From Minisyncoccota bacterium (lineage in GTDB: Bacteria > Patescibacteriota > Minisyncoccia > UBA6257): a stretch of DNA of 60,533 bases. How positions within the stretch are numbered: position 1 is the stretch's first letter; every line of letters starts with the position of its first letter. The notes under the pieces were generated by a model. The model was given only the letters and a program-made list of their open reading frames with translations. It did not search any database and had not been told where the DNA came from. Both the position numbers and the translations under genes were made by a program. The DNA lies in NCBI GenBank assembly GCA_041654015.1, contig JBAZEI010000001.1, forward strand, positions 1 to 60,533, in the 5' to 3' direction. Positions 1 to 60,533 of the stretch are shown piece after piece.

Positions 1-304
1 CATGAGCAACAAATATATTTTTTAAAGATAAATTGTAAAAATTTTTAAGCAATTTCAAAGTTTTCCCCGACTGATTCATAAAAACTGTTGGTTTGGCTAA
101 GATGATTTTTTGGCTGTTTTCTTGAATAAAACTTATTTTTGCTAAACATTTTCTATTTACCTCCCATTTGCTTCCTTTCCGTTTGTCTAATAAGTAATCA
201 ATAAAATTACAGCCAATATTATGGCGATTTTTTTGGTAAGAAGGGCCTGGATTGCCTAAGCCGATAAGAGCGATTTGATTATTTTGGTGTTTAGAAATTG
301 TCAT
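1..304 (-). CDS. pth: Peptidyl-tRNA hydrolase, 5' part only (gene continues past the left window edge)
   Basis: Absent from the ORF track because it is truncated. Own minus-strand translation from ATG 304..302 gives MTISKHQNNQIALIGLGNPGPSYQKNRHNIGCNFIDYLL..LAKPTVFMNQSGKTLKLL... GLGNPG-x-Y-x3-RHN-x-G and KP-x-T-FMN-x-SG are the Pth signature blocks. ATGA start/stop overlap with the upstream LCP gene. Confidence 0.85.
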   Translation of the reverse strand, partial: MTISKHQNNQIALIGLGNPGPSYQKNRHNIGCNFIDYLLDKRKGSKWEVNRKCLAKISFIQENSQKIILAKPTVFMNQSGKTLKLLKNFYNLSLKNIFVAH

Positions 305-1347
305 TGGGAGATTTTTCCTTTTATATAATTTTGAATTTGTTGATATTGTTCAAAGCCCTCGCGGGGGATTAAGGTATAAACACTTTGCCCTCCCAACGAA
401 TTATCAATGAGGTTAACTGATTTTAATAACTCATCCGGCGGTTGATTAGTAATTTTGATGTATTCTATTTGGTCAGTCGATATATCCTTTACTAAGTAAA
501 AAATTTGCCAAAGGGTGTTAAAATCTAAATCGCTAATAAAGTAATTATTTAGAGATTGCCAAATTTTTAGCCAGGTAGTCAAATTCCAGACATTGGCTAA
601 TTCGGTTAATTTGTTTTTCAGAGCGGCAATTATTTGCTGTTGGTTTTGGATTCTATAAAAATCTCCTTCGGGCGCATAACGAGTGCGGACAAACTTAATA
701 GCCACATTCCCGTCTAAATGGCGCCAACCAGCTTGAAGATGAAAAATTTCAGACGGGTTAAGGGGGTTAACCAATAAAGGGTCGTAAATATCTTCTTCCA
801 GCCAGATATCTAGACCACCAATGGCATCTACTAATTTGCCAAAACCTTCTAATGCTAAAATCACAGTATGATTTATAGTAAGTCCTGTAATATCTTCTAT
901 TTTTTGCTTTATTAAACTTGAAGCTACCGCCTGAGGGAATGGCTTGCTATTGTTTTCAAAATTATAAAGTCCATTAATTTTAATACCTTGAGAGCGGTTG
1001 GGAATTTGAATCCATAAATCCCGGGGGATAGAAATTACAGCAATTTTTTTTCTTGAAGGATCGAGATGAGCGACAAAAATGGTGTCAGTTAAGAGGTGCC
1101 CCCTAGAACCTTCGCCGGCAATTCCTAAAAAAAGAACATTTAAAGAGGGGATTTTTGCTTCAGCCGGTTGTTCAATAAAAGTATTTTTAGGAGAGTTATA
1201 AGAAAAGAGATATTCTTTTGGCTGGATTTGATTAAACAGTAAAAAAAACAACATCGCCGCTAAGCCGATAATGATTGCCCCTAAAAAGATTTTTCTAAAA
1301 ATAGAGCTCATTTTAAGTAATTTATCATATTTGCTTTCAGAGTTCAA
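301..1347 (-). CDS. LytR-CpsA-Psr (LCP) family cell-envelope phosphotransferase
   Basis: 348 aa with an N-terminal TM helix followed by LCP core blocks NVLFLGIAGEG, TDTIFVAHLD, AVISIPRDLW and AIKFVRTRY. Confidence 0.8.
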   Translation of the reverse strand: MNSESKYDKLLKMSSIFRKIFLGAIIIGLAAMLFFLLFNQIQPKEYLFSYNSPKNTFIEQPAEAKIPSLNVLFLGIAGEGSRGHLLTDTIFVAHLDPSRKKIAVISIPRDLWIQIPNRSQGIKINGLYNFENNSKPFPQAVASSLIKQKIEDITGLTINHTVILALEGFGKLVDAIGGLDIWLEEDIYDPLLVNPLNPSEIFHLQAGWRHLDGNVAIKFVRTRYAPEGDFYRIQNQQQIIAALKNKLTELANVWNLTTWLKIWQSLNNYFISDLDFNTLWQIFYLVKDISTDQIEYIKITNQPPDELLKSVNLIDNSLGGQSVYTLIPREGFEQYQQIQNYIKGKISQ

Positions 1348-1378
1348 TTATGGTATTATCCTTAAGATATTTTAAAAT

Positions 1379-1909
1379 ATGTGGCGGAAAATTTTTTGGG
1401 AAAATTTAGAGATGATTATAATTGCAATTCTTATAGTTGTTCCTATAAGATATTTTTTAATTCAGCCATTTATAGTGCATGGAAGCAGTATGGAGCCAAA
1501 TTTTTATACTCAGGATTATCTCATTATCGATGAATTAACCTATCATTTTCGTGACCCTTTGAGATATGAGGTGGTGGTTTTTAAGGCCCCTAATCATCCA
1601 AGCCAGTATTATATAAAAAGGATTATCGGCCTTCCCAATGAAACAATAAATATAAAAGACGGAGGAATAACAATTACTGATGTTTCAGGAAATTCATTTA
1701 GGCTTCAAGAGGATTTTTTGCCCAGCGGGTTGGTAACTTCTGGCAATCTTGAATTAACTCTTTCAAATGATGAATATTTTATGTTGGGAGACAATCGTTT
1801 GGCTTCTTATGATTCTCGTAATTGGGGGCCAGTGACAAAAGATTTAATAATTGGCCGAGTTTGGCTTTGCCTTTGGCCTCCCCAAAGAATTAGCGCTTAT
1901 GGTTTCTAA
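1379..1909 (+). CDS. lepB: Signal peptidase I
   Basis: N-terminal TM segment, Ser box GSSMEPNF, Lys box YIKRIIGLP, and GDNRLASYDSRNWGPV. Confidence 0.85.
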   Translation: MWRKIFWENLEMIIIAILIVVPIRYFLIQPFIVHGSSMEPNFYTQDYLIIDELTYHFRDPLRYEVVVFKAPNHPSQYYIKRIIGLPNETINIKDGGITITDVSGNSFRLQEDFLPSGLVTSGNLELTLSNDEYFMLGDNRLASYDSRNWGPVTKDLIIGRVWLCLWPPQRISAYGF

Positions 1910-3218
1910 AGAATTAAAAAAGAATACAAAAACAAGACGAAAGTCTTTCCAATCAATCAAAGGAATGAAAGATATTTTAGCGGAGGATTGGCTGTATTAT
2001 GATTCAATTTTTCATAATGCTAAAAAAATTTTTGAATTTTATAATTTTCAGAGAATAGAAACCCCTCTCCTTGAAGAAGCCGAGTTATTTACGAAAGGTG
2101 TTGGCAAAACAACAGAAATTATTGAAAAAGAAATGTACATTTTAAGGAGCAAAGAGAATAAAGAGCTCGTGGCTTTGCGGCCAGAAGGCACGGCGCCGGT
2201 AATGAGGGCTTATTTAGAGAAGGGGATGTCTAATTTGCCCCAGCCAGTAAAATTATATTATTTTGGACCTTTCTTTCGCCATGAAAAGCCTCAAGCCGGC
2301 CGTTACCGCCAATTTTATCAAATAGGGGCAGAAATTATTGGAGAAAGCGATGCGGCTGTAGACGCGCAGATTATTCTTATTTCAAAGATTTTTTTGGAAT
2401 CTTTAGGTTTTTCCAAGAAAAACATTTATTTGCTCATTAATAGCCTTGGTTGTTTAAATTGCCGGCGCCTCTATATAAGAGAAATAAAAAAATATTATAA
2501 AAAATATAGCAAACAGATTTGTTCGGATTGCCAGCGACGTTTAAAAGAAAATCCGTTGAGAGTTTTAGATTGTAAAAATGAAAAATGTTGTTCTCTAAAA
2601 GAAGGTCTCCCATTTATTTTGGATTATCTTTGTTCTGACTGCCGTAGTCATTTTAAACTTCTTTTGGAGTATCTTGATTATTTAAATATTCCATATATTT
2701 TAGACAAAACCTTGGTCAGGGGGCTGGATTATTATACCAAAACTGTCTTTGAATTTTGTTTAGACAGCGGAGAGAATAAAATTTCTTTAGGAGGCGGAGG
2801 AAGATACGATAAATTAGCAGAAATTATCGGAAATTTGAAAAAACCAGCCGTGGGTGTTGCTTTTGGCGTTGAAAGATTAATGCAAGGGATGATTCAATCT
2901 GGTAAAAAATTTAAACTTTCAACTCCAAACTTATTTCTGGTTCAAATTGGAGAGTCGGCAAAGAAGATGTCTTTTAAAATTTTAGAACAATTTCGGAAAG
3001 AGAATATTCCTTTAGGAGAGAGTTTGGGCAAAGAAAGTTTAAGGTCGCAATTAAAAACAGCCGACCGTTTGGGAGCCAAATACGTTTTAATTCTTGGACA
3101 ACAAGAGGTTTTAGATGGTATGATAATCCTGAAGGATATGGCATCGGGCCTCCAAGAATTAATTTCTTTGGAGAAAATAATTCCCGAAGTAAAAAAACGA
3201 TTAGAGAAAACAATGTAG
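1899..3218 (+). CDS. hisS: Histidyl-tRNA synthetase
   Basis: Class II HisRS blocks GMKDIL, LRPEGTAPVMRAY, YYFGPFFRHEKPQAGRYRQFYQIGAE and GGGGRYD. Start placed at ATG 1899 (MVSKELKK) instead of the track start 1851, which overlaps lepB by 59 nt. Confidence 0.88.
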   Translation: MVSKELKKNTKTRRKSFQSIKGMKDILAEDWLYYDSIFHNAKKIFEFYNFQRIETPLLEEAELFTKGVGKTTEIIEKEMYILRSKENKELVALRPEGTAPVMRAYLEKGMSNLPQPVKLYYFGPFFRHEKPQAGRYRQFYQIGAEIIGESDAAVDAQIILISKIFLESLGFSKKNIYLLINSLGCLNCRRLYIREIKKYYKKYSKQICSDCQRRLKENPLRVLDCKNEKCCSLKEGLPFILDYLCSDCRSHFKLLLEYLDYLNIPYILDKTLVRGLDYYTKTVFEFCLDSGENKISLGGGGRYDKLAEIIGNLKKPAVGVAFGVERLMQGMIQSGKKFKLSTPNLFLVQIGESAKKMSFKILEQFRKENIPLGESLGKESLRSQLKTADRLGAKYVLILGQQEVLDGMIILKDMASGLQELISLEKIIPEVKKRLEKTM

Positions 3219-3246
3219 CAATGCAATAATTAACCGATGTAATTTT

Positions 3247-3462
3247 ATGGCAATCACAATTAAAAGAAGAAAAGGGGAAAATTTAAATTCTTTTTTAAGC
3301 CGCGCCTTTAAAACTATTAAAAAAAGCGGTATTCTTTTAGAAGTCCGGAAAAGAAAATACTATATTCCAAAGGTAAATAAAAGAGAGCAAAAATTGTCAG
3401 CTCTTCATAAGCAAAAAGTGCTCAAAGAAATAGAAAGAAAGAGAAAAAAGGGACTTATTTAA
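3247..3462 (+). CDS. rpsU: 30S ribosomal protein S21 (bS21)
   Basis: 71 aa, very basic. Pattern ..GENLNSFLSRAFKTIKKSGILLEVRKRKYY.PK..R matches the bS21 layout. Confidence 0.75.
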   Translation: MAITIKRRKGENLNSFLSRAFKTIKKSGILLEVRKRKYYIPKVNKREQKLSALHKQKVLKEIERKRKKGLI

Positions 3463-3467
3463 AAACA

Positions 3468-3923
3468 ATGGTTTTAAAGAATGAAATTTTGGTATATAAT
3501 TTGAATAAAGAAAAGATCCCTCCTCCAAAATTTTTTCAAGAGTTAGTTAATAAAGTTTTGGTAGTTTTAGCAGAAAAGAATAAAGTAAACTTATCATTGA
3601 TTTTTATTAACCCTCAAGTTAGCAGGCGATTAAATAAGTCTTGGCGTCACAAGGATGAAATTGCTTCTGTTCTTTCCTTCCCTCTCTTAGAAAATTTGTC
3701 TTTAAAATTCGGAAAAGAGGAGAAAATTTTAGGAGATGTTTTTCTTTGCCCCAAACTGATAAAATCTCAGGCGCAAAAATTGAATATTTCCGTTGATCTG
3801 CTTTACCTAAAATTAATAATTCATAGTTTGCTTCATCTTTACGGGTACAATCATTCTAAAGCGAAAGACAGATGTAAAATGGAAAGGTTGGAAGACAAAA
3901 TTTTAAAATTGGTTAATAAATAA
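3468..3923 (+). CDS. ybeY: rRNA maturation endoribonuclease YbeY
   Basis: 151 aa with the zinc motif H-x3-H-x5-H (HSLLHLYGYNH). Confidence 0.8.
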   Translation: MVLKNEILVYNLNKEKIPPPKFFQELVNKVLVVLAEKNKVNLSLIFINPQVSRRLNKSWRHKDEIASVLSFPLLENLSLKFGKEEKILGDVFLCPKLIKSQAQKLNISVDLLYLKLIIHSLLHLYGYNHSKAKDRCKMERLEDKILKLVNK

Positions 3924-3929
3924 AATAAT

Positions 3930-5150
3930 ATGAGTTCTCCTTTTTTAGCTATAGATTTAGGGTCGGCAAATATAAAAGCGTTAGTGGCTCAAATTGACGC
4001 CCAAGAAGGGTGGAAAATTATTTTGCCAATTTCCCGCGAATCCAAAGGAATTAAAGAAGGAGTGCCCAATAATTTAGAAGAAACCGCCGAAGAGCTCGAT
4101 GCTTTAATAGTTGAGATAGAAGCAATGCTTAAAAATGTTGTTTTTAGGGAGGCAATTGTGGGTATCGGAGGTTCCCATTTAGAAACTCGTCTTTCAAAAG
4201 GGGCCGCGGTTGTTAGTCGTCCTGATCAAGAAATAGGCGAAGATGATGTTAATAGAGCCAATAAGGCGGCAGAGGCTTTTGCTTTGCCTCCAAACAGGAG
4301 CTTAATTCAAACTGCCTTAAAAAGTTATGTTGTTGACGGGGTAGCAAAAGTAAAAGACCCAATAGGGATGAAAGGATTAAAGATAGAAACCGAGTGCCTT
4401 TTAATAGATGCTTTTACCCCTTTTATTCACTCTCTTGACCGTTTGGGAGAGATGATTAATATAAGATTTAATCCGAAATTTATTTTGCCTTATGCCGGGG
4501 CAGAAATAGCGCTTACGGCTCAGGATAAAGATTTAGGAGCAATGGCTTTGGATTTAGGCGCCGGCACCACCAGCTTTTGCATTTATGAAAATAATGAGAT
4601 TTTAGATTTGAAGGTTTTTCCAGGAGGAGGGAACGCAGTGACAAATGATATTGCTATCGGTTTAAAAACTAGTGTTAATATCGCCGAAAAAATTAAAATT
4701 AACGAGGGCATAGCTCTGAGAAATAAGGTCGCTAAAAATGAGAATATTGACTGGGATGCTTATTATGAAGAGGATAATGTTGGTGATAAAGTGAGCAAAA
4801 AATTTTTAGCCGAGATAATTGAGGCCCGTTTATCTGAAATTTTTGATTTAGTAGCCAAGAGATTAAAAGAAATTAATCCCTCTCTAAAATTACCTGGAGG
4901 CGTGGTTATATATGGAGGAGGAGCAAAAATGCCTTTTATTATTGATTTAGCAAAAGAGAGATTGAAGCTTCCGGTGCGGCCGGCAAAACCAGAAATAGAA
5001 TGGTATCAAGAGTCGCCAGACCTTAGTTTTATTCCATGCTTGGGGCTGCTGGCTTTGAAAGTTCAGGGCCAAAAAGAAGGTTTTCTGCCGCTGGAATCAG
5101 GGATATTGGCAAAAATAACTCGCTTTTTTAAAAATACTTTTTCTATTTAA
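3930..5150 (+). CDS. ftsA: Cell division protein FtsA
   Basis: Actin-fold blocks LAIDLGSANIKALV, GIGGSHL, LDLGAGTTSF, GGGNAVTNDIA and VIYGGGAKMP. Lies directly upstream of ftsZ. Confidence 0.85.
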   Translation: MSSPFLAIDLGSANIKALVAQIDAQEGWKIILPISRESKGIKEGVPNNLEETAEELDALIVEIEAMLKNVVFREAIVGIGGSHLETRLSKGAAVVSRPDQEIGEDDVNRANKAAEAFALPPNRSLIQTALKSYVVDGVAKVKDPIGMKGLKIETECLLIDAFTPFIHSLDRLGEMINIRFNPKFILPYAGAEIALTAQDKDLGAMALDLGAGTTSFCIYENNEILDLKVFPGGGNAVTNDIAIGLKTSVNIAEKIKINEGIALRNKVAKNENIDWDAYYEEDNVGDKVSKKFLAEIIEARLSEIFDLVAKRLKEINPSLKLPGGVVIYGGGAKMPFIIDLAKERLKLPVRPAKPEIEWYQESPDLSFIPCLGLLALKVQGQKEGFLPLESGILAKITRFFKNTFSI

Positions 5151-5159
5151 TTTAAAATT

Positions 5160-6416
5160 ATGAAAAAAAGAAGCAAGAAAAATAAAAAAAATAAAAAAGA
5201 AGAAGCTTTGAAAAAAGTGAAGCCTGAAAAAAAGACAAAACCGCGGAAGAAACAGAAACTAAAAGTGAAACCAAAGCGAAAAGAAAAAGGAGAAAAAGAA
5301 ATAAAAGAATCTTCTAACAGACGTATTTCTATAAAAATAGTGGGTGTTGGCGGAGCTGGCGGCAATGTAGTTACGAGAATGAAAGAAAAAAAGGTTGAGG
5401 GGGTTGATTTTATCGCTATCAATACAGATATTCAGGGCTTACATCATACAAAGGCCGATTTAAAAATTCAAATTGGAAAAGAATCTTGCAAAGGGTTGGG
5501 AGCGGGAATGGATCCATTGCGAGGGAAGGAAGCGGTAGAAGAGAATATTGAAGAAATCCATCAGGCAGTTCAGGGCGCTGAAATGATTTTTTTGGCTTGC
5601 GGCTTGGGCGGCGGAACAGGATCTGGCGCTTCGCCAATTGTCGCCAATTTAGCTAAACAGGCAGGCGCTTTGGTTGTCGGTGTGGTGACTAAACCATTTG
5701 CTTTTGAAGGAGAAAAAAGATTAGATATTGCTGATGAATCCTGGCAAAAACTTTTTAATGAAGTTGACGCTTTGGTGACGATTCCCAATGATAGAATCTT
5801 TAATATTATTAATGAAGAAACGCCAATTTTAGAGGCTTTTTCTAAAATTGATGATATTTTACGTCAGGGAGTGGAGGCAATAGTTAATTTAATTTCTTAT
5901 CCCGGCTTAATTAATTTGGATTTTGCCAATATTCGGACAATTCTGACAGAGGCAGGCAGCTCTTTATTGGGCATCGGTGTTTCTAAAGGACAGGATAGGG
6001 CTAAAAAAGCGGCAGAATTAGCAATTTCTTCGCCTCTTTTAGATATTTCAATTGAAGGAGCAAGGCGGGTTCTTTTTAATGTTGCTGGGACAAAAGATAT
6101 GTCTTTGGTAGAAATTCATAATGCTGCTCGGGTGATAACTCAATCAATAGCCAAAGACGCTCAAGTAATTTTTGGCGCCAGTTTTGATAATGATCTTCGT
6201 CAAGGAGAAATTAAAGTTACTGTTATTGCTGGTGGCTTTGGAGAAGAATTTCGCGAATTAAGGCCGGCATTGCCGTTGGAGATTAAAATCCCAATTAATA
6301 AGGGGACAAACGAAAAAGAAGGCGAGGAAGAAAAACAAAAGCAGGAAGAACAAAAAGAAGAATTTGAAATCCCGGCCTTTCTGCGTCGAAAAAACAAAAT
6401 AAACGGAAATTCATAA
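5160..6416 (+). CDS. ftsZ: Cell division GTPase FtsZ with a Lys-rich N-terminal extension
   Basis: GVGGAGGN, tubulin signature GLGGGTGSGASPIVA, E/K-rich linker, C-terminal peptide EEFEIPAFLRRK. Confidence 0.95.
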   Translation: MKKRSKKNKKNKKEEALKKVKPEKKTKPRKKQKLKVKPKRKEKGEKEIKESSNRRISIKIVGVGGAGGNVVTRMKEKKVEGVDFIAINTDIQGLHHTKADLKIQIGKESCKGLGAGMDPLRGKEAVEENIEEIHQAVQGAEMIFLACGLGGGTGSGASPIVANLAKQAGALVVGVVTKPFAFEGEKRLDIADESWQKLFNEVDALVTIPNDRIFNIINEETPILEAFSKIDDILRQGVEAIVNLISYPGLINLDFANIRTILTEAGSSLLGIGVSKGQDRAKKAAELAISSPLLDISIEGARRVLFNVAGTKDMSLVEIHNAARVITQSIAKDAQVIFGASFDNDLRQGEIKVTVIAGGFGEEFRELRPALPLEIKIPINKGTNEKEGEEEKQKQEEQKEEFEIPAFLRRKNKINGNS

Positions 6417-6446
6417 AATTCATTGTCCCCGCCAAAATTTTCTATG

Positions 6447-6545
6447 TGTCATTCTGAGCGTAGCCTCCGCCTTCGCTAAAGCTACGGTGGACAAGCCCGC
6501 CGTCGCCAGCGTCTGAAGCCGCAGGCTATGGCGGGCAAGGAAGAA
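6447..6545 (+). repeat. GC-rich two-hairpin element ('CGCTAAAGCT' family), copy 1
   Basis: tgtcattctgagcgtagcctccgccttcgctaaagctacggtggacaagcccgccgtcgccagcgtctgaagccgcaggctatggcgggcaagg. Near-identical copy at 45553..45642. Stems are CCGCC/GGTGG and GCCCGCC/GGCGGGC. Confidence 0.85.
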
Positions 6546-6626
6546 AAAAAAGCTGAAGAGAAAACAGATTTTGAGATTCCTGCTTTTCTTCGGAGAAAAA
6601 AGAAAAAAGAAAACGAAGAAGAATAA
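6528..6626 (+). other. 32-codon ORF encoding a second FtsZ-type C-terminal peptide (MAGKEEKKAEEKTDFEIPAFLRRKKKKENEEE)
   Basis: Own translation. Same reading frame as ftsZ but separated from it by in-frame stops. The ATG and first codons are supplied by the repeat element. Whether it is expressed is unknown. Confidence 0.3.
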
Positions 6627-6660
6627 TCTTTGTTTATATCCTCGTTTTTTAATTTATTAC

Positions 6661-6702
6661 ATTCTACATTCTACATTCTACATTCTAAATTCTAGATTCT
6701 AA
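6661..6702 (+). repeat. Heptanucleotide tandem repeat (ATTCTAC x3, ATTCTAA, ATTCTAG, ATTCTAA)
   Basis: Six consecutive 7-mers ending 4 nt before the nrdD ATG. Confidence 0.95.
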
Positions 6703-6706
6703 TATT

Positions 6707-9700
6707 ATGTCTCCAAGAAAAAAATTTCATAATCATTTAAAAGAGGTTAAAAAAAGGACAGGTGAAATTGTCCCTTTTGAAAAGAAAAAAATAGAAGAAG
6801 CAATTTTCAAGGCCTTAACAGCTACGGATGAAGGCGGAAAAACTTTAGCCCGAGAATTATCAAATAAAGTTATTAAAATTCTTAATAGAAGATTTAAAAA
6901 AGAAGAAATTCCGTCGGTTGAAGAAATACAAGATATTGTTGAAGAAGTTTTAATTTTAGAGAATTTAGTTGAGACCTCAAAGGCCTATATTTTATACCGA
7001 GATCAAAGAAGAAAATTAAGAGAAAGCCAGATCGTTACTGAGGAATCAGTAAGTTTAGTGGATGAATACTTAGGAGTGAATGATTGGCAAGTAAAAGAGA
7101 ACAGCAATATGGCTTTCTCTCTTCAGGGGTTGAATCACTATGTATCTGCTTATGTCGCTAAAAAATATTGGTTAAGAAAAATTTACCCTAAAGAAATAAG
7201 AGAGGCAGTTGAAGCAGGGGATTTTCATATTCATAACTTGGATATTTTAGCCACTTATTGCTGTGGCTGGGATTTATATGATTTGCTTTTGCAGGGTTTT
7301 GGAGGTGTTTTTGGAAAAATTCAGTCAAAACCGCCAAAACATTTTGGTTCTGCTTTAGGGCAGGTAGTTAATTTTTTTTATACCCTTCAGGGCGAAGGCG
7401 CCGGAGCCCAAGCCTTTTCTAATTTTGACACTTTATTAGCCCCTTTTATTCGGTATGATAGTTTAAATTATCAGGACATAAAGCAATCTTTACAGGAGTT
7501 CCTTTTTAATTGTAATGTTCCGACACGGGTCGGCTTTCAATGTATTTCAGAGGATACAGAGATATTAAGCCCAACAGGGTGGAAAAATTATCAAGAAGTA
7601 GAAGAAGGAAATATTATTACAACGTTTAATTTAAAAACAAAAGCTTTAGAAAATAAAAAAGTTAGTTATGTATTTAAAAGAAAATATCATGGAATAATGT
7701 ATCGTTTACGCAATCGGATACAAGATCAGCTTATTTCCCCAAGGCATAAAGTAGTAAGGAGAAAATTTTATAGCAATGAATATGTTTTGGAACCTATAGA
7801 AGAAATAATGAAATTAAAATCTCCTTTTATTGTACCTATTACTGGAGAGAATATAAAATCGGATGTAAAACTAAGTGATGAGCAGATTAAACTAATGGCC
7901 TGGATTATCAGTGAAGGAACAATTGAAAGAAAGTCAAAATATCGTAGTTGCCACAGAGTTTCTATATATCAATCTAAAATTAAAAACAAGAAAAATTATA
8001 AAGAAATAGTTGGTTTATTAGAGCATTTTAAGTTTAAATATTCAGAATATAATACGGCCGCTTTGGGAGATGAAGTTTGCAAATTAAGATTAAACGCTGA
8101 GAGTTCTAAAGTTATTCATAAATGGTTTGGTTCTAAAGAAAATATTCATTTTATTCCGGAAGTTTTATTTAATTTAAGCAAGGAACAATCTAGATTATTT
8201 TTAAAAACTTATTTAAAAGGTGACGGTTTTGAGGAGTCTAAAATATCAATTACAGAATTGGAGCTATTAGAAGGGTTGGAGAGGATTATTGTGAATTCCG
8301 GATACGGATTCACTGTTCTTAAAAGAAAGCCTACTATAGGGAAAAAGGATATTTATGTTTTAAGAATTATCAGACATCAGGAAACCTATATTCAAAAAAT
8401 AGAAAAAGTTAATTACAAAGGAATAATTTGGTCAGTTCATACTCAAAACGAAACGGTTATCGCTCGACGCCGAGGAAAAGTTTTTATTACCGGCAACACT
8501 CCCTTTGAAAATATCACCTTAGATTTGAAAGTACCGGCTCATTTTAAAGATTTGCCGGTAATTATTGGCGGCCAACCGCAGAAAGAAACTTACAAAGATT
8601 TCCAAAAAGAGATGGATATCTTTAACCAGGCCTTATGTGAAATTTATACAGAGGGTGATTCTAGCGGAAGGGTTTTTACTTTTCCAATTCCCACTTACAA
8701 TATTACAAAAGATTTTGATTGGAGTAACCCTAGTTATGATGGTATTTGGAAAATGACTGCAAAGTATGGAATTCCATATTTTTCCAATTTCATTAATTCT
8801 GACTTAAGCCCTGAAGACGCACGAAGTATGTGTTTGGATGCTAAAGAAGAGATTTTGATTAAAGATTTTTCCGGTATAAAGAGACGTTTAATAGGAGATG
8901 TTGTGAAAGAGTATAAGCAGGGAAATTTTGACAGAGAGGGGTGGAGCAAATGTAAAGGGGATAATGATTTAAAGGCACTATCTTTAAATTATGAGACTGG
9001 GAAAGTAGAATGGACAAATGTAAAGAATTTTTTGCGGGTGTTGGATAATCAGATGGTAGAGATCGTATCTGAAGAAGGGAAATCTATTAGAGCTTCTCAG
9101 AAACACCTTGTTCCAGTTTTAACTCAAGGAGGATTGGTTAATAGATTCGCTCAAGATATTAAAGAAGGGGACTATCTTTTAACTTATAGAAAAGGTGATA
9201 TTTTGAATAATAATTACCAAAGGATAGGAGATTTAATCCTTAATGAAGACTTAGCGAAATTTTTAGGCTATTTTACTGCTGACGGCAATTATCTTTTTGA
9301 AAATAGAAAAAATCTAAGAACCTTTGGTTACCCCAGAGGACTACAATTTACTTTTAATGCAAAAACTAAAGCTAATTTAGAGAAGATAAAAGCATTGATT
9401 AAAAATATTTTTTCTCTAAAAACGAAAGAAAAGAAAGACCCACGCTATAATTCTTACTATCTTTACATCTATAATTCTCAATTAGCTAGGAAATTATTTC
9501 AGGCAGGTTTTAAAAAATATGGTTGTTTGCCAGATATTTTGTTCAACTCGCCCCAGGCGGTTATTGAAGCATTTTTAGAGTTTCATTTTAAAGGAGATGG
9601 TTATGCAAAAAGGCAAGAGATTCATATTAATGATCCGAAATTAGCCAGGGATTTAGCAATTTTGTATTCTTTAATAGGAAAATCGGTGACTTACAGAGAA

Positions 9701-10987
9701 AGAAAAAGAAGTCAGGTGCTTTATATTCAACATAACAAATCGCATCTAAGAGCTGATGAGATTTTGAGTAATCCTTTGATTTTTGAAAAAATGCCAGGAT
9801 TTCTAGCAAAATCGACTTATTTGGTACCAGGGTTATATAAATCTCGAATGGTAGGTTGTGATACTTTAGTAAAATATAAAGCAGATACTTTAGAATCCTT
9901 GAAAATTAAGAACAGCGATTATTACATTACTAGAGTGAAACAAGTGAAAAGAAAGTTTTTGAAAAAGCCTCAGTTTTTTTATGATTTGGAATTGGAAAGG
10001 AACCATTTATTTATTCATTCTCTCGGAGCTATTACTCATAATTGTTGCCGGCTTCGCTTGGATAACAGGGAACTTTATAAACGAGGTGGCGGATTATTTG
10101 GAGCCAATCCTTTAACCGGGAGTATCGGGGTGGTAACAATAAATATGCCTCGTTTGGGATATTTATCAAAAACCAAAAAGGAGTTTTTTGAAAGATTAGC
10201 TCAGGAAATGGAATTGGCAAAAGAAAGCTTGGAGATAAAAAGAAAAATTTTAGAAAGTTGGACAGAAAAAGGGCTTTATCCTTATGCGAAACATTATTTG
10301 AGTAATGTTAAAAAGATGAGGGGGACTTATTGGGGAAATCACTTTTCTACTATTGGTTTGATTGGGGTGAATGAGTGTCTCTTAAATTTTTTGGGGATTG
10401 ATATCGGCAATAAAAAAGGCATTGCTTTTGCTTCTGAAATTCTTGATTTTATGCGGGAGAAACTTATTAGTTATCAAGAAAAAACAGGAAATTTATATAA
10501 TTTAGAAGCAACGCCGGCTGAAGGAACTTCTTACCGGCTTGCTCTTATGGACAAGAAAAAATATCCAGATATTATTACTGCCGGCGAAAAAGAACCTTAT
10601 TATACTAATTCCACCCAATTACCAGTGAATTATACAGATGATTTATTTGAGGCCTTAAAGCTTCAAGATGGGCTTCAAAAAAAATATACAGGTGGCACGG
10701 TGATTCATGCTTTTTTGGGAGAAACAATCTCCGATTCAGAAGCAGTTAAATCCTTGATTAAACTTGTTTTTGAAAAATTCCACCTGCCTTATTTCACTTT
10801 AACGCCGACTTTTTCTGTTTGTCCGACCCATGGTTATCTAACCGGGGAACATTTTATTTGTCCTAAATGCACTATTGAACAGCCTTGCGAGGTTTATTCT
10901 CGAATTGTCGGTTACTTGAGACCAGTTCAGCAGTGGCATCGGGGAAAACAAGAGGAATTTCGTCAGAGAAAAACCTTCAAAATTTGA
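6707..10987 (+). CDS. nrdD: Anaerobic (class III) ribonucleoside-triphosphate reductase interrupted by two inteins
   Basis: ATP-cone N-terminus, RSM/CCRLRLD active-site block, C-terminal Zn ribbon CPTHG..CPKC and glycyl-radical motif YSRIVGYLRPV. 1426 aa in total, 703 aa after removing the two inteins. Confidence 0.9.
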   Translation: MSPRKKFHNHLKEVKKRTGEIVPFEKKKIEEAIFKALTATDEGGKTLARELSNKVIKILNRRFKKEEIPSVEEIQDIVEEVLILENLVETSKAYILYRDQRRKLRESQIVTEESVSLVDEYLGVNDWQVKENSNMAFSLQGLNHYVSAYVAKKYWLRKIYPKEIREAVEAGDFHIHNLDILATYCCGWDLYDLLLQGFGGVFGKIQSKPPKHFGSALGQVVNFFYTLQGEGAGAQAFSNFDTLLAPFIRYDSLNYQDIKQSLQEFLFNCNVPTRVGFQCISEDTEILSPTGWKNYQEVEEGNIITTFNLKTKALENKKVSYVFKRKYHGIMYRLRNRIQDQLISPRHKVVRRKFYSNEYVLEPIEEIMKLKSPFIVPITGENIKSDVKLSDEQIKLMAWIISEGTIERKSKYRSCHRVSIYQSKIKNKKNYKEIVGLLEHFKFKYSEYNTAALGDEVCKLRLNAESSKVIHKWFGSKENIHFIPEVLFNLSKEQSRLFLKTYLKGDGFEESKISITELELLEGLERIIVNSGYGFTVLKRKPTIGKKDIYVLRIIRHQETYIQKIEKVNYKGIIWSVHTQNETVIARRRGKVFITGNTPFENITLDLKVPAHFKDLPVIIGGQPQKETYKDFQKEMDIFNQALCEIYTEGDSSGRVFTFPIPTYNITKDFDWSNPSYDGIWKMTAKYGIPYFSNFINSDLSPEDARSMCLDAKEEILIKDFSGIKRRLIGDVVKEYKQGNFDREGWSKCKGDNDLKALSLNYETGKVEWTNVKNFLRVLDNQMVEIVSEEGKSIRASQKHLVPVLTQGGLVNRFAQDIKEGDYLLTYRKGDILNNNYQRIGDLILNEDLAKFLGYFTADGNYLFENRKNLRTFGYPRGLQFTFNAKTKANLEKIKALIKNIFSLKTKEKKDPRYNSYYLYIYNSQLARKLFQAGFKKYGCLPDILFNSPQAVIEAFLEFHFKGDGYAKRQEIHINDPKLARDLAILYSLIGKSVTYRERKRSQVLYIQHNKSHLRADEILSNPLIFEKMPGFLAKSTYLVPGLYKSRMVGCDTLVKYKADTLESLKIKNSDYYITRVKQVKRKFLKKPQFFYDLELERNHLFIHSLGAITHNCCRLRLDNRELYKRGGGLFGANPLTGSIGVVTINMPRLGYLSKTKKEFFERLAQEMELAKESLEIKRKILESWTEKGLYPYAKHYLSNVKKMRGTYWGNHFSTIGLIGVNECLLNFLGIDIGNKKGIAFASEILDFMREKLISYQEKTGNLYNLEATPAEGTSYRLALMDKKKYPDIITAGEKEPYYTNSTQLPVNYTDDLFEALKLQDGLQKKYTGGTVIHAFLGETISDSEAVKSLIKLVFEKFHLPYFTLTPTFSVCPTHGYLTGEHFICPKCTIEQPCEVYSRIVGYLRPVQQWHRGKQEEFRQRKTFKI
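7541..8497 (+). mobile_element. Intein 1 in NrdD (319 codons) with LAGLIDADG homing-endonuclease domain
   Basis: Starts CISEDTEIL directly after extein ..TRVGFQ. Ends ..VFITGN followed by +1 Thr (TPFENITLD). Internal LAGLIDADG-type motifs LMAWIISEGTI and YLKGDGFEE. Confidence 0.85.
8831..10042 (+). mobile_element. Intein 2 in NrdD (404 codons) with LAGLIDADG homing-endonuclease domain
   Basis: Starts CLDAKEEIL after extein ..DARSM. Ends ..GAITHN followed by +1 Cys of CCRLRLD. Internal motifs LAKFLGYFTADGNY and FHFKGDGYAK. Confidence 0.85.
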
Positions 10988-11000
10988 GAAAAAAATTTAC

Positions 11001-11013
11001 GAGGTCCGACCTC
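11001..11013. repeat. 13-nt GC palindrome GAGGTCCGACCTC (3 dispersed copies)
   Basis: Other copies are 24291..24303 (gaggtcggacctc) and 45520..45532 (gacgtcggacgtc). Two of the three are preceded by AAATTTAC. Confidence 0.7.
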
Positions 11014-11053
11014 AGAAGATAAAATTTCTTCTCTTCAATCCCTTTTTATTATT

Positions 11054-11749
11054 ATGTTTTTTGGTGGTTTAGAAAAAACAACTTTAGTTGATTTTCCGGG
11101 GAAGGTTGCGGCTACGGTTTTTACCTTGGGTTGTAATTTCCGCTGCCCTTATTGTCACAATCCAGAATTGGTTTTGCCGGCCTTAATAAATAAACAGCCA
11201 AAAATTTCAGAAAAAGAAATAATTGATTTTTTAAAAGAACGCCGGGGATTTTTAGAAGGTTTATGTATTACTGGCGGCGAACCGATGATGCAGGCGGATT
11301 TACCAGATTTTATTCAAAAAGTAAAAGATTTGGGCTTTTTGGTGAAATTGGATACCAATGGTTCTTTTCCCGATATTCTTGAAACTTTAATAAATAATAA
11401 ATTAGTTGATTGGATTGCGATGGATATTAAAGCTCCCCCGACAAAATATAATTTTTTTACCCAAGGACAGATAGCAGTGGAAATTATTGAAAAAAGTATT
11501 CAAATTATCAAAGAAAGTAAAATTAATTATGAATTTAGAACAACTTTGGCGCCCGAAATTTTAGAAGAAAAAGATATTCTGGCTATTGCTAACTGGATCA
11601 AACCGGCTAGGCGTTATTATCTTCAGCGCTTTAAGGGCGATAAAGTTTTAGAGGAAAAATTTAAAAATATAGAGCCTTGGCCAGAAGAAAAAATGCAAGC
11701 CGCATTAAAAAAAATAAAACATAATTTTTTAGAATGTGAATTAAGATAA
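11054..11749 (+). CDS. nrdG: Anaerobic RNR activating enzyme (radical SAM)
   Basis: CNFRCPYCHN cluster motif and ITGGEP. Directly downstream of nrdD. Confidence 0.85.
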   Translation: MFFGGLEKTTLVDFPGKVAATVFTLGCNFRCPYCHNPELVLPALINKQPKISEKEIIDFLKERRGFLEGLCITGGEPMMQADLPDFIQKVKDLGFLVKLDTNGSFPDILETLINNKLVDWIAMDIKAPPTKYNFFTQGQIAVEIIEKSIQIIKESKINYEFRTTLAPEILEEKDILAIANWIKPARRYYLQRFKGDKVLEEKFKNIEPWPEEKMQAALKKIKHNFLECELR

Positions 11750-11770
11750 AAGCTTTAAGCTGATTAATTT

Positions 11771-13198
11771 ATGGCGCTCTCTCCTTCCAGAGTTTTCCGT
11801 CAATGTGGGGCGTCTTTTTTAATAGCCGTAATTTTATCGCATTATTTCTCTTTCTCTTTTGTCTTGAGTTTGATTATTTATTCGGTAATTTATATTTTAT
11901 TTTATGGTCGGCAACTATCTTCTTTGTTGCGAAAAGAGCGGTCTATTATTTTGTTTTTGATCCTGTTGAGTTTTTCTTTAGGGCAATTTCGTTACTTCTC
12001 TTTTGTAGATGAGTTAAATAAATCAGCTGTTAAAGAAGAAAAACAAGTGGAGATAGAAGCTTCTACTGTAAGGGAGCCGATTTTAAAAACCAATTATCAA
12101 AGAATAATAATTCCCAATATAGTTATTTATACTGAAAGGTTTCCGGTTTATCAATACGGAGATACATTAAAAATTAAAGGGAAAATAGAACCATTAAAAG
12201 GATTTCGCTTTTATAATTCCACCATTGTTTCTGGCAAAATGAGTTATCCAAAAATAGAGTTAATTTCTTCTTCTAAATTTTCCTTTCAGAAAGCCGCCAT
12301 TTCTTTTAAAAACAAGACAACTCATTTGCTTCAAAAAATTATTCCTGAACCCCAGATGAGCCTCTTAAACAGTATCATGTTTGGCGGCAAGCATAATTTG
12401 ACAGATTCTTTGGAAAAAGAGATCCGAAAGTCGGGATTGTCCCATATTATTGTTGTTTCAGGTTTGCATTTATCCATTATTACTCAAATGCTTTCCAGCC
12501 TCTTGGCTGTTTTTTGCTTGGGGAATTTATTCAATTTTATTTTTTCCGGTTTATTTTTGTTAGTATTTTCCTTTATGGTTGGTTTTACTCCCTCAATTAC
12601 TCGGTCGGCAATAATGGCTTTTTTGCTGGTTTTATCCCGTTTTAATTTCCGCCTTTATAATTCTCTTAACGCTTTATTTCTCGCAGCGCTAATAATGGTT
12701 TGGTTTAATCCATTAATGCTCTTTTTAGATTTAGGTTTTCAACTTTCTTTTTTGGCGACAGCGGGCATATTATTGTTTTATCCTTTGTGGAGCCAGTCTT
12801 CTTTTTGGCAGAGAGATTTTTTGAATAATCGGGGAGCGCAAATTGTTAAGCAAACAGTGATTTCCTGTTTTTCGGCAATGGTTTTAGTTGTTCCTTGGGT
12901 GATATTTAAAACTCAGAGCATTTCTTTAGTAGCTCCTTTAACCAACATTTTGGTAGTTCCCTTGATTTCTTTAATAATAGGGGGAGGGTTTATTACTGCT
13001 CTTTGCGCGTTTATCATTTATCCTTTAGGATTATTTTTTGGGTTTTGGCTTAATTTGATAATGACTTATTTGTTGAAAGTAATTTCTTATTGCGCTAACT
13101 TACCCTTCGCCGAGATTTATATTTCTTCGAGTCTGCGTTGGCTGGTTGTTCCTTTCTATCTTCTAATTTTTCTTTATTTTCGTAAAAAGAGTCATTAG
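11771..13198 (+). CDS. comEC: ComEC/Rec2 DNA-uptake channel, membrane (competence) domain
   Basis: 475 aa polytopic membrane protein containing GLSHIIVVSGLHLSII. Confidence 0.75.
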   Translation: MALSPSRVFRQCGASFLIAVILSHYFSFSFVLSLIIYSVIYILFYGRQLSSLLRKERSIILFLILLSFSLGQFRYFSFVDELNKSAVKEEKQVEIEASTVREPILKTNYQRIIIPNIVIYTERFPVYQYGDTLKIKGKIEPLKGFRFYNSTIVSGKMSYPKIELISSSKFSFQKAAISFKNKTTHLLQKIIPEPQMSLLNSIMFGGKHNLTDSLEKEIRKSGLSHIIVVSGLHLSIITQMLSSLLAVFCLGNLFNFIFSGLFLLVFSFMVGFTPSITRSAIMAFLLVLSRFNFRLYNSLNALFLAALIMVWFNPLMLFLDLGFQLSFLATAGILLFYPLWSQSSFWQRDFLNNRGAQIVKQTVISCFSAMVLVVPWVIFKTQSISLVAPLTNILVVPLISLIIGGGFITALCAFIIYPLGLFFGFWLNLIMTYLLKVISYCANLPFAEIYISSSLRWLVVPFYLLIFLYFRKKSH

Positions 13199-13203
13199 AC
13201 CAG

Positions 13204-14052
13204 ATGCATCTTATCTCGTTGATTTATATGAAGAAACCTTTTTTATATATCTTATTGTTTCTTGTTTCTGCCAATATTTTTACTTTTTGGATTATTTTTG
13301 ATTATTTTTATCTTGATAAAGGGGAAGTAAGCTTTTTGGATATTGGCCAAGGAGATGCTGAACTCATTCAAACACGATCAGGTAATATTTTGATAGATGC
13401 CGGACCTGATATGAGCATTATTTCTGCTTTAGATTCATCTCTGCCTTTTTTTGACCAGACAATTGATTTATTTATTCTTTCTCATCCTAATAAAGACCAT
13501 TTTAATGGACTGTTTGAAGTCTTAGAGCGATACGAAGTAAGGGCGGTAATGCTTAATAATATATTTTATACTGACTCCCAATATCAAAAACTTCTTCAAA
13601 AATTGGTAAAAAAAGACATTCTAATTATTCAAGGAGTAAGAGGGGTAAAATTAACTTTTAAAGATGATAAGTTATTTGTGATTTATCCAGAGGCAATGGT
13701 TTCTTCAAGAGAAGACCCTAATAAGTTTAGTTTAGTAGTTTCTTTGGATTTGGGAGAAAATTATTTTCTTTTTTTGGGTGATATTAGCGCCAGTCAGGAA
13801 AAAGAAATCTTACCCTTATTGCCGGAAAAAAATAATAAATCAAGGATTTTAAAAGTGGCTCATCATGGTTCTCGTTATTCTTCTTCTTCGGAGTTTTTGG
13901 AAAAATTTAAGCCCCATTTTGCAGTAATTGAGGTTGGCAATAATAGTTATAGCCATCCTCATCTTGATACTCTCAGCCGTTTAACACAGATAGGGGCTGA
14001 AATTTTTCGCACAGATTTAGATGGAACAATTAGGTTTAAAGAGAAAAAGTGA
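13204..14052 (+). CDS. ComEC-type metallo-beta-lactamase domain protein (separate ORF)
   Basis: DIGQGDAELIQ, HPNKDHFNG, VAHHGS. N-terminal TM helix. The start could be the internal Met at 13231. Confidence 0.75.
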   Translation: MHLISLIYMKKPFLYILLFLVSANIFTFWIIFDYFYLDKGEVSFLDIGQGDAELIQTRSGNILIDAGPDMSIISALDSSLPFFDQTIDLFILSHPNKDHFNGLFEVLERYEVRAVMLNNIFYTDSQYQKLLQKLVKKDILIIQGVRGVKLTFKDDKLFVIYPEAMVSSREDPNKFSLVVSLDLGENYFLFLGDISASQEKEILPLLPEKNNKSRILKVAHHGSRYSSSSEFLEKFKPHFAVIEVGNNSYSHPHLDTLSRLTQIGAEIFRTDLDGTIRFKEKK

Positions 14053-14209
14053 ATAAAATAATTTAACAATTTACCCGCCAAAATTTTTCAAGGAAAAACT
14101 TAGGAGGGTTTAGCAATGAAACAATGTATTTACGGTTGCTTTAATGATCGTTTTATTGTAGAATATCATTGTTTAAACTTTTAAACTGACAATTTAGCAA
14201 TTTATATCT

Positions 14210-15631
14210 ATGCGTCTTTGGATAAAAGACACCCCCCAATATCTTAATAAAACAATAACCCTTTATGGTTGGGTTGACTCCCGTCGCGACCATGGAAAGG
14301 TTATTTTTATTGATTTGCGCGACAGAACGTCTAAAGTTCAAGTGGTTTTTTCTCCCGACCGGTTAGAAACATATAAGTTGGCCCAAAAGATTCGTTCAGA
14401 ATGGGTTGTGGAAATTAAGGGTAAGGTTAATTCCCGACCCGAGAATATGCAAAATTTGAAAATATTAACTGGCAAAATAGAAATAGAGGCTGAAGAATTA
14501 AAAATAATTAGTCCGGCTCATCCTCTGCCTTTTGAAATTTCTGATGATACCAAAGCAGTTAATGAAGAAATCCGTTTAGAATATAGATATTTAGATTTGC
14601 GCTCTCAGCGCCTAAAAGAAAATTTGCTTAGCAGGCATAGAATAATAAAATTTATCAGAGATTTTCTTTCAGAGCGTGATTTTATAGAAATAGAAACTCC
14701 TATTTTAACAAAATCCACCCCAGAAGGCGCTCGGGATTATGTGGTGCCCTCCAGATTAGAGCCGGGCAAATTTTATGCTCTTCCTCAGAGTCCTCAGCAA
14801 TACAAACAGCTCTTAATGGTTGCTGGGCTTGAGAGATATTTTCAAATTGCCCGTTGTTTTCGAGATGAAGACACCCGAGGAGATAGGCAGCCTGAATTTA
14901 CTCAGTTAGATTTAGAAATGGATTTTCCCAGCCAAGAAGATATTTTAAAATTAATAGAGGGATTGTTAAAAGAATTAGTGGAAAAAATTTATCCAGAAAA
15001 GAAAATAAAAGAGTTTCCTTTTCCGAGGATTTCCTACCAAGAGGCAATGAAAAACTATAAATCTGACAGGCCTGATTTAAGGGAGGTGAATGCAAAGGGA
15101 GAAAAAGACCCCAATCAATTAGCTTTTGCTTTTGTTATTGATTTTCCTCTTTTTGAGTGGAAAAAAGAGGAAAAGAGGTGGGGAGCGGTTCATCATCCTT
15201 TTACTCGGCCTAAATTGGAACTCGGCGAAACAATTGAAGAAGCGATAAAAAGAATTAAACAAGAACCCTCTCTTCCTTTGGCAAATCAATATGATTGTGT
15301 TTTGAACGGCAATGAAATTGGCGGCGGCTCATTAAGAGTTTCAGAGCCGGAATTATTAAAAGCTGTTTTTGAAATATTAGGGCATCAGCCCAAAGAAATT
15401 ATGGAAAAATTCGGTCATCTTTTAAAAGCGTTTAAATTTGGCGTGCCTCCCCATGGAGGCATTGCCTTGGGTCTAGATAGAATAATAATGCTTTTGCAAA
15501 ATGAGTCGAGCATTCGGGAAGTTATCGCTTTTCCAAAAACCGGGGATGGCAAAGATTTAATGATGGAAGCCCCTTCACCGATAGACGATAAACAGCTTAA
15601 GGAGTTGCATCTTAAAACTTTAAATTCTTAA
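14210..15631 (+). CDS. aspS: Aspartyl-tRNA synthetase, bacterial type but lacking the GAD insertion domain
   Basis: OB-fold N-terminus, motif 2 FRDEDTRGDRQPEFTQLDLEM, motif 3 GGIALGLDRIIM. Only 473 aa. Confidence 0.9.
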   Translation: MRLWIKDTPQYLNKTITLYGWVDSRRDHGKVIFIDLRDRTSKVQVVFSPDRLETYKLAQKIRSEWVVEIKGKVNSRPENMQNLKILTGKIEIEAEELKIISPAHPLPFEISDDTKAVNEEIRLEYRYLDLRSQRLKENLLSRHRIIKFIRDFLSERDFIEIETPILTKSTPEGARDYVVPSRLEPGKFYALPQSPQQYKQLLMVAGLERYFQIARCFRDEDTRGDRQPEFTQLDLEMDFPSQEDILKLIEGLLKELVEKIYPEKKIKEFPFPRISYQEAMKNYKSDRPDLREVNAKGEKDPNQLAFAFVIDFPLFEWKKEEKRWGAVHHPFTRPKLELGETIEEAIKRIKQEPSLPLANQYDCVLNGNEIGGGSLRVSEPELLKAVFEILGHQPKEIMEKFGHLLKAFKFGVPPHGGIALGLDRIIMLLQNESSIREVIAFPKTGDGKDLMMEAPSPIDDKQLKELHLKTLNS

Positions 15632-15638
15632 TTTTTTG

Positions 15639-15647
15639 TGCTATAAT
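15639..15647 (+). promoter_or_regulatory. Extended -10 promoter element TGcTATAAT
   Basis: tgctataat sits 5-7 nt upstream of the GGGUCUUGCC 5' end of the structured region. Confidence 0.5.
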
Positions 15648-15652
15648 CTTTT

Positions 15653-15787
15653 GGGTCTTGCCGGGTTAAGGAACGAGTCAGGACGTGGATTATCTTAAGG
15701 GAGCTTTAGGTCTTTTATTCCGTGGAATAAAAGTGCGAGCACCCACTTGATGATTAGCTGATTCGACCTTAATCGCGGGCAAGGCCC
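15653..15787 (+). ncRNA. Candidate rod-shaped structured RNA or rpmB 5' leader, class unknown
   Basis: GC-richer than its surroundings. Long-range closing helix GGGUCUUGCC-GGG-UUAAGG (15653..15671) / CCUUAA-UCGCGG-GCAAGGCCC (15767..15787). Inner pairings GAGUCAG/CUGAUUC and a 10-bp hairpin CUUUUAUUCC/GGAAUAAAAG. No ORF. Confidence 0.35.
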
Positions 15788-15837
15788 CCTCATTTACATC
15801 GCTAAATTGCTAAATTACTTGCCAAATTAAGAGGATT

Positions 15838-16026
15838 ATGTCAAAAGTTTGCGCTATTTGCGGAAAAACATATCAAAAAGCTACACGTTATAAAAAAATA
15901 CGCTCTGTTTATAATCCTGTTTCCCGCCGTCAGCAAAAACCTAATTTGCAATGGTTTAAAATGCCTGATGGACAAAGAATTTTAGTTTGTTCAGCCTGCC
16001 GCAAGCGTCTTTCAAAAACGGTTTAG
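15838..16026 (+). CDS. rpmB: 50S ribosomal protein L28 (bL28)
   Basis: 62 aa: MSKVCAICGK....NPVSRRQQKPNLQ.. plus a C-terminal CxxC. Confidence 0.85.
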   Translation: MSKVCAICGKTYQKATRYKKIRSVYNPVSRRQQKPNLQWFKMPDGQRILVCSACRKRLSKTV

Positions 16027-16062
16027 GATAATTAATGTTTGGCGTTTACCCGCTAAAAATCT

Positions 16063-16133
16063 CGGGGAATGGTCCAATGGCAGGATATACGCATGGGGTG
16101 CGTGTGGTGGGAGTTCAATTCTCCCTTCCCCGA
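16063..16133 (+). tRNA. tRNA-Pro (anticodon GGG)
   Basis: Hand-folded cloverleaf. Acceptor CGGGGAA/TTCCCCG, D arm GTCC-AATGGCA-GGAT, anticodon arm TACGC-AUGGGGU-GCGTG, T arm GGGAG-TTCAATT-CTCCC. No encoded CCA. Confidence 0.85.
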
Positions 16134-16156
16134 CTAATTAGCTAAAAAATAAAAAT

Positions 16157-17077
16157 ATGAAAAAAACTTATATCATAATAATTCTCATTCTCATCGGGTT
16201 AATTTTAGCCGGCGCTGGATATTATTTTTTGAATAAGGAAAAAGCAGTAGTTTGCACAATGGACGCAAAAGAATGTCCTGATGGTTCTTTTGTAGGCAGG
16301 GTACCGCCTGATTGTGAATTTTCTTTATGCCCCGGAGAAGAACAAGGGATTTTAATTACCTCTCCCACAGAAGAGGACGAGATATTTAGTCCTTGGCGAA
16401 TAATGGGGCGGGCAAAAGGACCTTGGTATTTTGAAGCCCAATTTACAGCCGAACTTTATGATGATAATCAAAATCTTTTAGGGACTGCTGTTTTAACTTC
16501 CAGAGGAGATTGGATGACCGAGGATTTTGTTCCTTTTGAAGGAGAATTAATCTTTACTAAACCAGAAACCTCTTCAGGGATGCTACGATTTTTAAGCGCT
16601 AACCCTTCAGGGTTGCCTCAAAATCAAAAAGTTTTTGAAATGAAAGTTCAATTTACCGAGACAACGCCGACACAAAAAATCCTGCTTTATTATTATAACC
16701 CGGAAAAGGATAAAGATGAGCAAGGTAATATCAAATGCAGCCGCGATGGCTTGGCCGCTATAGAAAGAGAGGTTTCTGTTAATCAGACGTCAATTATAGA
16801 AGTTATCGATCTTCTATTAAAAGGCAAGGAAAATTTAACCGCAGAGGATAAAGAGCAAGGCGTAACAACAGAATATCCTTTAGAGGGTTTTAGTTTAGAA
16901 GAGGCTGTATTAAAAGCAGATGGAACATTGGTTTTAACTTTTAATGACCCTTTAAACAAAACTTCTGGCGGTTCTTGTCGAGCAGGAATTCTCTGGCTCC
17001 AGATAGAAGAAACCGCTAAACAGTTTGAAGATGTCAAAAAAGTTGAGTTTTTGCCTGAAGAATTATTCCAACCATAA
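16157..17077 (+). CDS. Membrane-anchored Gmad2 Ig-like / GerMN domain protein
   Basis: N-terminal TM helix. SPWRIMGRAKGPWYFEAQF..L.D.N...G resembles a Gmad2 domain, and the C-terminal half resembles GerMN. Assigned by recall, not by search. Confidence 0.55.
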   Translation: MKKTYIIIILILIGLILAGAGYYFLNKEKAVVCTMDAKECPDGSFVGRVPPDCEFSLCPGEEQGILITSPTEEDEIFSPWRIMGRAKGPWYFEAQFTAELYDDNQNLLGTAVLTSRGDWMTEDFVPFEGELIFTKPETSSGMLRFLSANPSGLPQNQKVFEMKVQFTETTPTQKILLYYYNPEKDKDEQGNIKCSRDGLAAIEREVSVNQTSIIEVIDLLLKGKENLTAEDKEQGVTTEYPLEGFSLEEAVLKADGTLVLTFNDPLNKTSGGSCRAGILWLQIEETAKQFEDVKKVEFLPEELFQP

Positions 17078-17147
17078 GTTAAAATAATAAAGGTCGCGAG
17101 CTAAAAATAAAAAAATTAATCCGTCAGCCGGCGGAAAAAATAAAAAA

Positions 17148-17369
17148 ATGGATAACAAAACATTAATAGATTTGAGAGAAGATTTAGTTGGGGAATTAGA
17201 TGCTATAAATTTATACCAAATGCATATTGACGAAATTGACGACGAAGAGGTAAAAAAACTATTGTCTCATATTAGAGACGATGAAAAAGAGCATGTTGCT
17301 GAATTAGTAAAAGCAATTAGAAGCCTTGATCCTTCTCAGGAAGAAAAGTTTCAGAAAGAAGGGCTTTAA
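17148..17369 (+). CDS. Small ferritin-like (half-ferritin) protein, tentative
   Basis: 73 aa, acidic, with E-x2-A-x3-Y and E-K-E-H spacing typical of di-iron four-helix-bundle halves. Confidence 0.35.
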   Translation: MDNKTLIDLREDLVGELDAINLYQMHIDEIDDEEVKKLLSHIRDDEKEHVAELVKAIRSLDPSQEEKFQKEGL

Positions 17370-17400
17370 ATTGCTTTTAGATTCTTCTTAATGACTGATA

Positions 17401-17712
17401 ATGACTGATAAAAAAAAGAAGAAAATTAAACAAGGATGGGTTCAAAAAGTAAGTTTAACAAGTAATGCCCTGGATTTAGAAGAAGGTGTTTTTACTTGGC
17501 AAGATCCTAAGAAAATAGCTTGCTCTTTAAAGCAATCGGCTGAACAAAGTTTGAGGCGCAAGGGATCTCCTTTTCAATCGGCAATGTCAATGCTAAATTT
17601 TTATATCAATCGGACTGGCAAAAACCTTAAACCAAGGCAAAAAGAAATTTTAGATCAAGCTAAGGAAGAATTAAGAATAATTTTTAATAGAAAACAAAAA
17701 AAGAAGAAATAA
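17401..17712 (+). CDS. DUF3175-like protein
   Basis: 103 aa. The block SPFQSAMSMLNFYINRTGKNL matches my recollection of the DUF3175 core. Confidence 0.5.
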   Translation: MTDKKKKKIKQGWVQKVSLTSNALDLEEGVFTWQDPKKIACSLKQSAEQSLRRKGSPFQSAMSMLNFYINRTGKNLKPRQKEILDQAKEELRIIFNRKQKKKK

Positions 17713-17903
17713 AATTTAGAAAAATGAAGAGAAGAATTAAAAATAAAAAAGCGATTAATAAAAAACTTTTGCCTTTGCGCCGGCCGCCCCGATTGGAAGG
17801 TGAAGCCCATAAATTTGGAGTGAAACCTGTTAAAAAGGAGCGAAGGAAATAAAATTATTATTTGCTTTTGGCAAGCAAAGGTAAAAATTAATTAATAAAA
17901 AAT

Positions 17904-18263
17904 ATGCAACAAATAATAACAGAAAGCTTAATGACGAATTTTTGGCTGCTTGCTTTATTCCTTACTTGGAGCTTAATTTGGAAAGGATTGGCATTGTGGA
18001 AAGCGGCAAGAAATGAACATAGATGGTGGTTTATCGCTTTGTTGATTATAAATACAGCAGGCCTTTTAGAAATAATTTATATTTTCTTTTTTAGTAAAAA
18101 GAAAGAGTTTGTAGAAAAGAAGCCCTCCGCCGCTTCCACCTCCGCTAAAGCTTCGGTGGATAAAAAAGCTATGGAGGATAAGCCCTCCTCTGCTTCCACC
18201 TCCGCTAAAGCTTCGGTGGATAAAAAAGCTATGGAGGACAAGGAAGAAACAATAAAAGAATAG
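17904..18263 (+). CDS. Small membrane protein (DUF5652-like) with a repeat-encoded C-terminal tail
   Basis: Two TM helices (LWKAARNEHRWWFIALLIINTAGLLEIIYIFFF). The tail contains two 20-aa repeats, PS.ASTSAKASVDKKAMEDK. Confidence 0.55.
   Translation: MQQIITESLMTNFWLLALFLTWSLIWKGLALWKAARNEHRWWFIALLIINTAGLLEIIYIFFFSKKKEFVEKKPSAASTSAKASVDKKAMEDKPSSASTSAKASVDKKAMEDKEETIKE
18121..18240 (+). repeat. Tandem 2 x 60-nt in-frame repeat related to the 'CGCTAAAGCT' hairpin family
   Basis: Units 18121..18180 and 18181..18240 differ at 3 positions. Each contains tccacctccgctaaagcttcggtgga...gctatggagga. Confidence 0.9.
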
Positions 18264-18285
18264 GCAGAAGAATAGGAATAAACTA

Positions 18286-18310
18286 AAAACGCTCCAAAAG
18301 AGCGTTTTTT
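18286..18310 (+). terminator. Rho-independent terminator
   Basis: aaaaACGCTCcaaaaGAGCGTtttttt. Confidence 0.75.
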
Positions 18311-18374
18311 ATTGGTAATATATTTGTGATATTTTGTGATATAATGAAATAGTTATTACAAAAATATTAATTTT

Positions 18375-19571
18375 ATGGATAAAAGCAAGCTTTTAGCTGA
18401 TAGAATGAGGCCTAATGATTTAAGCGATTTTTTGGGTCAAGATGAGTTAGTAGGTAAAGGAAAATTATTAAGACAGGCGATAGAGTCAGATAAAATTCCT
18501 TCAATGATTTTTTGGGGGCCGCCCGGAAGCGGTAAGACTACCTTGGCTTATATTATTGCTCAAAAAACCAAGTCAGAGTTTAAACAAATTAGCGCTGTTT
18601 CCAGCGGCTTAAAAGATTTAAGAGATATTTTAAGAGAAGCAGAAGCCAATAAAAGATTGGGAGTAAAGACAATATTTTTTATTGACGAAATCCATCGTTG
18701 GAACAAATCCCAACAAGATGCTTTGTTGCCGCATATAGAAAAAGGTAGCATTATTTTAATTGGCGCGACTACAGAAAATCCAAGTTTTGAAGTGGTGGGA
18801 CCTTTGCTTTCCCGCTGCCGGGTTTTTGTTTTAAAACAATTATCCAAAACTCATTTATTTAAAATTCTTAAAAGAGCTTTAGAAGATAAGGAAAATGGGT
18901 TAGGGGAATTAAAGATTAAAATAAATGATGAGGTTGTTAATCTTATCGCTGGAATGAGCAATGGCGACGCTAGAATCGCCTTGAATGTTTTAGAATATGC
19001 CTCTTCTTTATCAAAGAATATTACAGAATCAATTGTTAAAGAATCTTTTCAAAAATCAAATTTGTTTTATGATAAAGACGGTGAAGAGCATTACAACATT
19101 ATCTCCGCTCTTCATAAATCAATGAGAGGTTCTGACGCTAATGCGGCTTTATATTGGTTAGCTAGGATGCTGGAAGCAGGAGAAGACCCTTTATATATTG
19201 CCCGTCGGTTAATCCGCTTTGCTTCGGAAGATATTGGTTTGGCAAATTCTCAGGCTTTGGAGCAGGCAGTGGCCGCTTATGAGGCCTGCCATTTTATTGG
19301 GGTTCCGGAATGTAATGTCGTTTTGGCGCAAGCGGTTGTTTATATGGCAAAATGCAAGAAATCCAACGATTTATATACGGCTTATGAAAAAGCGGCAGCT
19401 GATGTTAAAAAATTTGGCAATTTGCCTGTTCCTCTTCATATTCGCAACGCGCCGACATCGTTAATGAAAAACCTAGGTTATGGTAAGGGATATAAATACA
19501 GCCCCAATTATAATTATAAAGAGAAACAAGAATATTTCCCCCCAGAATTAAAAGGCAGAAAATATATTTAG
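18375..19571 (+). CDS. rarA: Replication-associated recombination protein A (AAA+ ATPase RarA/MgsA)
   Basis: Walker A WGPPGSGKTT, IFFIDEIHRWNK, LIGATTENPSFEV, and the MgsA C-terminal block HYNIISALHKSMRGSD. Confidence 0.85.
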   Translation: MDKSKLLADRMRPNDLSDFLGQDELVGKGKLLRQAIESDKIPSMIFWGPPGSGKTTLAYIIAQKTKSEFKQISAVSSGLKDLRDILREAEANKRLGVKTIFFIDEIHRWNKSQQDALLPHIEKGSIILIGATTENPSFEVVGPLLSRCRVFVLKQLSKTHLFKILKRALEDKENGLGELKIKINDEVVNLIAGMSNGDARIALNVLEYASSLSKNITESIVKESFQKSNLFYDKDGEEHYNIISALHKSMRGSDANAALYWLARMLEAGEDPLYIARRLIRFASEDIGLANSQALEQAVAAYEACHFIGVPECNVVLAQAVVYMAKCKKSNDLYTAYEKAAADVKKFGNLPVPLHIRNAPTSLMKNLGYGKGYKYSPNYNYKEKQEYFPPELKGRKYI

Positions 19572-19578
19572 CAAACAC

Positions 19579-19606
19579 TTGACATTCATTTTAGATTTGC
19601 TATACT
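19579..19606 (+). promoter_or_regulatory. Sigma-70-like promoter TTGACA-16 nt-TATACT
   Basis: ttgacattcattttagatttgctatact. Confidence 0.65.
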
Positions 19607-19612
19607 CTCCTT

Positions 19613-19693
19613 GGTGTTATTTTTAAGCCGCAAGGCCTATAAATAACACCATTGCTGTCGTTTTTGGCTTGCCAAAGGCGGCAGCATTTTTTT
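19613..19693 (+). ncRNA. Candidate ~80-nt small RNA, copy 1
   Basis: Lies downstream of its own promoter. Hairpin 1 is GGUGUUAUUU..GCC-GCAA-GGC..AAAUAACACC (GNRA loop). Hairpin 2 is UGCUGUCG..UUGGC-UUG-GCCAA..CGGCAGCA followed by U7, which looks like an intrinsic terminator. No ORF. Confidence 0.45.
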
Positions 19694-19705
19694 ATATTAA
19701 AACAT

Positions 19706-19722
19706 AGGAGAACTGTTCTCCT
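19706..19722. repeat. 17-nt perfect palindrome AGGAGAAC-N-GTTCTCCT (3 copies in the window)
   Basis: Also at 45482..45498 and 45715..45731. GTGTT follows in all three copies. Confidence 0.9.
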
Positions 19723-19730
19723 GTGTTTTA

Positions 19731-19773
19731 CGGCCAAGGTAAAAATATATAAAAGTAAACCTTGGCCGTTTTT
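19731..19773 (+). terminator. Hairpin + T-run (terminator-like)
   Basis: CGGCCAAGG-20 nt AT loop-CCTTGGCCG-ttttt. Confidence 0.5.
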
Positions 19774-19804
19774 CATTTAGTTTATTTTAAGCTATAATGT
19801 AAGC

Positions 19805-20412
19805 ATGAAATTACAATTTCTATATTCCAAAATTAAAGAAAAAGAAAAGCTATTGGATATTTACGAAGAATATCAATGGTTTGTTGATAATAATTTTCCC
19901 ATTGTTGTACCTAAATTTTATACCAAGATTTATCAAAAAATAAAAAGAATAAAAAAAATTTTGTTAAGGAGTTAAGTATAGAGTTAAATAAAAAATATGA
20001 TGAAAATGATTACCAGCGAAAAAGCGAGAAGATAAAAAATAACTGGCAAAAAATTGAGCAAGATTTTTTTAATACTCTGAAAAGTTTTAATTTTAAAATA
20101 AAAGATAAATATATTTGTTATATTTCTTTGTATGGGCCGTCAGGGCAGTTTAATTATCCAGGAGTCATTAATTTACGGGTGAGCAATACCAAAGACATTA
20201 AAGAAGCCAACAAAACAATTGCTCATGAGTTGATTCATTTGTTTATTTACAACAAGGTAAAAAGATTAAAATTGAATTACAAACAAATAGAGGGTGTAGT
20301 TGATTTGTTTTTTACAGAAACAAAATTAAAAACTATTTTCCCGCGATATAAGCTGCAAAGTATAGCTATTTATAACAAAAGATTGTTTGAGGAAATAAAA
20401 GAAGATTTATGA
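19805..20412 (+). pseudogene. HExxH-motif protein with an apparent frameshift in a poly-A tract
   Basis: ATG 19805 opens MKLQFLYSKIKEKEKLL..YQKIKRIKK and stops at 19972..19974. The frame of the track ORF (20128..20412, AHELIHL) is already open from 19915. The two frames overlap across the A6/A8 runs at 19935..19958. Confidence 0.5.
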
Positions 20413-20807
20413 GAAAAAACCAACGAGCCGGAGTAGCAATAAAGCAAGGTGAAAAATTTCTATTAATAAAGAGGAAAAAAGGCAATGATATTTATTATAT
20501 TCTACCAGGAGGTGGCGTTGAGTCAGGCGAAACTCCAAAACAAGCGGCGATTAGAGAGGTAAAAGAAGAATTAGGTATTGATGTAATAATTGATAAGAAG
20601 ATTGCTGACTTTAAGCACAGAGGCAATACCGAATTTTATTTTTTATCAAAAGATTTTAATGGAGAAATTAAATTAGTCGGGGATGGTGTATTTAATTCAA
20701 ATATTACTGATACAGAGGAGTGGGTTTTAATTGAAGATCTTCACAAAATTAACTTACTGCCCGAGAAGATTAAAAATATTCTAATTAGATTATTTACGCA
20801 AACATAA
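20409..20807 (+). CDS. Nudix hydrolase
   Basis: Nudix box [28 protein letters not shown] overlap with the upstream ORF. Confidence 0.8.
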
Positions 20808-20892
20808 ATGATTTCAAAATTGTTTTATATATAAGACAATAATCTATCTTGGTAAAAACCGCCATATGTGTGTGGACATTACCCACAGGGGG

Positions 20893-20921
20893 TTGACAAA
20901 TTGAAAAGAAAGAGATATACT
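20893..20921 (+). promoter_or_regulatory. Sigma-70-like promoter TTGACA-17 nt-TATACT
   Basis: gggggTTGACAaattgaaaagaaagagaTATACT, about 70 nt upstream of the radical SAM gene. Confidence 0.6.
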
Positions 20922-20995
20922 TGAGGTAGATTTAGAGAAGATCGAGTCTTGCACCTTGAAAATTAAAAAAATTTAAAAGAAAGGAGGTGAATGAA

Positions 20996-22291
20996 ATGGA
21001 TAATTCATTAAGAAAGAAACAATTTGATCCCGTTAGTATGGTTTCATTTTCATCAAAAAAATATGCAATAATTGAGCCAAATAAAATAATTTTCGTTGTT
21101 GATTCGAGTGAAAAACAAGTAGAAGATTTGGTTAAAAAAGAGAAAGCAGCATTTAAAAAACAATTTCAATCTAATAGCTTTCTAGAAAAAAGAAGACAAA
21201 ATTTAGTAGCCTTAACTCTCTTACCAACAAGGGACTGTAATTTACGTTGCATCTACTGTTATGCAAAAGGCGGAGAATACTTTACTTATATGCCGCTCCA
21301 AGTAGCTTTTTCATCATTAGATGCTTTAGCAAAAAATGCTGATGGTAAAGATATTATTCTTAAGTTCGCCGGAGGCGGTGAGCCGTTTATGAATTTTGAG
21401 CTTATGCAGAAAGCATATAAATATGCCAAAGATCTTTTTAATAAAGTATATCCTGCCGTAGTAACTAATGGAACTTTCAACTCTGAACAATTGGATTGGA
21501 TTTTAGAAAATGATGTATCACTGAGACTTTCCTTTGATGGTATAGCTCATGAAAAACAACGACCATTTAAAGATAATACCTCGTCATTGGAAATAGTTGA
21601 AGAGAATATTAAGAGATTAATTTCCGCTAATAAAAGTTTTATGATAGAATGTATAGTTACGAATGAAAGTGTTCGCAAAATGGCAGAAACAGTAGCTTAT
21701 GTATCACAACTTGGTATTTCGGTGTTAAAAATTGAGCCTGTTCATATATCTGAGATTTCACGAGGTGATTCTTCAATGATACCGACCCCACAGGAATTTG
21801 TGAATAACTTTTTAGTAATGTTGGAGTATATTGTAGACCATAATTTAAAGATAAAAATAGATACAGGATTTTTTTCTAAGCCATCAATAAATGCTTACTG
21901 TTATGTTAATGGGAGAAATTTAATTATTACTCCTGAAGGAAACATTACTTCTTGTGTTGAGGTTACGAAAAAAACAGATCCATTTGCTGAAATGATGATT
22001 TACGGCTCAGTTTTAGTAAAAAAAGGAATTTTTTCTTTTAATAAAATTGCTTTATCTAAGCTCAAAACTTTGCATTTTAATAATTGTAGAAAATGTACTG
22101 ATTGTAGGTTAAGATTAATTTGCGGCGGTGGATGCTCTATGAGAAATCTTTGGGATAATGGGTTTCCATTAAAACCTTCAAAATACATCTGTCAGATAGA
22201 GCATTTGCTTATTCCCGAGATTTTTTCTTTAGTAGTGGATGATTCTTCTTACAGTGACATTCTTTTTGATGATGTAGAAATTAATTGTTAA
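20996..22291 (+). CDS. Radical SAM / SPASM-domain peptide maturase
   Basis: CNLRCIYCY (CxxxCxxC). C-terminal auxiliary-cluster Cys pattern CRKCTDCRLRLICGGGCSMRN plus an upstream CYVNG...SCVEV. Start set at ATG 20996, 8 nt after AAGGAGG (the track start is GTG 20987). Confidence 0.85.
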   Translation: MDNSLRKKQFDPVSMVSFSSKKYAIIEPNKIIFVVDSSEKQVEDLVKKEKAAFKKQFQSNSFLEKRRQNLVALTLLPTRDCNLRCIYCYAKGGEYFTYMPLQVAFSSLDALAKNADGKDIILKFAGGGEPFMNFELMQKAYKYAKDLFNKVYPAVVTNGTFNSEQLDWILENDVSLRLSFDGIAHEKQRPFKDNTSSLEIVEENIKRLISANKSFMIECIVTNESVRKMAETVAYVSQLGISVLKIEPVHISEISRGDSSMIPTPQEFVNNFLVMLEYIVDHNLKIKIDTGFFSKPSINAYCYVNGRNLIITPEGNITSCVEVTKKTDPFAEMMIYGSVLVKKGIFSFNKIALSKLKTLHFNNCRKCTDCRLRLICGGGCSMRNLWDNGFPLKPSKYICQIEHLLIPEIFSLVVDDSSYSDILFDDVEINC

Positions 22292-22346
22292 TATATAAAC
22301 AAAAACTGTATAGGAAACTATATAGGACAAAAAGAGGTGAATTAGG

Positions 22347-22469
22347 ATGAAAATAATTGTTATTAAATGGAAATCTACTGATAGTCGTGAGCAATCTGAT
22401 CAATTAGTGGGAGCAGCACATCCTGGTTGTTGTAGCCAAGACGGTGGTTGTCCGAAGAAACATGGATAG
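22347..22469 (+). CDS. 40-aa Cys-rich candidate RiPP precursor peptide
   Basis: Below the ORF-track length cut-off. Own translation: MKIIVIKWKSTDSREQSDQLVGAAHPGCCSQDGGCPKKHG. SD-like AAAGAGGTGA lies 6-7 nt upstream. It is 55 nt downstream of the maturase on the same strand and is followed by a hairpin + T-run. Confidence 0.55.
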   Translation: MKIIVIKWKSTDSREQSDQLVGAAHPGCCSQDGGCPKKHG

Positions 22470-22492
22470 GGTTAGTCAAGTAATGAGTATCA

Positions 22493-22558
22493 AAGGGGGG
22501 CCTTTGCAAGTGATAATCAAAATAATATAGGGGTGCTTGATATAAGCCCCCCTTTTTT
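22493..22558 (+). terminator. Terminator-like hairpin (GGGGGGC ... GCCCCCC + T6)
   Basis: aaGGGGGGC-44 nt-GCCCCCCtttttt. The long loop makes this call uncertain. Confidence 0.45.
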
Positions 22559-22586
22559 ATAATATTAAAGGTAATAATATCAACAT

Positions 22587-23315
22587 ATGAAGGAGAGGAT
22601 TGATGTTGTAATAGCAAAAAAGAAGCTAGCTAAAAGCCGGACTATGGCTGAAAATTTAATAAAAGCTGGCTTGGTTAAAGTTAATGAAAAACGAATTTTT
22701 AAACCAAGCACCAAAGTATCCGAGGACGATATAATAAAAATTGCTTCTTTACCAAAATATGTAAGTCGAGGGGGATTAAAACTGGAGAAGGCTTTAGATG
22801 TTTTCGAAGTTGATGTGAAAAATCTAGCAGTACTTGATGTAGGCTCTGCAACAGGTGGTTTTACAGATTGTTTATTGCAAAGAGGGGCAAGACATATTTA
22901 TGCAGTTGATGTCGGCTATGGGCAATTGGATCAAAAATTAAGAAAACAATCAAAAGTTTCGGTGTATGAGAAGACTGATATTAGGAATTTAAAAAAGTTA
23001 CCAGAGAAAGTAGATCTAGTTACAATAGATGTATCCTTTATCTCGCTTCTTTTAGTTTTACCCCATATTCCAAAATTATTAAAACATCCAGGGGAAATTA
23101 TCGCTCTTATAAAACCTCAATTTGAGGTTGGTCCCGGAAAAGTTAAGAAAGGAATTGTAAGAGACGAAAAGCTTAGAACGTTAGCGATAGAAAAAATTAA
23201 AAGATGGATTTCTGATCGCAATTGGCAAATAAAAGGATTAATAGAGTCTCCAATTAAAGGAAAATTTGGAAATATTGAGTATCTGATTTATCTAAAAATC
23301 AATACTGATAAATAA
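22587..23315 (+). CDS. tlyA: TlyA-family rRNA 2'-O-methyltransferase (S4 + FtsJ domains)
   Basis: S4-like N-terminus, YVSRGGLKLEKAL, and SAM motif VLDVGSATGGFTDCLLQRGA. Confidence 0.8.
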   Translation: MKERIDVVIAKKKLAKSRTMAENLIKAGLVKVNEKRIFKPSTKVSEDDIIKIASLPKYVSRGGLKLEKALDVFEVDVKNLAVLDVGSATGGFTDCLLQRGARHIYAVDVGYGQLDQKLRKQSKVSVYEKTDIRNLKKLPEKVDLVTIDVSFISLLLVLPHIPKLLKHPGEIIALIKPQFEVGPGKVKKGIVRDEKLRTLAIEKIKRWISDRNWQIKGLIESPIKGKFGNIEYLIYLKINTDK

Positions 23316-23378
23316 TTTGCAAGAATTCCGAGCATTGTTTACACTTTTTTGGCCTTTTTGGGATAAAGTGTAAGCAAT

Positions 23379-23996
23379 ATGACTATTTGTTCTCCCACTT
23401 GCTCTAAAACCAATATTTTAACCATTAACTCTTCTGCTTCAGCAGGGATTTATCCTATAACAGTTACTGCTACTGGCGGGGGGATTACAAGAAAAGCAAG
23501 TTACTTCTTAATAATTAAAAAAGAAGGATCTGAACCTATTCGTGGTTGTACTGATTCAACAGCCACCAATTACAATCCTGAAGCAACTAAAGATAATGGT
23601 TCTTGCAAATATGAATGCAAGATCTTTAATTTTGATGTCCCAGATATGATGTGGGTGGGTTATCCCAGAACAGCTGAATGGTCTACCAACGAAGTTTGTA
23701 CAACAGGGAAGATTACCTGTAGATTAAAAAAAGATGGGACAGATTGCGGAGATAGGGAAGATTTGAGCAGTGATAAGATCTCTTTAAAAGATGATGAACC
23801 TAACTTTAAACCATTTACTATCTACCAACCTGGATATTATCAATATGAATTTGAAGCTTGTGGACCTAATAATTGTGATACCTGGGGAGATGGTAGCGGC
23901 GCTGGAGAACCTACTGAATTACCCATAATCCGAGCCATTAACCTTCCTATCTGGTGGGAAATTAACCCTGTCTTACCTAAAAAAGATACAGAATAA
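23379..23996 (+). CDS. Cys-rich hypothetical protein, possibly the 3' remnant of a larger surface protein
   Basis: 205 aa. Starts inside what reads like the end of an Ig-like repeat (ITVTATGGGITRKASYFLII). Has the motif CTDSTATNYNPEATKDNGSC. No signal peptide. Confidence 0.35.
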   Translation: MTICSPTCSKTNILTINSSASAGIYPITVTATGGGITRKASYFLIIKKEGSEPIRGCTDSTATNYNPEATKDNGSCKYECKIFNFDVPDMMWVGYPRTAEWSTNEVCTTGKITCRLKKDGTDCGDREDLSSDKISLKDDEPNFKPFTIYQPGYYQYEFEACGPNNCDTWGDGSGAGEPTELPIIRAINLPIWWEINPVLPKKDTE

Positions 23997-24007
23997 CAAA
24001 CACTTGA

Positions 24008-24143
24008 CCCCCACACCATAACGAGCACTAAGTGCTTTGCGCTAAACCCCCACACCATATAGTCTTTAGATATATAGAAGTTAGTCTAAATTTATTTGGT
24101 GTGCGGGGTAAAATACGAAGTATGTGCTCATTTGGTGTGGGGG
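24008..24143. mobile_element. Non-coding TIR element (CCCCCACACC...GGTGTGGGGG), 4-bp TSD TTGA, inserted in a -35 box
   Basis: TTGA at 24004..24007 and 24144..24147. The uninterrupted paralogous site at 19579 shows the empty target. Contains a second nested copy. Confidence 0.85.
24047..24108. mobile_element. Nested 62-nt TIR element (CCCCCACACC...GGTGTGCGGGG), 4-bp TSD TAAA
   Basis: TAAA at 24043..24046 and 24109..24112. The right TIR has one extra C. Confidence 0.7.
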
Positions 24144-24171
24144 TTGACATTCATTTTAGATTTGCTATACT
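24144..24171 (+). promoter_or_regulatory. Sigma-70-like promoter TTGACA-16 nt-TATACT (regenerated by the TSD)
   Basis: Identical to 19579..19606. Confidence 0.6.
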
Positions 24172-24177
24172 ACTTCT

Positions 24178-24258
24178 GGTGTTATTTCTAAGCCGCAAGG
24201 CCTATAAATAACACCATTGCTGTCGTTTTTGGCTTGCCAAAGGCGGCAGCATTTTTTT
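24178..24258 (+). ncRNA. Candidate ~80-nt small RNA, copy 2
   Basis: Same two hairpins and U-tract as 19613..19693. The differences cluster in the first ~10 nt. Confidence 0.45.
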
Positions 24259-24416
24259 ATTATTAATAATTATTAATGAGGATAATTAATGAGGTCGGAC
24301 CTCGTTAATTATTTTAGAAAAAGTTAATTTATATATTTTCTTATTTTTTCATATATTTTCTTTTTTCAATTGTTTCTGGTATGATATGAACGCGGAAAAT
24401 AAATTGTTTTAACTAA

Positions 24417-25124
24417 ATGGGAAATTTATTTGTTATTGCCACTCCGATTGGAAATTTGGAAGATATTTCTTTGCGAGCGCTTCGGATTTTAAAAGAAGTT
24501 GATTTAATTTTAGGCGAGGACACAAGGGTGACAAAAAAGCTGTTGTCTCGTTATAATATTGAAACGCCGGTAATCAGTTACCATCAGCATTCGCAGATTA
24601 AAAAGATGGAGCAGGTTTTATTAATGCTTCGAGACGGGAAAAACTTGGCTTTAGTTTCTGACTCTGGAACCCCGGGCATTTCCGATCCCGGCAACAAATT
24701 GATTAGTTTTTTGGTTCAGGAGAAGACTTCTTTAGAAGATTTAAAAATTATTCCGATACCGGGATGCTCAGCCTTATTGGCCCTTAGCAGTGTTTCCGGC
24801 TTGCCGATGGATAAATTTGTTTTTTTGGGATTTCCGCCAAACAAAAACAAAAGAAACAGATTCTTTGAAGAATTGTTGTTTCAATTAAATAATTTTAAAC
24901 ACCCGGTTATTTTTTATGAATCGCCTCATCGGATTATAAAAACATTAGAGGAAATTTATAGTCGGGTTCAAGATTCTGGTTTAGAATATCAAGTAGTGAC
25001 TGGCCGGGAATTAACAAAAAAATTTGAGACAATTTATCGGGGGACATTAAGGAAGGTGATTGATAAGATAAATTGTGATAGAATAAAAGGAGAGTTTACG
25101 GTGATAATTTATCAAAGCCAATAA
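24417..25124 (+). CDS. rsmI: 16S rRNA (cytidine1402-2'-O)-methyltransferase
   Basis: LFVIATPIGNLEDISLRALRILKEVDLILGEDTR and SDSGTPGISDPG. Confidence 0.85.
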   Translation: MGNLFVIATPIGNLEDISLRALRILKEVDLILGEDTRVTKKLLSRYNIETPVISYHQHSQIKKMEQVLLMLRDGKNLALVSDSGTPGISDPGNKLISFLVQEKTSLEDLKIIPIPGCSALLALSSVSGLPMDKFVFLGFPPNKNKRNRFFEELLFQLNNFKHPVIFYESPHRIIKTLEEIYSRVQDSGLEYQVVTGRELTKKFETIYRGTLRKVIDKINCDRIKGEFTVIIYQSQ

Positions 25125-25130
25125 GTATTT

Positions 25131-26024
25131 ATGGATAAAGTAGTAATCGGAGACGATTTAGGAGAAAAATTGAGTCAAGAGCTTAATTTGCCATTTATTT
25201 CCTTTGAAGATAGGGTTTTTAATGATGGCGAAGTTCAACCTCGTTTAGTAAAAGAAGAAAAAACAAAAGAAGCCATTTTAATTATTCAGAAAAAGAGAAA
25301 AGAGAATATAAACAGCTATCTTGTAAAATATTTTTTATTATTGAGAAAAATAAGAGATTTTAGCCAAAAGACGATTGCTATTATGCCCTATTTGCCCTAT
25401 AGCCGGCAGGACTCTATTTTTCGCGAAGGAGAACCTCTTTCTTCTCTTTATTTGGCGGAATTAATAGAGAAAAATACGGATGTTTTCCTCACCTGCAATA
25501 TGCATGAACATAGAAAGAAAATCGGGGATTTATTTAAAATCCCGGCTTATAATGTTTTTCTTTTTGATAATATGGCAGAAAAATTTAAAGAATTTTCTCC
25601 TTCAAGGACGATTGTTATCGGTCCCGACGAAGAAGCCAATGCATTTATTGATAATTTTTGCAGGAATTTTCCGGCTTCCAAGTTGATTTTTGAAAAACAT
25701 AGGAACAGAGAGACAGGGGAGATTAGCTTTATTTACCCAGAAAACACGGAAAGCACTTTGAAGGGCAAGGATGTAATTATTGTTGATGATATTGTTTCTA
25801 CCGGTGAAACCATTTTAGAAGCAGCAAAAATAATAAAACAGTTTCAAGTAAAAACAATTAATTTCGCTTTTATCCATTCTATTTTTGGGGACGAGGTGAT
25901 TGATCGATTGGCAGTAATTAACCCCAAAAAAATTATATTTACCAATACTTTAGAAAGCGTTCACTATGCCGTTGATATTATTAAACCTTTAGCGAAATAC
26001 CTTTTGGAATATAATTTAATTTAA
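25131..26024 (+). CDS. prs: Ribose-phosphate pyrophosphokinase (PRPP synthetase) family
   Basis: DGEVQPRL, PYLPYSRQD, and PRPP loop VIIVDDIVSTGETI. Confidence 0.75.
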   Translation: MDKVVIGDDLGEKLSQELNLPFISFEDRVFNDGEVQPRLVKEEKTKEAILIIQKKRKENINSYLVKYFLLLRKIRDFSQKTIAIMPYLPYSRQDSIFREGEPLSSLYLAELIEKNTDVFLTCNMHEHRKKIGDLFKIPAYNVFLFDNMAEKFKEFSPSRTIVIGPDEEANAFIDNFCRNFPASKLIFEKHRNRETGEISFIYPENTESTLKGKDVIIVDDIVSTGETILEAAKIIKQFQVKTINFAFIHSIFGDEVIDRLAVINPKKIIFTNTLESVHYAVDIIKPLAKYLLEYNLI

Positions 26025-26056
26025 TAATTTATTCGTTCGTTAGTTAGGAGAGCCAG

Positions 26057-27658
26057 TTGGCGGATTCATTAATTTCTATAATTTCTATGAAAAAGAAAAA
26101 TACAAAGAAAAATAGCAAGAAAAATAATTCACGAAAAAATAATTCTAAAATAAATAGCACTTTTTTGTTGAAAGTAAAATATTTGGATATTCAAACCGGT
26201 TATCCCTGGATTGCGGTTATTCATGAGGAAGATGGCGAAACTTTTGGCATTAGGCCGGGTGACGAGGTGGGTTTAAAATGGAAAAACAAACAGACAGAAA
26301 TAGCGGTAGATATGACAAGAAGCATGGTTCATAAAGGTGAGGTGGGACTTTTCCGAGACATTACTAATAGATATAAAATTAAAGAGGGGGAATTGTTGGA
26401 ACTAAAGCTTGCCAGCCAGCCAGTATCTGTTAAAACAATCCATAAAAAATTAGACGGGGAAAAGATAACCTATAAGGAGATTCGTTCTTTGATCTCTGAT
26501 ATCGCTAAATTTAGAATCAGCGATTTAGAATTAGCTTTTTTTATTGCCTCGGCTTTTGACGAGAAAAATTTTTCCCGGAAGGAAATTTATTATTTGACCA
26601 AAGCAATCAGTGAAACCGGAGAAATGTTGAAATTTGGAGATTTAGTGGCAGATAAACATTCAATTGGCGGGATTCCGGGAAATCGGATTACACCGATAGT
26701 AATTCCCATTGTGGCTAGCTATGGCGTGATTATTCCTAAAACTTCTTCTCGGGCTATTACTTCCGCCGCTGGAACCGCTGATACAATGGAGGTTTTAACG
26801 CCGGTTGGATTTAGCGCAAAGGAGATAAAGACAATAGTCAAAAAGACAAATGGTTGTTTGATTTGGGGTGGCGCTTTAAGATTAGCGCCGGCAGATGATA
26901 GATTTGTTGAAATTACCCGTCGTTTAGGCAGGGAGCCTTATTCAAAGATGGTAGTTAGCATTATGTCTAAACAAGTGGCAACTGGCGTCAATCGTTTAGT
27001 AATTGATATGCCTGTCGGACCGACAGCCAAAATTCATAATGAAAAAGATGTTCGTTTTGTCAAAGATTTATTTTTTTATTTAGCTCGACGTTTTCAAATG
27101 AAAATAAAGATTATTACCACAAAAGCAATGGGCCCAATTGGCCGGGGCATTGGTCCTTCTTTAGAGGCGAGGGATGTAATGAGGGTATTACAACAAAAAG
27201 AAGGAAGGCCAAAAGATTTAGAAGAGAAAGCTGTTCTTTTCGCCGGCCAATTGTTAGAATTAGCAGGCAGAGCTAAAAAAAATAAAGGTCAAAAAATGGC
27301 CTTAGATTCTCTAAAATCAGGCAAAGCTTTAGAGAAAATGCGGGAGATTATAAAAGCCCAAGGAGGGGATTTTAATATTGATTCTGAAAAAATAAAAACA
27401 GGAAAAGCTTTTTGGAAATTAAAGTCGCCTGAAGAGGGTTTAATAAAAGCAATTCATAACAAGAATTTAAATAAAATTTGTAGATTATTAGGCGCTCCTT
27501 CAACCAAAGAAGCTGGTGTTTATCTGGATAAAACAGTTGGGGAAAAAGTAAAAAAGAAAGAAATTCTTTGCACTTTTTGTAGTAATAGCGAGCAAAGAAT
27601 ACTTTTAGCCAAACACGCTTTAGGGAAGTTAGAATTATATACGATAAAAAAATCATAA
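26057..27658 (+). CDS. AMP phosphorylase / thymidine phosphorylase family (archaeal-type long form)
   Basis: Glycosyltransferase family 3 core DKHSIGGIPGNR and SSRAITSAAGTADTMEV. An extra N-terminal domain (LKVKYLDIQTGYPWIAVIHEED) resembles AMP phosphorylases. Substrate cannot be decided from sequence alone. Confidence 0.7.
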   Translation: MADSLISIISMKKKNTKKNSKKNNSRKNNSKINSTFLLKVKYLDIQTGYPWIAVIHEEDGETFGIRPGDEVGLKWKNKQTEIAVDMTRSMVHKGEVGLFRDITNRYKIKEGELLELKLASQPVSVKTIHKKLDGEKITYKEIRSLISDIAKFRISDLELAFFIASAFDEKNFSRKEIYYLTKAISETGEMLKFGDLVADKHSIGGIPGNRITPIVIPIVASYGVIIPKTSSRAITSAAGTADTMEVLTPVGFSAKEIKTIVKKTNGCLIWGGALRLAPADDRFVEITRRLGREPYSKMVVSIMSKQVATGVNRLVIDMPVGPTAKIHNEKDVRFVKDLFFYLARRFQMKIKIITTKAMGPIGRGIGPSLEARDVMRVLQQKEGRPKDLEEKAVLFAGQLLELAGRAKKNKGQKMALDSLKSGKALEKMREIIKAQGGDFNIDSEKIKTGKAFWKLKSPEEGLIKAIHNKNLNKICRLLGAPSTKEAGVYLDKTVGEKVKKKEILCTFCSNSEQRILLAKHALGKLELYTIKKS

Positions 27659-27683
27659 TTAAATTAAATCAATCTAATATTTT

Positions 27684-28301
27684 ATGTTTTCAGTGCCATT
27701 GGTTTTTCAGATAATTATTCTTTTGTTTTCTATTATTATCCATGAAGTTTCTCATGGGTTAGCTGCTTTGCGTTTAGGCGATGATACGGCAGAAAAAATG
27801 GGGCGTTTGACTCTAAATCCTTTGAAACACTTAGACCCTATTGGTTCAGTTTTTTTGCCCTTGATGCTTATAATTATGCATTCAGGGTTTATTTTTGGTT
27901 GGGCTAAACCAGTACCTTATAATCCATTAAATCTTAAAATGCCGCGCCGTGATTCTGCTATATTAGCTTTTGCCGGGCCCTTGGCTAATTTTTCTTTAGC
28001 TTTAATTTTCGGCCTTGTTATTAGAATTATAGACACCACTTCAGTACTGGTGTCTTTAATGCCCTTTTTAATGTTTATTGTTTGGATCAATTTAATTTTA
28101 GCGGTTTTTAACTTAGTGCCAATTCCTCCCTTAGACGGATCAAAAATACTGTTTTATTTGTTTCCTTCCCGCGAGCTTGAAATAGCGCTTTCCCGTTATG
28201 GCATTATTCTTTTACTATTTTTTATTATATTTGCCGGCAATATTATCTTGCCTTTAGTGATGATATTATTCTCTTTATTTACTGGTATTCCTCTAATGTA
28301 A
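27684..28301 (+). CDS. Site-2 protease family (M50) membrane metalloprotease
   Basis: HEVSHG in TM1, NLVPIPPLDGSK, polytopic. Confidence 0.75.
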   Translation: MFSVPLVFQIIILLFSIIIHEVSHGLAALRLGDDTAEKMGRLTLNPLKHLDPIGSVFLPLMLIIMHSGFIFGWAKPVPYNPLNLKMPRRDSAILAFAGPLANFSLALIFGLVIRIIDTTSVLVSLMPFLMFIVWINLILAVFNLVPIPPLDGSKILFYLFPSRELEIALSRYGIILLLFFIIFAGNIILPLVMILFSLFTGIPLM

Positions 28302-28349
28302 TTGAGAGGTAATTGACATAAAGTGTCTTATTTGTTAATCTTTTTTATT

Positions 28350-28760
28350 ATGCCTACTTTGAATCAATTAATCAGAAAAGGGAGAAAGCCAATAACAAAG
28401 AAGAGCAAATCAGTTGCTCTATCTTTTTCTTTTGACGCTATTAAAAATAGACCGAGCTATCATTATTCTCCTTTGAAAAAGGGGGTTTGTTTAAAAGTTT
28501 TCACCACTACTCCTAAAAAGCCAAATTCAGCTTTAAGAAAGGTTGCCCGGGTTAAATTAAGCAATGGAATGGAGGTTACCGCTTATATTCCCGGCGAGGG
28601 GCATAATTTACAAGAGCATTCAATCGTTTTAGTCAGAGGAGGCAGAGTAAAAGATTTGCCCGGAGTTCGTTATCATGTAGTTCGTGGAAAATATGACACG
28701 CTTGGTGTTGAAGGAAGAAAACAACAGAGAAGCAAATATGGAACAAAGAAGCCAAAATAA
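28350..28760 (+). CDS. rpsL: 30S ribosomal protein S12
   Basis: [13 protein letters not shown].., [17 protein letters not shown]. Start set at ATG 28350 instead of the track start 28323. Confidence 0.92.
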
Positions 28761-28789
28761 TATATCGTTATTAATTTATAGGTTTTATT

Positions 28790-29257
28790 ATGAGAAGAAA
28801 ACATAGACAAGAAAAACAATACGACGAAGATTTAATTTATAAAAGCGCTTTAGTAACACGTTTTATTCACTATTTAATGAAGGACGGTAAAAAATCCACT
28901 GCCCAAAGAATTTTTTATAAAACAATGGAAATTATAAAAAAACAAACGAAGCAGAATCCCTTAGAAATATTTAATTTAGCAATTAAAAATGTATCTCCAG
29001 ATCTTGAGGTTAAGACTCGAAGAATAGGCGGCGCCAATTATCAAGTGCCTCAAGCGGTGACTGAGTATCGAAAAATTACTTTAGCTTGTCGTTGGTTGAT
29101 TAATGCTTCCCAAGAAAAAAAAGGAAAATCAATAGCTGAAAAACTGGCTGAAGAATTAATTTTGGCTTCCAAAAATGAAGGAGCGGCGATTAAAAAGAAA
29201 TTGGATGTCCACCGAATAGCAGAGTCCAATCGGGCTTTTGCTCGTTTTAGTTTTTAA
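28790..29257 (+). CDS. rpsG: 30S ribosomal protein S7
   Basis: 155 aa uS7 (GKKSTAQRIFY.., RRIGGANYQVP). Position in the str operon. Confidence 0.92.
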   Translation: MRRKHRQEKQYDEDLIYKSALVTRFIHYLMKDGKKSTAQRIFYKTMEIIKKQTKQNPLEIFNLAIKNVSPDLEVKTRRIGGANYQVPQAVTEYRKITLACRWLINASQEKKGKSIAEKLAEELILASKNEGAAIKKKLDVHRIAESNRAFARFSF

Positions 29258-29315
29258 AGGGCTTTCTACAAATTTTGGAGCTATTGGGCGAACAAAATTT
29301 GTCCAGAAAACCTTT

Positions 29316-29414
29316 ACCCCGCTCTTTTGATTATTGTTCTAGAATTGAAACAAAATTTATAGATATCATATTTTATAGAAAAAGCACACTATAGAATTTA
29401 CAAAAGGGCGGGGT
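29316..29414. repeat. 99-nt inverted-repeat element (ACCCCGCTCTTTTG ... CAAAAGGGCGGGGT) with an AT-rich interior
   Basis: 14-nt arms at 29316..29329 and 29401..29414, inside the unusually long (278 nt) rpsG-fusA spacer. Confidence 0.7.
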
Positions 29415-29535
29415 GCTCAATGTTGTAGCCCCGCCATCAAAGACTACATTTAAAAGAGATGAAAATTTTTAAAAATTATTATTTACCCCGTTTTTCTATT
29501 ATTTTAAAATTATTGAAGGCGGGGACAACATTGGC

Positions 29536-31671
29536 ATGACTAAAATATATCCTAAAGAGAAGATAAGGGACATTGGTTTTATTGCTCATATTGATGCTGG
29601 GAAAACAACAACAACCGAGCGGGTTTTGTTTTATACAGGGATAACCCATAAGATTGGTTCAATAGACGAAGGAACAACTGTTATGGATTGGATGGAGCAG
29701 GAAAGAGAAAGAGGCGTAACTATTACTTCAGCGGCAACTACTTGTTTCTGGATTCCAACATACAGAGATAAAGACCCTAATTATGAACATCGAATCAATA
29801 TTATTGATACTCCGGGGCACATTGATTTTACAGCAGAGGTTCAAAGATCTTTAAGGGTTCTTGACGGAGCAGTTGTTATTTTTGACGGCGTTGCCGGCGT
29901 GGAATCACAGTCAGAAACAGTTTGGCGCCAAGCAGATAAATATAGAGTACCGCGAATATGTTTTATTAATAAAATGGATCGAATGGGAGTTGATTTTAAA
30001 AAAGCCTTTAGGTCTATTTATGAGAGGTTAACTCCTGATGCTTTGGCCGTTAATATCCCCATCGGCGCGGAAAGTAATTTTGAGGGAGTGGTTGATTTAA
30101 TTTTAATGAAAGCGATATATTTTGAAGGAACGCAGGGAGAAACAGTGATTATAAAAGAAATTCCTTCCGAATTAAAAAATCAAGCAGAAGAATATAGAAA
30201 AGTTTTTATTGAAAAAATAATAGAACAAGACGAAGAAACCTTGACTGAATATTTAGAAAAAGGCAAAGAGCCGAATGCAGAAAAAATAAGAGCGATTTTA
30301 AGGAAAGCAACAATTGAAGGGAAAATAATCCCGGTTTTTTGCGGAAGTTCTTTTAAAAACAAAGGGGTTCAACTTTTAATTGACGCGATTGTAGAGTATT
30401 TGCCTTCACCGGCAGATTTGCCTCCTGTTCAAGGTGTTCACCCGAAAACCGGAGAAGTTGTTACCCGCTCGCCCAGCGACGACGAGCCTTTTGCGGCCTT
30501 GGTATTCAAAGTGGCCAGCGATCCTTATGTCGGGACATTAAGTTTTTTCCGGGTTTATTCAGGTATTTTTAAAAAAGGCAATTATCTTTTAAATGCGAAT
30601 AAATCAAATCAAGAGAGGATTGGCAGATTATTACAGATGCATTCTAACCGACGTGAGGATTTAGAAGAGGTAAGGGCTGGTGATATTGCGGCGACAGTTG
30701 GCTTAAAAAACACCGGAACAGGAGATACCTTATGTGATCCTGATAATCCGGTGATTTTGGAGCAGATTGAATTTCCAGAGCCGGTTATCTCAATTAAAGT
30801 GGAGTCCCAAACAAAAGTTGACCAAGAAAAAATATCTTTGGTTTTAAAAAAATTATCAGAAGAGGACCCCACCTTTAAAGTAAAAACCGACCCAGAAACA
30901 TTAGAAACAATTATTTCAGGAATGGGGGAGTTTCATTTGGAGATTTTAGTGGATAGAATGAAAAGAGAATTTAATTTGAATGTTAAAACAGGCAAGCCCC
31001 AAGTGGCTTATAAAGAAACAATAAAGAAAATTGTTGAGAGCGAAGGAAAATATATTAGGCAATCCGGAGGTAGAGGCCAATATGGCCATGTTTGGCTGAG
31101 ATTAGAGCCCTTAGAAAGAGGCAAAGGGTTTGAATTCGTTGATGTTATTAAAGGAGGGGCAATTCCTAAGGAATATATTCCGGCGGTAGAAAAAGGGGTA
31201 AAAGAAGCTCTAGAAAAAGGAATTTTAGCCGGTTACCCAGTGTCTGATGTAAAAGTAACTCTTTATGACGGATCTTTCCATGAAGTAGACTCTTCAGATT
31301 TTGCTTTTAAGATTGCTGGTTCTATGGCGTTTCAAAGCGGCGCTAAAAGAGCTGATCCAGCGCTTTTGGAGCCGATAATGAAGTTGGAAGTGGTGATACC
31401 AGAAAAATATTTAGGCGATATAACAGGGGATTTGAGTTCTAAAAGAGGAAGTATAGAAAGCATAGACGACAGAGGAATGATGAAGGTTATTTCTGCCAAA
31501 GTGCCATTAGCGGAAATGTTTGGTTTTGCTACGAAGTTACGTTCTCTGACAGAAGGCCGGGGAGTCTTTACTATGGAATTTGACCATTATAAAGAAGTAC
31601 CTTACAATATCGCTCAGGAAATCATAGGTAAAACAGGCAAAGACGAGGAGGAAAACAATAAAAAAGAGTAG
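29536..31671 (+). CDS. fusA: Elongation factor G
   Basis: [24 protein letters not shown], and all five EF-G domains by length (711 aa). Confidence 0.95.
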
Positions 31672-31730
31672 TAAAGCAACATTTAATCATTTAACAATGA
31701 AGCAATACAACAATGTAATTTGGGGGTTGA

Positions 31731-31834
31731 CCCCCACACCAAACGTTTTTAGCATAAATTTCTATATAAATATAGATGAAACTTAGAAGTAATTGTTGGT
31801 CTACATATCTACAAAGTTCGTTATGGTGTGGGGG
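31731..31834. mobile_element. 104-nt non-coding TIR element (CCCCCACACC...GGTGTGGGGG), 4-bp TSD TTGA, inserted in the tuf promoter -35 box
   Basis: TTGA at 31727..31730 and 31835..31838. Subterminal CCAAACG / CGTTATGG and an internal AACTTAGAA are shared with the element at 57764..57895. Confidence 0.8.
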
Positions 31835-31863
31835 TTGACAATAAATTAATTATGCCTTAATAT
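31835..31863 (+). promoter_or_regulatory. Sigma-70-like promoter TTGACA-17 nt-TAATAT upstream of tuf
   Basis: ttgacaataaattaattatgccttaatat. Confidence 0.55.
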
Positions 31864-31963
31864 GGTAGATGCAAAGGTAATTTGCTAGTTAGCGGGAAAA
31901 AATAAAAATTCGTCCTATATATAGTCGAAGAGCAAAAAATTAATAAAAATTAAAATTAAAAAT

Positions 31964-33163
31964 ATGGCAGAAAAAGAAAAATTTGTTCGCAGTAAAGTTC
32001 ATATGAATGTGGGGACTATTGGTCATATTGACCACGGAAAGACCACTTTAACAGCCGCAATTTTGCATGCCCTTTATTTAAAAGGATTAACAAAGAAAGA
32101 GGGAAATGTTGATGAAATTGATAATGCTCCAGAAGAAAAAGCTCGGGGAATTACCATTAATGTTCATCACTCTGAATATGAAACTGAAAAAAGACATTAT
32201 GCCCATATTGATTGTCCGGGGCATATTGATTACATAAAAAATATGATTACTGGATCTGCTCAGATGGATGGTGCTATTTTAGTTGTTTCTGCTCCTGACG
32301 GACCAATGCCTCAAACATTTGAACATATTCTTTTAGCGAGGCAAGTTGGCGTTCCGGCGATGGTAGTTTTTCTGAATAAAGTTGATATGGTTCAAGATCA
32401 AGAACTCTTAGATTTAGTGGAAACAGAAATTAGAGAATTATTAACAAAACATGAATATGATGGAAAAAATGTGCCGATAATAAGAGGTTCTGCCTTAAAA
32501 GCCCTTGAAGCCAAATCAGCGGATGATCCGAATATTAAACCAATCTTTGATTTATTAGAGGCCATTGACTCATATTTTCCAGAGCCCGAAAGAGATATTG
32601 ACAAGCCGTTTTTAATGCCAATTGAAGATATTTTTTCTATAGAAGGAAGAGGCACTGTTGCCACGGGAAGAGTGGAAAGAGGAAAAATCAAATTAAATGA
32701 GGAAGTGGAAATTATTGGTTATCACCCAAGCATAAAAACTGTCGTTACCGGATTAGAGATGTTTAATAAATCGCTTGAAGAAAGTCAGGCAGGAGATAAT
32801 GTTGGAATTTTGTTAAGAGGTTTAAAAAAAGAAGAAATTAGGCGAGGCCAGGTAGTAGCTAAACCAGGGTCAATCACCCCTCATACTGGATTTGAGGCAG
32901 AGGTTTATATTTTAGCCAAAGAAGAAGGAGGCAGGCATACACCATTCTTTACAGGATATAAGCCCCAATTCTATATTCGGACAGCTGATGTTACCGGTGA
33001 AGTTACTTTGCCAGAAGGAGTGGAAATGGTAATGCCGGGAGATAATATCAAGTTTAAAGTAGAATTGATTGTTCCTGTCGCTTTGGACGAGGGCGCTCGA
33101 TTTGCTATTCGTGAAGGAGGAAAAACCGTAGGCGCTGGTGTCGTAACAAAGATAATTAAGTAA
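31964..33163 (+). CDS. tuf: Elongation factor Tu
   Basis: [25 protein letters not shown]. 399 aa. Confidence 0.97.
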
Positions 33164-33178
33164 TTATTATTTATTATT

Positions 33179-33505
33179 GTGCCAACTTCTAAAGCGGAAA
33201 CCCAACAGAAGATTAGAATAAAAATTAAGGGATATGATTATCGGATTCTTGACAATTCCTGTAAGCAAATAATTGAAACAGTAATGAGGTATGGAAGCGA
33301 AGTTAGAGGGCCGATACCTTTACCGACAGAGATTCATCGCTATACGGTGAATAAGGCTACTTTTGTTAAGAAGGACGCGCGAGAACAATTTGAAATTAGA
33401 ATTCACAAAAGATTAATAGAAATTCCTAATTCAAATCAAAAAACCATAGAAGCTCTTAGCAATTTAGATTTACCAGCGGGAATAGATATAGAAATAAAGA
33501 TGTAA
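33179..33505 (+). CDS. rpsJ: 30S ribosomal protein S10
   Basis: QKIRIKIKGYDYRILD... and GPIPLPT. GTG start. Confidence 0.9.
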   Translation: MPTSKAETQQKIRIKIKGYDYRILDNSCKQIIETVMRYGSEVRGPIPLPTEIHRYTVNKATFVKKDAREQFEIRIHKRLIEIPNSNQKTIEALSNLDLPAGIDIEIKM

Positions 33506-33542
33506 GCCCGGAATGTCTAGTTTGAGAATAAAATTTCATTAG

Positions 33543-33568
33543 AAAAACTGGGCTAATGCCCAGTTTTT
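33543..33568 (+). promoter_or_regulatory. Hairpin AAAAACUGGGC-UAAU-GCCCAGUUUUU between rpsJ and rplC (attenuator/terminator-like)
   Basis: Perfect 11-bp stem flanked by A and U runs. Function unknown. Confidence 0.45.
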
Positions 33569-33588
33569 CTATGAAGAGTTAAACTTTT

Positions 33589-34173
33589 ATGAAATTTATT
33601 TTAGCTAAAAAATTAGAAATGTCCCAGATTTTTAATGAGAAGGGAGAAATTGTTCCAGTGACTATTTTAGAAGCGGGTCCGGTTAAAGTTACTCAATTAA
33701 AAATAAAAGATAAAGATGGTTATGAGGCGATTCAAGTGGGCTTTGGAAAGAAGAAAAATAAATTTCAGTGGCTTCAGGAATTTAATTTAGATAAAAAGAG
33801 AAAAAATGAAAAAGAAGAAATTACTTTGAAAATAGGAGATGAAATAAAGGTTGATATTTTTCAAGAGGGCGATGAAGTTTTGGTTATTGGAAAAAGCAAA
33901 GGAAAGGGTTTTCAAGGCGTTGTGAAGAGGCACGGATTTAAAGGCAGTTCAGCGACTCACGGAACAAAAGATCAATTAAGGGCGTCAGGTTCAATCGGCT
34001 ATACAGGAATCCAACGAGTAGTAAAAGGGAAAAAAATGGCAGGTAGAATGGGGCAAGAGCAGATAACTTTAAAAAGAGTTAAGGTAGTCAAAGTTATTCC
34101 TGAAAAGAATCTTCTTTACTTAAAAGGAGCCATTCCGGGCAGAAGAAATTCCTTGTTAAAAATTATAGGTTAA
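33589..34173 (+). CDS. rplC: 50S ribosomal protein L3
   Basis: uL3 N-terminus and the GKGFQGVVKRHGF block. S10 operon order. Confidence 0.92.
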   Translation: MKFILAKKLEMSQIFNEKGEIVPVTILEAGPVKVTQLKIKDKDGYEAIQVGFGKKKNKFQWLQEFNLDKKRKNEKEEITLKIGDEIKVDIFQEGDEVLVIGKSKGKGFQGVVKRHGFKGSSATHGTKDQLRASGSIGYTGIQRVVKGKKMAGRMGQEQITLKRVKVVKVIPEKNLLYLKGAIPGRRNSLLKIIG

Positions 34174-34188
34174 AAATTATAAGTTAAA

Positions 34189-34821
34189 ATGAAAGCGCCA
34201 ATTTACAATTTGGAAGGAAAATTGCAAAAAGATATAGAATTATCTTCGGAGATTTTTAATAAGGAATTTAACAATGATCTCGTTTATGAGGTGTCTAAGA
34301 ATTTATTGAGCATTCAGCGAAAGCCGTTAGCCTTTACTAAAGATCGAGGAGAAGTAAGGGGCGGGGGAAGAAAACCTTGGGTTCAAAAAGGAACTGGCAG
34401 GGCCCGCCACGGCTCTATTCGTTCTCCTCTTTGGAAAGGCGGTGGTGTAACTTTTGGGCCGAAAGCCAAAGATAAAAATTTAAAGAAAAAAATAAACAAA
34501 AAAGTAAGACAGGAAGCGATAGAGATGGTTTTATCCCAAAAATTGAAAGAAGGAGAATTAAAAATAATTGAAAACATCCAATTAGAAAAACCAAAGACAA
34601 GTTTAATGGATAATTTCTGTAAAAATGTTTTTGAGAAAAAGAAAAAAATTCCCAGTATTTTATTCGTTGTTGCTTCAAAGGAGAAAGAATTATTTAAATC
34701 CGCTAAAAACCTTCCTTATCTTAAAGTTATTAATTCGGAAAATATTAATTTAATAGACCTTTTAAATTATAAATATGTGTTGTTTTCAGAAAAAGCGCTC
34801 TCTTTATTGGAAAAAGATTAA
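34189..34821 (+). CDS. rplD: 50S ribosomal protein L4
   Basis: RGGGRKPWVQKGTGRARHGSIRSPLWKGGGVTFGP. Confidence 0.92.
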   Translation: MKAPIYNLEGKLQKDIELSSEIFNKEFNNDLVYEVSKNLLSIQRKPLAFTKDRGEVRGGGRKPWVQKGTGRARHGSIRSPLWKGGGVTFGPKAKDKNLKKKINKKVRQEAIEMVLSQKLKEGELKIIENIQLEKPKTSLMDNFCKNVFEKKKKIPSILFVVASKEKELFKSAKNLPYLKVINSENINLIDLLNYKYVLFSEKALSLLEKD

Positions 34822-34834
34822 AATATAATTTTTT

Positions 34835-35260
34835 ATGAGTATTTTAAATATTTTCAAAACAAAACAGAAAAAAGAACGGTTGATTAAGCCCAAAAAAGAA
34901 AAAAAACAAGCGGAAAATTCAGCCGTTGTCCAAGCAGAACAAGCAGAAAGCGCTCCCTCGCTTCCTCTAAAAGGATCTCTAAAGGAACAAGGTTTTTTAA
35001 TAAAGCCTTACTTTAGCGAAAAGTTTAGTTTATTGGGAGAAAAAAATAATAAATATATTTTTGAAGTTCATCAAAGAGCTACAAAAAATGAAATAAAAAA
35101 ACTTTTAGAAGATATTTATAATGTAAAAATATTAAAAATAAATGTTTTAAGCGGGTCTCAAAAAACAAAAAGATGGAAAAATAAAAGAAGCTCTGCCAAA
35201 GAGAATAAAAAAATGATAGTTACTTTAAAAGAAGGGCAAAAAATAGAATTAGGAATATGA
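34835..35260 (+). CDS. rplW: 50S ribosomal protein L23 with ~50-aa basic N-terminal extension
   Basis: The uL23 core (KYIFEVHQRATKNEIKKLLEDIYNVKILKINVL) occupies the C-terminal two thirds. Confidence 0.85.
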   Translation: MSILNIFKTKQKKERLIKPKKEKKQAENSAVVQAEQAESAPSLPLKGSLKEQGFLIKPYFSEKFSLLGEKNNKYIFEVHQRATKNEIKKLLEDIYNVKILKINVLSGSQKTKRWKNKRSSAKENKKMIVTLKEGQKIELGI

Positions 35261-36090
35261 TTAAAATATATAAACCAACAACACCGGCAAGACGTCATTA
35301 TACAGTAAGCGATTACTCGGTTTTAACAAAAGACAATCCTTTTAAAAAATTAACTACTTTAAAGAGGAGAAATTTAGGCAGATCTAAAGGAAGAATAACA
35401 GTCCGACATAAAGGCGGCGGCAATAAAAAACTTTATCGCAGTATTTTTTTTGGTGAAGAAAAGAAAGGCATTCCTGGTGTAGTGAGGACTATTGAATATG
35501 ATCCTAACCGCTCTTCATTTATTTCTTTAATAGCTTATAAAGATGGAGCCTGGGGCTACATCTTGGCTCCTCAAGGATTAAAAGTTGGCGAGATAATCAT
35601 TTGTGACGAGAAAACTCCTTTGAAAGAAGGCAATAGGATGATGCTTAAAAACATTCCAGTCGGTTCCTTTGTCCATAATATTGAGGTAAAAGCAGGCGCT
35701 GGAGGAAAATTAATAAAATCCGCTGGATCTTCTGCTCAGGTATTGGCTCAAGATGGCAAAGACACTCATTTGAAGATGCCTTCTTCTGAAGTCAGAATTA
35801 TTCCCAATATTTATTATGCATCAGTAGGCCAGCTTTCTAATGTTGAACATAAGATGGTATCTTTAGGTAAGGCTGGACGCTCTCGCTATATGGGAAGAAG
35901 GCCAAAAGTAAGGGGATCTGCGATGAATCCAGTTGACCATCCTTATGGAGGCGGAGAAGGAAGAACAAAAAGAGGCACTAGAAAGCCGAAGAGTATTTAT
36001 GGTAAAGTAACCGGAGGAAAGAAAACAAGAAAGAAAAAAAGATATTCAGATAAATTCATTATAACAAGACGAAAGAAGAAGCGTCGATAA
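35257..36090 (+). CDS. rplB: 50S ribosomal protein L2
   Basis: [12 protein letters not shown] and [15 protein letters not shown]. Confidence 0.95.
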
Positions 36091-36124
36091 TTCTTCATTC
36101 ATAATTCATAATTCTATATTAAAT

Positions 36125-36463
36125 ATGCCACGTTCACTTAAAAAAGGTCCCTATATTCATCCGAAATTATTAAAAAAAATTTCAAAGATGAAAGCGGAAG
36201 ATAAGACCCCTATCCAAACTTGGTCTAGGGAGTCAACTATTACGCCAGAAATGGTCGGTTATATTTTTATGGTTCATAATGGTAAAACTTTTGTAAGGGT
36301 TGAGGCGAGGGAGGAAATGGTAGGCCATCGTCTGGGAGAGTTTGCTCCTACTCGTAAATTCATTAAGCACGGAGGGAGAATGCAGCGGGAGATAGAGATG
36401 AAAAAAGGCATAGGCAAAGAAGAAAAAATAGTTGGTGAGAAAACCCAAAATGAGAAAAAATAA
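36125..36463 (+). CDS. rpsS: 30S ribosomal protein S19 with C-terminal extension
   Basis: [11 protein letters not shown].. and [13 protein letters not shown]. Confidence 0.92.
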
Positions 36464-36483
36464 CTAAACCTTATTAATCAGAT

Positions 36484-37017
36484 ATGGAAGTAAAAGCTTC
36501 TTTAAAATATTTAAGAATTAGCCCTCGCAAAACCCGTTTGGTTACTAACTTGATCAAAGGGTTGCCTGTTAAAGATGCTGAAGCCCAATTAACTTATATT
36601 TCTAAAAAAAGCGGCCAGCCTGTTTTAAAATTATTAAAATCAGCGATTGCTAACGCAGAAAATAATTTCCATTTGGATAAGGACAATCTTTATATTAAAA
36701 TTATAAGAGTTGATGAAGGGCCAGCGTTAAAAAGATGGCGAGCCCGAGCCCGAGGCTCTGCTTATACGATTAAAAAAAGAACCTCTCATATTTTTCTGGT
36801 GCTGGACGAGATTAAAAAGAAATCACAACCAATTCTAAAATCAAAGGTGAAAACAGAAGAAAAGACCGAGAAAGAAATAAAGAAGGAAGAAAAAAAGGAA
36901 TTGGAATCAAAACGGCCGCCGTTAGCAAAAGAAGAATTAGGAAAAAGGACAACAAAAAAAATAGCACCAAAAAGAGTTATCTTAAAGAAAAAAGTATTTC
37001 CTCGTAAAGCGATTTAA
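36484..37017 (+). CDS. rplV: 50S ribosomal protein L22 with Lys-rich C-terminal extension
   Basis: The uL22 core ends around ..SHIFLVL. About 65 extra K/E-rich residues follow. Confidence 0.9.
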   Translation: MEVKASLKYLRISPRKTRLVTNLIKGLPVKDAEAQLTYISKKSGQPVLKLLKSAIANAENNFHLDKDNLYIKIIRVDEGPALKRWRARARGSAYTIKKRTSHIFLVLDEIKKKSQPILKSKVKTEEKTEKEIKKEEKKELESKRPPLAKEELGKRTTKKIAPKRVILKKKVFPRKAI

Positions 37018-37035
37018 AGGATTAATTACATTAGT

Positions 37036-37689
37036 ATGGGTAAAAAAGTCAGTCCAAAATCTCAAAGATTAGGTTTGAATAAGAGATGGGAGTCTCGATG
37101 GTTTAATTTAAAGGAACGTTCAAAATTATTGGAAGAGGATTACAAAATTCGCCGCTTTATCTCTGAGAAGGCGAAAGATTCCCGAATAGAAAGCATTGAT
37201 ATAGAGAGGAAAACAAAAGATATAAAAATTATTATTTGTACTGCTCGTCCGGGTGTTTTGATTGGTCGCCAAGGGCAAGGAATAGAGGCGCTTCAAAAAG
37301 GATTAAAAAAAATTTTAAATACTGATTTAAATATTAATATTTCTGTGGAAGAGGTTAAGAACCCGGAAATTTCTGCTCAGATAGTGGCTCAAGGAATAGC
37401 CGAAGATATAGAAAAAAGAATCCCTTACAGGCGCGTTTTAAAACAGCATTTGAATAAAATAATCCAGCATAAAAAAGTTTTAGGCGCTAAAATTATGGTT
37501 TCTGGAAGATTAGATGGTGTAGAAATAGCCCGTGATGAATGGATAAAAAAAGGAAGATTGCCTTTGTCTACTTTAAGGGCGGATATTGATTATGGAATCG
37601 CCGAGGCTCACTGCACTTATGGAACGGTTGGAGTAAAGGTATGGATTTATAAAGGAGAAAAATTTTTTAGTTTTGAATCGAGCGATTAA
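37036..37689 (+). CDS. rpsC: 30S ribosomal protein S3
   Basis: MGKKVSPKSQRLG.., KH domain, GRLDGVEIAR. Confidence 0.93.
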   Translation: MGKKVSPKSQRLGLNKRWESRWFNLKERSKLLEEDYKIRRFISEKAKDSRIESIDIERKTKDIKIIICTARPGVLIGRQGQGIEALQKGLKKILNTDLNINISVEEVKNPEISAQIVAQGIAEDIEKRIPYRRVLKQHLNKIIQHKKVLGAKIMVSGRLDGVEIARDEWIKKGRLPLSTLRADIDYGIAEAHCTYGTVGVKVWIYKGEKFFSFESSD

Positions 37690-37723
37690 ATTAAAAATTG
37701 GAAATTAAAAATTTTATATACTT

Positions 37724-38134
37724 ATGTTATTACCTAAAAAAGTGAAACACAGAAAAATGCAGAAAGGGCGAAACAGGTTTCGTCAAATGGATAGCCGCGG
37801 GGCTGATCTCTCATTCGGCATTTTTGGTTTGAAGGCGTTGGAAGAAACTTGGCTTACTTCCCAGCAGATAGAGTCGGCGCGAAGAGCGATTGCTAGAGTT
37901 TTGCAGAAGGAGGGTAAGGTTTGGATGAGAATATTTCCAGATAAGCCAATAACTAAAAAACCGCCGGAAGTGACTATGGGTGGAGGAAAAGGCAATGTTG
38001 AGTATTACGTTTGCCCAGTAAATCCGGGAAGAATTCTTTTTGAAATTGATGGCGTGTCTTGGGAAAAGGCAAAAGAGGCTTTCCGTTTAGCGAGTTCTAA
38101 ATTGCCGATAAAAACATCAATTGTTAAAAAATAA
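37724..38134 (+). CDS. rplP: 50S ribosomal protein L16
   Basis: [16 protein letters not shown].. Confidence 0.93.
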
Positions 38135-38329
38135 ATGGTTAAAACAAAGGACTTGCGTTTAAAATCTGACGAAGAATTGAACCAACTGCTCTCTGAATCC
38201 CAAAAGAGATTAAGAGAGTTAAGGTTTAATTTGGCAAGCGGCAAAGTTAAAAATGTGCGGACAATCCGCGTTTTGAAAAAAGATATCGCCCGCATTTTAA
38301 CTATTTTAAATGAGAAATCTCAAATTTAA
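38135..38329 (+). CDS. rpmC: 50S ribosomal protein L29
   Basis: 64 aa. LRLKSDEELNQLL..LRELRFN. Confidence 0.88.
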   Translation: MVKTKDLRLKSDEELNQLLSESQKRLRELRFNLASGKVKNVRTIRVLKKDIARILTILNEKSQI

Positions 38330-38338
38330 TTTAATGTT

Positions 38339-38665
38339 TTGACTACTATTATGGAGGAAAAATTATCAATTACTCAAATTGTTAAACCAAAAGCAATAAA
38401 ACAAAAAAGGAGATTGGAGGGAGAGGTTGTTTCAAATAGAATGCAAAAAACAGTTGTAGTGCGGGTTTCAAGAATAAAACGGCATCCAAAATACAAAAAA
38501 TATTATCGGGTTTCGCAAAAATTCAAAGCTCATGATGAAAAAAATCAATGTCAAATTGGGGATAAAGTTATCATAGAAGAAACGAAACCGTTGTCTAAAG
38601 ATAAAAGATGGAAAGTAAAGGGTTTTGTCGGCGAAGGCAATCCGCCAGCTGGCGGAGAAGCCTGA
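38339..38665 (+). CDS. rpsQ: 30S ribosomal protein S17 with a hairpin-encoded C-terminal tail
   Basis: [16 protein letters not shown].....HPKYKK. The start is TTG 38339 or ATG 38351. Confidence 0.88.
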
Positions 38666-38700
38666 GCAGTAATCCCCCCTCCTTCAGAGGAGAGGAGCGC
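38631..38700 (+). repeat. Pair of GC-rich hairpins at the rpsQ 3' end
   Basis: TCCGCC-agc-TGGCGGA (38641..38656) encodes the last residues ..NPPAGGEA. A second hairpin, CCCTCC-ttcaga-GGAGAGG, follows the stop. Confidence 0.65.
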
Positions 38701-38756
38701 TCAATGCTGTGGTAAAATTTACTTCGCATTGGGCTCGTAAAATTAATTACATTAGC

Positions 38757-39125
38757 ATGATCCAACCTCAAACAATTTTGAAAGTGATTGATAATAGCGG
38801 AGCGAAAATTATTCGTTGTTTTAAAATTTTAGGCGGGACTAGAAGAAGATATGCTGAGATAGGTGATATTATTATTGGTTCAGTACAAGTGGCGGAGCCT
38901 CGCAGAGAAATAAAGAAAAAAGCGGTTGTCAGAGCAATAGTTCTGCGTCAAAAAAAATCTTTTAGAAGAAAAGACGGAAGTTATATTCGCTTTGACGAAA
39001 ATGCAGTAGTTCTTATTAATGATAAAAATGAGCCATTGGGTAATCGTATTTTCGGTCCAATACCACGCGAAATAAAAGAGAAAGGCCACAGTAAAATTGC
39101 AGGTTTAGCCCCTGAATTAGTTTAA
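38757..39125 (+). CDS. rplN: 50S ribosomal protein L14
   Basis: MIQPQTILKVIDNSGAK. 122 aa from ATG 38757. The track start 38709 would add 16 non-homologous residues. Confidence 0.93.
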   Translation: MIQPQTILKVIDNSGAKIIRCFKILGGTRRRYAEIGDIIIGSVQVAEPRREIKKKAVVRAIVLRQKKSFRRKDGSYIRFDENAVVLINDKNEPLGNRIFGPIPREIKEKGHSKIAGLAPELV

Positions 39126-39202
39126 ACTTTGTTTTAAACATTTAATCATTGAAAATTCATTAAAAATTTAAAATTGGAAATTAAAAATTAGTTTTCATTA
39201 GT

Positions 39203-39511
39203 ATGAATATAAAAAAAGGCGACACAGTGCTAATAAAAAAAGGAAAGGATAAAGGCAAAACAGGCAAGGTTATAAAAGTTTTGCCATCAAAAGATAGGGT
39301 GGTTATTGAATCCTTAAATTTGGTGAAGAAAATTCAGAAAGCGAAAAAAGGAGGAGAGAAAAGTGAAATAATAACTGTTTCCCGGCCTATTGCTCGAGCC
39401 AATGTTATGCTTGTTTGTCCTAATTGCAAAAAGCCAGCGAGAATAGCCTTCCAGAAAGACAGCGAAGTTAAATTTAGAGTTTGCAAAAAATGCGGTTTTA
39501 AAATCTCTTAA
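39203..39511 (+). CDS. rplX: 50S ribosomal protein L24 (with C-terminal CxxC..CxxC)
   Basis: KOW motif IKKGDTVLIKKGKDKGKTGKV. Confidence 0.9.
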   Translation: MNIKKGDTVLIKKGKDKGKTGKVIKVLPSKDRVVIESLNLVKKIQKAKKGGEKSEIITVSRPIARANVMLVCPNCKKPARIAFQKDSEVKFRVCKKCGFKIS

Positions 39512-39526
39512 ATACAATATATAATT

Positions 39527-40093
39527 ATGGAGCTTTCTTATAAAGAGCAATTTAAAAAAACAGTTGTCCCGGATATGAAAAAAGAATTTGATTTTGAAAA
39601 TGATTTTGCCGTGCCAAAGATAACCAAAGTAGTGGTTAATGTTGGTGTGGGTCGATTGGTAACCGCTTCCAAGGACAGCAGGGAATTAATAAACAAAATT
39701 TCTGAAGTAATGGCAGCCATTACTGGCCAAAAGGCGTCTTTACGGCCGGCAAAGAAATCAATCGCCAGTTTTAAAGTTAGAGAAGGAATGCCTGTTGGCT
39801 TGAAATTAACTTTAAGGGGCAAAAGGATGGAAGATTTTATTTACAGATTTATAAATTTAGCTTTGCCGAGAGTTAGGGATTTTTGGGGCATTCCTTTGAA
39901 AAATATTGACGAAGAAGGAAATTTAAATTATGGTATTAAAGAATACAATATTTTTCCGGAAACAGAATCAATCCAAAACGTTCCGCCTTTCGGGCTAGAA
40001 ATAACATTTGTTACTAATGCTAAAAGCAGAGAGCAAGCAATAAAATTATATCAATTATTAGGATTTCCTCTATTATGGCAAAAAAATCAGTAG
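39527..40093 (+). CDS. rplE: 50S ribosomal protein L5
   Basis: uL5 blocks ([13 protein letters not shown].., FPE). spc operon order. Confidence 0.92.
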
Positions 40094-40260
40094 TTATAAG
40101 AGCAAAAAAGCAGCCCAAATATTCTTCACGGATAGTGAGGCGTTGTTGGCGTTGCGGAAGGAAAAGAGGATATATAAGAGACTTTGGCCTTTGCAGGATA
40201 TGTTTTCGAGAGTTAGCTTCTAAAGGAAAAATACCAGGAGTAAAAAAGGCCAGCTGGTAG
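40075..40260 (+). CDS. rpsN: 30S ribosomal protein S14, zinc-binding type Z (61 aa)
   Basis: [23 protein letters not shown]. Confidence 0.92.
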
Positions 40261-40308
40261 ATGGCAAATAACAATTTAACAATATAACAATTTAGCAATT
40301 TATATTCT

Positions 40309-40725
40309 ATGATAGATCCAATAGCAGATATGCTAACAAGAATTCGCAATGCCCAGGCAGTAAAAGAAAAAACTGTTCTTATTCCTTATTCTAAAATAAA
40401 ATTAGATATCGCAGATGTTTTACTGAAAAATGGATTTATTGAAGGAGTGGAAAAAGTTAAAAGAAGAGATAAAAATAGTCAAACAGGAACCAGCCAAAGA
40501 TTTATTGAGATAATCCTTAAATATGATAAAAAAGGCCAGCCAAAAATTTCAGAAATAAAAAGAATATCAAAACCTTCAAGGCGTGTTTATATAAAAGCAA
40601 AGGATATCTGGCCTTTTAAGAGAGGATTAGGGCTGAAAATTTTATCAACTACGAAAGGAATACTTTCTGATTTAGAGGCAAAAAAGTTAAAGTTGGGCGG
40701 TGAAGTATTATTAGAAATATGGTAA
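40309..40725 (+). CDS. rpsH: 30S ribosomal protein S8
   Basis: DPIADMLTRIRNA. Confidence 0.93.
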   Translation: MIDPIADMLTRIRNAQAVKEKTVLIPYSKIKLDIADVLLKNGFIEGVEKVKRRDKNSQTGTSQRFIEIILKYDKKGQPKISEIKRISKPSRRVYIKAKDIWPFKRGLGLKILSTTKGILSDLEAKKLKLGGEVLLEIW

Positions 40726-40738
40726 TTTAATTTTTATT

Positions 40739-41284
40739 ATGTCTAGGATAGGAAAAAAATCAATTATTATTCCTTCTTCAGTATCGGTGAGTTTAGAAGG
40801 GCAAAAGATAAAGGCAAAAGGGCCGAAAGGAGAGGATTCTTTAATAGTCACCGATGGTTTTAATGTTGAATTAAAAGATAATGCAATTAGAGTTGTTCCC
40901 GCTCAAAATAATAAAGAAAGTTTTGTTAAATGGGGGACTTTAAGGTCAAAAATAAACAATTTAATAGAAGGAGTGGAAAAAGGTTTTATAAAACAATTGG
41001 AAATTAATGGAGTAGGCTACCAAGCTAATGTTGAAGGGAAGAATTTAAATTTAAAATTAGGGTATAATCATCCAGTCATTGTTTCTATTGAAGAAGGGTT
41101 AGAGGTTAAAGTAGAGAAAAATATTATTACTATCTCTGGAATATCAAAAGAAAAAGTAAACCAATTCGCCGCTTTGGTTAAATCAAAGCGGCCAGTTGAG
41201 CCCTATAAAGGGAAGGGAATTTATTATGTGGGAGAAACTATTTTGAGAAAGGCGGGCAAAAAAGTTTCTGGCGCCACAGGGTAA
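40739..41284 (+). CDS. rplF: 50S ribosomal protein L6
   Basis: MSRIGKKSIIIPS.. and the two-domain uL6 length. Confidence 0.92.
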   Translation: MSRIGKKSIIIPSSVSVSLEGQKIKAKGPKGEDSLIVTDGFNVELKDNAIRVVPAQNNKESFVKWGTLRSKINNLIEGVEKGFIKQLEINGVGYQANVEGKNLNLKLGYNHPVIVSIEEGLEVKVEKNIITISGISKEKVNQFAALVKSKRPVEPYKGKGIYYVGETILRKAGKKVSGATG

Positions 41285-41295
41285 AATAATTAAAA

Positions 41296-41664
41296 ATGAA
41301 AATAAATAATAATAAAAATAGCAGTAAAAAGCGGAGAGAGAGAAGACATACAAGAATAAGGGCAAAAATTTTAGGAACAAAAGAGAGTCCCCGATTTTGC
41401 GTATTTAAATCTAATAAACACATTTACACCCAAATTATTGATGATGAAAAGAGAGTAACGCTTGTTTCTGCTTCTGATTTTGATATTAAGGATTCAAAAG
41501 AAAAGAGCAAAACGGAAATGGCGCAAAAAGTAGGTGAGTTAACGGCTCAAAAGGCGAAGGAGCAAAAAATCACAAAAGTAGTTTTTGACAGAGGGGGGTT
41601 TAGATACCAAGGGAGAGTTAAATCGCTGGCTGAAGGCGCGAGAAAAGCCGGTTTGATATTTTAA
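41296..41664 (+). CDS. rplR: 50S ribosomal protein L18
   Basis: [12 protein letters not shown]...[12 protein letters not shown] and [21 protein letters not shown]. Confidence 0.92.
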
Positions 41665-41681
41665 TTATTTTAAAAGCAATT

Positions 41682-42185
41682 ATGGTTTTTAATAAAAAAT
41701 CTCAATTTAATAAAACTGATTTTGAAGAAGCGGTGCTGGATATTGCCAGGGTGACTCGGGTAGTTGCCGGTGGTAAGAGACTGAGCTTCCGGGCAACAGT
41801 GGCGGTCGGTAGCAAAGAAAAGCATCAAGTGGGCATTGGCGTTGATAAAGGGAAGGATGTCTCTCAGGCAATACAAAAAGCAAGCGCTAAAGCTAAAAAA
41901 AATCTAATCACAGTGCCAGTTATGAATGATACAATACCTCATGAAATTACGGCAAAGTATAAAGCGGCAGAGGTGACTATAAAGCCAGCTTCTAAAGGGA
42001 AAGGAATTATTGCCGGCGGCGCGGTGCGAACAATATTAAAACTGGCTGATGTTCCTAATGCTATTGCTAAAATTTTAGGCAATACCAGCAATGCTATAAA
42101 TAATGCCCGAGTGACAATTTTAGCTCTTTCTAAATTAAAGAGCTTTGTTGGCGAAGATACACATAAAAACAAACTAAACAAATAA
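41682..42185 (+). CDS. rpsE: 30S ribosomal protein S5
   Basis: VTRVVAGGKRLSFRATVAVG and GIIAGGAVR. Confidence 0.92.
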   Translation: MVFNKKSQFNKTDFEEAVLDIARVTRVVAGGKRLSFRATVAVGSKEKHQVGIGVDKGKDVSQAIQKASAKAKKNLITVPVMNDTIPHEITAKYKAAEVTIKPASKGKGIIAGGAVRTILKLADVPNAIAKILGNTSNAINNARVTILALSKLKSFVGEDTHKNKLNK

Positions 42186-42229
42186 ATAATTATCCCAGTT
42201 CTTCAAAGGGCTGGGTTAATCACATTGGC

Positions 42230-42682
42230 ATGCAAATTCATCAAGTGAGAAAACCGAATAATAAATTATCCCAAAGAAAGAAAAAACGAGTTGGCCGCGG
42301 CGGCAAAAGAGGGACTTATTCTGGCAGAGGAATAAAAGGACAAAAATCTCGCGCTGGAGCCAAAATAAAACCTCAAGTAAGGGAAATGGTGCTGAAATTT
42401 CCTAAAAAAAGAGGGGGTTATTTTAGTACTTTAAAAAAATCTCCAATTATTGTAAAATTAGAAGATATTACGAAATTTTTTCCGGAAGGAGGCGTTATTA
42501 CTCCCAAAAAATTAAGAAAAACCAATTTAATAAAAATTTCTAAAAGCAATTATCGCCCTATTAAAATTTTGGGCGCAATATCTTTATCAAAAAATTATCA
42601 GATTAAAAATTGTTTAGTTTCCGAAAAAGTAAAACAGGAGATAGAAAAGGCCGGAGGAAAAGTTGAGGCAAAAAATAAATAA
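42230..42682 (+). CDS. rplO: 50S ribosomal protein L15
   Basis: KRVGRGGKRGTYSGRGIKGQKSR. Follows rpsE directly, with no rpmD between them. Confidence 0.9.
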   Translation: MQIHQVRKPNNKLSQRKKKRVGRGGKRGTYSGRGIKGQKSRAGAKIKPQVREMVLKFPKKRGGYFSTLKKSPIIVKLEDITKFFPEGGVITPKKLRKTNLIKISKSNYRPIKILGAISLSKNYQIKNCLVSEKVKQEIEKAGGKVEAKNK

Positions 42683-42686
42683 CTTT

Positions 42687-43958
42687 ATGTTTAAAAGCAT
42701 TTTGTCTTTATTGCGAGCGCCTGATTTAAGAAAAAAAGTATTGATTATTTTTCTTCTTTTGGTTGTTTTTCGGGTAATGGCGACTATTCCGCTGCCGAAT
42801 GTGGATAAAAGCCAATTACAGGCGTTTTTAACCTCAAACCAAATTTTTGGCCTTTTTAATGTTTTTACTGGCGGCGCCTTCAAAAATATTTCAATTGCTC
42901 TGTTAGGTATCGGGCCTTTTATTACAGCGTCTATTATAATGCAGTTGCTGACAATGATTTTTCCAAATTTAAAGGAGCTTTTTTATGAGGGGACAGAAAA
43001 AGAAAGGGCAAAGTTTATGCAATATTCCCGTTTATTAACAGTTCCTTTGGCGGCCCTTCAGGGATATGGCTTTCTAAATTTATTAAGCCGGCAGGGAGTA
43101 ATTGTTATTGCCAGCCCCCTGGATTTAATCAGAAATTTGGTTATTATTGTTACCGCTTCGGTGTTTTTGATGTGGATTGGAGAATTAATTACAGAACAAA
43201 AATTGGGCAATGGAATTTCCTTGATAATTTTTGCCGGGATTGTTATAGATTTTCCCCGGGAAATTTTACAGACGGTGGTAACAGTAGACCCCGCGCGGGT
43301 GCCTAATATGCTAGCTTTTTTCGCTATTGCCCTTTTGATAATTGTGGGAGTTGTTTTTATTTCCCGAGGTGAAAGAAGAATCCCTGTAAGTTATGCCAAG
43401 CAGGTCAGGGGGACAAAAATTTATGGCGGCGCCTCTACTTATTTACCTTTGAAAATTAACCAAGCCGGGGTAATACCAATCATTTTTGCCCTTTCAATCT
43501 TGATGTTTCCCCAAATGATAAGCCAATTTTTTGCCGGATCCCAAAACCAATTGTTATTAAAAATCGCTTTATTCTTTCAAAACTTTAATCAGGAATCCTG
43601 GATTTATCTTTTATGTTATTTTGGCCTTGTTTTTCTTTTTACTTTTTTTTACACCACTATTACTTTCAATCCTGAAACCATTGCTGAAAACTTGCAGAAA
43701 AGAGGAGGTTTTATTCCCGGATACAGGCCCGGGAATGCAACCTCGCAGCATTTAACTAATACCAGCGGTAAAATTACTTTTTTTGGAGCGATATTTTTAG
43801 GAATTATCGCTATTCTTCCGATTTTAATGCAACAATTTACGGGAATCACTACATTTGCCATAGGCGGCACTTCGCTCTTGATTATGGTTTCGGTAGCCAT
43901 AGAAACAATGGATACCATTGAAGCCCAATTAATAATGCGTGAGTATGAAGTCTCTTAA
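42687..43958 (+). CDS. secY: Preprotein translocase subunit SecY
   Basis: 10-TM SecY layout with LGIGPFITASIIMQLL. Start set at ATG 42687 (MFKSILS..). Confidence 0.93.
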   Translation: MFKSILSLLRAPDLRKKVLIIFLLLVVFRVMATIPLPNVDKSQLQAFLTSNQIFGLFNVFTGGAFKNISIALLGIGPFITASIIMQLLTMIFPNLKELFYEGTEKERAKFMQYSRLLTVPLAALQGYGFLNLLSRQGVIVIASPLDLIRNLVIIVTASVFLMWIGELITEQKLGNGISLIIFAGIVIDFPREILQTVVTVDPARVPNMLAFFAIALLIIVGVVFISRGERRIPVSYAKQVRGTKIYGGASTYLPLKINQAGVIPIIFALSILMFPQMISQFFAGSQNQLLLKIALFFQNFNQESWIYLLCYFGLVFLFTFFYTTITFNPETIAENLQKRGGFIPGYRPGNATSQHLTNTSGKITFFGAIFLGIIAILPILMQQFTGITTFAIGGTSLLIMVSVAIETMDTIEAQLIMREYEVS

Positions 43959-44598
43959 TATTATTTTATTAGGGCGTTCAGGATCTGGCAAAGGAACTCA
44001 GGCAGAGTTGCTGCTAAAAAAATTTTCTTTAGTTAATATAGATACGGGTGATATTTTAAGAGATCTAGCTAAAAGAAAAGACCAATTTGGAAAAAATGTT
44101 TTTAAAACCATTTCAAAGGGGAAATTAGTCCCTCTCTGGCTTGTAATTTATTGCTGGCTTGATAAATTTCTTAATCTTTTCCCTAAACAAGGGATTATAA
44201 TGGAAGGAAGCCCTCGCTTGTTGGAAGAAGCGAAAATACTGGAAGAAGTTTTATCTTGGTTTGGCCGCAAAAAATTAATAGTTATTTATTTAAAAACCTC
44301 GGAAAAAGAAGTGACAAAAAGATTATTAAACAGGAGAATTTGTTCCCAATGCCATCGGGAATTTTCTTTAGTTTTGACTCCTAATTTAAAAAAATGCTCT
44401 CATTGCGGAGGGAAATTAATTCGCCGTTCTGATGACTATCCTCTGGCTATTAAAAACAGGATGCTGTTTTTTAAAAAAAATATTATTCCGGTGATTAACT
44501 ATTTCCGTAAGAAAAATACGCTTATTGAAGTTAAAGGCGAGGGTTCGGTGATGGAAATTCATCAGGATATAGTGGCTAAAATAAAAAATAAAAGATAA
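43939..44598 (+). CDS. adk: Adenylate kinase (zinc-lid type)
   Basis: P-loop GRSGSGKGTQ. The lid carries CSQC...CSHCGG. The start may be ATG 43945. Confidence 0.88.
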   Translation: MSMKSLNIILLGRSGSGKGTQAELLLKKFSLVNIDTGDILRDLAKRKDQFGKNVFKTISKGKLVPLWLVIYCWLDKFLNLFPKQGIIMEGSPRLLEEAKILEEVLSWFGRKKLIVIYLKTSEKEVTKRLLNRRICSQCHREFSLVLTPNLKKCSHCGGKLIRRSDDYPLAIKNRMLFFKKNIIPVINYFRKKNTLIEVKGEGSVMEIHQDIVAKIKNKR

Positions 44599-44623
44599 AT
44601 CCGTCAGTTGGCGGAAATAAAAA

Positions 44624-45376
44624 ATGAAAACTGGTTCTGAAATTAGAGTTTTGCGCCAGGGGGGCCAAAGATTGTCTTTGGTTTTAAAAAAGGTAGCCAA
44701 AGCCGTAAAGCCGGGTATAAGTAGTGATGATTTGGATAGATTAGCTTTTGATCTTATTAATCAATACGGAGGCAAGCCCTCATTTTTAAATTATCAGCCC
44801 GATTTTAGTGATAAACCTTTTCCAAAAACTTTGTGTGTTTCTATTAACGAAACAATAGTTCATGGCGTTCCTTCAAAGAAAATGATTATTAAAGAAGGGG
44901 ATTTGGTTTCTTTGGATCTTGGTATGGAATATCAGGGTCTTTTTACTGATATGGCGGTTACTGTCGGCGCGGGAAAAATCAAATCAAAATACGAGAGATT
45001 AATTAAGATAACAAAAGAAGCCCTAAATAAAGCTATTCAATCTTCAAGGATAGGGAATACTTTGGGAGATATCGGTTATGCTATTCAGTCATCTGTTGGA
45101 AAAAATGGTTTGGTTGTTATTAAGAATTTAGTAGGTCATGGAGTTGGTTATTTGCCTCATGAAGAGCCGGCAGTTTTTAATTTTGGAGAACCGGGCCAGG
45201 GATTGAAATTAGAGCAAGGTTTAGTCATTGCCATAGAGCCAATGGTGACTTTTTCTAGCGGAGAAATAAAAGAAAAAAAGGATGGCAGTTTTGTTACGGC
45301 CAATGGAGAAGTGGCTTGCCATTTTGAACATACGGTGGCAATTACTAAAAGAGGCCCGATTGTGATTACAAAATAA
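44624..45376 (+). CDS. map: Methionine aminopeptidase type I
   Basis: VHGVP, DLGMEYQGLFTDMAVT, GHGVGYLPHEEP, IEP. Confidence 0.92.
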   Translation: MKTGSEIRVLRQGGQRLSLVLKKVAKAVKPGISSDDLDRLAFDLINQYGGKPSFLNYQPDFSDKPFPKTLCVSINETIVHGVPSKKMIIKEGDLVSLDLGMEYQGLFTDMAVTVGAGKIKSKYERLIKITKEALNKAIQSSRIGNTLGDIGYAIQSSVGKNGLVVIKNLVGHGVGYLPHEEPAVFNFGEPGQGLKLEQGLVIAIEPMVTFSSGEIKEKKDGSFVTANGEVACHFEHTVAITKRGPIVITK

Positions 45377-45402
45377 TATAATTCATTGCTACATTGTTAA
45401 AT

Positions 45403-45770
45403 GGAAGAATCTCTCGTTTTCTTTTGTCATTCTGAGCGGAGCGAAGAATCCCTCGCGAATGCGAGAATCACACTAACAACAAGGAGAACAGTTCTCCTGT
45501 GTTCTATAATAAAATTTACGACGTCGGACGTCCCAAAATTCTTTGTCCTTTTGAGTGTAGCCTTCGCCTTCGCTAAAGCTACGCTGGACAAGCCCGCCTT
45601 CGCCAGCGCCTGAAGCCGCAGGCTATGGCGGGCAAGGAAGAATCTCTCGTTTTCTTCTGTCATTCTGAGCGAAGCGAAGAATCTCTCGCGAATGCGAGGA
45701 TCACATTAATAACAAGGAGAACAGTTCTCCTGTGTTTCATATCCCTCGCGAATGCGAGAAATTCACTTTG
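45403..45770. repeat. Composite array of GC-rich repeat modules (X1 - spacer/Y - X2 - partial X)
   Basis: X1 (45403..45503) and X2 (45636..45736) are ~101-nt near-identical direct repeats: ..tgtcattctgagcgRagcgaagaatc.ctcgcgaatgcgag..aggagaacagttctcctgtgtt. Y (45553..45642) matches 6460..6545. A third ctcgcgaatgcgag lies at 45745..45758. Confidence 0.9.
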
Positions 45771-45911
45771 TATCAATAATTTTGAGGTTGACCCCCTTCT
45801 TTTATAAAAAGGAAGTTGACTTTTTGTGGTAAACGTGGTAGCATTAGAATGTCTTATTAGAGACATTTTTAGTTCTTTTAAAATTTAAAAATATAGAGAA
45901 AGGAGAAAAAA

Positions 45912-46073
45912 ATGGAAGAAAAAGATAAAAAAGAAATTCTGTATAAAATAATTAACTATGAGGATATAACTATTGAAGAAGCCATTAATTTAGCTAAAGA
46001 GATAGGGCTTCAGACTGAATGTGATGCAGACTCTAAACAAGTTAAAATAAGTTTAGATTTAAAAAATAATTAG
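45912..46073 (+). CDS. 53-aa acidic hypothetical protein with a strong SD
   Basis: Below the track cut-off. Own translation: MEEKDKKEILYKIINYEDITIEEAINLAKEIGLQTECDADSKQVKISLDLKNN. AAAGGAGA lies 6 nt upstream. Confidence 0.45.
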   Translation: MEEKDKKEILYKIINYEDITIEEAINLAKEIGLQTECDADSKQVKISLDLKNN

Positions 46074-46087
46074 AAAGGAGGATTTAA

Positions 46088-46345
46088 ATGAAAGTTATAT
46101 TTCAAAAAATGTGTACGATTGCAGTTATCCTGTATTTATTTTTCCCTTTTTTAGCTCAAACTTGGAAAGAAATAGTCTTTTTTTGCAAAGAAATAATAAA
46201 TAATTTGTCTGTTATAATAGGGGGAAATATTCTTTACAGTATTGCTTTAGGTGTTTTTGCGATGATTTTAATTCTATGGATTCTTCATGATGGAGAGCAA
46301 GAGCAAGAAGAGATGCCAGAGGAAAAATTAGAGAAACCTCTATAA
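46088..46345 (+). CDS. 85-aa two-TM membrane protein with an acidic tail, strong SD
   Basis: AAAGGAGG lies 6 nt upstream. Two hydrophobic helices, and a terminator directly downstream. Confidence 0.5.
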   Translation: MKVIFQKMCTIAVILYLFFPFLAQTWKEIVFFCKEIINNLSVIIGGNILYSIALGVFAMILILWILHDGEQEQEEMPEEKLEKPL

Positions 46346-46356
46346 TTGAGGTTTAG

Positions 46357-46386
46357 GCCCTAACAATTACAGTTAGGGCTTTTTTA
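46357..46386 (+). terminator. Rho-independent terminator
   Basis: GCCCTAAC-aattaca-GTTAGGGC-ttttttat. Confidence 0.8.
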
Positions 46387-46399
46387 TTTTGCCTAATTT

Positions 46400-46408
46400 T
46401 GGTATAAT
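46400..46408 (+). promoter_or_regulatory. Extended -10 TGgTATAAT placed 7 nt before the ATG (leaderless-type arrangement)
   Basis: tggtataataatttatATG. Confidence 0.5.
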
Positions 46409-46415
46409 AATTTAT

Positions 46416-46874
46416 ATGAATGAACTTTGGACTGTTATTATTGCGGCTTCTCCAATAGTTGAATTAAGAGGAGCGATTCCTGTAGCGATGGGAATTTTTA
46501 ATTTTCCTTGGCCTAAGGCGCTGATTTTAAGCTATATGGGAAATATTCTGCCGATAATTCCTTTGATTTGGTTTTTAAACAAATTATCAGATTATTTAAG
46601 CAGGAAATTTTCTTTTTTTGCCAAATTTTTTGGCTGGTTGTTTGAAAGAACGAGGCAAAGAACCACTAATAGTTTTAATCGCTGGGGCAAGTGGGCTCTG
46701 GTTTTTTTTGTGGCTATTCCTTTGCCTTTTACTGGAGTTTGGACTGGTTCTGTCGCCGCTTTTTTATTCGGGATAAAATACCGCCAAGCTTTTGGGCTTA
46801 TTAGTTTCGGCGCGGCTTTAGCCGGAATTATCGTGACAAGTTTAACATTACTTGGAATTAACATTTTATCTTAA
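46416..46874 (+). CDS. Small multidrug-export-like (COG2426-type) membrane protein
   Basis: SPIVELRGAIPVA.., FVAIPLPFTGVWTGS. Start set at ATG 46416. Family assigned by recall. Confidence 0.5.
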   Translation: MNELWTVIIAASPIVELRGAIPVAMGIFNFPWPKALILSYMGNILPIIPLIWFLNKLSDYLSRKFSFFAKFFGWLFERTRQRTTNSFNRWGKWALVFFVAIPLPFTGVWTGSVAAFLFGIKYRQAFGLISFGAALAGIIVTSLTLLGINILS

Positions 46875-46891
46875 ACCATTTATAGGAAAAT

Positions 46892-47659
46892 ATGGCTAAA
46901 CTTATTATTTTTAATTTTAAAATGGCTCCGGCTTCGTTCGTTGAAGCAAGAGAAATTTTTGAAATCTTCAATAAATTTTCAAAAAAAATCAAAAACAATA
47001 AATTAGCAGTTGTTCCGCCTCATGTCTATTTAACGGAAGCTAAAAAAGAGATAGGTGATAAATGTTTATTGGGGGCGCAAAATGTATTTTGGCTTGACCG
47101 TTATTCAATGACTGGAGAGATTTCGCCAAAAATGTTAAAATCTTTAAAAGTACAGTATGTTATTATAGGGCATTCTGAACGCCGAGAATACCTTAAAGAA
47201 ACTGACGCAATGATTAATGCTAAAATTAAGGCCTGCTTAAAAAATGGCTTAAAGCCCATTCTTTGTGTTGGAGAAAAAGAAAGGAGAGCTGAAGATTCAT
47301 CTTCGTCTATTTCAGTAAAAAAGATTCTTTTTGAACAATTAAACCACGCTTTTCAGGGCATTCAAATTAAAAAATCATCAGATTTAATGATTGCTTATGA
47401 ACCGATTTGGGCTATTGGTGGTAATGAACCGCAGGATTTAAAAGAAGTGGAGAATATAGCCGCTCTTATTCGTTTTTGGGCCGCGCGCCGGTTTTCAGAG
47501 AAATTGGCAAAGAATTTGCCGATTATTTACGGAGGATCAATTAACGCCCAAAATATTCTTTCTTTTCTTGGCTTAAAAGAGAGCGCTGGAGTTTTGGTCG
47601 GTGGCGCTAGCACTAATAAAAATGAATTAACAAAAATTCTTAAAAAATTAATAAAATAA
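46892..47659 (+). CDS. tpiA: Triosephosphate isomerase
   Basis: NFKM, IIGHSERR, AYEPIWAIGG, IYGGS. Confidence 0.88.
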   Translation: MAKLIIFNFKMAPASFVEAREIFEIFNKFSKKIKNNKLAVVPPHVYLTEAKKEIGDKCLLGAQNVFWLDRYSMTGEISPKMLKSLKVQYVIIGHSERREYLKETDAMINAKIKACLKNGLKPILCVGEKERRAEDSSSSISVKKILFEQLNHAFQGIQIKKSSDLMIAYEPIWAIGGNEPQDLKEVENIAALIRFWAARRFSEKLAKNLPIIYGGSINAQNILSFLGLKESAGVLVGGASTNKNELTKILKKLIK

Positions 47660-47663
47660 AAAT

Positions 47664-48464
47664 ATGAATGGGAAAAACCATCAGCAATTAACCACTATTT
47701 TGACGATTTTTTTAGTTGTTTTAAGCATCGGTGTTTTGTGTTGGGGGTATTATAATTATCGTTTAGCCCAAAACATTGTTAATCCGGAAAGAGTAATCTC
47801 TTTTTCTGCCGAAGGAAAGGTTTTAGCTAAACCGGATATCGCTAAAATTGTAATCGGGGTTATTACTCAAGGCGAAAAAGCAGAGGTGGTTCAGGAAGAA
47901 AACAATAAAAGAATGAAAGAGGCAATTGATTTTATAAAAGAGCAAGGCGTGAACGATGATGATATCCAAACGACTAGTTACAATTTAAATCCTCAATATG
48001 ATTACAACTGGTGCCGCCGACAAGGTCAGGAAGCCGCAGATTATATTTCCTGCCCCCCTAAGATTATTGGCTATCAATTGTCTCAAAGGGCGACAATTAA
48101 AATCAGGGATTTTGATAAAATAAATACTATTATTGGGGGGTTGTCGGAAAAAGAAGTTAATCAAATTTCAAATGTCAGTTTTGAAATTGATGATCCCGAG
48201 GCTTATAAAAATGAAGCGCGAATACAGGCCTTAAATAAAATTGAAGAAAGGGCAAAAATTTTAAGCGCCAAAACAAATATTCGTTTGGGAAAAATTATCA
48301 CTATTTCAGAAGGGCCAAGCATTTATCCCTCTTATCGCTCTTTAGAAATGGAAAAATCAATGGCTGGTTCTAGTGAAGATTCAACAGTTGTTCCTCAAGC
48401 GCCGATAGAATCAGGAACCGAAGAAATTAGTATTACCTTGAATGTATCTTATGAATTAAAATAA
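47664..48464 (+). CDS. SIMPL (DUF541) domain protein
   Basis: N-terminal TM helix. ISFSAEGKVLAKPDIAKIVIGV... with the typical SIMPL layout. Confidence 0.65.
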   Translation: MNGKNHQQLTTILTIFLVVLSIGVLCWGYYNYRLAQNIVNPERVISFSAEGKVLAKPDIAKIVIGVITQGEKAEVVQEENNKRMKEAIDFIKEQGVNDDDIQTTSYNLNPQYDYNWCRRQGQEAADYISCPPKIIGYQLSQRATIKIRDFDKINTIIGGLSEKEVNQISNVSFEIDDPEAYKNEARIQALNKIEERAKILSAKTNIRLGKIITISEGPSIYPSYRSLEMEKSMAGSSEDSTVVPQAPIESGTEEISITLNVSYELK

Positions 48465-48485
48465 AAAATTAAGTATTTGCCTCTT

Positions 48486-49724
48486 ATGACTTTAAAACCT
48501 TTTGATTCGGCAGATTTTAGCCGAAAAAAAGTTTTAATGAGAGTGGATTTTAATGTCCCTTTGAAACAAAATAAAATTCTGGATGATTTTAGGATTCAAC
48601 GCACCTTGCCAACAATCAATTTTTTAAAAGAAAAGAAAGCAGAGAAAATTATCCTTATTTCTCATTTTGGTCGTCCCTTAAAAAGAGACCCAAAGTTTAG
48701 TTTAGAGCCGATTAGTCGGCATTTAGAAAAGATTATTGGAGAGACAATTTATTTTTTGAAAACGCCGATTGGCAGCCAGCTTTCAGAAGAAATTGAAAAA
48801 TTGCCAAATAATTGCATAATTCTTTTGGAGAATATCCGTTTTTATGAGGAAGAAGAAAAAAATGATAAAAATTTTGCCAAAGAATTAGCGAAAATGGGGG
48901 ATTGTTTTATAAACGAAGCTTTTTCTGCTTCCCATCACGAAGCAGCTTCTTTATGCGCGATTACAGAATTTTTACCCTCTTTTATGGGCAAATTGCTTGA
49001 AGAAGAAATATCGCAGCTGAATAGAATTATTAAAACTCCCAAAAGGCCATTGGTAATAGTTTTAGGGGGCTCTAAAGTAAAAGACAAATTACCTGTGGTT
49101 AAAAGGTTTTTAGAACAGGCAGATTATGTTTTATTGGGAGGAGTAGTCGCCGATACAGTTTTGAAAGCCAATGATTTTTCCATAGGTTCTTCTATTTTTG
49201 ATAGAGAGATATTAGATGCAGCAAAAAATTTGGGTTCCCAAAAGGCAGAATTAATTTTACCCGGCGATTTTAGGGTTTTAAACAAAGACAACAAAAAGCA
49301 AATAAAAGAATTGGGATTAATCACTAATAAAGATGTTATTTTTGATATTGGGCCGCTTGCTGCCAAAACCTTTGCTCAGATTATTTCAAAAGCAAAAACA
49401 ATATTTTTTAACGGCGCGATGGGTAAATTTGAAGACCCGAGATTTAGCGATGGCACTAAAGAAATCATAGAGGCTATTATAAACAATCAGAAAGCTCAAA
49501 CAGTTATTGGCGGCGGCGATACTTTATTAGCTTTTAAAATTCTAAAACCAGAATACAGAATACCCGCTCGCCTTGCTCCCGCCTGCTTCGAATTGCGAAG
49601 CGAATCGGGCAGGTCGCAGTGCGAAGCGGGCAGGCAGAATACAGGATACAGATTTTTTTCCACTGGTGGTGGAGCAATGTTGGAGTATTTGGCTGGAAAA
49701 TCACTCCCCGGTTTAACAATATAA
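48486..49724 (+). CDS. pgk: Phosphoglycerate kinase carrying an in-frame GC-rich insertion near the C-terminus
   Basis: RVDFNVP, ISHFGRP, GGSKVKDK, VIGGGDT, STGGGAMLEYL.GK.LPG. Start is ATG 48486 (the track start is TTG 48477). Confidence 0.92.
   Translation: MTLKPFDSADFSRKKVLMRVDFNVPLKQNKILDDFRIQRTLPTINFLKEKKAEKIILISHFGRPLKRDPKFSLEPISRHLEKIIGETIYFLKTPIGSQLSEEIEKLPNNCIILLENIRFYEEEEKNDKNFAKELAKMGDCFINEAFSASHHEAASLCAITEFLPSFMGKLLEEEISQLNRIIKTPKRPLVIVLGGSKVKDKLPVVKRFLEQADYVLLGGVVADTVLKANDFSIGSSIFDREILDAAKNLGSQKAELILPGDFRVLNKDNKKQIKELGLITNKDVIFDIGPLAAKTFAQIISKAKTIFFNGAMGKFEDPRFSDGTKEIIEAIINNQKAQTVIGGGDTLLAFKILKPEYRIPARLAPACFELRSESGRSQCEAGRQNTGYRFFSTGGGAMLEYLAGKSLPGLTI
49548..49652 (+). repeat. 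~105-nt GC-rich element inserted in frame in pgk
   Basis: Encodes PEYRIPARLAPACFELRSESGRSQCEAGRQNTGYR between GGGDT..FKILK and FFSTGGGA. Flanked by CAGAATACAGAATAC / CAGAATACAGGATAC. The 14-mer gcgaagcgggcagg is the reverse complement of lepA 55531..55544. Confidence 0.8.
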
Positions 49725-49744
49725 CAATTTAGCAATGTAACAAG

Positions 49745-50578
49745 ATGATTGTTTTTTATCATAAAAATTGCCCTGATGGATTTGCTAGTGCTTGGGTTGC
49801 CTGGAAGAAATTTAAAGCCAAGGGCCAGTATTTTCCTTTAAATTATCAATCTCCTTTTAAGCATTTTATCCAGAAGGAGAAAATTTATTTTTTTGATGTT
49901 ATTCCTGAAAGAAAAACTTTGGAAGATTTAATTGAAAAAGGAAACGAAATTACAATAATTGACCATCACCTAAGCGCTAAAAGAATTTTGGATTTTGATA
50001 AGCCAAAAAATATGAAAGTGAAGTTGAATATGAAACATTCCGCTTCAGTTTTGGTTTGGCGGTATTTTTTTTCTAAAAAGAAAGTTCCAGAATTATTACT
50101 CTATATAGAGAATATGGACCTCTGGAAATTTAAGAAACCTTATACTCGGGAAATTTTAGCAACGATTAATACGCCGGATTTTGAGTTTAAAAAATGGAGT
50201 AAGTTGGTTAAAGAAATAGAAAATAAAAAAACAAGAAAGAAATATATTGAAGCTGGAAAAAAAGTTGTTGAATATCAAGATGAAATAATAGCAGGATTGG
50301 TTCAGGAAGCTAAAGAAGTGGAATTTTCAAAATGCAAGACTTTAGTTGTTAACTCATCAATTTTAATTTCTGAAATAGGCGACGCTTTAATCAAAAAAAG
50401 GCCTCCAATGGCTGTTATTTGGTTTGAGACAGGCGAAGAAAAAAGAATTTCTCTGCGTTCTAATGGCAAGATAGATGTTTCTAAAATTGCGGAAAAGTAT
50501 GGCGGTGGAGGCCACAAAAAAGCAGCCGGATTCAGTTTAAAAGCCAATAGACCTTTTCCCTGGAAGGAATATTTTTAA
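49745..50578 (+). CDS. DHH/DHHA1 family phosphoesterase
   Basis: ITIIDHH and YGGGGHKKAAGF. Confidence 0.7.
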   Translation: MIVFYHKNCPDGFASAWVAWKKFKAKGQYFPLNYQSPFKHFIQKEKIYFFDVIPERKTLEDLIEKGNEITIIDHHLSAKRILDFDKPKNMKVKLNMKHSASVLVWRYFFSKKKVPELLLYIENMDLWKFKKPYTREILATINTPDFEFKKWSKLVKEIENKKTRKKYIEAGKKVVEYQDEIIAGLVQEAKEVEFSKCKTLVVNSSILISEIGDALIKKRPPMAVIWFETGEEKRISLRSNGKIDVSKIAEKYGGGGHKKAAGFSLKANRPFPWKEYF

Positions 50579-50591
50579 AATATTATAAATT

Positions 50592-51014
50592 ATGAAAACA
50601 AAACTGGAAATTTATACAGATGGAGGGGCAAGGAATAATCCGGGGCCGGCAGGCATCGGAGTCATTATAGGCGGTAAAGAATATGCTGAATATATAGGCG
50701 AGGCCACCAATAATGTTGCTGAGTATAAAGCGATTATTTTTGCTCTTAAAAAAGCGAAACAGCTTCTGGGAAAGTCAAAATTGAAGGACACAGAGGTGAT
50801 AATTAATGCAGATTCAGAATTAGTGATTAACCAACTTAACGGAAAATTCAAAATTTTAGAAAAAGATTTACAGCCTCTTTTTTTGGAAGTTTGGAATCTA
50901 AAATTTGATTTTCCAAATTTAAAATTTAATTATATTCCGAGGGAAAAGAATCAAAGGGCGGATTATCTAGTTAATTCTGCCATTGAGAAACGGCAAAATA
51001 CATTAAATATCTAA
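50592..51014 (+). CDS. rnhA: Ribonuclease HI family protein
   Basis: IYTDGGARNNPGPAGIG, NNVAEYKA, DSELVINQ, N.RAD. Confidence 0.8.
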   Translation: MKTKLEIYTDGGARNNPGPAGIGVIIGGKEYAEYIGEATNNVAEYKAIIFALKKAKQLLGKSKLKDTEVIINADSELVINQLNGKFKILEKDLQPLFLEVWNLKFDFPNLKFNYIPREKNQRADYLVNSAIEKRQNTLNI

Positions 51015-51054
51015 AAATATCTAAGAATATAATACTTCTTTCCTTATGTATATT

Positions 51055-51090
51055 AAAATCGTCCCCTCCATAGTTGGAGGGGACGATTTT
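51055..51090. terminator. Bidirectional terminator hairpin
   Basis: aaaaTCGTCCCCTCCA-tagt-TGGAGGGGACGAtttt, between convergent rnhA and RNase P RNA. Confidence 0.8.
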
Positions 51091-51102
51091 AATAAATTAA
51101 TT

Positions 51103-51762
51103 AACTGGTTAAACCTATAAGCCGAATTCTGTATCCAGCCCTTTTGAATAAATATAACGTTCTTTTACTTACAATATATTAACTTACTAATATAAATAAG
51201 TATTACTTGTTATATTCACTCAAAAGGGCTGGACGGCAGTCATTTATCTAGCCCTAATGTCGCCATCAGGGTCAAGCGGTTACTCTGCCAAAATTACTCG
51301 TAGCGAAGCAAGGTTATAATTTTGAGCATCCGCCATAGCTCAGTAAGCGACGGCGGACCCGCTTTTGCTAAAGCTCCAGCGGGCTCTCAATTTTATAACC
51401 GTTCGCCTAACTCACGGATAAAATTGGAGCACGAACCTTGCACCCAGTAAGGATTTAGCCGTTTCATCGTAGCCTTCGGCGAAGATCCACCATAGCTCGA
51501 AGAGCGAAGGTGGATAACCTTATAACTACGCTCGCCCTCCTTCGCATAAAGCTACGGAGGGCGTCTCGTGCCTTTCAGCACTCGACGTCTCTGTTCGCAC
51601 CTCTACCCATCTCTTTTTGTAAAAAGGGATGGGCGACAGCTGTTAGCTGCTACCTTTTTAACTCTGTTAAATAAAATTTAACAGAGTGGGAGTTCGGACT
51701 TTCCTCCCCGCTCTTTTAATTTAGGTTAAAAGGGCGGGGCGGCTGCCCAGTTCAACCAGCAG
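51103..51762 (-). ncRNA. rnpB: RNase P RNA (bacterial type A core) with large expansion segments, ~660 nt
   Basis: Minus strand carries GGAGGAAAGUCCGAAC (51707..51692), P8-like CAGC-UAAC-AGCUG, GUGCGAACAGAGA, AGAUAAAUGACUGCC and ACAGAAUUCGGCUUAU. P1 pairs CUGGUUGAAC (51759..51750) with GUUUAACCAG (51114..51105). Confidence 0.85.
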
Positions 51763-51905
51763 TTATTATACCTCTTTTTTTTGATTATTTCAAGAATTTT
51801 TAGTAGAATGAAATTGTTGGATTGTTCAGCAATCTTACGCTGGACTCGCCAACTGGCTAGTGAAAGGTCTATTAACTATCGTGAGAGGTTGCGCTTAAAA
51901 TTGAG

Positions 51906-53681
51906 ATGAGAGCGCTTGAGCGCTTTCAAAATATAAAAATGAATTTATTAAATAAGAAATTTTCATCACCAATTGCTATTTTTTCAGGAATACTAATTTT
52001 CTTAATAATAAGTTCATTTTTTTTTATACTCTTTAAAACAAACCAACTTCAGACGGCTAATAAACAAATCATTTCTTCATTAAAAGAAGAAAATTTTGAT
52101 GAAGCAATGAGTTTAATCAATGGGCTTGCTTTAAAAGAGCAAACTCAGAGCAATGATTTGTTGCAGAAATTTTCTTTTTTCCCCCTTCTTAAAGAAGAAA
52201 TTCAATTGAGCCAACATTTGATAGCTATTAAAGAAAATTTAGAAAAAATTAATAATGGATTTCTTTTTTTAGCGATGATTCAGCAAAGAGAAGACCCATT
52301 ATCTCCTTTAAATAATTTAAAAAATGATTTGAAGTATTTTGAAAAATATAATTTTTCTTGGTATGAAAATAAAAATTATCAATTGGAAAATTGGCTGTCT
52401 TTTTTTGGAGAAAAAGAAGAAAAAAATTATCTTGTTTTATTTCAAGACCCTGATATTCCAAGGCCAACAGGGGGTTTTATAGGCGCTTACGCTTTTTTGA
52501 CGTTTGATAAAGGAAAAATTACTTTTTTGGGAAACAATATTTTTTCTTTGGAAGAAGTGTTTTTAGATAAAATTATACCGCCTCTGCCGCTTCAGGATAT
52601 CAGCGATCGCTGGCTTTTTCATGATGCTAATTGGTTTTTTGATTATCCCTCCAGCGCCCAAAAAATTATGTCTTTCTACTCAAAGACAGGCAAAAAACCT
52701 GTTTTGGATGGTATTATTATTGCTAATATCAATGTAATGGAATCTGTTTTAGATATAATTGGCCCCCTAAAAATTAAAGATTATAATTTAACCATAGACC
52801 AAAACAATTTTGTTTCTTTCTATAAGAGTCAGGTTCAGGAATCAGCCAAACCAGCCCCTTTGCGTAAAGAAAAGGACTCTTTGCCGTTATTTTTTAAAGA
52901 ACTTCAGAAGGAAATGAAAGAATGTCCATTAGAGGTATTGGCTAATATTCCAGAGATTTTTGTTAGAAATTTTGAAAAAAAGGATTTACAGATTTATTTA
53001 GCAGATGATAATTTGGAATATTTCTTTGACTCCTTTGATTGGACGGGAAAAATTAAAGAAAGTAAAGATGATTATTTGGGAGTGGTTTTTAACCTTTTGA
53101 GAGATGATTTTACTGAAGACACGCGGGAAAAGAAAATTGAATTGAATACTGAATTTACTGCCAATGGTGAGATAATAAATCATTTGATTATCAGCGCCCC
53201 AAATTTTTCTTCAAAAGAGAAACAAACAGAGAACTATTTAAAAATTTATCTTCCGAGGGGGATAATTATAAAAGAAGCAGAAGGAAGTTTTCTTAAAAAT
53301 AATAATAACTCCTCTAAATTTGAAAATTTTTATAATAAGCTGGGCTACCAAAAAGATGGAGAATTGCTTTTGATAGAAAAAAACACAATTCGGGATGAAA
53401 AAAACAGGATTGAAATATACGAAGAGGGAGGAAAAACAGTTATTGGTTGTTGGGTTCAGCTATCTGTCAAGCCCTTTAGTTTAGTTTATAAATTGCCCGG
53501 CAGCTGGAACCAATTTTCTGATTGGGAATTAATTGTTCAAAAACAAAGTGGCCAAAAAATAAAGATTTCTTTTGAATTGATTATGCCCAAAGATATAAAG
53601 ATAACCCCTTCGCTTTTTCCTTTTAATCAATTTATTCCTTTGGAAAACGATTTAATCTTAAATTTTAAGAGAGAAAATTAG
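51906..53681 (+). CDS. DUF4012 domain membrane-anchored protein
   Basis: N-terminal TM helix. QDPDIPRPTGGFIGAYAFLTFDKGKI matches my recollection of the DUF4012 core. Confidence 0.6.
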   Translation: MRALERFQNIKMNLLNKKFSSPIAIFSGILIFLIISSFFFILFKTNQLQTANKQIISSLKEENFDEAMSLINGLALKEQTQSNDLLQKFSFFPLLKEEIQLSQHLIAIKENLEKINNGFLFLAMIQQREDPLSPLNNLKNDLKYFEKYNFSWYENKNYQLENWLSFFGEKEEKNYLVLFQDPDIPRPTGGFIGAYAFLTFDKGKITFLGNNIFSLEEVFLDKIIPPLPLQDISDRWLFHDANWFFDYPSSAQKIMSFYSKTGKKPVLDGIIIANINVMESVLDIIGPLKIKDYNLTIDQNNFVSFYKSQVQESAKPAPLRKEKDSLPLFFKELQKEMKECPLEVLANIPEIFVRNFEKKDLQIYLADDNLEYFFDSFDWTGKIKESKDDYLGVVFNLLRDDFTEDTREKKIELNTEFTANGEIINHLIISAPNFSSKEKQTENYLKIYLPRGIIIKEAEGSFLKNNNNSSKFENFYNKLGYQKDGELLLIEKNTIRDEKNRIEIYEEGGKTVIGCWVQLSVKPFSLVYKLPGSWNQFSDWELIVQKQSGQKIKISFELIMPKDIKITPSLFPFNQFIPLENDLILNFKREN

Positions 53682-53707
53682 CCAGCAAATGAAAAATATT
53701 AAAAATA

Positions 53708-55306
53708 ATGATTGCTCAGTTTCAAAAAATATTAAATCATAAATCAGAAACAATTTTTGGGGCAGCGATGCTTACGAGCGCCCTTACTTTATTGGGCAGT
53801 TTTTTGGGTCTTTTGAGAAATGCGTTTTTAGCTAGCCGTTTTGGGGCCTCGGGCTATTTAGATATTTATTATGCCTCTTTTCGGCTTCCGGATTTGATTT
53901 ATAACATTTTTATTATGGGAGCCGTCTCTCTCGTTTTTATTCCTGTTTTTAGCGAATACTGGGCTAAAAACAAAGAAGAAGCTTGGCAATTTGCCAATGC
54001 TATAATTATGGTGATCGGCGTCTTTATAGGAATTTTGGCTTTAATAGTGGCTATTTTTACCCGACCCTTGCTCTCCCGTCTTTTAGTAGGTTTTAGCGCT
54101 GAACAAATAGAGATAGCCATTGTTTTAACAAGAATTATGATGATTCAGCCGATTTTAATGGGTATTTCTTCTGTTGCCGCTAGTATTTTAAAAATATTTA
54201 AATTATTTTTATCCTGCGCTTTAGCTCCTTTAATGTACAACACAGGGATTATAATTGGAATTCTCATTTTTTCTCCAATGATGGGATTAAAAGGATTGGC
54301 TTGGGGCGTAGTTTTGGGCGCTGCTCTGCATTTAGCAATTCAAATTCCGGCCTTAATGACTACCGGCTATAAGTTTAAATTTAACAGTCATGTTTTAAAA
54401 GAAAGGATAGCAGGGTTGAAAAACGTGTTTTTAATGATGATTCCGCGCTCCTTGGCTATTATTGCCAACCAAATTTTCCTTTTGGGCATTACAGTTATCG
54501 CCACAATGTTGGAAGAAGGGAGTTTAGCTGTATTTAATTTTGCCAATGATATTCAAAATTTGCCTCAAACAGTATTTGCTTTGTCTTTTGCCGCCGCCGC
54601 CTTTCCTGTTTTATCGCAATTTAGCGCTGAAAAAAGGCAGACTGATTTTGCAAAAACTTCACTAAAAACCCTTTCTCAGATATTTTTCTTTTTGATCCCG
54701 ATAGCAGTTTGGTTTATTGTTTTTCGAGAGCCGATTATCCGTCTTCTATTGGGCTATGGAAAATTTAATTGGGCTTCAACTATTAAGACAATTCAAGTTT
54801 TTTCAATTCTTTCTTTAGGAATGGTTTTTCAGGGGGCGAACGCTTTGCTACTAAGAATTTTTTTCGCCCAAAAAGACGCCCTAAAACCTTTTATTGCCAG
54901 TATTGTTTCTTACGCTTTGGGGTTTTTATTATGTTATAAATTTGGCTTGGTTTTTGGAGTAAGTGGTTTAGCTTTAGCGGTAACTTTGACATACCTATTT
55001 TACTTTTTGATTTTGGCAATTTTACTAAAACCGGTATTTTCTTCTTCGTCTTTAAAAGAGTTTCGTTCCTCTTTATTAAAGATATTATTTGTTTCTTTGA
55101 TTAGCGGACTAGTCGCCTTTTTATTATTTGGCTTTTTAGAGGGATATTTCCCTTCGGAAAAAGTTGTAAATTTAGTAGCAAACGCCGCCATTTCATTTAC
55201 GGCATCTTTGTTCTGCTTTGTATTTCTCTGTTTTAAGATTGGCATCAAAGAGGTAAATGAGATAAAAACCATTTTTATTCGTAAAATATACAAAACCGAT
55301 GAATAA
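53708..55306 (+). CDS. murJ: Lipid II flippase MurJ (MviN)
   Basis: 532 aa, ~14 TM. N-terminal GLLRNAFLASRFGAS...DIYYASFRLPDL. Confidence 0.85.
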   Translation: MIAQFQKILNHKSETIFGAAMLTSALTLLGSFLGLLRNAFLASRFGASGYLDIYYASFRLPDLIYNIFIMGAVSLVFIPVFSEYWAKNKEEAWQFANAIIMVIGVFIGILALIVAIFTRPLLSRLLVGFSAEQIEIAIVLTRIMMIQPILMGISSVAASILKIFKLFLSCALAPLMYNTGIIIGILIFSPMMGLKGLAWGVVLGAALHLAIQIPALMTTGYKFKFNSHVLKERIAGLKNVFLMMIPRSLAIIANQIFLLGITVIATMLEEGSLAVFNFANDIQNLPQTVFALSFAAAAFPVLSQFSAEKRQTDFAKTSLKTLSQIFFFLIPIAVWFIVFREPIIRLLLGYGKFNWASTIKTIQVFSILSLGMVFQGANALLLRIFFAQKDALKPFIASIVSYALGFLLCYKFGLVFGVSGLALAVTLTYLFYFLILAILLKPVFSSSSLKEFRSSLLKILFVSLISGLVAFLLFGFLEGYFPSEKVVNLVANAAISFTASLFCFVFLCFKIGIKEVNEIKTIFIRKIYKTDE

Positions 55307-57231
55307 CAATATTCGTAACTTCGTCATTATTGCCCATATTGATCATGGAAAGTCTACTTTGGCTGATAGGTTTTTGGAATTGACAAAGACGATTTCGAAA
55401 AATAAATTAAGTCCCCAATACTTAGACAGAATGGATTTAGAAAAAGAACACGGCATTACTATTAAGATGCACCCGGTTCAAATGCTCTATCAGGCAAAAA
55501 CCCTAAATCCTAAATCCGAAATTCTAAACACCTGCCCGCTTCGCTTTGCGAAGCAAAGCAGGCGGGAATCCCAAATCCAAAATTCTAAATCCCAGAAAAA
55601 TAATTTAGAATTTAGCGCTTCGGATTTAGAGTTTTCAAATTCAGAATATATTTTGAACTTGATAGATACTCCGGGGCATGTTGATTTTACTTATGAAGTT
55701 TCTCGCGCCTTGGCTGCAGTTGAAGGAGCCGTGCTTTTGGTAGACGGAACTCAGGGTATCCAGGCGCAAACTCTTTCTAATCTTATGTTAGCTCAAAAAC
55801 AGGGTCTTAAAATTATCGGCGCTATTAATAAAATAGATTTAGAAATTCCTGATTTAGAACAAAAAAGAAAAGAGTTGGCTGATTTGTTAAAGGTTGATAA
55901 AAAAGAGATAGTTCTTTTATCGGCAAAAACAGGAGAAAATGTGGATCTTCTGCTTCAAAAAATTGTAATTGAAATTCCCAGTCCAAAAATTAAAAATGAG
56001 CTTCCTTTTCGGGCTTTGGTATTTGACTCTCATTATGATGATTATAAAGGGATTATTGCTTATTTAAGGGTTATTGAAGGAGAAGTCGCCAAAGGAGAAA
56101 AAATTAATTTTGTTATCAGCGGCGCAAAAGGAAGCGCTGTTAATTTGGGTTATTTTGCTCCGGAATTAAAGCCAAAAGATAGATTAAAATCAGGGGAAAT
56201 TGGCTGGATTGCAACAGGGTTAAAAGATTTAAATTTAGTTCGAGTCGGAGACACAATAGCCAAATCATTAAACATAGAACCTTTGCCGGGCTATAAAGAA
56301 CCAAAACCAGTGGTTTTTGCCGGTTTTTATTTAGCCAAAGGCAAAGCAGATTCAGGTTTAAGTAAAGGCGATAAGGATTTTGAGCATTTTCGTCATTCTT
56401 TATATCAATTAAAATTGAACGATTCGGCTTTATATTTTACTCCAGAAAGCTCTGAAGCTTTGGGCCGGGGTTATCGTTTAGGGTTTTTAGGGATGCTTCA
56501 TTTAGAAATTACTCAGGAAAGATTAAAAAAAGAATACGGTTTGGATTTAATCATTACTCAACCAACAGTGCCTTATAAAGTTTTACTCAAAGGCAACAAA
56601 GAAAAAATTATTACCAATCCCAGCGAATGGCCTTCCCTCAATGAAATTATTGGCTATGAAGAACCTTGGGTAAATATGGAGATTATTACAATGCCCCAGT
56701 ATTTATCCAATATAATGAAGCTAATAAATGGCTCGCGGGGCGAAAATATCAATACTTTTACTTTTGCCGAAAGATTGATTATAAAATGCGAGATACCTTT
56801 GGAGGAGGTAATTAAAGATTTTTACGATAATTTAAAATCTGTTTCTTCTGGTTACGCCTCTTTGAGCTACGAAATCTCGGGATATAAGCCGACAGAATTG
56901 GAAAAGTTAGAAGTAGTTTTGGCGGGAAAACAATTTGAAAGTTTGTCGCGGATAGTTTTTAGAGATAAAATAGAAAAGGAAGCGAGAAGAGGTTTTGCCT
57001 CGCCAAAATTACGCTATCCCGATACAGATAAAAGGGATGGGTAGGATTATTGCCCGGGAAACAGTGCCTGCTTTGAAAAAAGATGTTACGGGTTATCTTT
57101 ATGGCGGGGACAGAACCAGAAAAATGAAACTTTGGAAAAAACAGGCAAAAGGGAAGAAAAAACTTTTAGAAGAAGCAGATTTAGAGATTCCTTCAGAAGT
57201 TTTCTTAAAAATATTCCCTTCTTCCCGTTAA
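55299..57231 (+). CDS. lepA: Elongation factor 4 (LepA), with an in-frame insertion in the G domain and an apparent +1 frameshift near the 3' end
   Basis: IRNFVIIAHIDHGKSTL, NLIDTPGHVDF, INKIDL. The conserved C-terminus LPRQNYAIPIQ..IIARETV..YGGD.TRK.KL..KQ..GKK continues in the next frame (track ORF 56995..57231). The frames switch at the T4 run 56993..56996. Confidence 0.88.
55497..55646 (+). repeat. ~150-nt palindromic element inserted in frame in lepA
   Basis: Encodes KTLNPKSEILNTCPLRFAKQSRRESQIQNSKSQKNNLEFSASDLEFSNSE, where E. coli LepA has about 5 residues. Outer inverted repeat ctaaatccgaaattctaaa (55510..55528) / tttagaattt..cggatttag (55604..55629). GC core with GCTTCGC..GCGAAGC hairpin at 55531..55566. 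Confidence 0.8.
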
Positions 57232-57253
57232 TCTTTTAAACTTAACTAAAATA

Positions 57254-57652
57254 ATGAAAAAATTTTTATTAATTTTAATCAGCATTGTTATCGTTTTTGC
57301 GCTTGCCCAGCGGATTCAAGACGATTGGCAAAAATATAAACTCCTAACTGAAGAAGTCAGCGATTTAGAATCAAAAAAAGAAAATTTGCTTAAAGAGCGG
57401 GAAAGATTAGAGCAGTTGTTAGAGCAGGGAAGCCAGAAAGATTTATTAGAGAGAGAGGCGCGTTCAATGTTAGGTTTCAAAAAAGAAGGAGAAGAGGTAA
57501 TTTTGGTAATTCCGCCGACAAATAATATAGAATCAGCCACTGATAGCGTCTCTCTTGATTTATCAGTTTCCTCAAGCACTCAGGACAGCTTCCTTTCAAA
57601 TATTTTTGGGATTTGGTATAATTTTTTGGAGAAATTAGGGATTAGAAAATAA
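57254..57652 (+). CDS. Septum formation initiator (FtsB/DivIC family)
   Basis: N-terminal TM helix, coiled coil, and LEREARSMLGFKKEGEEVI. Confidence 0.65.
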   Translation: MKKFLLILISIVIVFALAQRIQDDWQKYKLLTEEVSDLESKKENLLKERERLEQLLEQGSQKDLLEREARSMLGFKKEGEEVILVIPPTNNIESATDSVSLDLSVSSSTQDSFLSNIFGIWYNFLEKLGIRK

Positions 57653-57763
57653 AATTAGCGAGATTAGTATAGTGGTAGTATATCACCTTCCCAAGCCCCC
57701 ACACCAAAGAAGGATATCAATTTCGCGGACATCGTATAGTGGCTAGTACGTAACCTTCCCAAG

Positions 57764-57895
57764 TCCCCACACCAAACGAGTATTACTTGCGAGATTAGTA
57801 TAGTGGTAGTATATCACCTTCCCAAGGTGAGGGCGCCGGTTCGATTCCGGTATCTCGCTCAACTTAGAATTTAAAATATCGTTATGGTGTGGGGA
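57764..57895. mobile_element. TIR element E2 (TCCCCACACC...GGTGTGGGGA), TSD CAAG, whose cargo is the intact tRNA-Gly 'C'
   Basis: Arms 57764..57788 and 57860..57895. Shares CCAAACG / CGTTATGG and AACTTAGAA with the tuf-promoter element. Confidence 0.75.
57789..57859 (+). tRNA. tRNA-Gly (anticodon CCC), intact copy 'C'
   Basis: Hand-folded. Acceptor GCGAGAT/ATCTCGC, D arm GTAT-AGTGGTA-GTAT, anticodon arm TCACC-UUCCCAA-GGTGA, 4-nt variable loop, T arm GCCGG-TTCGATT-CCGGT. No encoded CCA. Confidence 0.88.
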
Positions 57896-58002
57896 CAAGG
57901 TTAAAGCGTGGGTTCGATTCCCATTGTCCGCTCAAAATATAAGTAATCCTTCTTATGGTGTGGGGGCAAGGTGAGGGCGCCGGTTCGATTCCGGTATCTC
58001 GC

Positions 58003-59091
58003 TCAGATAATTTTTCCGCCCCCTAAACATTTATCTTTTTGATAAAAAACAGCGAATTGGCCCGGGCAGGGGGCAAAAACCGGTTTTGAAAAAACAATTT
58101 TTAATTTTCTTTTTTCCGGAATTATAATAGCTGATGCAGGTTTTTGCTGGTAGCGAATACTCACTTGGGCTTTAAAAGGTTTTGATAGTTTTTTTCCAGA
58201 AATAAAGTGATGAGGAAAAACAAAGATTTCTTTTTTAAAGAGATCTTTTTTATTTTTACTCACTAAAAGAGCGTTTTTCTTTTTGTCAAAGCCGACAACA
58301 AAATAAGGGCCGCCGGAAAGTTTGATCCCTTTTCTTTGGCCAATGGTAAAAAAATGCAATCCTTGGTGTTGGGATAAAATATTTTTTTGAGTGTCAATTA
58401 TTAAACCTTGTTTTTTACCAATTTTTTGTTCCAAAAAAGGGCAAAGAGACTGGCCGGCAATAAAACAAAAATCCTTACTTTCTTCTATTTTGCTAAAGAA
58501 TTTCAGCCCCTGTTTTTTTGCTATTTGATAAATTTCTTTTTTAGAGTAATCACCGAGAGGAAAAATGATATGTTTGAGCCATTTTTGAGGCAAAAAACAG
58601 AGATTATAAGTTTGATCTTTATTTTTATCTTCGGCTTTTAATAACTCATACTGCTTTGTTTTAGAATTAAATTTCAGTCTTGCATAGTGGCCAGTCGCAA
58701 TATATTCAATCTTATGTTTTTTTGCCCAAGCGATTAATTGTTTAAACTTGAAATTAGGATTGCAAATAACGCAAGGATTGGGGGTTCTTAAATTTTTCCA
58801 TTCGTTAATAAAATACCCAACAACTTGTTTTTTAAAATCTTTTTTCGCGTCCACAATATGATGAGGGATACCTAACTTTTTACAAACCTTAGCTGCTACT
58901 TCTAGAGATTGTTTTTTTACAAGACGGGCATTTGCTTTTGAAAAATTGGTTTTATCCTCCCAAATAGGCAATTCTAAAGAAAGGCCGATCGGCTGCCAGC
59001 CTTCTTGTTTTAATAGTATTAAAGCGGCCGAGGAATCTACTCCTCCGGACATACCAACAACAATTTTTTGGCCCTTAATATTTTTTGACAT
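58003..59091 (-). CDS. mnmA: tRNA-specific 2-thiouridylase MnmA
   Basis: PP-loop VGMSGGVDSS, PNPCVICN, ATGHYAR. Confidence 0.9.
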   Translation of the reverse strand: MSKNIKGQKIVVGMSGGVDSSAALILLKQEGWQPIGLSLELPIWEDKTNFSKANARLVKKQSLEVAAKVCKKLGIPHHIVDAKKDFKKQVVGYFINEWKNLRTPNPCVICNPNFKFKQLIAWAKKHKIEYIATGHYARLKFNSKTKQYELLKAEDKNKDQTYNLCFLPQKWLKHIIFPLGDYSKKEIYQIAKKQGLKFFSKIEESKDFCFIAGQSLCPFLEQKIGKKQGLIIDTQKNILSQHQGLHFFTIGQRKGIKLSGGPYFVVGFDKKKNALLVSKNKKDLFKKEIFVFPHHFISGKKLSKPFKAQVSIRYQQKPASAIIIPEKRKLKIVFSKPVFAPCPGQFAVFYQKDKCLGGGKII

Positions 59092-59097
59092 TATTTC

Positions 59098-59580
59098 TTA
59101 ATTTTCCTTCCCAAGCCAATCAACATATTTCTTCTCTATTATTTTTTTCTCATTTTCAATCCTTTGGTGGCGTTTTTGAAGTTCTTCTGGTATAGGCCTT
59201 TTATTTTTTGATAAGTAATCATAAATGGCTTCGCTCAAGGCATCAATCGCCAAAACAGAACAATGGATTTTAACTGGCGGCAGTTCTTCAATGGTGTCAA
59301 TAATATCGTTTTTGTCTAATTTTATGGCTTCGTCAATTGTTTTTCCTTTGGCAAGGTCAGTGATGATACTGCTGGTGGCAATGGCGGCGACACAACCAAA
59401 GGTTTCAAAGCGAATATCCTTGATGATCTCTTCGCCTTTTTTATTTTTTTCTATTTTTAGATAAAGATTCATTACATCGCCGCAGACAATATTTCCGACT
59501 TTACCGATACCGTCAGGATTTTTAATTTTTCCGAAATTGTGAGGATTTTTAAAATGTTGCAATACTTTTTTGTTGTACAT
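59098..59580 (-). CDS. iscU: Fe-S cluster scaffold protein (IscU/NifU N-terminal type)
   Basis: YNKKVLQHFKNPHNFGKI, GNIVCGDVMNLYLKI, FGCVAAIASS, CSVLA. Confidence 0.88.
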   Translation of the reverse strand: MYNKKVLQHFKNPHNFGKIKNPDGIGKVGNIVCGDVMNLYLKIEKNKKGEEIIKDIRFETFGCVAAIATSSIITDLAKGKTIDEAIKLDKNDIIDTIEELPPVKIHCSVLAIDALSEAIYDYLSKNKRPIPEELQKRHQRIENEKKIIEKKYVDWLGKEN

Positions 59581-59599
59581 AGTAATTTACCATTCTAAG

Positions 59600-60533
59600 T
59601 TATTTTTTGAAGGGGGAGATTTTTCTCAAATTGCTGATGACTTTTTCTAAAATTTTTAAAGTATAATCAATGTCTTTTTTTGTTGTCCAGCGGCCGAGAG
59701 TTAATCTTAGAGAACCGTGGGCGCATTCTGGCTGTAAGCCACAACTTATGAGAACATGGCTAGGCTCTAATTTTTCAGAAGAGCAGGCAGAGCCGGTTGA
59801 AGCGGCAATTCCGTATTCATCAAGCGAAGCGACAATAGATTCACCTTCAACAAAATCAAACCAAAAGTTCGTATTATTAGGCAAACGTTTTTTGGGGTGG
59901 CCATTAAGATGAGAATGGGGGATTTTTGTTAAAACGCCTTGAATTAATTGATCTCGTAATTTAGTTAATCTTTTAGATTCTCTGGCCATTTGCTTTTTAG
60001 AGATTTTAATGGCTTTTTCAAAGCCGACAATAGCCGGGATATTGACAGTAGAAGACCTAAGGCCAAATTCATGATCGCCGCCATGAAGCAAAGGGTCTAT
60101 TTTTGTGCCTTTTTTGATATAGAGAAAGGCAGCGCCTTTTGGTCCGTAAATCTTATGGGAAGAAGCAGTTAATAAATCAACTTTCATTTTTTCTACATCA
60201 ATCGGTATTTTGCCAAAAGTTTGAGCCGCATCTGTATGAAAATAAACTCCTTTTTTCCGGCAAATATCTCCTATCTTTTCAATTGGTTCAATAGTGCCGA
60301 TTTCATTATTGCCGTGAATGATGGAAACCAGAATTGTGTCTTTGGTAATAGCATTTTTTACATCTTTGGGATTTATTAATCCGTATTTATCCGGTTTAAT
60401 CTGGGTAATTTTAAAACCTAATTTTTTTAGCCAGAGAGCGCTGTTTAAAACACAATCATGCTCTATGGCAGAAATAATAATATGCTTGCCTTTATTTTGA
60501 TTGGCCAGCCCGTTTTGTTTGCAAATCGAGGCG
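59600..60533 (-). CDS. iscS: Cysteine desulfurase (NifS/IscS), 5'-truncated by the window edge
   Basis: The track shows only 59600..60187. Own translation shows the same frame stays open to the window end (..HIIISAIEHDCVLNSALWLKKLGFKITQI..GNNEIGTIEPIEKIGDIC..FHTDAAQTFGKIPIDVEKMKVDLLTASSHKIYGPKG). Active-site block STGSACSS. Confidence 0.9.
   Translation of the reverse strand, partial: ASICKQNGLANQNKGKHIIISAIEHDCVLNSALWLKKLGFKITQIKPDKYGLINPKDVKNAITKDTILVSIIHGNNEIGTIEPIEKIGDICRKKGVYFHTDAAQTFGKIPIDVEKMKVDLLTASSHKIYGPKGAAFLYIKKGTKIDPLLHGGDHEFGLRSSTVNIPAIVGFEKAIKISKKQMARESKRLTKLRDQLIQGVLTKIPHSHLNGHPKKRLPNNTNFWFDFVEGESIVASLDEYGIAASTGSACSSEKLEPSHVLISCGLQPECAHGSLRLTLGRWTTKKDIDYTLKILEKVISNLRKISPFKK

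Follow-up and report, generated by a model that had tools for sequence, protein, structure and literature searches.

Two adjacent genes in the window, meaning the whole 60,533-nt stretch of DNA analyzed, probably encode a maturase and its precursor peptide, which would be made on the ribosome and then modified by the radical SAM enzyme; the pair belongs to a previously unnamed family. The genes, separated by exactly 55 nt, encode a predicted radical SAM/SPASM enzyme and a short Cys-bearing peptide (Table 1). Judged by sequence relationships, a new ranthipeptide-like maturase–precursor family is the best reading of this pair, and by analogy with characterized relatives the product probably carries a Cys thioether. 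Ranthipeptides are defined by a bond from a Cys sulfur to the beta or gamma carbon of the acceptor, and sactipeptides by a bond to its alpha carbon. Other radical SAM/SPASM reactions include C–C and C–O crosslinking, epimerization, and oxidation of Cys to formylglycine.

Table 1. Features of the maturase–precursor locus and its flank, in window coordinates
Feature	Position	Strand	Basis or remark
Sigma-70-like promoter candidate, TTGACA-17-TATACT	20893..20921	+	11/12 positions match
Shine-Dalgarno GGAGGTG	20983..20989	+	Read from sequence; enzyme ATG at 20996, 6 nt on
Radical SAM/SPASM peptide maturase (predicted), 431 aa	20996..22291	+	ORF translation, Pfam, NCBIfam, PDB profile, AF2
Family-specific N-terminal domain, aa 1-72, candidate leader-binding element	20996..21211	+	Predicted structure
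CxxxCxxC radical SAM cluster motif, C81, C85, C88	21236..21259	+	CNLRCIYCY; invariant in 97 sequences
SPASM domain, 7 Cys (C302, C320, C367, C370, C376, C380, C399)	21899..22192	+	Invariant in 97 sequences
Shine-Dalgarno GAGGTG	22334..22339	+	Read from sequence; peptide ATG at 22347, 7 nt on
Precursor peptide gene (candidate), 40 aa, type A	22347..22469	+	Product MKIIVIKWKSTDSREQSDQLVGAAHPGCCSQDGGCPKKHG
Leader strand KIIVIKW (hydrophobic-x-hydrophobic-x-W)	22350..22370	+	Comparison of homologues
Core GAAHPGCCSQ, aa 22-31	22410..22439	+	Universal core; G27, C28, C29 invariant
Tail DGGCPKKHG, type A only	22440..22466	+	Missing in type C peptides
GC-rich 10-bp stem, large loop, T-run; possible terminator	22492..22558	+	Folding
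TlyA-family rRNA (cytidine-2'-O)-methyltransferase, S4 + FtsJ	22587..23315	+	TIGR00478, PF01479, PF01728

The enzyme is identical to database protein P0001 and matches the Pfam Radical_SAM model (PF04055; 53 bits, cut-off 29.5, E = 5e-14). Its C-terminal cysteines (C302-x12-G315-x4-C320; C367-x2-C370-x5-C376-x3-C380; C399) follow the SPASM spacing Cx9-15Gx4C ... Cx2Cx5Cx3C ... C, with G315 kept in at least 90% of the 97 aligned sequences; the Pfam SPASM model itself returned no match at E ≤ 0.1. An AlphaFold 2 (AF2) model of high confidence (pLDDT 94.7), searched with Foldseek, has the fold of solved SPASM maturases. An earlier note, made from the DNA letters, had described a radical SAM enzyme with a SPASM-type C-terminus and, shortly downstream, a 40-codon reading frame, each behind a strong Shine-Dalgarno sequence, and all of these features are borne out. 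The promoter that it also proposed can be read in the sequence, but promoter-like sites show no enrichment across the region (13 observed, 18.8 expected), so the candidate is only suggestive.

The first 72 residues of the enzyme set it apart from other radical SAM proteins. By sequence comparison, this N-terminal domain is confined to family members, in which homology matches begin at residue 6–29, versus ~58–81 in the outgroup. The AF2 model predicts three β-strands (residues 14–35) followed by a single 31-residue helix, and we infer from this arrangement that the domain may bind the leader as a minimal recognition element. A canonical RiPP recognition element (RRE) would combine a three-strand sheet with three helices, whereas the enzyme model has one helix, and no PqqD/RRE match was found in the enzyme with Pfam at E ≤ 0.1.

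Conservation of the small open reading frame marks it as a real gene whose frame, to judge from substitution patterns, is under protein-level selection. Codon positions 1, 2, and 3 of the core had entropies of 0.31, 0.24, and 1.28 across 18 DNA versions, and this third-position variation indicates coding-type selection. The same pattern led us to reject an RNA element in place of the reading frame; an Rfam scan of positions 19500–22700 likewise gave no match at E ≤ 1. Sites equivalent to the peptide's Shine-Dalgarno sequence (GGAGGTGA) precede the peptide gene in most related loci. Across 57 distinct peptides, the core follows the consensus GAA[H/E]PGCCx[Q/K/E], of which G-C-C alone is invariant, and the leader, a hydrophobic-x-hydrophobic-x-W/F strand common to all of them, carries Trp in 80/80 called homologues and Trp or Phe in 57/57 variants. 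The earlier proposal of a precursor with a hydrophilic leader and a three-Cys core therefore holds for the GCC portion but not for the third Cys, which is missing together with the KKHG tail in 23 variants that stop at ...GCCxQ. DPANN peptides terminate at ...HPGCCKQ, and peptide length across the system ranges from 26 to 60 residues. On this comparative evidence, the DGGCPKKHG tail appears dispensable.

The peptide is nearly absent from annotation. Neither the window peptide (against Pfam and NCBIfam) nor six further variants (against NCBIfam) matched a family model at E ≤ 10. As a lone query, the window peptide retrieved itself alone, since small reading frames are rarely called; a profile search did better. 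Approximately 80 called copies occur among 5.8 billion proteins, every one labeled "hypothetical." Most gene callers miss the precursor, which has probably escaped genome mining as well. In an exhaustive profile search for larger proteins fused to the core, the sole large matches (P0202, P0203, P0209, and P0216) hit the leader region repeatedly and were judged spurious; P0216, the one inspected, is an unrelated repeat protein.

The pair persists across loci. Of 107 family loci, 87 have the peptide motif no more than ~1 kb from the enzyme gene, as do 58 of the 62 loci with full flanks, compared with 0/59 outgroup radical SAM loci, and the substitutions in the peptide are of the coding type. The enzyme thus has the co-conserved short precursor expected of radical SAM/SPASM peptide-modifying enzymes, and conservation of the small reading frame beside homologues establishes that the pairing is more than chance. 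Placement of the peptide gene varies, with positions downstream of the enzyme gene, upstream of it in DPANN loci, and after tlyA in four loci (L094 and L096–L098), but it stays near the enzyme gene. The family is widespread and occurs in CPR bacteria, DPANN archaea, and some gut Bacilli; the expectation that such a system would be unusual in a CPR-type genome was mistaken. Enzymes diverge to ~30–35% identity across two domains of life, with the core hardly altered. No close relatives were found on phage or plasmid records, where the best matches share at most 30% identity and belong to other radical SAM families.

These positional data also bear on whether the small reading frame might instead be a regulatory leader peptide that attenuates tlyA in an erm-like manner and is not an enzyme substrate. 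In the window, the order of reading frame, hairpin with T-run, and tlyA would suit such a device. Attenuation is nonetheless highly improbable and, given the upstream and post-tlyA placements together with 17 loci in which the peptide precedes a GNAT gene and tlyA is absent, close to refuted. Conservation of the amino acid core also extends well past the needs of stalling peptides, and the hairpin lacks significance. Its stem arms, AAAGGGGGGC (22492–22501) and GCCCCCCUUU (22546–22555), enclose a loop of ~44 nt, which exceeds the 8-nt maximum and explains why a terminator scan missed it. The hairpin and T-run pointed out in the earlier note thus exist as a 10-bp stem, but the fold is no better than that of shuffled sequences (z = -0.96); a role as terminator is plausible.

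We next consider the class of the enzyme. Among NCBIfam models, the highest scores came from PapB (127 bits), the nif11-like radical SAM maturase (118), and SCIFF (94), versus 49 for the anaerobic sulfatase maturase anSME, and the enzyme fell below the cut-off of every curated family tested. A PDB profile search favored CteB (145 bits, E = 3e-41) over anSME (89 bits, E = 3e-24), and Foldseek with the AF2 model again placed CteB first (E = 2e-20, TM 0.70; anSME, E = 4e-18). By sequence and predicted fold, the closest relatives are thioether-forming peptide maturases (PapB and SCIFF/CteB) and not the sulfatase maturase; the profile search proposed in the earlier note accordingly grouped the enzyme with neither anSME nor cofactor clades. 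Sactisynthase models ranked lower (StsB, 60 bits, and RumMC, 40, in NCBIfam; SkfB, 66, by PDB profile), a ranking that does not settle the chemistry.

The SCIFF system of Clostridia (CteA–CteB; PDB 5WGG and 5WHY) provides the best solved-structure match by both profile and fold. Like CteB, the window enzyme combines a radical SAM domain, a seven-Cys SPASM domain, and an N-terminal extension, which binds peptide in CteB and may do so here. The SCIFF parallel extends to a short precursor with a strongly conserved Cys-bearing core and to a minimal cluster that includes no transporter of its own. To our knowledge, the biological role of SCIFF peptides is still enigmatic. The two systems are nevertheless distinct: identity to CteB is only 19–20%, the SCIFF maturase model (TIGR03974) has a cut-off of 425 bits, and the precursors in the window family have two or three Cys in place of six and match no SCIFF model. 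The N-terminal domain, unlike that of CteB, contains no detectable winged-helix RRE, and the window family differs further in its host range, which includes reduced Bacilli, and in its tie to a tlyA or GNAT gene.

PapB, the freyrasin maturase (NF047865), is the best NCBIfam match, aligning over residues 70–393 and the full model length (7.9e-37). PapB joins the Cys sulfur to an Asp/Glu side-chain carbon in C-x3-D motifs, and the window core contains such an arrangement (C28-x3-D32). The enzyme score is, however, far under the 340-bit cut-off, the Asp position varies across the peptide family (D, N, G, S, or K), and a single CC site stands in place of the six repeated motifs of PapA. The second-best NCBIfam match, TIGR04064 of the nif11 system, includes the N-terminal extension (enzyme residues 24–212 to model positions 32–228), but its cut-off is 519 bits and the window precursor lacks a Nif11-type leader, having no family match.

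The radical SAM enzyme might instead lie outside RiPP pathways, for example as a sulfatase-maturase-like protein, with the neighboring reading frame there by coincidence. In favor is anSME (TIGR03942; PDB 4K36–4K39) as the second-best structural and sequence match, which shares the SPASM fold. That reading is scarcely credible. The enzyme falls short of the TIGR03942 cut-off of 349 bits, anSME lacks the family-specific N-terminal domain to which we ascribe putative leader binding, the window enzyme has a small peptide partner of its own, and no sulfatase gene was found in the window flanks or related loci. The co-occurrence of peptide and enzyme already contradicts it.

Under the favored maturase–precursor reading, the 40-residue precursor would be translated from its own Shine-Dalgarno site, and its KIIVIKW strand would pair with the three-strand sheet and helix at the N-terminus of the enzyme. 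Docked in this manner, the peptide would have its core, GAAHPGCCSQ, within the active site. As in characterized relatives, the CxxxCxxC-bound cluster would split SAM to a 5'-deoxyadenosyl radical, which would remove hydrogen from a carbon in the core. Either of the neighboring invariant Cys residues would then form an intramolecular thioether, a step suggested by the nearest characterized relatives; as in CteB, this Cys would probably be bound to auxiliary cluster I at its open site. Candidate acceptors are the H/E/N three residues before the first Cys, the Q/K/E three after, or a backbone C-alpha; conservation singles out none of them, because G-C-C are the sole invariant residues. In some lineages, the GNAT protein may, speculatively, acetylate the product.

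Beyond the pair itself, the neighborhood is recurrent. Of the 62 full-flank loci, 52 have a linked tlyA or GNAT gene, compared with 0/59 outgroup loci, and the suggestion that the system is a minimal two-gene unit consequently had to be revised. Locus L117 encodes enzyme, peptide, GNAT, and tlyA consecutively, and in some DPANN loci tlyA overlaps the stop codon of the enzyme gene. About 10 full-flank loci have neither gene; four of these are borderline relatives with no peptide either. The window TlyA belongs to TIGR00478 (250 bits; cut-off, 185.8) and falls narrowly below the stricter 23S-specific equivalog NF049952 (231 versus 250). Among related loci, no gene for transport or export, for an immunity membrane protein, or for leader proteolysis is conserved, in keeping with the earlier remark that no transporter or dedicated protease is adjacent. 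That remark had made an exception for a broken HExxH gene upstream, which is not conserved with the module: its fragments gave only weak SprT-like matches (E ~0.01) and have no homologue in related loci. A NUDIX gene occurs near the pair in the window and at L103, L161, and L163, but its distance and orientation vary, and a partnership was not established.

The tight tlyA linkage suggests, from gene order, a connection to the ribosome, although it could reflect inherited synteny instead of function. In one further reading, the product would act on translation in hosts or competitors as a toxin or antibiotic, and TlyA and GNAT would serve as self-protection. There is precedent for such arrangements: thiostrepton and nosiheptide clusters include a 23S 2'-O-methyltransferase, and capreomycin clusters include an acetyltransferase and an rRNA methyltransferase. 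The linkage frequency and the L117 gene order fit this proposal, and a fixed target such as the ribosome would account for the near-invariant core. Even so, we regard a toxin as rather improbable, given that antibiotic RiPP cores are typically variable, that no exporter, immunity, or protease gene is conserved, that loci exist with neither tlyA nor GNAT, and that TlyA looks ordinary and may be the sole housekeeping copy.

Alternatively, a small cofactor, redox agent, or metal ligand (His/Cys-Cys/Cys/His) could be made from or built on the peptide, much as SPASM enzymes process PqqA and MftA, and would supply what reduced-genome organisms otherwise cannot make. Extreme core conservation across domains and the lack of export genes agree with this idea, as do minimal peptides that stop right after the putatively modified region (...HPGCCKQ-COOH); MftA typically has a C-terminal core. 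The nearest relatives of the enzyme are, however, crosslinking maturases and not PqqE or MftC: PqqE appears only at Foldseek rank 38, and the best 25 NCBIfam matches include neither a mycofactocin nor a PQQ model. No conserved nearby peptidase or tailoring enzymes were found that could release a small molecule, and we consider a cofactor quite improbable.

For the thioether peptide favored here, a near-fixed core despite enzyme divergence, together with the lack of a traveling exporter or protease, points to a conserved physiological factor. A SCIFF-like factor of reduced-genome symbionts is more likely than a variable bacteriocin. A bolder version, which we hold to be unlikely, is that the HPGCC peptide is a ribosome-directed factor of CPR bacteria, DPANN archaea, and reduced gut Bacilli that moved between domains as one unit with its maturase and TlyA. 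If so, the cell itself might use it as a small ribosome ligand, with TlyA methylation creating or protecting the binding site; alternatively, it might act as a translation toxin of episymbiosis with TlyA and GNAT as self-protection.

The pair is without a matching family model, database name, or paper; full-text literature searches found no description of the system. CPR bacteria and DPANN archaea are usually portrayed as nearly devoid of biosynthetic gene clusters. One survey gives zero such clusters for its Patescibacteria genomes. Conservation across CPR, DPANN, and some gut Bacilli makes the module, on comparative grounds, more than an ordinary bacteriocin cluster, and it would rank among the few conserved specialized traits of ultra-small symbionts. 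Strong core conservation, missing export genes, and tight coupling to an rRNA methyltransferase gene point toward a role in basic cell function or in interaction with the host. The system is also tiny, with one enzyme and one short peptide, and its minimal seven-residue C-terminal core, HPGCCKQ, offers an unusually simple putative substrate for SPASM-enzyme chemistry.

We collected relatives of the enzyme with its profile, which retrieved 80 loci each from species-representative genomes and metagenomes, and added five further loci by exact-protein look-ups. Loci with an enzyme scoring at least 170 bits to that of the window, or with the peptide present, were counted as family members; 59 other radical SAM loci, many of them from CPR and DPANN genomes, formed the outgroup. 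In relatives, six-frame searches revealed that the enzyme gene is adjoined by a short ORF carrying a common motif. The peptide was present in 87 of 107 family loci, most of the remainder being contigs that end within 250 nt of the gene, and in 58 of the 62 with full flanks, versus 0 of 59 outgroup loci, which bears out the pairing proposed in the earlier note. The four full-flank loci lacking it are borderline relatives (29–33% identity); the two with inspected surroundings, L142 and L160, contain other candidate peptides. Some distant radical SAM relatives (31–33% identity) have different candidate precursors: MKKVTVTFHDDKRRGRQKGECKH in L142 (~5270–5340), alike in leader and different in core, and long CSC/CxC-repeat peptides in L148 (~1560–1900) and L160 (~5150–5560).

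Three peptide types were distinguished by their C-terminal ends. Type A, as in the window, ends in G[A/M][A/S]HPGCCxQ[D/N/G]GGC[G/P]KKHG and type B in MMGAAESGCCRQxGSPCSxKK[F/Y]S; type C stops right behind the double Cys (DDGKQSxxLxGAAHPGCCKQ). Type C genes lie 5' of the enzyme gene in DPANN loci (L009, L013, L016, L017, L019, L027, L123, L127–L131, L150–L156) and after tlyA, the TlyA rRNA 2'-O-methyltransferase gene, in L094 and L096–L098. Among 57 distinct peptides, G-C-C alone is invariant, and the "PapB-like" C28-x3-D32 spacing of the window peptide is not kept. Three positions before the first Cys stands H (in a minority, E), and three positions after it Q (49 sequences), K (5), or E (3); the N-terminal region carries a hydrophobic-x-hydrophobic-x-W strand, the aromatic rarely being F. 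Across 18 DNA variants encoding the type A core, entropy was 0.31, 0.24, and 1.28 at codon positions 1, 2, and 3, and most peptide copies are preceded by a GGAGGTGA-type ribosome-binding site. Given this motif conservation, co-occurrence, third-position variation, and ribosome-binding sites, the small ORF, as judged from sequence, encodes a protein, evolves under purifying selection, and is linked to the radical SAM enzyme. Because type C ends at GCCxQ, whatever modification is essential has to fall inside GAAHPGCCxQ or immediately N-terminal to it, and the DGGCPKKHG tail of the window peptide is apparently an optional extension. The three-Cys core originally described therefore holds as a conserved Cys-containing C-terminus, but not in its third Cys and tail, which type C lacks. 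Individual copies deviate: the L088 peptide gene (~2300–2460) is frameshifted inside the core, by assembly error or as a pseudogene, and the type B peptide of L003 (5272–5469) reads through 16 extra codons.

Beyond the generic Radical_SAM domain, Pfam recognizes nothing in the window enzyme. Its best NCBIfam matches (PapB, 127 bits; nif11-type, 118; SCIFF, 94; CcpM, 82) are peptide maturases that form Cys thioethers or are partnered with Cys-rich peptides, although it falls far below the curated cut-off of every matched model. In an alignment of 97 homologues, CxxxCxxC and seven SPASM cysteines with canonical spacing are invariant. CteB, the SCIFF ranthipeptide maturase, is the best solved relative both by alignment profile (E = 3e-41) and by Foldseek (TM 0.70) with a confident AlphaFold2 model (pLDDT 94.7, pTM 0.93). 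Placement in the sulfatase-maturase clade, which the earlier note had weighed, is disfavored, as anSME (E = 3e-24) ranks behind CteB and the sulfatase maturase model scores 49 bits. The first ~70 residues are predicted to form three β-strands (14–35) and one long helix (39–69); a Pfam scan gave no PqqD/RRE match. This region is family-specific, since matches begin at residues 6–29 for family members versus ~58–81 for outgroup genes. These data place the enzyme among radical SAM/SPASM proteins in the CteB/PapB neighborhood and give it a family-specific N-terminal domain; together with the conserved partner peptide, they support the reading as a RiPP-type maturase and precursor.

At the window locus (see table), the two-gene cassette is real: the 431-aa enzyme, the 40-codon ORF, and their Shine-Dalgarno sites are all in the sequence, with exactly 55 nt between enzyme stop and peptide ATG and GAGGTG 7 nt before the latter. 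The reported promoter is present but carries little weight because such sites are not locally enriched; the reported hairpin and T-run likewise exist, but the stem folds no better than shuffled sequence. The window TlyA scores 250 bits on TIGR00478 (cut-off, 185.8).

Positions of features at the window locus and at related loci (L-numbers)
Locus	Positions	Feature	Details
Window	20893–20921	Promoter-like site	TTGACA-17-TATACT
Window		Shine-Dalgarno GGAGGTG	6 nt 5' of enzyme ATG at 20996
Window	20996–22291	Radical SAM enzyme ORF	431 aa
Window	22347–22469	Peptide ORF	40 codons; product MKIIVIKWKSTDSREQSDQLVGAAHPGCCSQDGGCPKKHG
Window	22492–22558	10-bp GC-rich stem, large loop, then T-run	3' of peptide ORF
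Window	22587–23315	TlyA-family rRNA 2'-O-methyltransferase gene	S4 and FtsJ domains; next gene
Window	20409–20807	NUDIX entry
L103	2973–3077	NUDIX entry
L163	10659–11132	NUDIX entry
L161	716–1741, 2515–2988	Entry for NUDIX and the shorter radical SAM/SPASM gene
L005	2203–2685	GNAT gene
L007	4236–4727	GNAT gene
L010	5476–5967	GNAT gene
L103	5438–5902	GNAT gene
L117	1787–2248	GNAT gene
L161	7509–8477	GNAT gene
L165	7505–7987	GNAT gene

Of the 107 family loci, 61, both bacterial and archaeal (including the window, L001, L008, L009, L013–L017, L081–L098, and L123–L140), have tlyA next to the module; none of the 59 outgroup loci has it adjacent. The gene overlaps the enzyme stop codon in some DPANN loci (L130, L156) and is convergent in type B loci. 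Directly 3' of the peptide in 17 loci lies a specific GNAT acetyltransferase gene, absent from the window locus, whose copies share 43–79% identity with the nearest of three query copies and match RimI best, below its cut-off. One locus, L117, has enzyme, peptide, GNAT, and tlyA consecutively; tlyA or the GNAT gene occurs in 52 of 62 full-flank family loci versus 0 of 59 outgroup loci. As the earlier note held for the window, no transporter or protease is conserved near the module among the related loci surveyed. The broken HExxH gene upstream (19805–19975 plus 20128–20412; ORF fragments 19805–19975 and 19981–20412, in different frames) resembles one ~200-aa frameshifted gene with an HELIH motif and weak SprT, M76, and DUF2268 matches (E ~0.01–0.03); having no counterpart in any related locus, it was rejected as a module part. 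A NUDIX hydrolase gene recurs within a few kilobases of the module, neither its distance nor its orientation being constant; L161 additionally carries another radical SAM/SPASM gene, a shorter one, 4 kb upstream.

By database label, carriers are Patescibacteria (Parcubacteria/Paceibacterota, Vogelbacteria, WWE3, bins labelled Saccharibacteria), DPANN archaea (Pacearchaeota, Woesearchaeota, Nanoarchaeota, Micrarchaeota, ainarchaeum), and Bacilli/Bacillota bins. One nearly identical version occurs in seven large metagenome contigs (L134–L140), of which only L139 is explicitly human gut. The 778-kb contig L096, where a gene for an archaeal-type L10e ribosomal protein immediately precedes the module, encodes an enzyme 48% identical to that of the window, versus 36–41% for labelled type B loci, all from Patescibacteria or CPR bins except one labelled Azospirillaceae. 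That this archaeal enzyme is closer to the window's than CPR type B enzymes suggests inter-domain transfer. No close relatives were found on known phages or plasmids.

The peptide matches no model in Pfam or NCBIfam, and beyond the generic Radical_SAM domain the enzyme passes none of their cut-offs. Full-length enzyme homologues (~100 at 33–49% identity and one at 76%) are almost all metagenomic and, where named, carry only "radical SAM protein" or similar; the title of an identical database protein reads "radical SAM protein [Candidatus Paceibacterota bacterium]". Searching 5.8 billion proteins with the peptide profile yielded 80 called copies (30–92 aa), all named only "hypothetical protein". 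Screening 1.84 billion representatives exhaustively added a few small proteins and spurious repeat-protein matches, with no fusions to larger proteins. Among large proteins with repeated leader-region matches (xTVTWNxPG), P0202, P0203, P0209, and P0216 were judged spurious; P0216, the one inspected, is an unrelated repeat protein. Full-text searches, in a library that lacks many subscription papers, turned up no description of the family. Within the radical-SAM RiPP class, it represents a new variant that has no name yet.

The data show a short peptide co-evolving with its enzyme, with a conserved leader strand and CC core. CteB and PapB form Cys thioethers. In the proposed mechanism, the leader strand would pair with the enzyme's N-terminal sheet, a 5'-deoxyadenosyl radical would take hydrogen from the core, and one of the two adjacent cysteines would become a thioether, as in these nearest characterized relatives. 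The near-invariant core, lack of export genes, confinement to reduced-genome organisms, and linkage to tlyA or the GNAT gene speak against a variable bacteriocin and in favor of a conserved function, either cellular or in host interaction. A role directed at the ribosome, with the peptide as an endogenous ligand or as a toxin against which the methyltransferase and acetyltransferase give self-protection, seems improbable.

Elsewhere in the window, a 230-nt intergenic region (19572–19800) has a near-consensus extended −10 promoter (19579–19606) and, downstream of it, three hairpins, among them a terminator-like stem of 15 bp with its T-run (19653–19686). It could be a small RNA and has no Rfam match at E ≤ 1. 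A small membrane-anchored ORF (17904–18263) ends in two perfect tandem copies of (P/A)S(A/S)ASTSAKASVDKKAMEDK.

Follow-up and report, generated by a model that had tools for sequence, protein, structure and literature searches.

A nest of two very small mobile elements in a regenerated -35 box of a Patescibacteria-like genome, with a GIY-YIG minigene as candidate parent

Positions 24004-24147 of the window (the whole stretch of DNA that was analysed, 60,533 nt) very likely hold a nest of mobile, non-autonomous elements that has split a promoter and, through its own target duplication, regenerated the -35 box. Under the whole explanation favoured here, which we rate at a probability of about 0.6, the nest consists of two copies of one family of very small DNA elements, one inside the other, and the family has as both parent and putative mobiliser an element of 301-304 bp that encodes a GIY-YIG nuclease. 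The filled site reads caaacacTTGA, followed by a 136-nt insert (CCCCCACACCATAACGAGCAC ... GTGCTCATTTGGTGTGGGGG) and then by TTGAcattcatttt, and is made up of the following parts.

24004-24007, forward strand: left target copy, TTGA, which occurs only once at the empty site (19579-19582)
24008-24143, forward strand: outer non-autonomous element, 136 nt, CCCCCACACC...GGTGTGGGGG, with TTGA on both flanks
24008-24028, forward strand: outer left terminal inverted repeat (TIR), CCCCCACACCATAACGAGCAC
24124-24143, forward strand: outer right TIR, GTGCTCATTTGGTGTGGGGG
24043-24046, forward strand: inner left flank, TAAA
24047-24108, forward strand: inner degenerate copy, 62 nt, in the loop of the outer hairpin, kept within the composite at loci L233 and L153
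24109-24112, forward strand: inner right flank, TAAA (TAAG in L233)

Both the 136-nt and the 62-nt element are short, bounded by TIRs and without an ORF, as is expected of MITEs, and the further MITE criterion of a target duplication is met by comparison with the empty site, where the TTGA found twice in the filled copy (at 24004 and 24144) stands once. The right end of the inner copy is degenerate (GGTGTGCGGGG, with one base extra). Copies of the family form whole-element hairpins, and the window has 10 sites that match their terminal 10-mer when one mismatch is allowed, where 0.81 would be expected, a count reached in 0 of 100 shuffles. The TIRs are ~19-21 bp long and combine a universal core of 11-12 bp with a lineage-specific part. 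The nesting is shown directly by these coordinates, and the feature as a whole is very likely a composite of two non-autonomous copies of a single family.

The target of the insertion can be read from a paralogous unit upstream, in which positions 19572-19590 read caaacacTTGAcattcatttt with no insert.

19579-19695, forward strand: paralogous unit with empty target, TTGA at 19579-19582 inside TTGACA at 19579-19584
24144-24171, forward strand: regenerated promoter, TTGACA at 24144-24149, a 16-nt spacer with TG, TATACT at 24166-24171
24178-24258, forward strand: candidate small RNA, a two-hairpin transcript of ~80 nt ending in an intrinsic terminator (24218-24251)

The two units (19579-19695 and 24144-24260) are 95% identical, and in both a TG-extended TTGACA-16-TATACT promoter scoring 11/12 (at 19579-19606 in the uninterrupted copy) is followed downstream by the two-hairpin transcript and its intrinsic terminator. 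The right target copy of TTGA supplies the first four bases of TTGACA at 24144-24149, and because these four bases are the ones that were duplicated, the hexamer is restored at its original spacing. The small-RNA promoter, with TTGACA regenerated at the original 16-nt distance from its TG-extended -10 box, should therefore still fire. A sigma-70-type promoter is retained in sequence, with its hexamers, spacing and the conserved downstream hairpins and terminator intact, its activity being inferred from sequence alone. The candidate small RNA folds with a minimum free energy of -40.9 kcal/mol (z = -8.0); no Rfam family was found for it at an E-value threshold on 24140-24290, and that search together with one of the window at the gathering threshold returned just two tRNAs and noise.

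An earlier, sequence-only reading of this locus had described a 136-nt insert with TIRs, a 4-bp TTGA duplication and an empty paralogous site, an inner 62-nt copy flanked by TAAA, and elements that are ORF-less and MITE-like. All of this held, by the sequence of both sites and by Pfam and tblastn searches, save that the TIRs, then given as 10 bp, are refined to about 19-21 bp. Its claim that the duplication regenerates TTGACA at unchanged spacing also held (the 11/12 score equals that of the uninterrupted paralogue), and its expectation that the promoter should survive the insertion is supported at the level of sequence, promoter activity itself being inferred. It had further proposed a nested insertion into the -35 hexamer; the nest held, and the composite probably arrived as one unit.

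The evidence on this last point comes from relatives. On the contig of one of them (L233), the same composite of outer and inner element sits at the orthologous promoter and small-RNA unit, while in L153 a composite 86% identical lies between TTCA and TAAA flanks in an unrelated neighbourhood near the 3' end of a 16S gene. Because the same composite occupies a different site in L153, it is most likely that the nest came into the -35 box whole, as a 136-nt unit, and not through two successive hits there. The nest is also older than these lineages and has occupied at least two sites.

Five copies of the family lie in the 60-kb window, in which six 10-mer sites beyond the nest represent three further elements.

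31731-31834, forward strand: third copy, 104 nt, with TTGA flanks at 31727-31730 and 31835-31838
57696-57966, forward strand: 271-nt copy that splits a tRNA-Gly(CCC) gene in its anticodon loop, with CAAG on both flanks
57764-57895, forward strand: 132-nt copy nested in a second tRNA-Gly(CCC) at the same split position, with CAAG on both flanks

The 104-nt copy splits a TTGACA (31835-31840) upstream of tuf, in the fusA-tuf spacer, and its right end can be aligned, as far as and including the ATG, to the 5' end of the complete GIY-YIG element described below. At the tRNA nest, the outermost tRNA-Gly(CCC) is divided by the 271-nt copy into halves at 57658-57695 and 57967-58005; this copy carries a second tRNA-Gly(CCC), itself divided into halves at 57725-57763 and 57896-57934 by the 132-nt copy, inside which lies the sole intact tRNA-Gly(CCC) (57789-57860). 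Nested structures of this kind are not assembly artefacts, because the tRNA nest is base-for-base identical in two independent assemblies, one from JGI and one from ENA. Exact-protein look-ups for polymorphism at 24004 and 31731 led to short-read contigs that end at the repeat or to proteins that were not recorded. The sequence-only reading had stated that further copies should be absent, or their duplications inconsistent, if it were wrong; the opposite was found, with the window copies showing TTGA, CAAG and CAAG duplications. Its statement that the window encodes no transposase also held: among 40 ORFs of this Patescibacteria-like genome (34.8% G+C), Pfam recognised no transposase, integrase, HUH or GIY-YIG protein and only housekeeping genes, and tblastn found no GIY-YIG gene in the 60 kb, the rest of the genome lying outside the search.

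The family extends well beyond this genome. Public contigs were scanned for the pattern CCCCACACCA, gap, TGGTGTGGGG in two passes, one over one genome per species and one over JGI metagenomes, each of which yielded at least 120 loci; together they give at least 240 loci with 268 paired copies. The hosts are mostly Patescibacteria (Saccharibacteria, Moran-, Nomura-, Doudna-, Berkel-, Uhr-, Portnoy-, Staskawicz- and Nealsonbacteria), and some host MAGs are labelled Planctomycetota, Omnitrophota, Margulisiibacteriota, Nitrospinota or Bdellovibrionales. The copies range from bare palindromes of 26 nt to about 300 nt. Only the outer 11-12 bp, the CCCCCACACCA / TGGTGTGGGGG termini, are universal, and ~7 more complementary bases follow them; the median paired stem measures 19 bp, where shuffled controls give 13 bp, and the interiors are mostly unrelated from copy to copy. 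The notion that all interiors are decayed tRNAs or ORFs was supported in only 5/267 copies. Clustering of the 2,009 ORFs around the copies brought up EF-G/EF-Tu, ribosomal proteins, a release factor and the CCA-adding enzyme; these recurrent neighbours were rejected as a mobilising enzyme, since they reflect synteny with tRNA clusters and the fusA-tuf spacer.

The carriage of tRNA passengers is shown by 22 copies that contain a complete tRNA, namely Gly-CCC, Ala-CGC, Thr-CGT, Gln-CTG, Pro-CGG, Val-CAC, Asn-GTT and Arg-TCT, -TCG, -CCG and -GCG. In every case with readable surroundings, the gene interrupted by a tRNA-carrying copy specifies the same tRNA and has the same orientation, and the copy sits in its D-, anticodon- or T-loop; no copy lacking both an ORF and a tRNA was found inside a tRNA gene among the collected copies. 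An intact replacement tRNA always accompanies the interrupted gene, whose halves decay, through a second insertion in L149 and by degeneration in L065 and L107. The tRNA copy brought by the element likely replaces the host gene. Because exclusive entry into genes for the same tRNA is too strong a pattern for random insertion and selection alone, homology-assisted targeting is suggested, and we offer it only as a possible hypothesis. Two side observations concern the same genes: a conserved 11-mer, CCCCCAC-A-CCA, is laid out like the 3' end of a tRNA, and in L259 the right end of the element together with its flank rebuilds the 5' end of the interrupted tRNA.

The presence of copies within tRNA genes and, in frame, within a protein gene raises the alternative that these are primarily RNA-level devices, intron-like or excised by RNase III as intervening sequences or processing stems, whose spread as DNA is secondary. 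The long stem would make such insertions removable, and the insertions in rRNA genes of CPR bacteria are mostly at stem-loops (PMC11270868). Against this, the copy at 24008-24143 lies upstream of the transcription start, and many others are intergenic or in -35 boxes; the stems have no one-strand excess of G-U-compatible mispairs; and interrupted tRNAs are left to decay (L149, L065, L107) beside the intact replacement. We judge the RNA-level explanation extremely unlikely. Selection on the stems at the RNA level was likewise dropped, as G-T mispairs show no strand bias (71 against 85 on the two strands).

The copies behave as mobile DNA with a preferred, degenerate target. The four nucleotides next to the element ends have the form T..A, read outward, in ~75% of copies and C..G in ~20%, and identical 4-bp flanks, TNNA or CNNG, border 111 of the 268 copies (~41%). 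A search for paired ends and their flanking 4-mers, which the sequence-only reading had put forward as a check, thus returned hundreds of copies in other genomes, with those 111 pairs of identical flanks. Mobility and the 4-bp gain are shown, as is the TNNA/CNNG preference. A filled and an empty site in two Moranbacteria genomes (L027 and L026) differ by a net gain of the element (E) plus 4 bp, gcgtatTGTAtcac becoming gcgtat TTTA[E]TGTA tcac, in which the extra 4-mer does not reproduce the target exactly. In a release-factor gene, an in-frame copy preserves the reading frame only by a gain of 104+4 nt. A 2-bp duplication in TTCAAG was considered and rejected, since the in-frame copy in L103 needs +4.

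The flanks that are not identical follow a strict polarity. In 31 cases the left flank is TYYA and the right flank TRRA, and in 0 cases the reverse; the arrangement CTTG[E]TGAA recurs, with none of its three alternative arrangements present; and in a tRNA-Ala case both flanks differ from the ancestral 4-mer. This polarity cannot be derived from a simple staggered-cut model and counts against the simple form of the main reading. It is one of the points in favour of a second alternative, in which folded single strands are moved by an HUH (Y1) enzyme, in the style of IS200/IS605 PATE or REPIN/RAYT: such elements insert 3' of a tetranucleotide and carry a 3' tetranucleotide of their own, so that an apparent duplication is the target plus the carried tetramer. 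The whole-element hairpins, the insertions in loops of tRNA genes and of other copies, the strict polarity with its recurring CTTG[E]TGAA and the inexact 4-mer added in L027 relative to L026 all speak for it. Against it, no HUH gene or family recurs among the genes near the copies, the termini are true TIRs, 111/268 flank pairs are identical, the stem mispairs carry no strand bias, and the tRNA-Ala case, in which neither flank equals the target, is impossible in a single peel-and-paste event. We consider an HUH mechanism very unlikely, and the reading preferred here remains that of TIR-bounded DNA elements gaining 4 bp on insertion.

These elements are found at promoters more often than expected. 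Among 528 distinct element ends, 13 lie directly next to an exact TTGACA, while the figure for TNNA sites outside ORFs is 0.58% (p = 2e-5), and TTGA flanks continue as TTGACA in 14 of 22 instances, against a background of 9% (p = 4e-10). A canonical -10 box, usually TGCTATAAT, stands at 16-18 nt in 10 of the TTGACA sites, and the fusA-tuf spacer holds copies in the window and in L007, L034 and L188. The association may arise from attraction to promoters or from survival of those insertions that are repaired by the duplication, possibilities that are inseparable on these data.

A candidate parent is provided by a set of longer copies, in which the TIRs stand about 300 bp from each other and the interval between them is taken up exactly by an ORF of 85 codons. 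Three of them are given here in the coordinates of their own loci.

L233 2680-2983: full-length GIY-YIG element with TTGA on both flanks
L234 1610-1912: full-length GIY-YIG element with GTAG on both flanks
L147 9266-9569: full-length GIY-YIG element with TCCA on both flanks, at the 3' end of a tRNA-Ala

Such an element comprises a 28-nt left end, the 85-codon ORF and a 19-nt right end. The same ends tightly bracket the ORF in 10 of 10 full-length copies examined (301-304 bp in the six that were measured), and the genes lie at unrelated sites flanked by TTGA, GTAG, TCCA or CGTG repeats. That the ends of the short copies are common to this GIY-YIG minigene is shown. When the DNA of four homologues was retrieved, all seven loci proved to be bracketed, following the pattern CCCCCACACCA(T/A)AACGA..TT.GAATT-ATG ... 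TAA-..TCGTT(C)TGGTGTGGGGG, one of them with the variant terminus CCCCCACACTAATTGAGT. The short copies L179, L124, L164, L075 and L159 retain remnants of the ORF and are deletion derivatives, and 18-32 nt from the 5' end of the element survive in three copies of the window (31731, 24008 and 57764), in one case with the ATG included; in the nest itself, an 18-nt stretch at the left end of 24008-24143 matches the 5' end of the full-length elements without a difference. The parent of the family is therefore likely the 301-304-bp GIY-YIG element.

The 85-aa product matches the Pfam family PF01541 (GIY-YIG) at E = 2e-18 and, among PDB sequences, 1ZG2 (E = 3.5e-8) and 1YWL (E = 1e-3). Among proteins of solved structure it is closest to BH0048 and EF2693, both of UPF0213, and after these to Slx1; Foldseek returns 1ZG2 and Slx1 entries at a probability of 1.00 for a structure model with a pLDDT of 93.6. 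A homologue search retrieved 513 proteins at E <= 1e-10, almost all of 85-86 aa, and the few with source names are all labelled as Patescibacteria lineages. Residues Y5, Y16, G18, R26, H30, N31 and E50 are invariant in 30 homologues and N64 is nearly so. From this conservation and the model, the nuclease is likely to be catalytically competent, a catalytic role in mobility being inferred. Around more distant GIY-YIG paralogues the TIRs are different ones (CCCCGTTAGAAAC, CCCCTCACTTGGAAAGAAT and GTAGTGAAAACCCGACT), and the CCCCGTTAGAAAC ends also recur on short ORF-less copies with a TTCA duplication. Protein and ends may thus co-vary, a possibility that rests on these distant paralogues.

The sequence-only reading had held that a mobilising transposase must act in trans and had proposed looking for a longer copy with the same TIRs. 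Such a copy was found; it encodes the 85-aa GIY-YIG nuclease and no classical transposase, and the role of this nuclease as mobiliser is inferred. Several points weigh against that role. The 60-kb window has no GIY-YIG gene; GIY-YIG enzymes are known as nucleases and not as strand transferases; the 85-residue protein is a catalytic domain only, without a separate DNA-binding domain; the interior is detectably related to the GIY-YIG ORF in only 5/267 short copies; and in L022 and L028 (Margulisiibacteriota) the GIY-YIG genes lie beside the element ends and not between them. In its favour, no other candidate ORF was found between ends 500-4500 bp apart (1.6 Mb), only ordinary housekeeping genes that separate neighbouring short copies. 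On balance we lean toward the GIY-YIG nuclease as the mobiliser, by inference and with limited confidence.

The main rival holds that the short copies are MITEs of a DDE transposon (for example IS1380/piggyBac-like) and that the GIY-YIG ORF is merely a frequent passenger or parasite. Elements of the piggyBac type would account for a 4-bp T..A duplication, for CCC...GGG termini and for flanks differing only in their two central bases; IS1380 is treated as the prokaryotic outgroup of piggyBac; and the present elements do carry other passengers, the tRNAs. Against this stands the absence of any DDE/DDD or other transposase between ends 200-4500 bp apart (1.6 Mb, 268 copies), in the window or among the gene families recurring near copies, as well as the exact fit of the GIY-YIG ORF between the ends in 10/10 cases and the change of TIRs with the GIY-YIG lineage. 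A DDE transposon is accordingly judged unlikely, and the nuclease-encoding parent is kept as the working explanation.

Under this explanation, the catalytic role of the nuclease, its action in trans and the geometry of its cuts are all inferred. The GIY-YIG nuclease, supplied in trans, would recognise the terminal hairpin or the cruciform junction formed by the TIRs and would cut at the 4-nt flank, in keeping with Slx1-type enzymes, which cut branched DNA and junctions; host ligation or repair would then finish excision and insertion. Joining of 4-nt cohesive ends by matching of their terminal bases would leave unlike flanks that differ only in the two central bases. Each insertion adds 4 bp besides the element itself, at a target of the form TNNA or CNNG, here the TTGA of the -35 hexamer. 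In the history of the present nest, the outer copy would first have received the inner one in its loop, and the two would then have moved as a unit. A 136-nt GC-ended hairpin now stands between the promoter and the upstream gene. A bolder reading, which we regard as no more apt to prove right than wrong, is that the family represents an uncatalogued class of transposable element: a unit of ~300 bp with a bare 85-residue GIY-YIG (Slx1-like) nuclease as its sole gene, which would cut its own hairpin or cruciform junctions and rely on host ligation or repair, and whose tRNA-carrying derivatives would enter the loops of genes for the same tRNA, replace the host copy and become indispensable.

Several known systems resemble parts of this picture. 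Correia elements of Neisseria are short, ORF-less, TIR-bounded and target-duplicating repeats, present in many copies near or in promoters, and they can be co-transcribed as hairpins. The elements described here share with such promoter MITEs their size, lack of ORFs, TIRs, target duplication, copy number and association with promoters; they differ in their termini, in a 4-bp TNNA/CNNG duplication rather than TA, in the unrelated interiors of their copies, in a candidate parent that encodes a GIY-YIG rather than a DDE enzyme, and in a promoter regenerated by the duplication rather than supplied by the element. With piggyBac and IS1380 they have in common the CCC...GGG termini, the 4-bp T..A target and signs that flank bases travel along, but no DDE/DDD transposase was found with the present ends and the target is degenerate (TNNA, CNNG) rather than TTAA. 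Hairpin-forming repeats spread through small genomes are also known as REPIN/RAYT and as Rickettsia palindromic elements, the latter of which likewise insert in frame in proteins and in RNA genes; the present family differs from both in its target duplications, cross-phylum termini, tRNA passengers and GIY-YIG partner, where those have an HUH partner or none.

On the side of the protein, GIY-YIG homing endonuclease genes share the catalytic domain (Tyr, Tyr, Arg, His, Glu, Asn), a selfish lifestyle and an association with tRNA genes, as in phage T4, where segB is a free-standing GIY-YIG homing endonuclease gene in a tRNA gene cluster (PMC2330249). Homing endonucleases have DNA-binding modules and spread by gene conversion into one cognate empty allele, without TIRs or duplications (PMC1564403), whereas the ORF described here encodes nothing beyond the 85-aa catalytic domain, lies between TIRs and occurs, with 4-bp repeats, at many sites unrelated to one another. 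The best matches in sequence and fold are the UPF0213 or prokaryotic Slx1-like proteins (1ZG2, 1YWL; Slx1 4XLG, 7CQ2), which were described as a minimal stand-alone form with their role given as unknown (Dunin-Horkawicz et al., 2006); nowhere in the literature searched are they said to be encoded by a mobile element with TIRs.

In rRNA genes of CPR bacteria, a survey from 2024 reported GIY-YIG ORFs in non-intron insertions and, separately, many ORF-less insertions of <200 bp, with most insertions at stem-loops and TIRs not recognised (PMC11270868). These short insertions and GIY-YIG ORFs likely belong to the elements described here, which could then account for both. The full-text literature searched holds no description of these termini, of GIY-YIG genes between TIRs, of MITEs like these in CPR bacteria or of same-tRNA nests. 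The MITE-like nest is thus known in kind, and there is a substantial, though no more than possible, chance that the parent element is a new class.

The streamlined, 35%-GC genome of Patescibacteria type tolerates this mobile DNA in three ways, by rebuilt -35 boxes, by in-frame insertions in proteins and by insertion in tRNA genes with a replacement tRNA, and the tRNA-in-tRNA-in-tRNA nests provide a testable case of a selfish element becoming essential. If the link to the GIY-YIG nuclease is true, the parent would be among the smallest protein-coding mobile elements known, and a nuclease fold would be newly tied to TIR-bounded bacterial transposition, a link that is absent from the literature searched. 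An 85-residue hairpin-junction nuclease with a 12-bp recognition core, its activity being inferred, may also be of interest to tool developers. The same link would give a function to the orphan UPF0213/Slx1-like proteins, which are widespread, numbering 7,711 clusters at 50% identity in a profile-free search at E <= 1e-3.

The short mobile elements are flanked with a consistent polarity. Among 268 copies drawn from the public contigs L001-L240 and the window, those with unlike flanks carried TYYA on the left and TRRA on the right in 31 cases and the opposite order in none, and the arrangement of CTTG to the left of the element and TGAA to its right was seen repeatedly, its three alternative arrangements being absent from the same 268 copies. 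The features discussed below are as follows.

Features of the window and of public loci
Window 57658-58005: triple nest, tRNA-Gly(CCC) within tRNA-Gly(CCC) within tRNA-Gly(CCC)
L103, public locus, 3095-3198: element copy, in frame within a release-factor-2-like gene
Window 19579-19695 and 24144-24260: paired promoter-RNA units, 95% identical to each other
L022 2460-2708 and L028 6244-6492, two Margulisiibacteriota contigs: GIY-YIG genes not bracketed by terminal inverted repeats (TIRs)
Window 6707-10987: anaerobic ribonucleotide reductase NrdD, containing an intein (Intein_splicing, E = 6e-17)

When the outermost halves of the triple nest are joined, they are 100% identical to the innermost gene, and the tRNA-in-tRNA layout recurs in other genomes (L041, L042, L002, L049, L087, L142, and L218), where the tRNAs involved are those for Gly, Thr, Ala, Arg, Gln, and Pro. 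The element termini themselves share a universal 11-mer, CCCCCAC-A-CCA, laid out like the 3' strand of a tRNA acceptor followed by discriminator and CCA. At L259 (560-900), the tRNA that the element interrupts has its 5' end restored by a right end terminating in GTGTGGAGG together with the flank CGTGGCTGAG.

The copy within the release-factor-2-like gene leaves the reading frame uninterrupted, adding 36 residues directly ahead of the conserved SWGNQIRSY motif.

Each of the paired units consists of a strong promoter followed by a two-hairpin RNA of ~80 nt with an intrinsic terminator. Neither unit matched any Rfam family, and a homologue is also present on the public contig L233. The pair forms a candidate two-copy small RNA gene.

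The two unbracketed GIY-YIG genes lie immediately downstream of element right ends, a placement that recalls a domesticated or stand-alone gene. GIY-YIG paralogues are also tied to further end families (L153 33-166; L223/L137; L147 9630-9930; L158 6740-7010): CCCCGTTAGAAG, which also bounds a copy that lacks an ORF and shows a TTCA duplication; CCCCTCACTTGGAAAGAAT, which has a 7-bp repeat and falls within the 5' portion of a tRNA-Ala; and GTAGTGAAAACCCGACT.

Elsewhere in the window, ~900 nt at 51014-51906 contain no ORF of at least 80 aa and no Rfam match. Other repeat families were located at 6447-6545, 45403-45770, and 18120-18239; the separate families observed are a GC-rich 99-nt repeat (two copies, 93% identity), a 106-nt repeat spaced by 233 nt, and tandem 60-mers within a DUF5652 ORF. 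At L149, L107, and L155, decaying tRNA halves are broken by similar GC-rich insertions of the ctgcctgcc type.

What the first reader, a model, noticed from the sequence alone, without database searches (positions are those of the whole stretch)
49548..49652. GC-rich element inserted in frame into phosphoglycerate kinase between GGGDT and STGGGA
The conserved C-terminal domain reads ..VIGGGDTLLAFKILK-[PEYRIPARLAPACFELRSESGRSQCEAGRQNTGYR]-FFSTGGGAMLEYLAGK... The bracketed ~35 codons are conspicuously GC-rich in an AT-rich gene and contain the hairpin GCTTCG-aattg-CGAAGC. They are bordered by direct repeats CAGAATACAGAATAC / CAGAATACAGGATAC. They also carry a 14-mer (gcgaagcgggcagg) that is the exact reverse complement of part of the lepA insertion. 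The frame is kept and there is no stop. This parallels the Rickettsia palindromic elements, which insert in frame into protein-coding genes and are translated as surface loops.
Basis: partly seen in the sequence, partly recalled or inferred. Interest (0 to 1): 0.65.

Follow-up and report, generated by a model that had tools for sequence, protein, structure and literature searches.

The report
36-nt hairpin repeat inside Pgk gene
The phosphoglycerate kinase gene of this ultra-small (CPR) bacterium carries, in frame, two nested copies of a 36-base GC-rich hairpin repeat that also sits inside many other essential genes of related bacteria, much like the Rickettsia palindromic elements but far smaller and apparently undescribed.

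Summary
Alignment with 120 Pgk homologues puts the true insert at window 49563-49634 (72 nt, 24 codons, 68% GC in a 35% GC genome). The flanking "direct repeats" are CAGAATA heptamer units that orthologues lacking the insert also have, so they are not target-site duplications. The 72 nt are one 36-nt unit (E36) nested in the apical loop of another. A third copy lies in lepA. One pattern scan found E36 in at least 120 metagenome contigs (80 distinct sites), nearly invariant. It lies in both orientations and all three phases inside FolD, TsaD, AspRS, GatA, DnaG, MetRS, L3, SMC and others. It adds exactly 36 nt with no duplication. It favours junctions between heptamer repeats and tips of longer hairpins. 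Insert history is uncoupled from gene history: a Pgk with 71% nt identity shares 68/72 insert bases, while one with 98% identity carries a divergent 24-nt form. AlphaFold models a confident Pgk fold with the insert as its only disordered loop. The mobilising mechanism is unknown and translation is inferred. Verdict: a new variant of a known kind.

The parts
48486..49724 (+). pgk (phosphoglycerate kinase) host gene. ATG at 48486, with an alternative TTG at 48477.
   Evidence: Pfam PGK 1.5e-116. PDB Pgk chains at 1e-76 and weaker. 120 CPR homologues.
49549..49562 (+). Two CAGAATA heptamer units left of the insert. They encode part of PEYRI and are present in orthologues without the insert.
   Evidence: TRF period 7. 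Empty-site allele L001 reads CAGAATA CAAAATA | CAGAATA CAGAGTA.
49563..49634 (+). The true insert: 72 nt, 24 codons (PARLAPACFELRSESGRSQCEAGR), 68% GC. It is a composite of two nested E36 units.
   Evidence: Gap against 111 of 120 homologues. Codon-level comparison. Folds as a hairpin: DNA -19.8 kcal/mol (z -2.0), RNA -36.5 kcal/mol (z -2.4). AF2 pLDDT below 50 at residues 358-382.
49563..49577 (+). 5' half (positions 1-15) of the outer E36 unit, CCCGCTCGCCTTGCT.
   Evidence: Outer halves joined match the E36 consensus at 33/36 positions (consensus; comparison by reading). L106 and L002 have the same split.
49578..49613 (+). Complete inner E36 unit (GAATCGGG sub-variant), inserted in the apical loop of the outer unit.
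   Evidence: Exact match to the E36 pattern. nhmmer 35.2 bits, E 2.5e-8. Identical 36/36 to the inner unit of L106.
49614..49634 (+). 3' half (positions 16-36) of the outer E36 unit, TCGCAGTGCGAAGCGGGCAGG. It holds the 14-mer shared with lepA.
   Evidence: nhmmer aligns it to model positions 16-36. 14-mer match.
49635..49652 (+). Heptamer units right of the insert (CAGAATA CAGGATA CAGA), encoding QNTGYR.
55531..55566 (-). Third E36 copy of the window, in lepA, antisense to the gene. It is translated as CPLRFAKQSRRE and is absent from four LepA orthologues.
   Evidence: nhmmer 46 bits, E 1.1e-11. L001, L089, L090 and L091 lack it.
55497..55635 (+). lepA variable segment around the E36 copy: heptamer arrays 55498-55528 and 55567-55592, and an inverted arm 55604-55635.
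   Evidence: TRF. Inverted repeat I22. Comparison with orthologues.

Best explanation
The GC-rich block in pgk is selfish repeat DNA, not an ancestral part of the enzyme.

Anatomy. It consists of two copies of a 36-nt GC-rich imperfect-palindrome repeat, here called E36 (consensus CCCGCCCGCCTTGCTTCGCAACGCGAAGCGGGCAGG). One copy is nested in the apical loop of the other. The pair lies between units of a (CAGAATA)n heptamer array that encodes a surface loop of Pgk, between helix 344-353 and strand 389-391.

The family. E36 is a dispersed, non-autonomous repeat of a subset of CPR/Patescibacteria. It adds exactly its own length (36 nt, 12 codons) with no target-site duplication. It lands in either orientation and in any codon phase. 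It favours YC^CAA junctions between heptamer repeats and the tips of existing hairpins, including its own loop.

Why it persists in genes. Its length is a multiple of three and it has no stop codon in any frame. Copies that land in tolerant loops of essential genes therefore survive and are read through as extra peptide. In Pgk this is a 24-residue disordered loop.

What is shown: the anatomy, the family, the absence of a duplication, the nesting, the site preferences, and the uncoupling of insert history from gene history.

What is inferred: (a) the insert is translated, not removed; (b) how it spreads. My preferred reading of (b) is that the pgk copy arrived as a ready-made nested 72-mer, copied from another E36-bearing (CAGAATA)n array by short-homology template switching or gene conversion. 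Primary jumps to new sites would be made by an unidentified trans-acting enzyme working on single-stranded hairpin DNA (HUH/Y1-type, as for REP and IS200/IS605).
For: Insert defined.
- Empty site in L001 (85% aa identity): AAA ATA|CAG AAT.
- 72-nt form in the window and L002, 24-nt form in L003/L004, 18-nt form in L089-L091.

Family.
- No real hit in 1.2 Mb of other CPR genomes, none in 2.9 M viral contigs, none in phage or plasmid records.

Hosts.
- Pfam places E36 inside FolD, Mur ligases, TsaD (7 loci, at least 4 sites), AspRS, DinB, GT2, GatA, CCA-adding enzyme, RNase HII, P-type ATPase, L3, SMC, DnaG, MetRS.
- Orientation and phase counts: s0 15, s1 7, s2 7, a0 6, a1 6, a2 8.

No duplication.
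- AspRS in L105 against window 14210-15631 differs by exactly +36 nt.
- The pgk heptamer count is unchanged between filled and empty alleles.
- Only 20 of 80 sites have a 7-nt flanking repeat, and those sit in arrays.

Nesting and hairpin tips.
- Window, L002, L106 and L147 show nesting.
- Inverted flanks at 15 of 80 sites against 3.9 expected.

Uncoupled history.
- Window against L002: 71.3% nt identity outside the insert and 68/72 inside (P 8.5e-7).
- Window against L003: 97.9% outside but 18/24 inside (P 8e-6).

Same composite elsewhere.
- L106 carries (CAGAATA)n-E72-(CAGAATA)n upstream of a pilin-like gene, with an inner unit identical 36/36.

Structure and frame.
- E36 hairpin: DNA -12.1 kcal/mol (z -2.6), RNA -19.4 kcal/mol (z -2.9).
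- AF2 mean pLDDT 88.8; the only segment below 50 is 358-382.
- All in-gene length variants are multiples of 3: 18, 21, 24, 36, 72.
Against: - No transposase or other mobilising gene was identified. Window ORFs 301-25124 are ordinary housekeeping genes, and only fragments of other genomes were available.
- No transcript or peptide data, so translation of the insert is unproven.
- The near-invariance of E36 is partly ascertainment, because the scan fixed 25 of 36 positions. The 11 free positions are nevertheless also nearly constant.
- The same-site recurrence in pgk and TsaD could partly reflect old insertions with repeated precise loss. The NJ tree used is crude.
- Local flanks of the pgk insert are themselves fairly conserved between the window and L002 (121/150 nt). 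The contrast with the insert is therefore strong against the whole gene but modest against the immediate flanks.
Confidence: 0.8

Rival explanations
1. Ancestral, lineage-specific Pgk loop. The segment is simply a variable surface loop inherited vertically, with no mobile DNA involved.
For: The loop between GGGD and STGGG varies in length among the Pgk homologues (17-46 residues). Nine of 120 homologues have some insert at exactly this site.
Against: The identical 36-mer occurs at 80 or more unrelated sites and in about 20 other protein families. Composition is 68% GC against 35% for the genome. Distribution on the Pgk tree is patchy. Insert divergence is uncoupled from gene divergence in both directions.
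Confidence: 0.02
2. Assembly or chimera artefact: the GC-rich block was spliced in by mis-assembly.
For: The window's exact Pgk protein is not on record in the gene index, so this very allele has no independent replicate.
Against: Independent assemblies from other samples carry the same nested 72-mer at the same pgk site (L002, Logan SRR24635347) and elsewhere (L106, JGI). Shorter variants lie at the same site in L003/L004, L089, L090 and L091. The frame is always preserved.
Confidence: 0.02
3. Intervening sequence not present in the protein. The hairpin would be cut out of the mRNA (an intron-like or RNase-plus-ligase event) or bypassed by the ribosome, as for GC-cluster 'byps' in Magnusiomyces mitochondria.
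For: The RNA hairpin is very stable (-36.5 kcal/mol for the 72-mer). GC clusters inserted in yeast mitochondrial genes can be bypassed in translation (PMC8811140). The near-palindrome would look alike in either orientation.
Against: All coding-region variants are multiples of three (18, 21, 24, 36, 72) and stop-free, which removal or bypass would not require. No Rfam family matches. The insert is far too short for group I or II introns or inteins. It sits in a loop where extra residues are tolerated.
Confidence: 0.06
4. Local de novo palindrome. Replication slippage or template switching within the heptamer array generated and expanded a GC hairpin in situ (18, then 36, then 72 nt), with no movement between loci.
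For: The size series 18/24/36/72 occurs at one site. L090 has the 18-mer duplicated one heptamer further on, with the same private G-to-A change in both copies, which points to a local copying event. Heptamer arrays are slippage-prone and hugely over-represented.
Against: This cannot explain the same 36-mer at 80 unrelated sites, some without any heptamers (AspRS). It also cannot explain the identical inner unit in L106 at a different locus. Local copying probably adds to the dynamics but is not the origin.
Confidence: 0.04
5. Uptake-sequence-like drive. E36 is kept invariant and spread between lineages because the competence machinery (ComEC is in the window) or another DNA-binding system prefers DNA that carries it. 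Alleles with E36 would replace empty alleles by homologous recombination.
For: E36 is near-invariant across hosts whose TsaD or Pgk are 50-70% identical. The same site is filled or empty patchily among relatives. There is no duplication. ComEC lies at 11771-14052.
Against: Homologous replacement between lineages at about 71% nt identity is unlikely, and the flanks of the window and L002 inserts are not unusually identical. This does not explain how a 36-mer first enters a new site, nor the nesting in hairpin loops. No uptake data exist for CPR.
Confidence: 0.08

Closest known systems
Rickettsia palindromic elements (RPE; Ogata et al. 2000, as listed in PMC3184786)
   Same: GC-richer palindromic repeats in a small AT-rich genome. 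They insert in frame inside many housekeeping genes without destroying them. They lie in both genic and intergenic places, and their mobilising enzyme is unknown.
   Different: RPEs are about 105-146 bp, whereas E36 is 36 nt. The phyla differ (Alphaproteobacteria against CPR). Sequence relatedness to RPEs was not tested. E36 is nearly invariant across deeply diverged hosts, nests in its own loop, and is tied to heptamer arrays. The last three contrasts rest partly on my own knowledge of RPEs.
GC clusters of yeast mitochondrial genomes (var1 in-frame insertions; PMC8811140)
   Same: Short GC-rich palindromic clusters in a very AT-rich genome. They cause polymorphic in-frame insertions in a coding gene (var1) and insert into loop regions of other clusters. 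They are linked to gene conversion and recombination.
   Different: They are organellar. GC clusters usually carry AG/TAG terminal repeats read as target duplications, and E36 has none. GC-cluster sequences vary widely among yeast mitogenomes, whereas E36 is nearly constant. In some yeasts GC clusters are bypassed in translation.
REP / REPIN elements and their RAYT transposases (PMC3116915, PMC3733652)
   Same: Imperfect GC-rich palindromes of 20-40 nt in high copy, often clustered or nested. No target duplication. Thought to move as single-stranded hairpins through a trans-acting HUH/Y1 enzyme.
   Different: REPs are extragenic and carry a GTAG or CGTC tag. About half of the E36 copies sampled lie in long open frames, 25 of them inside recognised protein families, and E36 has neither tag. 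No RAYT gene was found here, but the search was very limited.
Small dispersed repeats (SDR, 21-27 nt) of Nostoc-type cyanobacteria (Elhai et al. 2008, Genome Res 18:1484; from my own memory, paper not retrievable) and cyanobacterial heptamer STRR repeats
   Same: Very small, highly conserved dispersed repeats that can nest in one another. They occur in genomes rich in tandem heptanucleotide repeats.
   Different: Different phylum and sequences. Details of SDR target sites and in-frame behaviour could not be checked here.
Bacterial MITEs (Correia, RUP, Nezha etc.; PMC3184786, PMC10969869)
   Same: Non-autonomous small repeats with inverted ends, sometimes fused in frame to ORFs.
   Different: As I know them, MITEs are typically about 100-400 bp with terminal inverted repeats derived from an IS and a target-site duplication. 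E36 is 36 nt with no duplication and no known parent IS.

Membership tests
Rickettsia palindromic elements (RPE) | Length about 105-146 bp; repeat families of the genus Rickettsia | tested here: not met
   The unit is 36 nt and the pgk composite 72 nt. The nearest named relative of the host is Candidatus Pacebacteria, a CPR lineage. RPE size taken from PMC3184786.
Rickettsia palindromic elements (RPE) | Palindromic sequence predicted to form a stable hairpin | tested here: met
   E36: DNA -12.1 kcal/mol (z -2.6), RNA -19.4 kcal/mol (z -2.9). 72-mer: RNA -36.5 kcal/mol (z -2.4).
Rickettsia palindromic elements (RPE) | Inserted in frame inside protein-coding genes, leaving the ORF intact, at many different genes | tested here: met
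   Pgk, LepA, and Pfam-confirmed hosts in 25 of the 30 ORFs tested.
Rickettsia palindromic elements (RPE) | Insert lies in a loop of the host protein, away from the fold core | tested here: met
   Prediction only. In the AF2 model of the window Pgk the insert is the only segment with pLDDT below 50 (358-382), between helix 344-353 and strand 389-391. Not tested for other hosts.
Rickettsia palindromic elements (RPE) | Insert is transcribed and translated with the host protein | not testable with these tools
   Only indirect support: all coding variants are multiples of three and stop-free.
REP / REPIN-RAYT | 20-40 nt imperfect GC-rich palindrome present in many copies | tested here: met
   36 nt, 75% GC, 125 copies in 120 contigs.
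REP / REPIN-RAYT | Extragenic location | tested here: not met
   49 unique copies lie in stop-free spans of 200 codons or more. 25 of the 30 spans tested by Pfam are recognised proteins, and in most of them the element sits within or between domain matches.
REP / REPIN-RAYT | GTAG or CGTC tetranucleotide tag at one end (PMC3733652) | tested here: not met
   The E36 consensus contains none of GTAG, CGTC, CTAC or GACG (sequence, read directly).
REP / REPIN-RAYT | A RAYT (Y1/HUH transposase) gene in the same genome, often flanked by the repeats | tested here: inconclusive
   None among window ORFs 301-25124 or in the annotated relatives' loci. Whole genomes were not available.
MITE | Target-site duplication flanking the element | tested here: not met
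   AspRS filled against empty differs by exactly +36 nt. The pgk heptamer number is unchanged. 60 of 80 sites have no 7-nt flanking repeat, and no other repeat length scores.
Yeast mitochondrial GC clusters | Short GC-rich palindrome in an AT-rich genome, polymorphic in-frame insertion in a gene, insertion into loops of other clusters | tested here: met
   Features taken from PMC8811140. This is an analogy of behaviour only; common descent is not implied.
Yeast mitochondrial GC clusters | Terminal AG/TAG repeats regarded as target-site duplication | tested here: not met
   No such terminal repeats at E36 junctions.
Intein / self-splicing intron / known structured RNA | Splicing domains (intein) or a group I/II intron or other Rfam covariance-model match | tested here: not met
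   The insert is 24 aa. Pfam finds only PGK. Rfam finds nothing at gathering score in the window and nothing at E of 1 or better over 49400-49800 except a chance snoRNA hit.

The most novel reading that the evidence does not exclude
E36, together with the heptamer arrays it lives in, may be a previously undescribed class of ultra-small mobile DNA. It is 36 nt, has no target duplication, and is aimed at hairpin tips and heptamer-repeat junctions. It is kept almost invariant across deeply diverged CPR lineages. That would imply a dedicated, conserved trans-acting machinery, or an uptake or recombination drive, that has not been identified. It would also make such elements a major source of lineage-specific loops in the essential proteins of CPR bacteria.
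Probability: 0.3. Interest if true: 0.85.

Novelty: new variant of a known kind. Interest (0 to 1): 0.66.

Why it matters
CPR/Patescibacteria have tiny, gene-dense genomes, so a selfish repeat can hardly avoid genes. E36 shows one way round that: a 12-codon, stop-free hairpin that settles in tolerant loops of essential enzymes.

- It explains some of the odd insertions seen in CPR housekeeping proteins. Here that covers Pgk, LepA and, in related contigs, TsaD, AspRS and L3.
- It warns annotators and structure modellers that such loops are repeat DNA.
- It offers a clean system for the old question of how REP-like or RPE-like hairpins move. The system has a 36-nt unit, clear filled and empty alleles, nesting, and defined target preferences.
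- Its near-invariance across divergent hosts makes it a handy marker for this clade.
- The link with massively over-represented heptamer repeats is itself unexplained.

Tried and rejected
1. Direct repeats as target-site duplication: rejected. The empty allele L001 already has all four heptamers, and filled alleles differ only by the insert length.
2. Obligatory 7-bp duplication for the family: rejected. Only 20 of 80 sites have a 7-nt flanking repeat, and AspRS shows a clean +36 nt.
3. Heptamer arrays as footprints made by E36: unlikely. Only 27 of 229 period-7 arrays adjoin an E36, and arrays have many unrelated units.
4. Protein-level census with a six-frame peptide composite of the insert: nothing scored. 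One search was wasted.
5. The genome-contig scan with the Pgk alignment returned mostly distant CPR and other phyla. None carried E36.
6. A loose two-arm pattern gave only chance hits in GC-rich viral contigs, so a stricter 25-position pattern was used for the one metagenome scan.
7. Phage records, plasmid records and IMG/VR: no E36.
8. Rfam: no family.
9. Exact look-up of the window's own Pgk: not on record.
10. Literature: the sequence strings are not in the held library, and no CPR paper describing such an element was found. Elhai et al. 2008 could not be opened.
11. Stop-freeness of E36 as evidence of design: rejected, because 37% of shuffles are also stop-free.
Full report

The ORF 48486-49724 (+) is phosphoglycerate kinase (Pfam PF00162, E 1.5e-116). 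It aligns to solved Pgk structures on both sides of a gap: query 9-350 and 388-410 against 1vpe.
- Composition: 58% GC in the 100-nt window 49550-49649, against 25-45% in the windows covering the rest of the gene and 34.8% for the whole 60.5-kb window.
- Hairpin: GCTTCG/aattg/CGAAGC at 49585-49601.
- Direct repeats: CAGAATACAGAATAC at 49549 and CAGAATACAGGATAC at 49635.
- 14-mer: GCGAAGCGGGCAGG at 49621-49634, with an exact reverse complement at 55531-55544 in lepA. That is 3 matches at up to 2 mismatches where 0.21 are expected, and none of 100 shuffles reaches 3.

**2. Where the insert begins and ends**

A search gave 120 close Pgk homologues. All those named are CPR: Candidatus Pacebacteria, Paceibacterota, Minisyncoccia. 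Alignment and codon-level comparison of fetched loci show an allelic series at one exact position.
- L001 (85% aa identity) is empty: ...CCA GAA TAC AAA ATA | CAG AAT ACA GAG TAC AGA...
- The window and L002 carry 72 nt there.
- L003/L004 (97% aa identity) carry 24 nt (CTCACCCGCCGCGAAGCGGGTAGG).
- L089 and L091 carry 18 nt (CCCGCCTGCGCGGGCAGG and a variant).
- L090 carries the 18-mer twice, the second copy one heptamer further on and in another frame (RLRGQA). P0099 has an insert only at that second position (LRGQAD).

The true insert is therefore window 49563-49634 (24 codons, PARLAPACFELRSESGRSQCEAGR). That array has the same number of units in filled and empty alleles. They are not target-site duplications.

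**3. What the 72 nt are**

They are two 36-nt units, one inside the other.
- Outer unit: CCCGCTCGCCTTGCT | TCGCAGTGCGAAGCGGGCAGG.
- Inner unit: CCCGCCTGCTTCGAATTGCGAAGCGAATCGGGCAGG (49578-49613).
- The lepA copy (55531-55566, minus strand) is a third unit.

I derived a 25-position pattern from these three units. The held loci contain 125 copies at 80 distinct flank contexts. The dominant sequence is CCCGCCCGCCTTGCTTCGCAA[C/A/T]GCGAAGCGGGCAGG. The 11 positions the pattern left free are also nearly constant. The outer pgk unit matches this consensus at 33/36 positions.

I call the unit E36. A profile built from it finds no real copy in 1.2 Mb of other CPR genome loci. It is absent from 2.9 million viral contigs and from phage and plasmid records. 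It matches no Rfam family. It folds as a hairpin as DNA (-12.1 kcal/mol, z -2.6) and as RNA (-19.4 kcal/mol, z -2.9).

**4. Where E36 sits**

Forty-nine unique copies lie in stop-free spans of 200 codons or more. Pfam scans of 30 such spans identified 25 as ordinary conserved proteins, in most cases with E36 inside or between the domain matches:
- FolD, MurD- and MurC-type ligases, MiaA, DinB, a GT2 glycosyltransferase
- TsaD (seven loci, at least four sites)
- class II AspRS, GatA (two loci), CCA-adding enzyme, RNase HII
- a heparinase II/III-like protein, a P-type ATPase, ribosomal protein L3, SMC, DnaG, MetRS, and a large intein-containing protein

Both orientations and all three phases occur (sense 15/7/7, antisense 6/6/8). 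The translated peptides are PARLASQREAGR, PPALLRNAKRAG, RPPCFATRSGQ, PARFALRSKAGG, LPASRCEARRAG and CPLRVAKQGGRG.

The AspRS case gives a second clean filled/empty pair. The window's own AspRS (14210-15631) lacks the element, and L105 has exactly 36 extra bases with no duplicated flank and no heptamers.

**5. Target preferences**
- Flanks show a lag-7 periodicity and the consensus CAAWTYC | E36 | CAAATYC.
- The seven bases on each side match perfectly at 11 sites and with one mismatch at 9 more, out of 80. Shuffled partners give 2.9. No other repeat length scores.
- These repeats reflect insertion between units of tandem heptamer arrays, not a duplication, because 60 of 80 sites lack them.
- Fifteen of 80 sites have inverted flanks, so E36 crowns a longer hairpin there (3.9 expected).
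- Several copies are nested in or abut other E36-like units: the window, L002, L106, L147, L205.
- Hairpins with the same arms (CCCGCCTGC...GCGGGCAGG) but other centres or no centre (18-35 nt) also exist.

**6. Is it mobile, or an old loop?**
- Window against L002: the genes are 67% (aa) and 71.3% (nt) identical, and 54.7% at third codon positions. The inserts are 68/72 identical and 21/24 at third positions (P 8.5e-7 and 7e-4).
- Window against L003: the genes are 97.9% nt identical, but the aligned insert bases are only 18/24 identical and differ by 48 nt in length (P about 8e-6).
- On a distance tree of the 120 Pgk sequences, filled sites are scattered among empty ones.
- TsaD behaves the same way. 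Four lineages with 52-56% identical proteins share E36 at one loop, while a 79%-identical relative of one of them lacks it.
- L106 carries the same nested 72-mer, with an inner unit identical 36/36, inside a (CAGAATA)n array upstream of a pilin-like gene and not in pgk.
- (CAGAATA)n arrays with E36 also occur in TsaD, GatA and the CCA-adding enzyme.

The pgk insert is therefore a member of a moving family. It probably arrived as a preformed composite.

**7. Effect on Pgk**

AlphaFold2 with a 113-sequence alignment gives a confident Pgk fold (mean pLDDT 88.8, pTM 0.86). The one segment below pLDDT 50 is residues 358-382, which is the insert (residues 360-383). It lies between helix 344-353 and strand 389-391, that is between the GGGD and STGGG motifs. 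All coding-region variants (18, 21, 24, 36, 72 nt) are multiples of three and stop-free. That fits translation as a tolerated loop. Stop-freeness alone is unremarkable for such GC-rich DNA (37% of shuffles of the 36-mer).

**8. Mechanism**

Shown: no duplication, an exact unit length, either orientation, a preference for heptamer junctions and hairpin apices, nesting, and history uncoupled from the host gene.

Inferred: primary movement by an unidentified trans-acting enzyme acting on hairpin ssDNA, by analogy with REP/RAYT and IS200/IS605, which also leave no duplication. Secondary spread would occur between arrays of the same heptamer by short-homology copying. The identical composite in pgk and in L106 fits this, as does the 18-mer in L090 copied one unit along with its private mutation.

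No transposase was seen in the window ORFs examined. ComEC is present, so an uptake or recombination drive remains a minor alternative.

**9. Comparison with known systems**

E36 behaves like three known kinds of element:
- Rickettsia palindromic elements, which are in-frame hairpin repeats in housekeeping genes of 105-146 bp (PMC3184786).
- Yeast mitochondrial GC clusters, which cause in-frame var1 insertions, insert into loops of other clusters and are linked to gene conversion (PMC8811140).
- REP/REPIN elements, in size and hairpin form.

It fails the defining features of each family. It has the wrong size and host for an RPE. It is not extragenic and has no GTAG/CGTC tag, so it is not a REP. 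It has no duplication, so it is not a MITE or a GC cluster. I found no description of this sequence or of such an element in CPR bacteria in the searchable literature. That does not prove none exists.

**10. Verdict**

The finding is real and the RPE analogy is apt. The boundaries and the meaning of the direct repeats needed correcting. The element belongs to a widespread, apparently undescribed 36-nt family, a new variant of a known kind.

Noticed in passing
window 6658-6701, 36087-36114, 39159-39190, 55498-55592; loci L092-L211: Tandem heptanucleotide arrays are about 5-10 times commoner than period-6 or period-8 arrays. There are 279 per Mb in E36 contigs, 126 per Mb in close relatives and 71 per Mb in other CPR loci. 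Units are very diverse, and arrays often occur as inverted pairs that form AT-rich hairpins. Only 27 of 229 adjoin an E36.
   Followed up: partly
Pgk loop, window 49533-49660 and homologues P0001-P0120: The Pgk loop between GGGD and STGGG looks like a heptamer array in many of the 120 homologues, but of different kinds. PEYKIQNTEYR is confirmed as (CAGAATA)n at DNA level. The other common form, NSKFQIPNS, back-translates to (CAAATTC)n but I did not check its DNA. The two forms are patchily distributed on the tree.
   Followed up: partly
window 56980-57230 (lepA 3' part): Relative to L001 the window lacks 20 nt near 56987. This shifts the lepA frame, so the ORF stops at 57044. The conserved downstream DNA, which in L001 belongs to lepA, continues to about 57230. 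This is a pseudogene, a real variant or an assembly error.
   Followed up: no
window 55497-55635: The lepA variable segment is layered. L089 and L090 have nothing there, L001 has (CTCAAAA)x4, and L091 has an AT-rich heptamer palindrome. The window has heptamer arms plus the E36 core plus an inverted arm.
   Followed up: partly
window 19579-19695 and 24144-24260: A 117-nt unit is present twice (95% identical). It has a TTGACA-17-TATACT promoter-like start, two hairpins and a T-run, so it looks like a duplicated small-RNA gene. No Rfam match.
   Followed up: no
window 6447-6545 = 45544-45642; 45403-45508 = 45636-45741; 51321-51391; 51524-51601: Other GC-rich intergenic repeat families are present. 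One contains an E36-like armed hairpin (CCCGCC...GGCGGGCAAG, 6496-6539 and 45593-45636). Another has the TGTCATTCTGAGCG...AGCGAAGAATC motif.
   Followed up: no
window 18120-18239: A tandem 60-nt GC-rich unit (2 copies, 95% identical) forms the C-terminal tail (KPSAASTSAKASVDKKAMED x2) of a DUF5652 protein. This is another repeat read through in frame.
   Followed up: no
window 57789-58005: tRNA-Gly(CCC) is followed by two further copies of its 3' half (57896-57934 at 72% identity, 57967-58005 at 100%; TRF period 71). Neither ARAGORN nor Rfam calls them as tRNAs.
   Followed up: no
window 6707-10987: The anaerobic ribonucleotide reductase NrdD (1426 aa) is interrupted by an intein with a LAGLIDADG domain.
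   Followed up: no
homologues P0014, P0034, P0080, P0089, P0096, P0097, P0114, P0085, P0079: Other in-frame inserts of repeat-like sequence lie at other Pgk positions. Examples are RPALTRRG repeats after residue 91, HFERSEKKGSAEQGE... after residue 88, and WGPSEAWEGGGRVGV and LLVQAD in the same loop. In-frame repeat insertion therefore seems general in this clade.
   Followed up: no
window 49712-49743 and 40267-40302: An 8-nt periodic TAACAATA-type repeat lies just downstream of pgk and again at 40.3 kb (96% identical over 28 nt). Its meaning is unknown.
   Followed up: no
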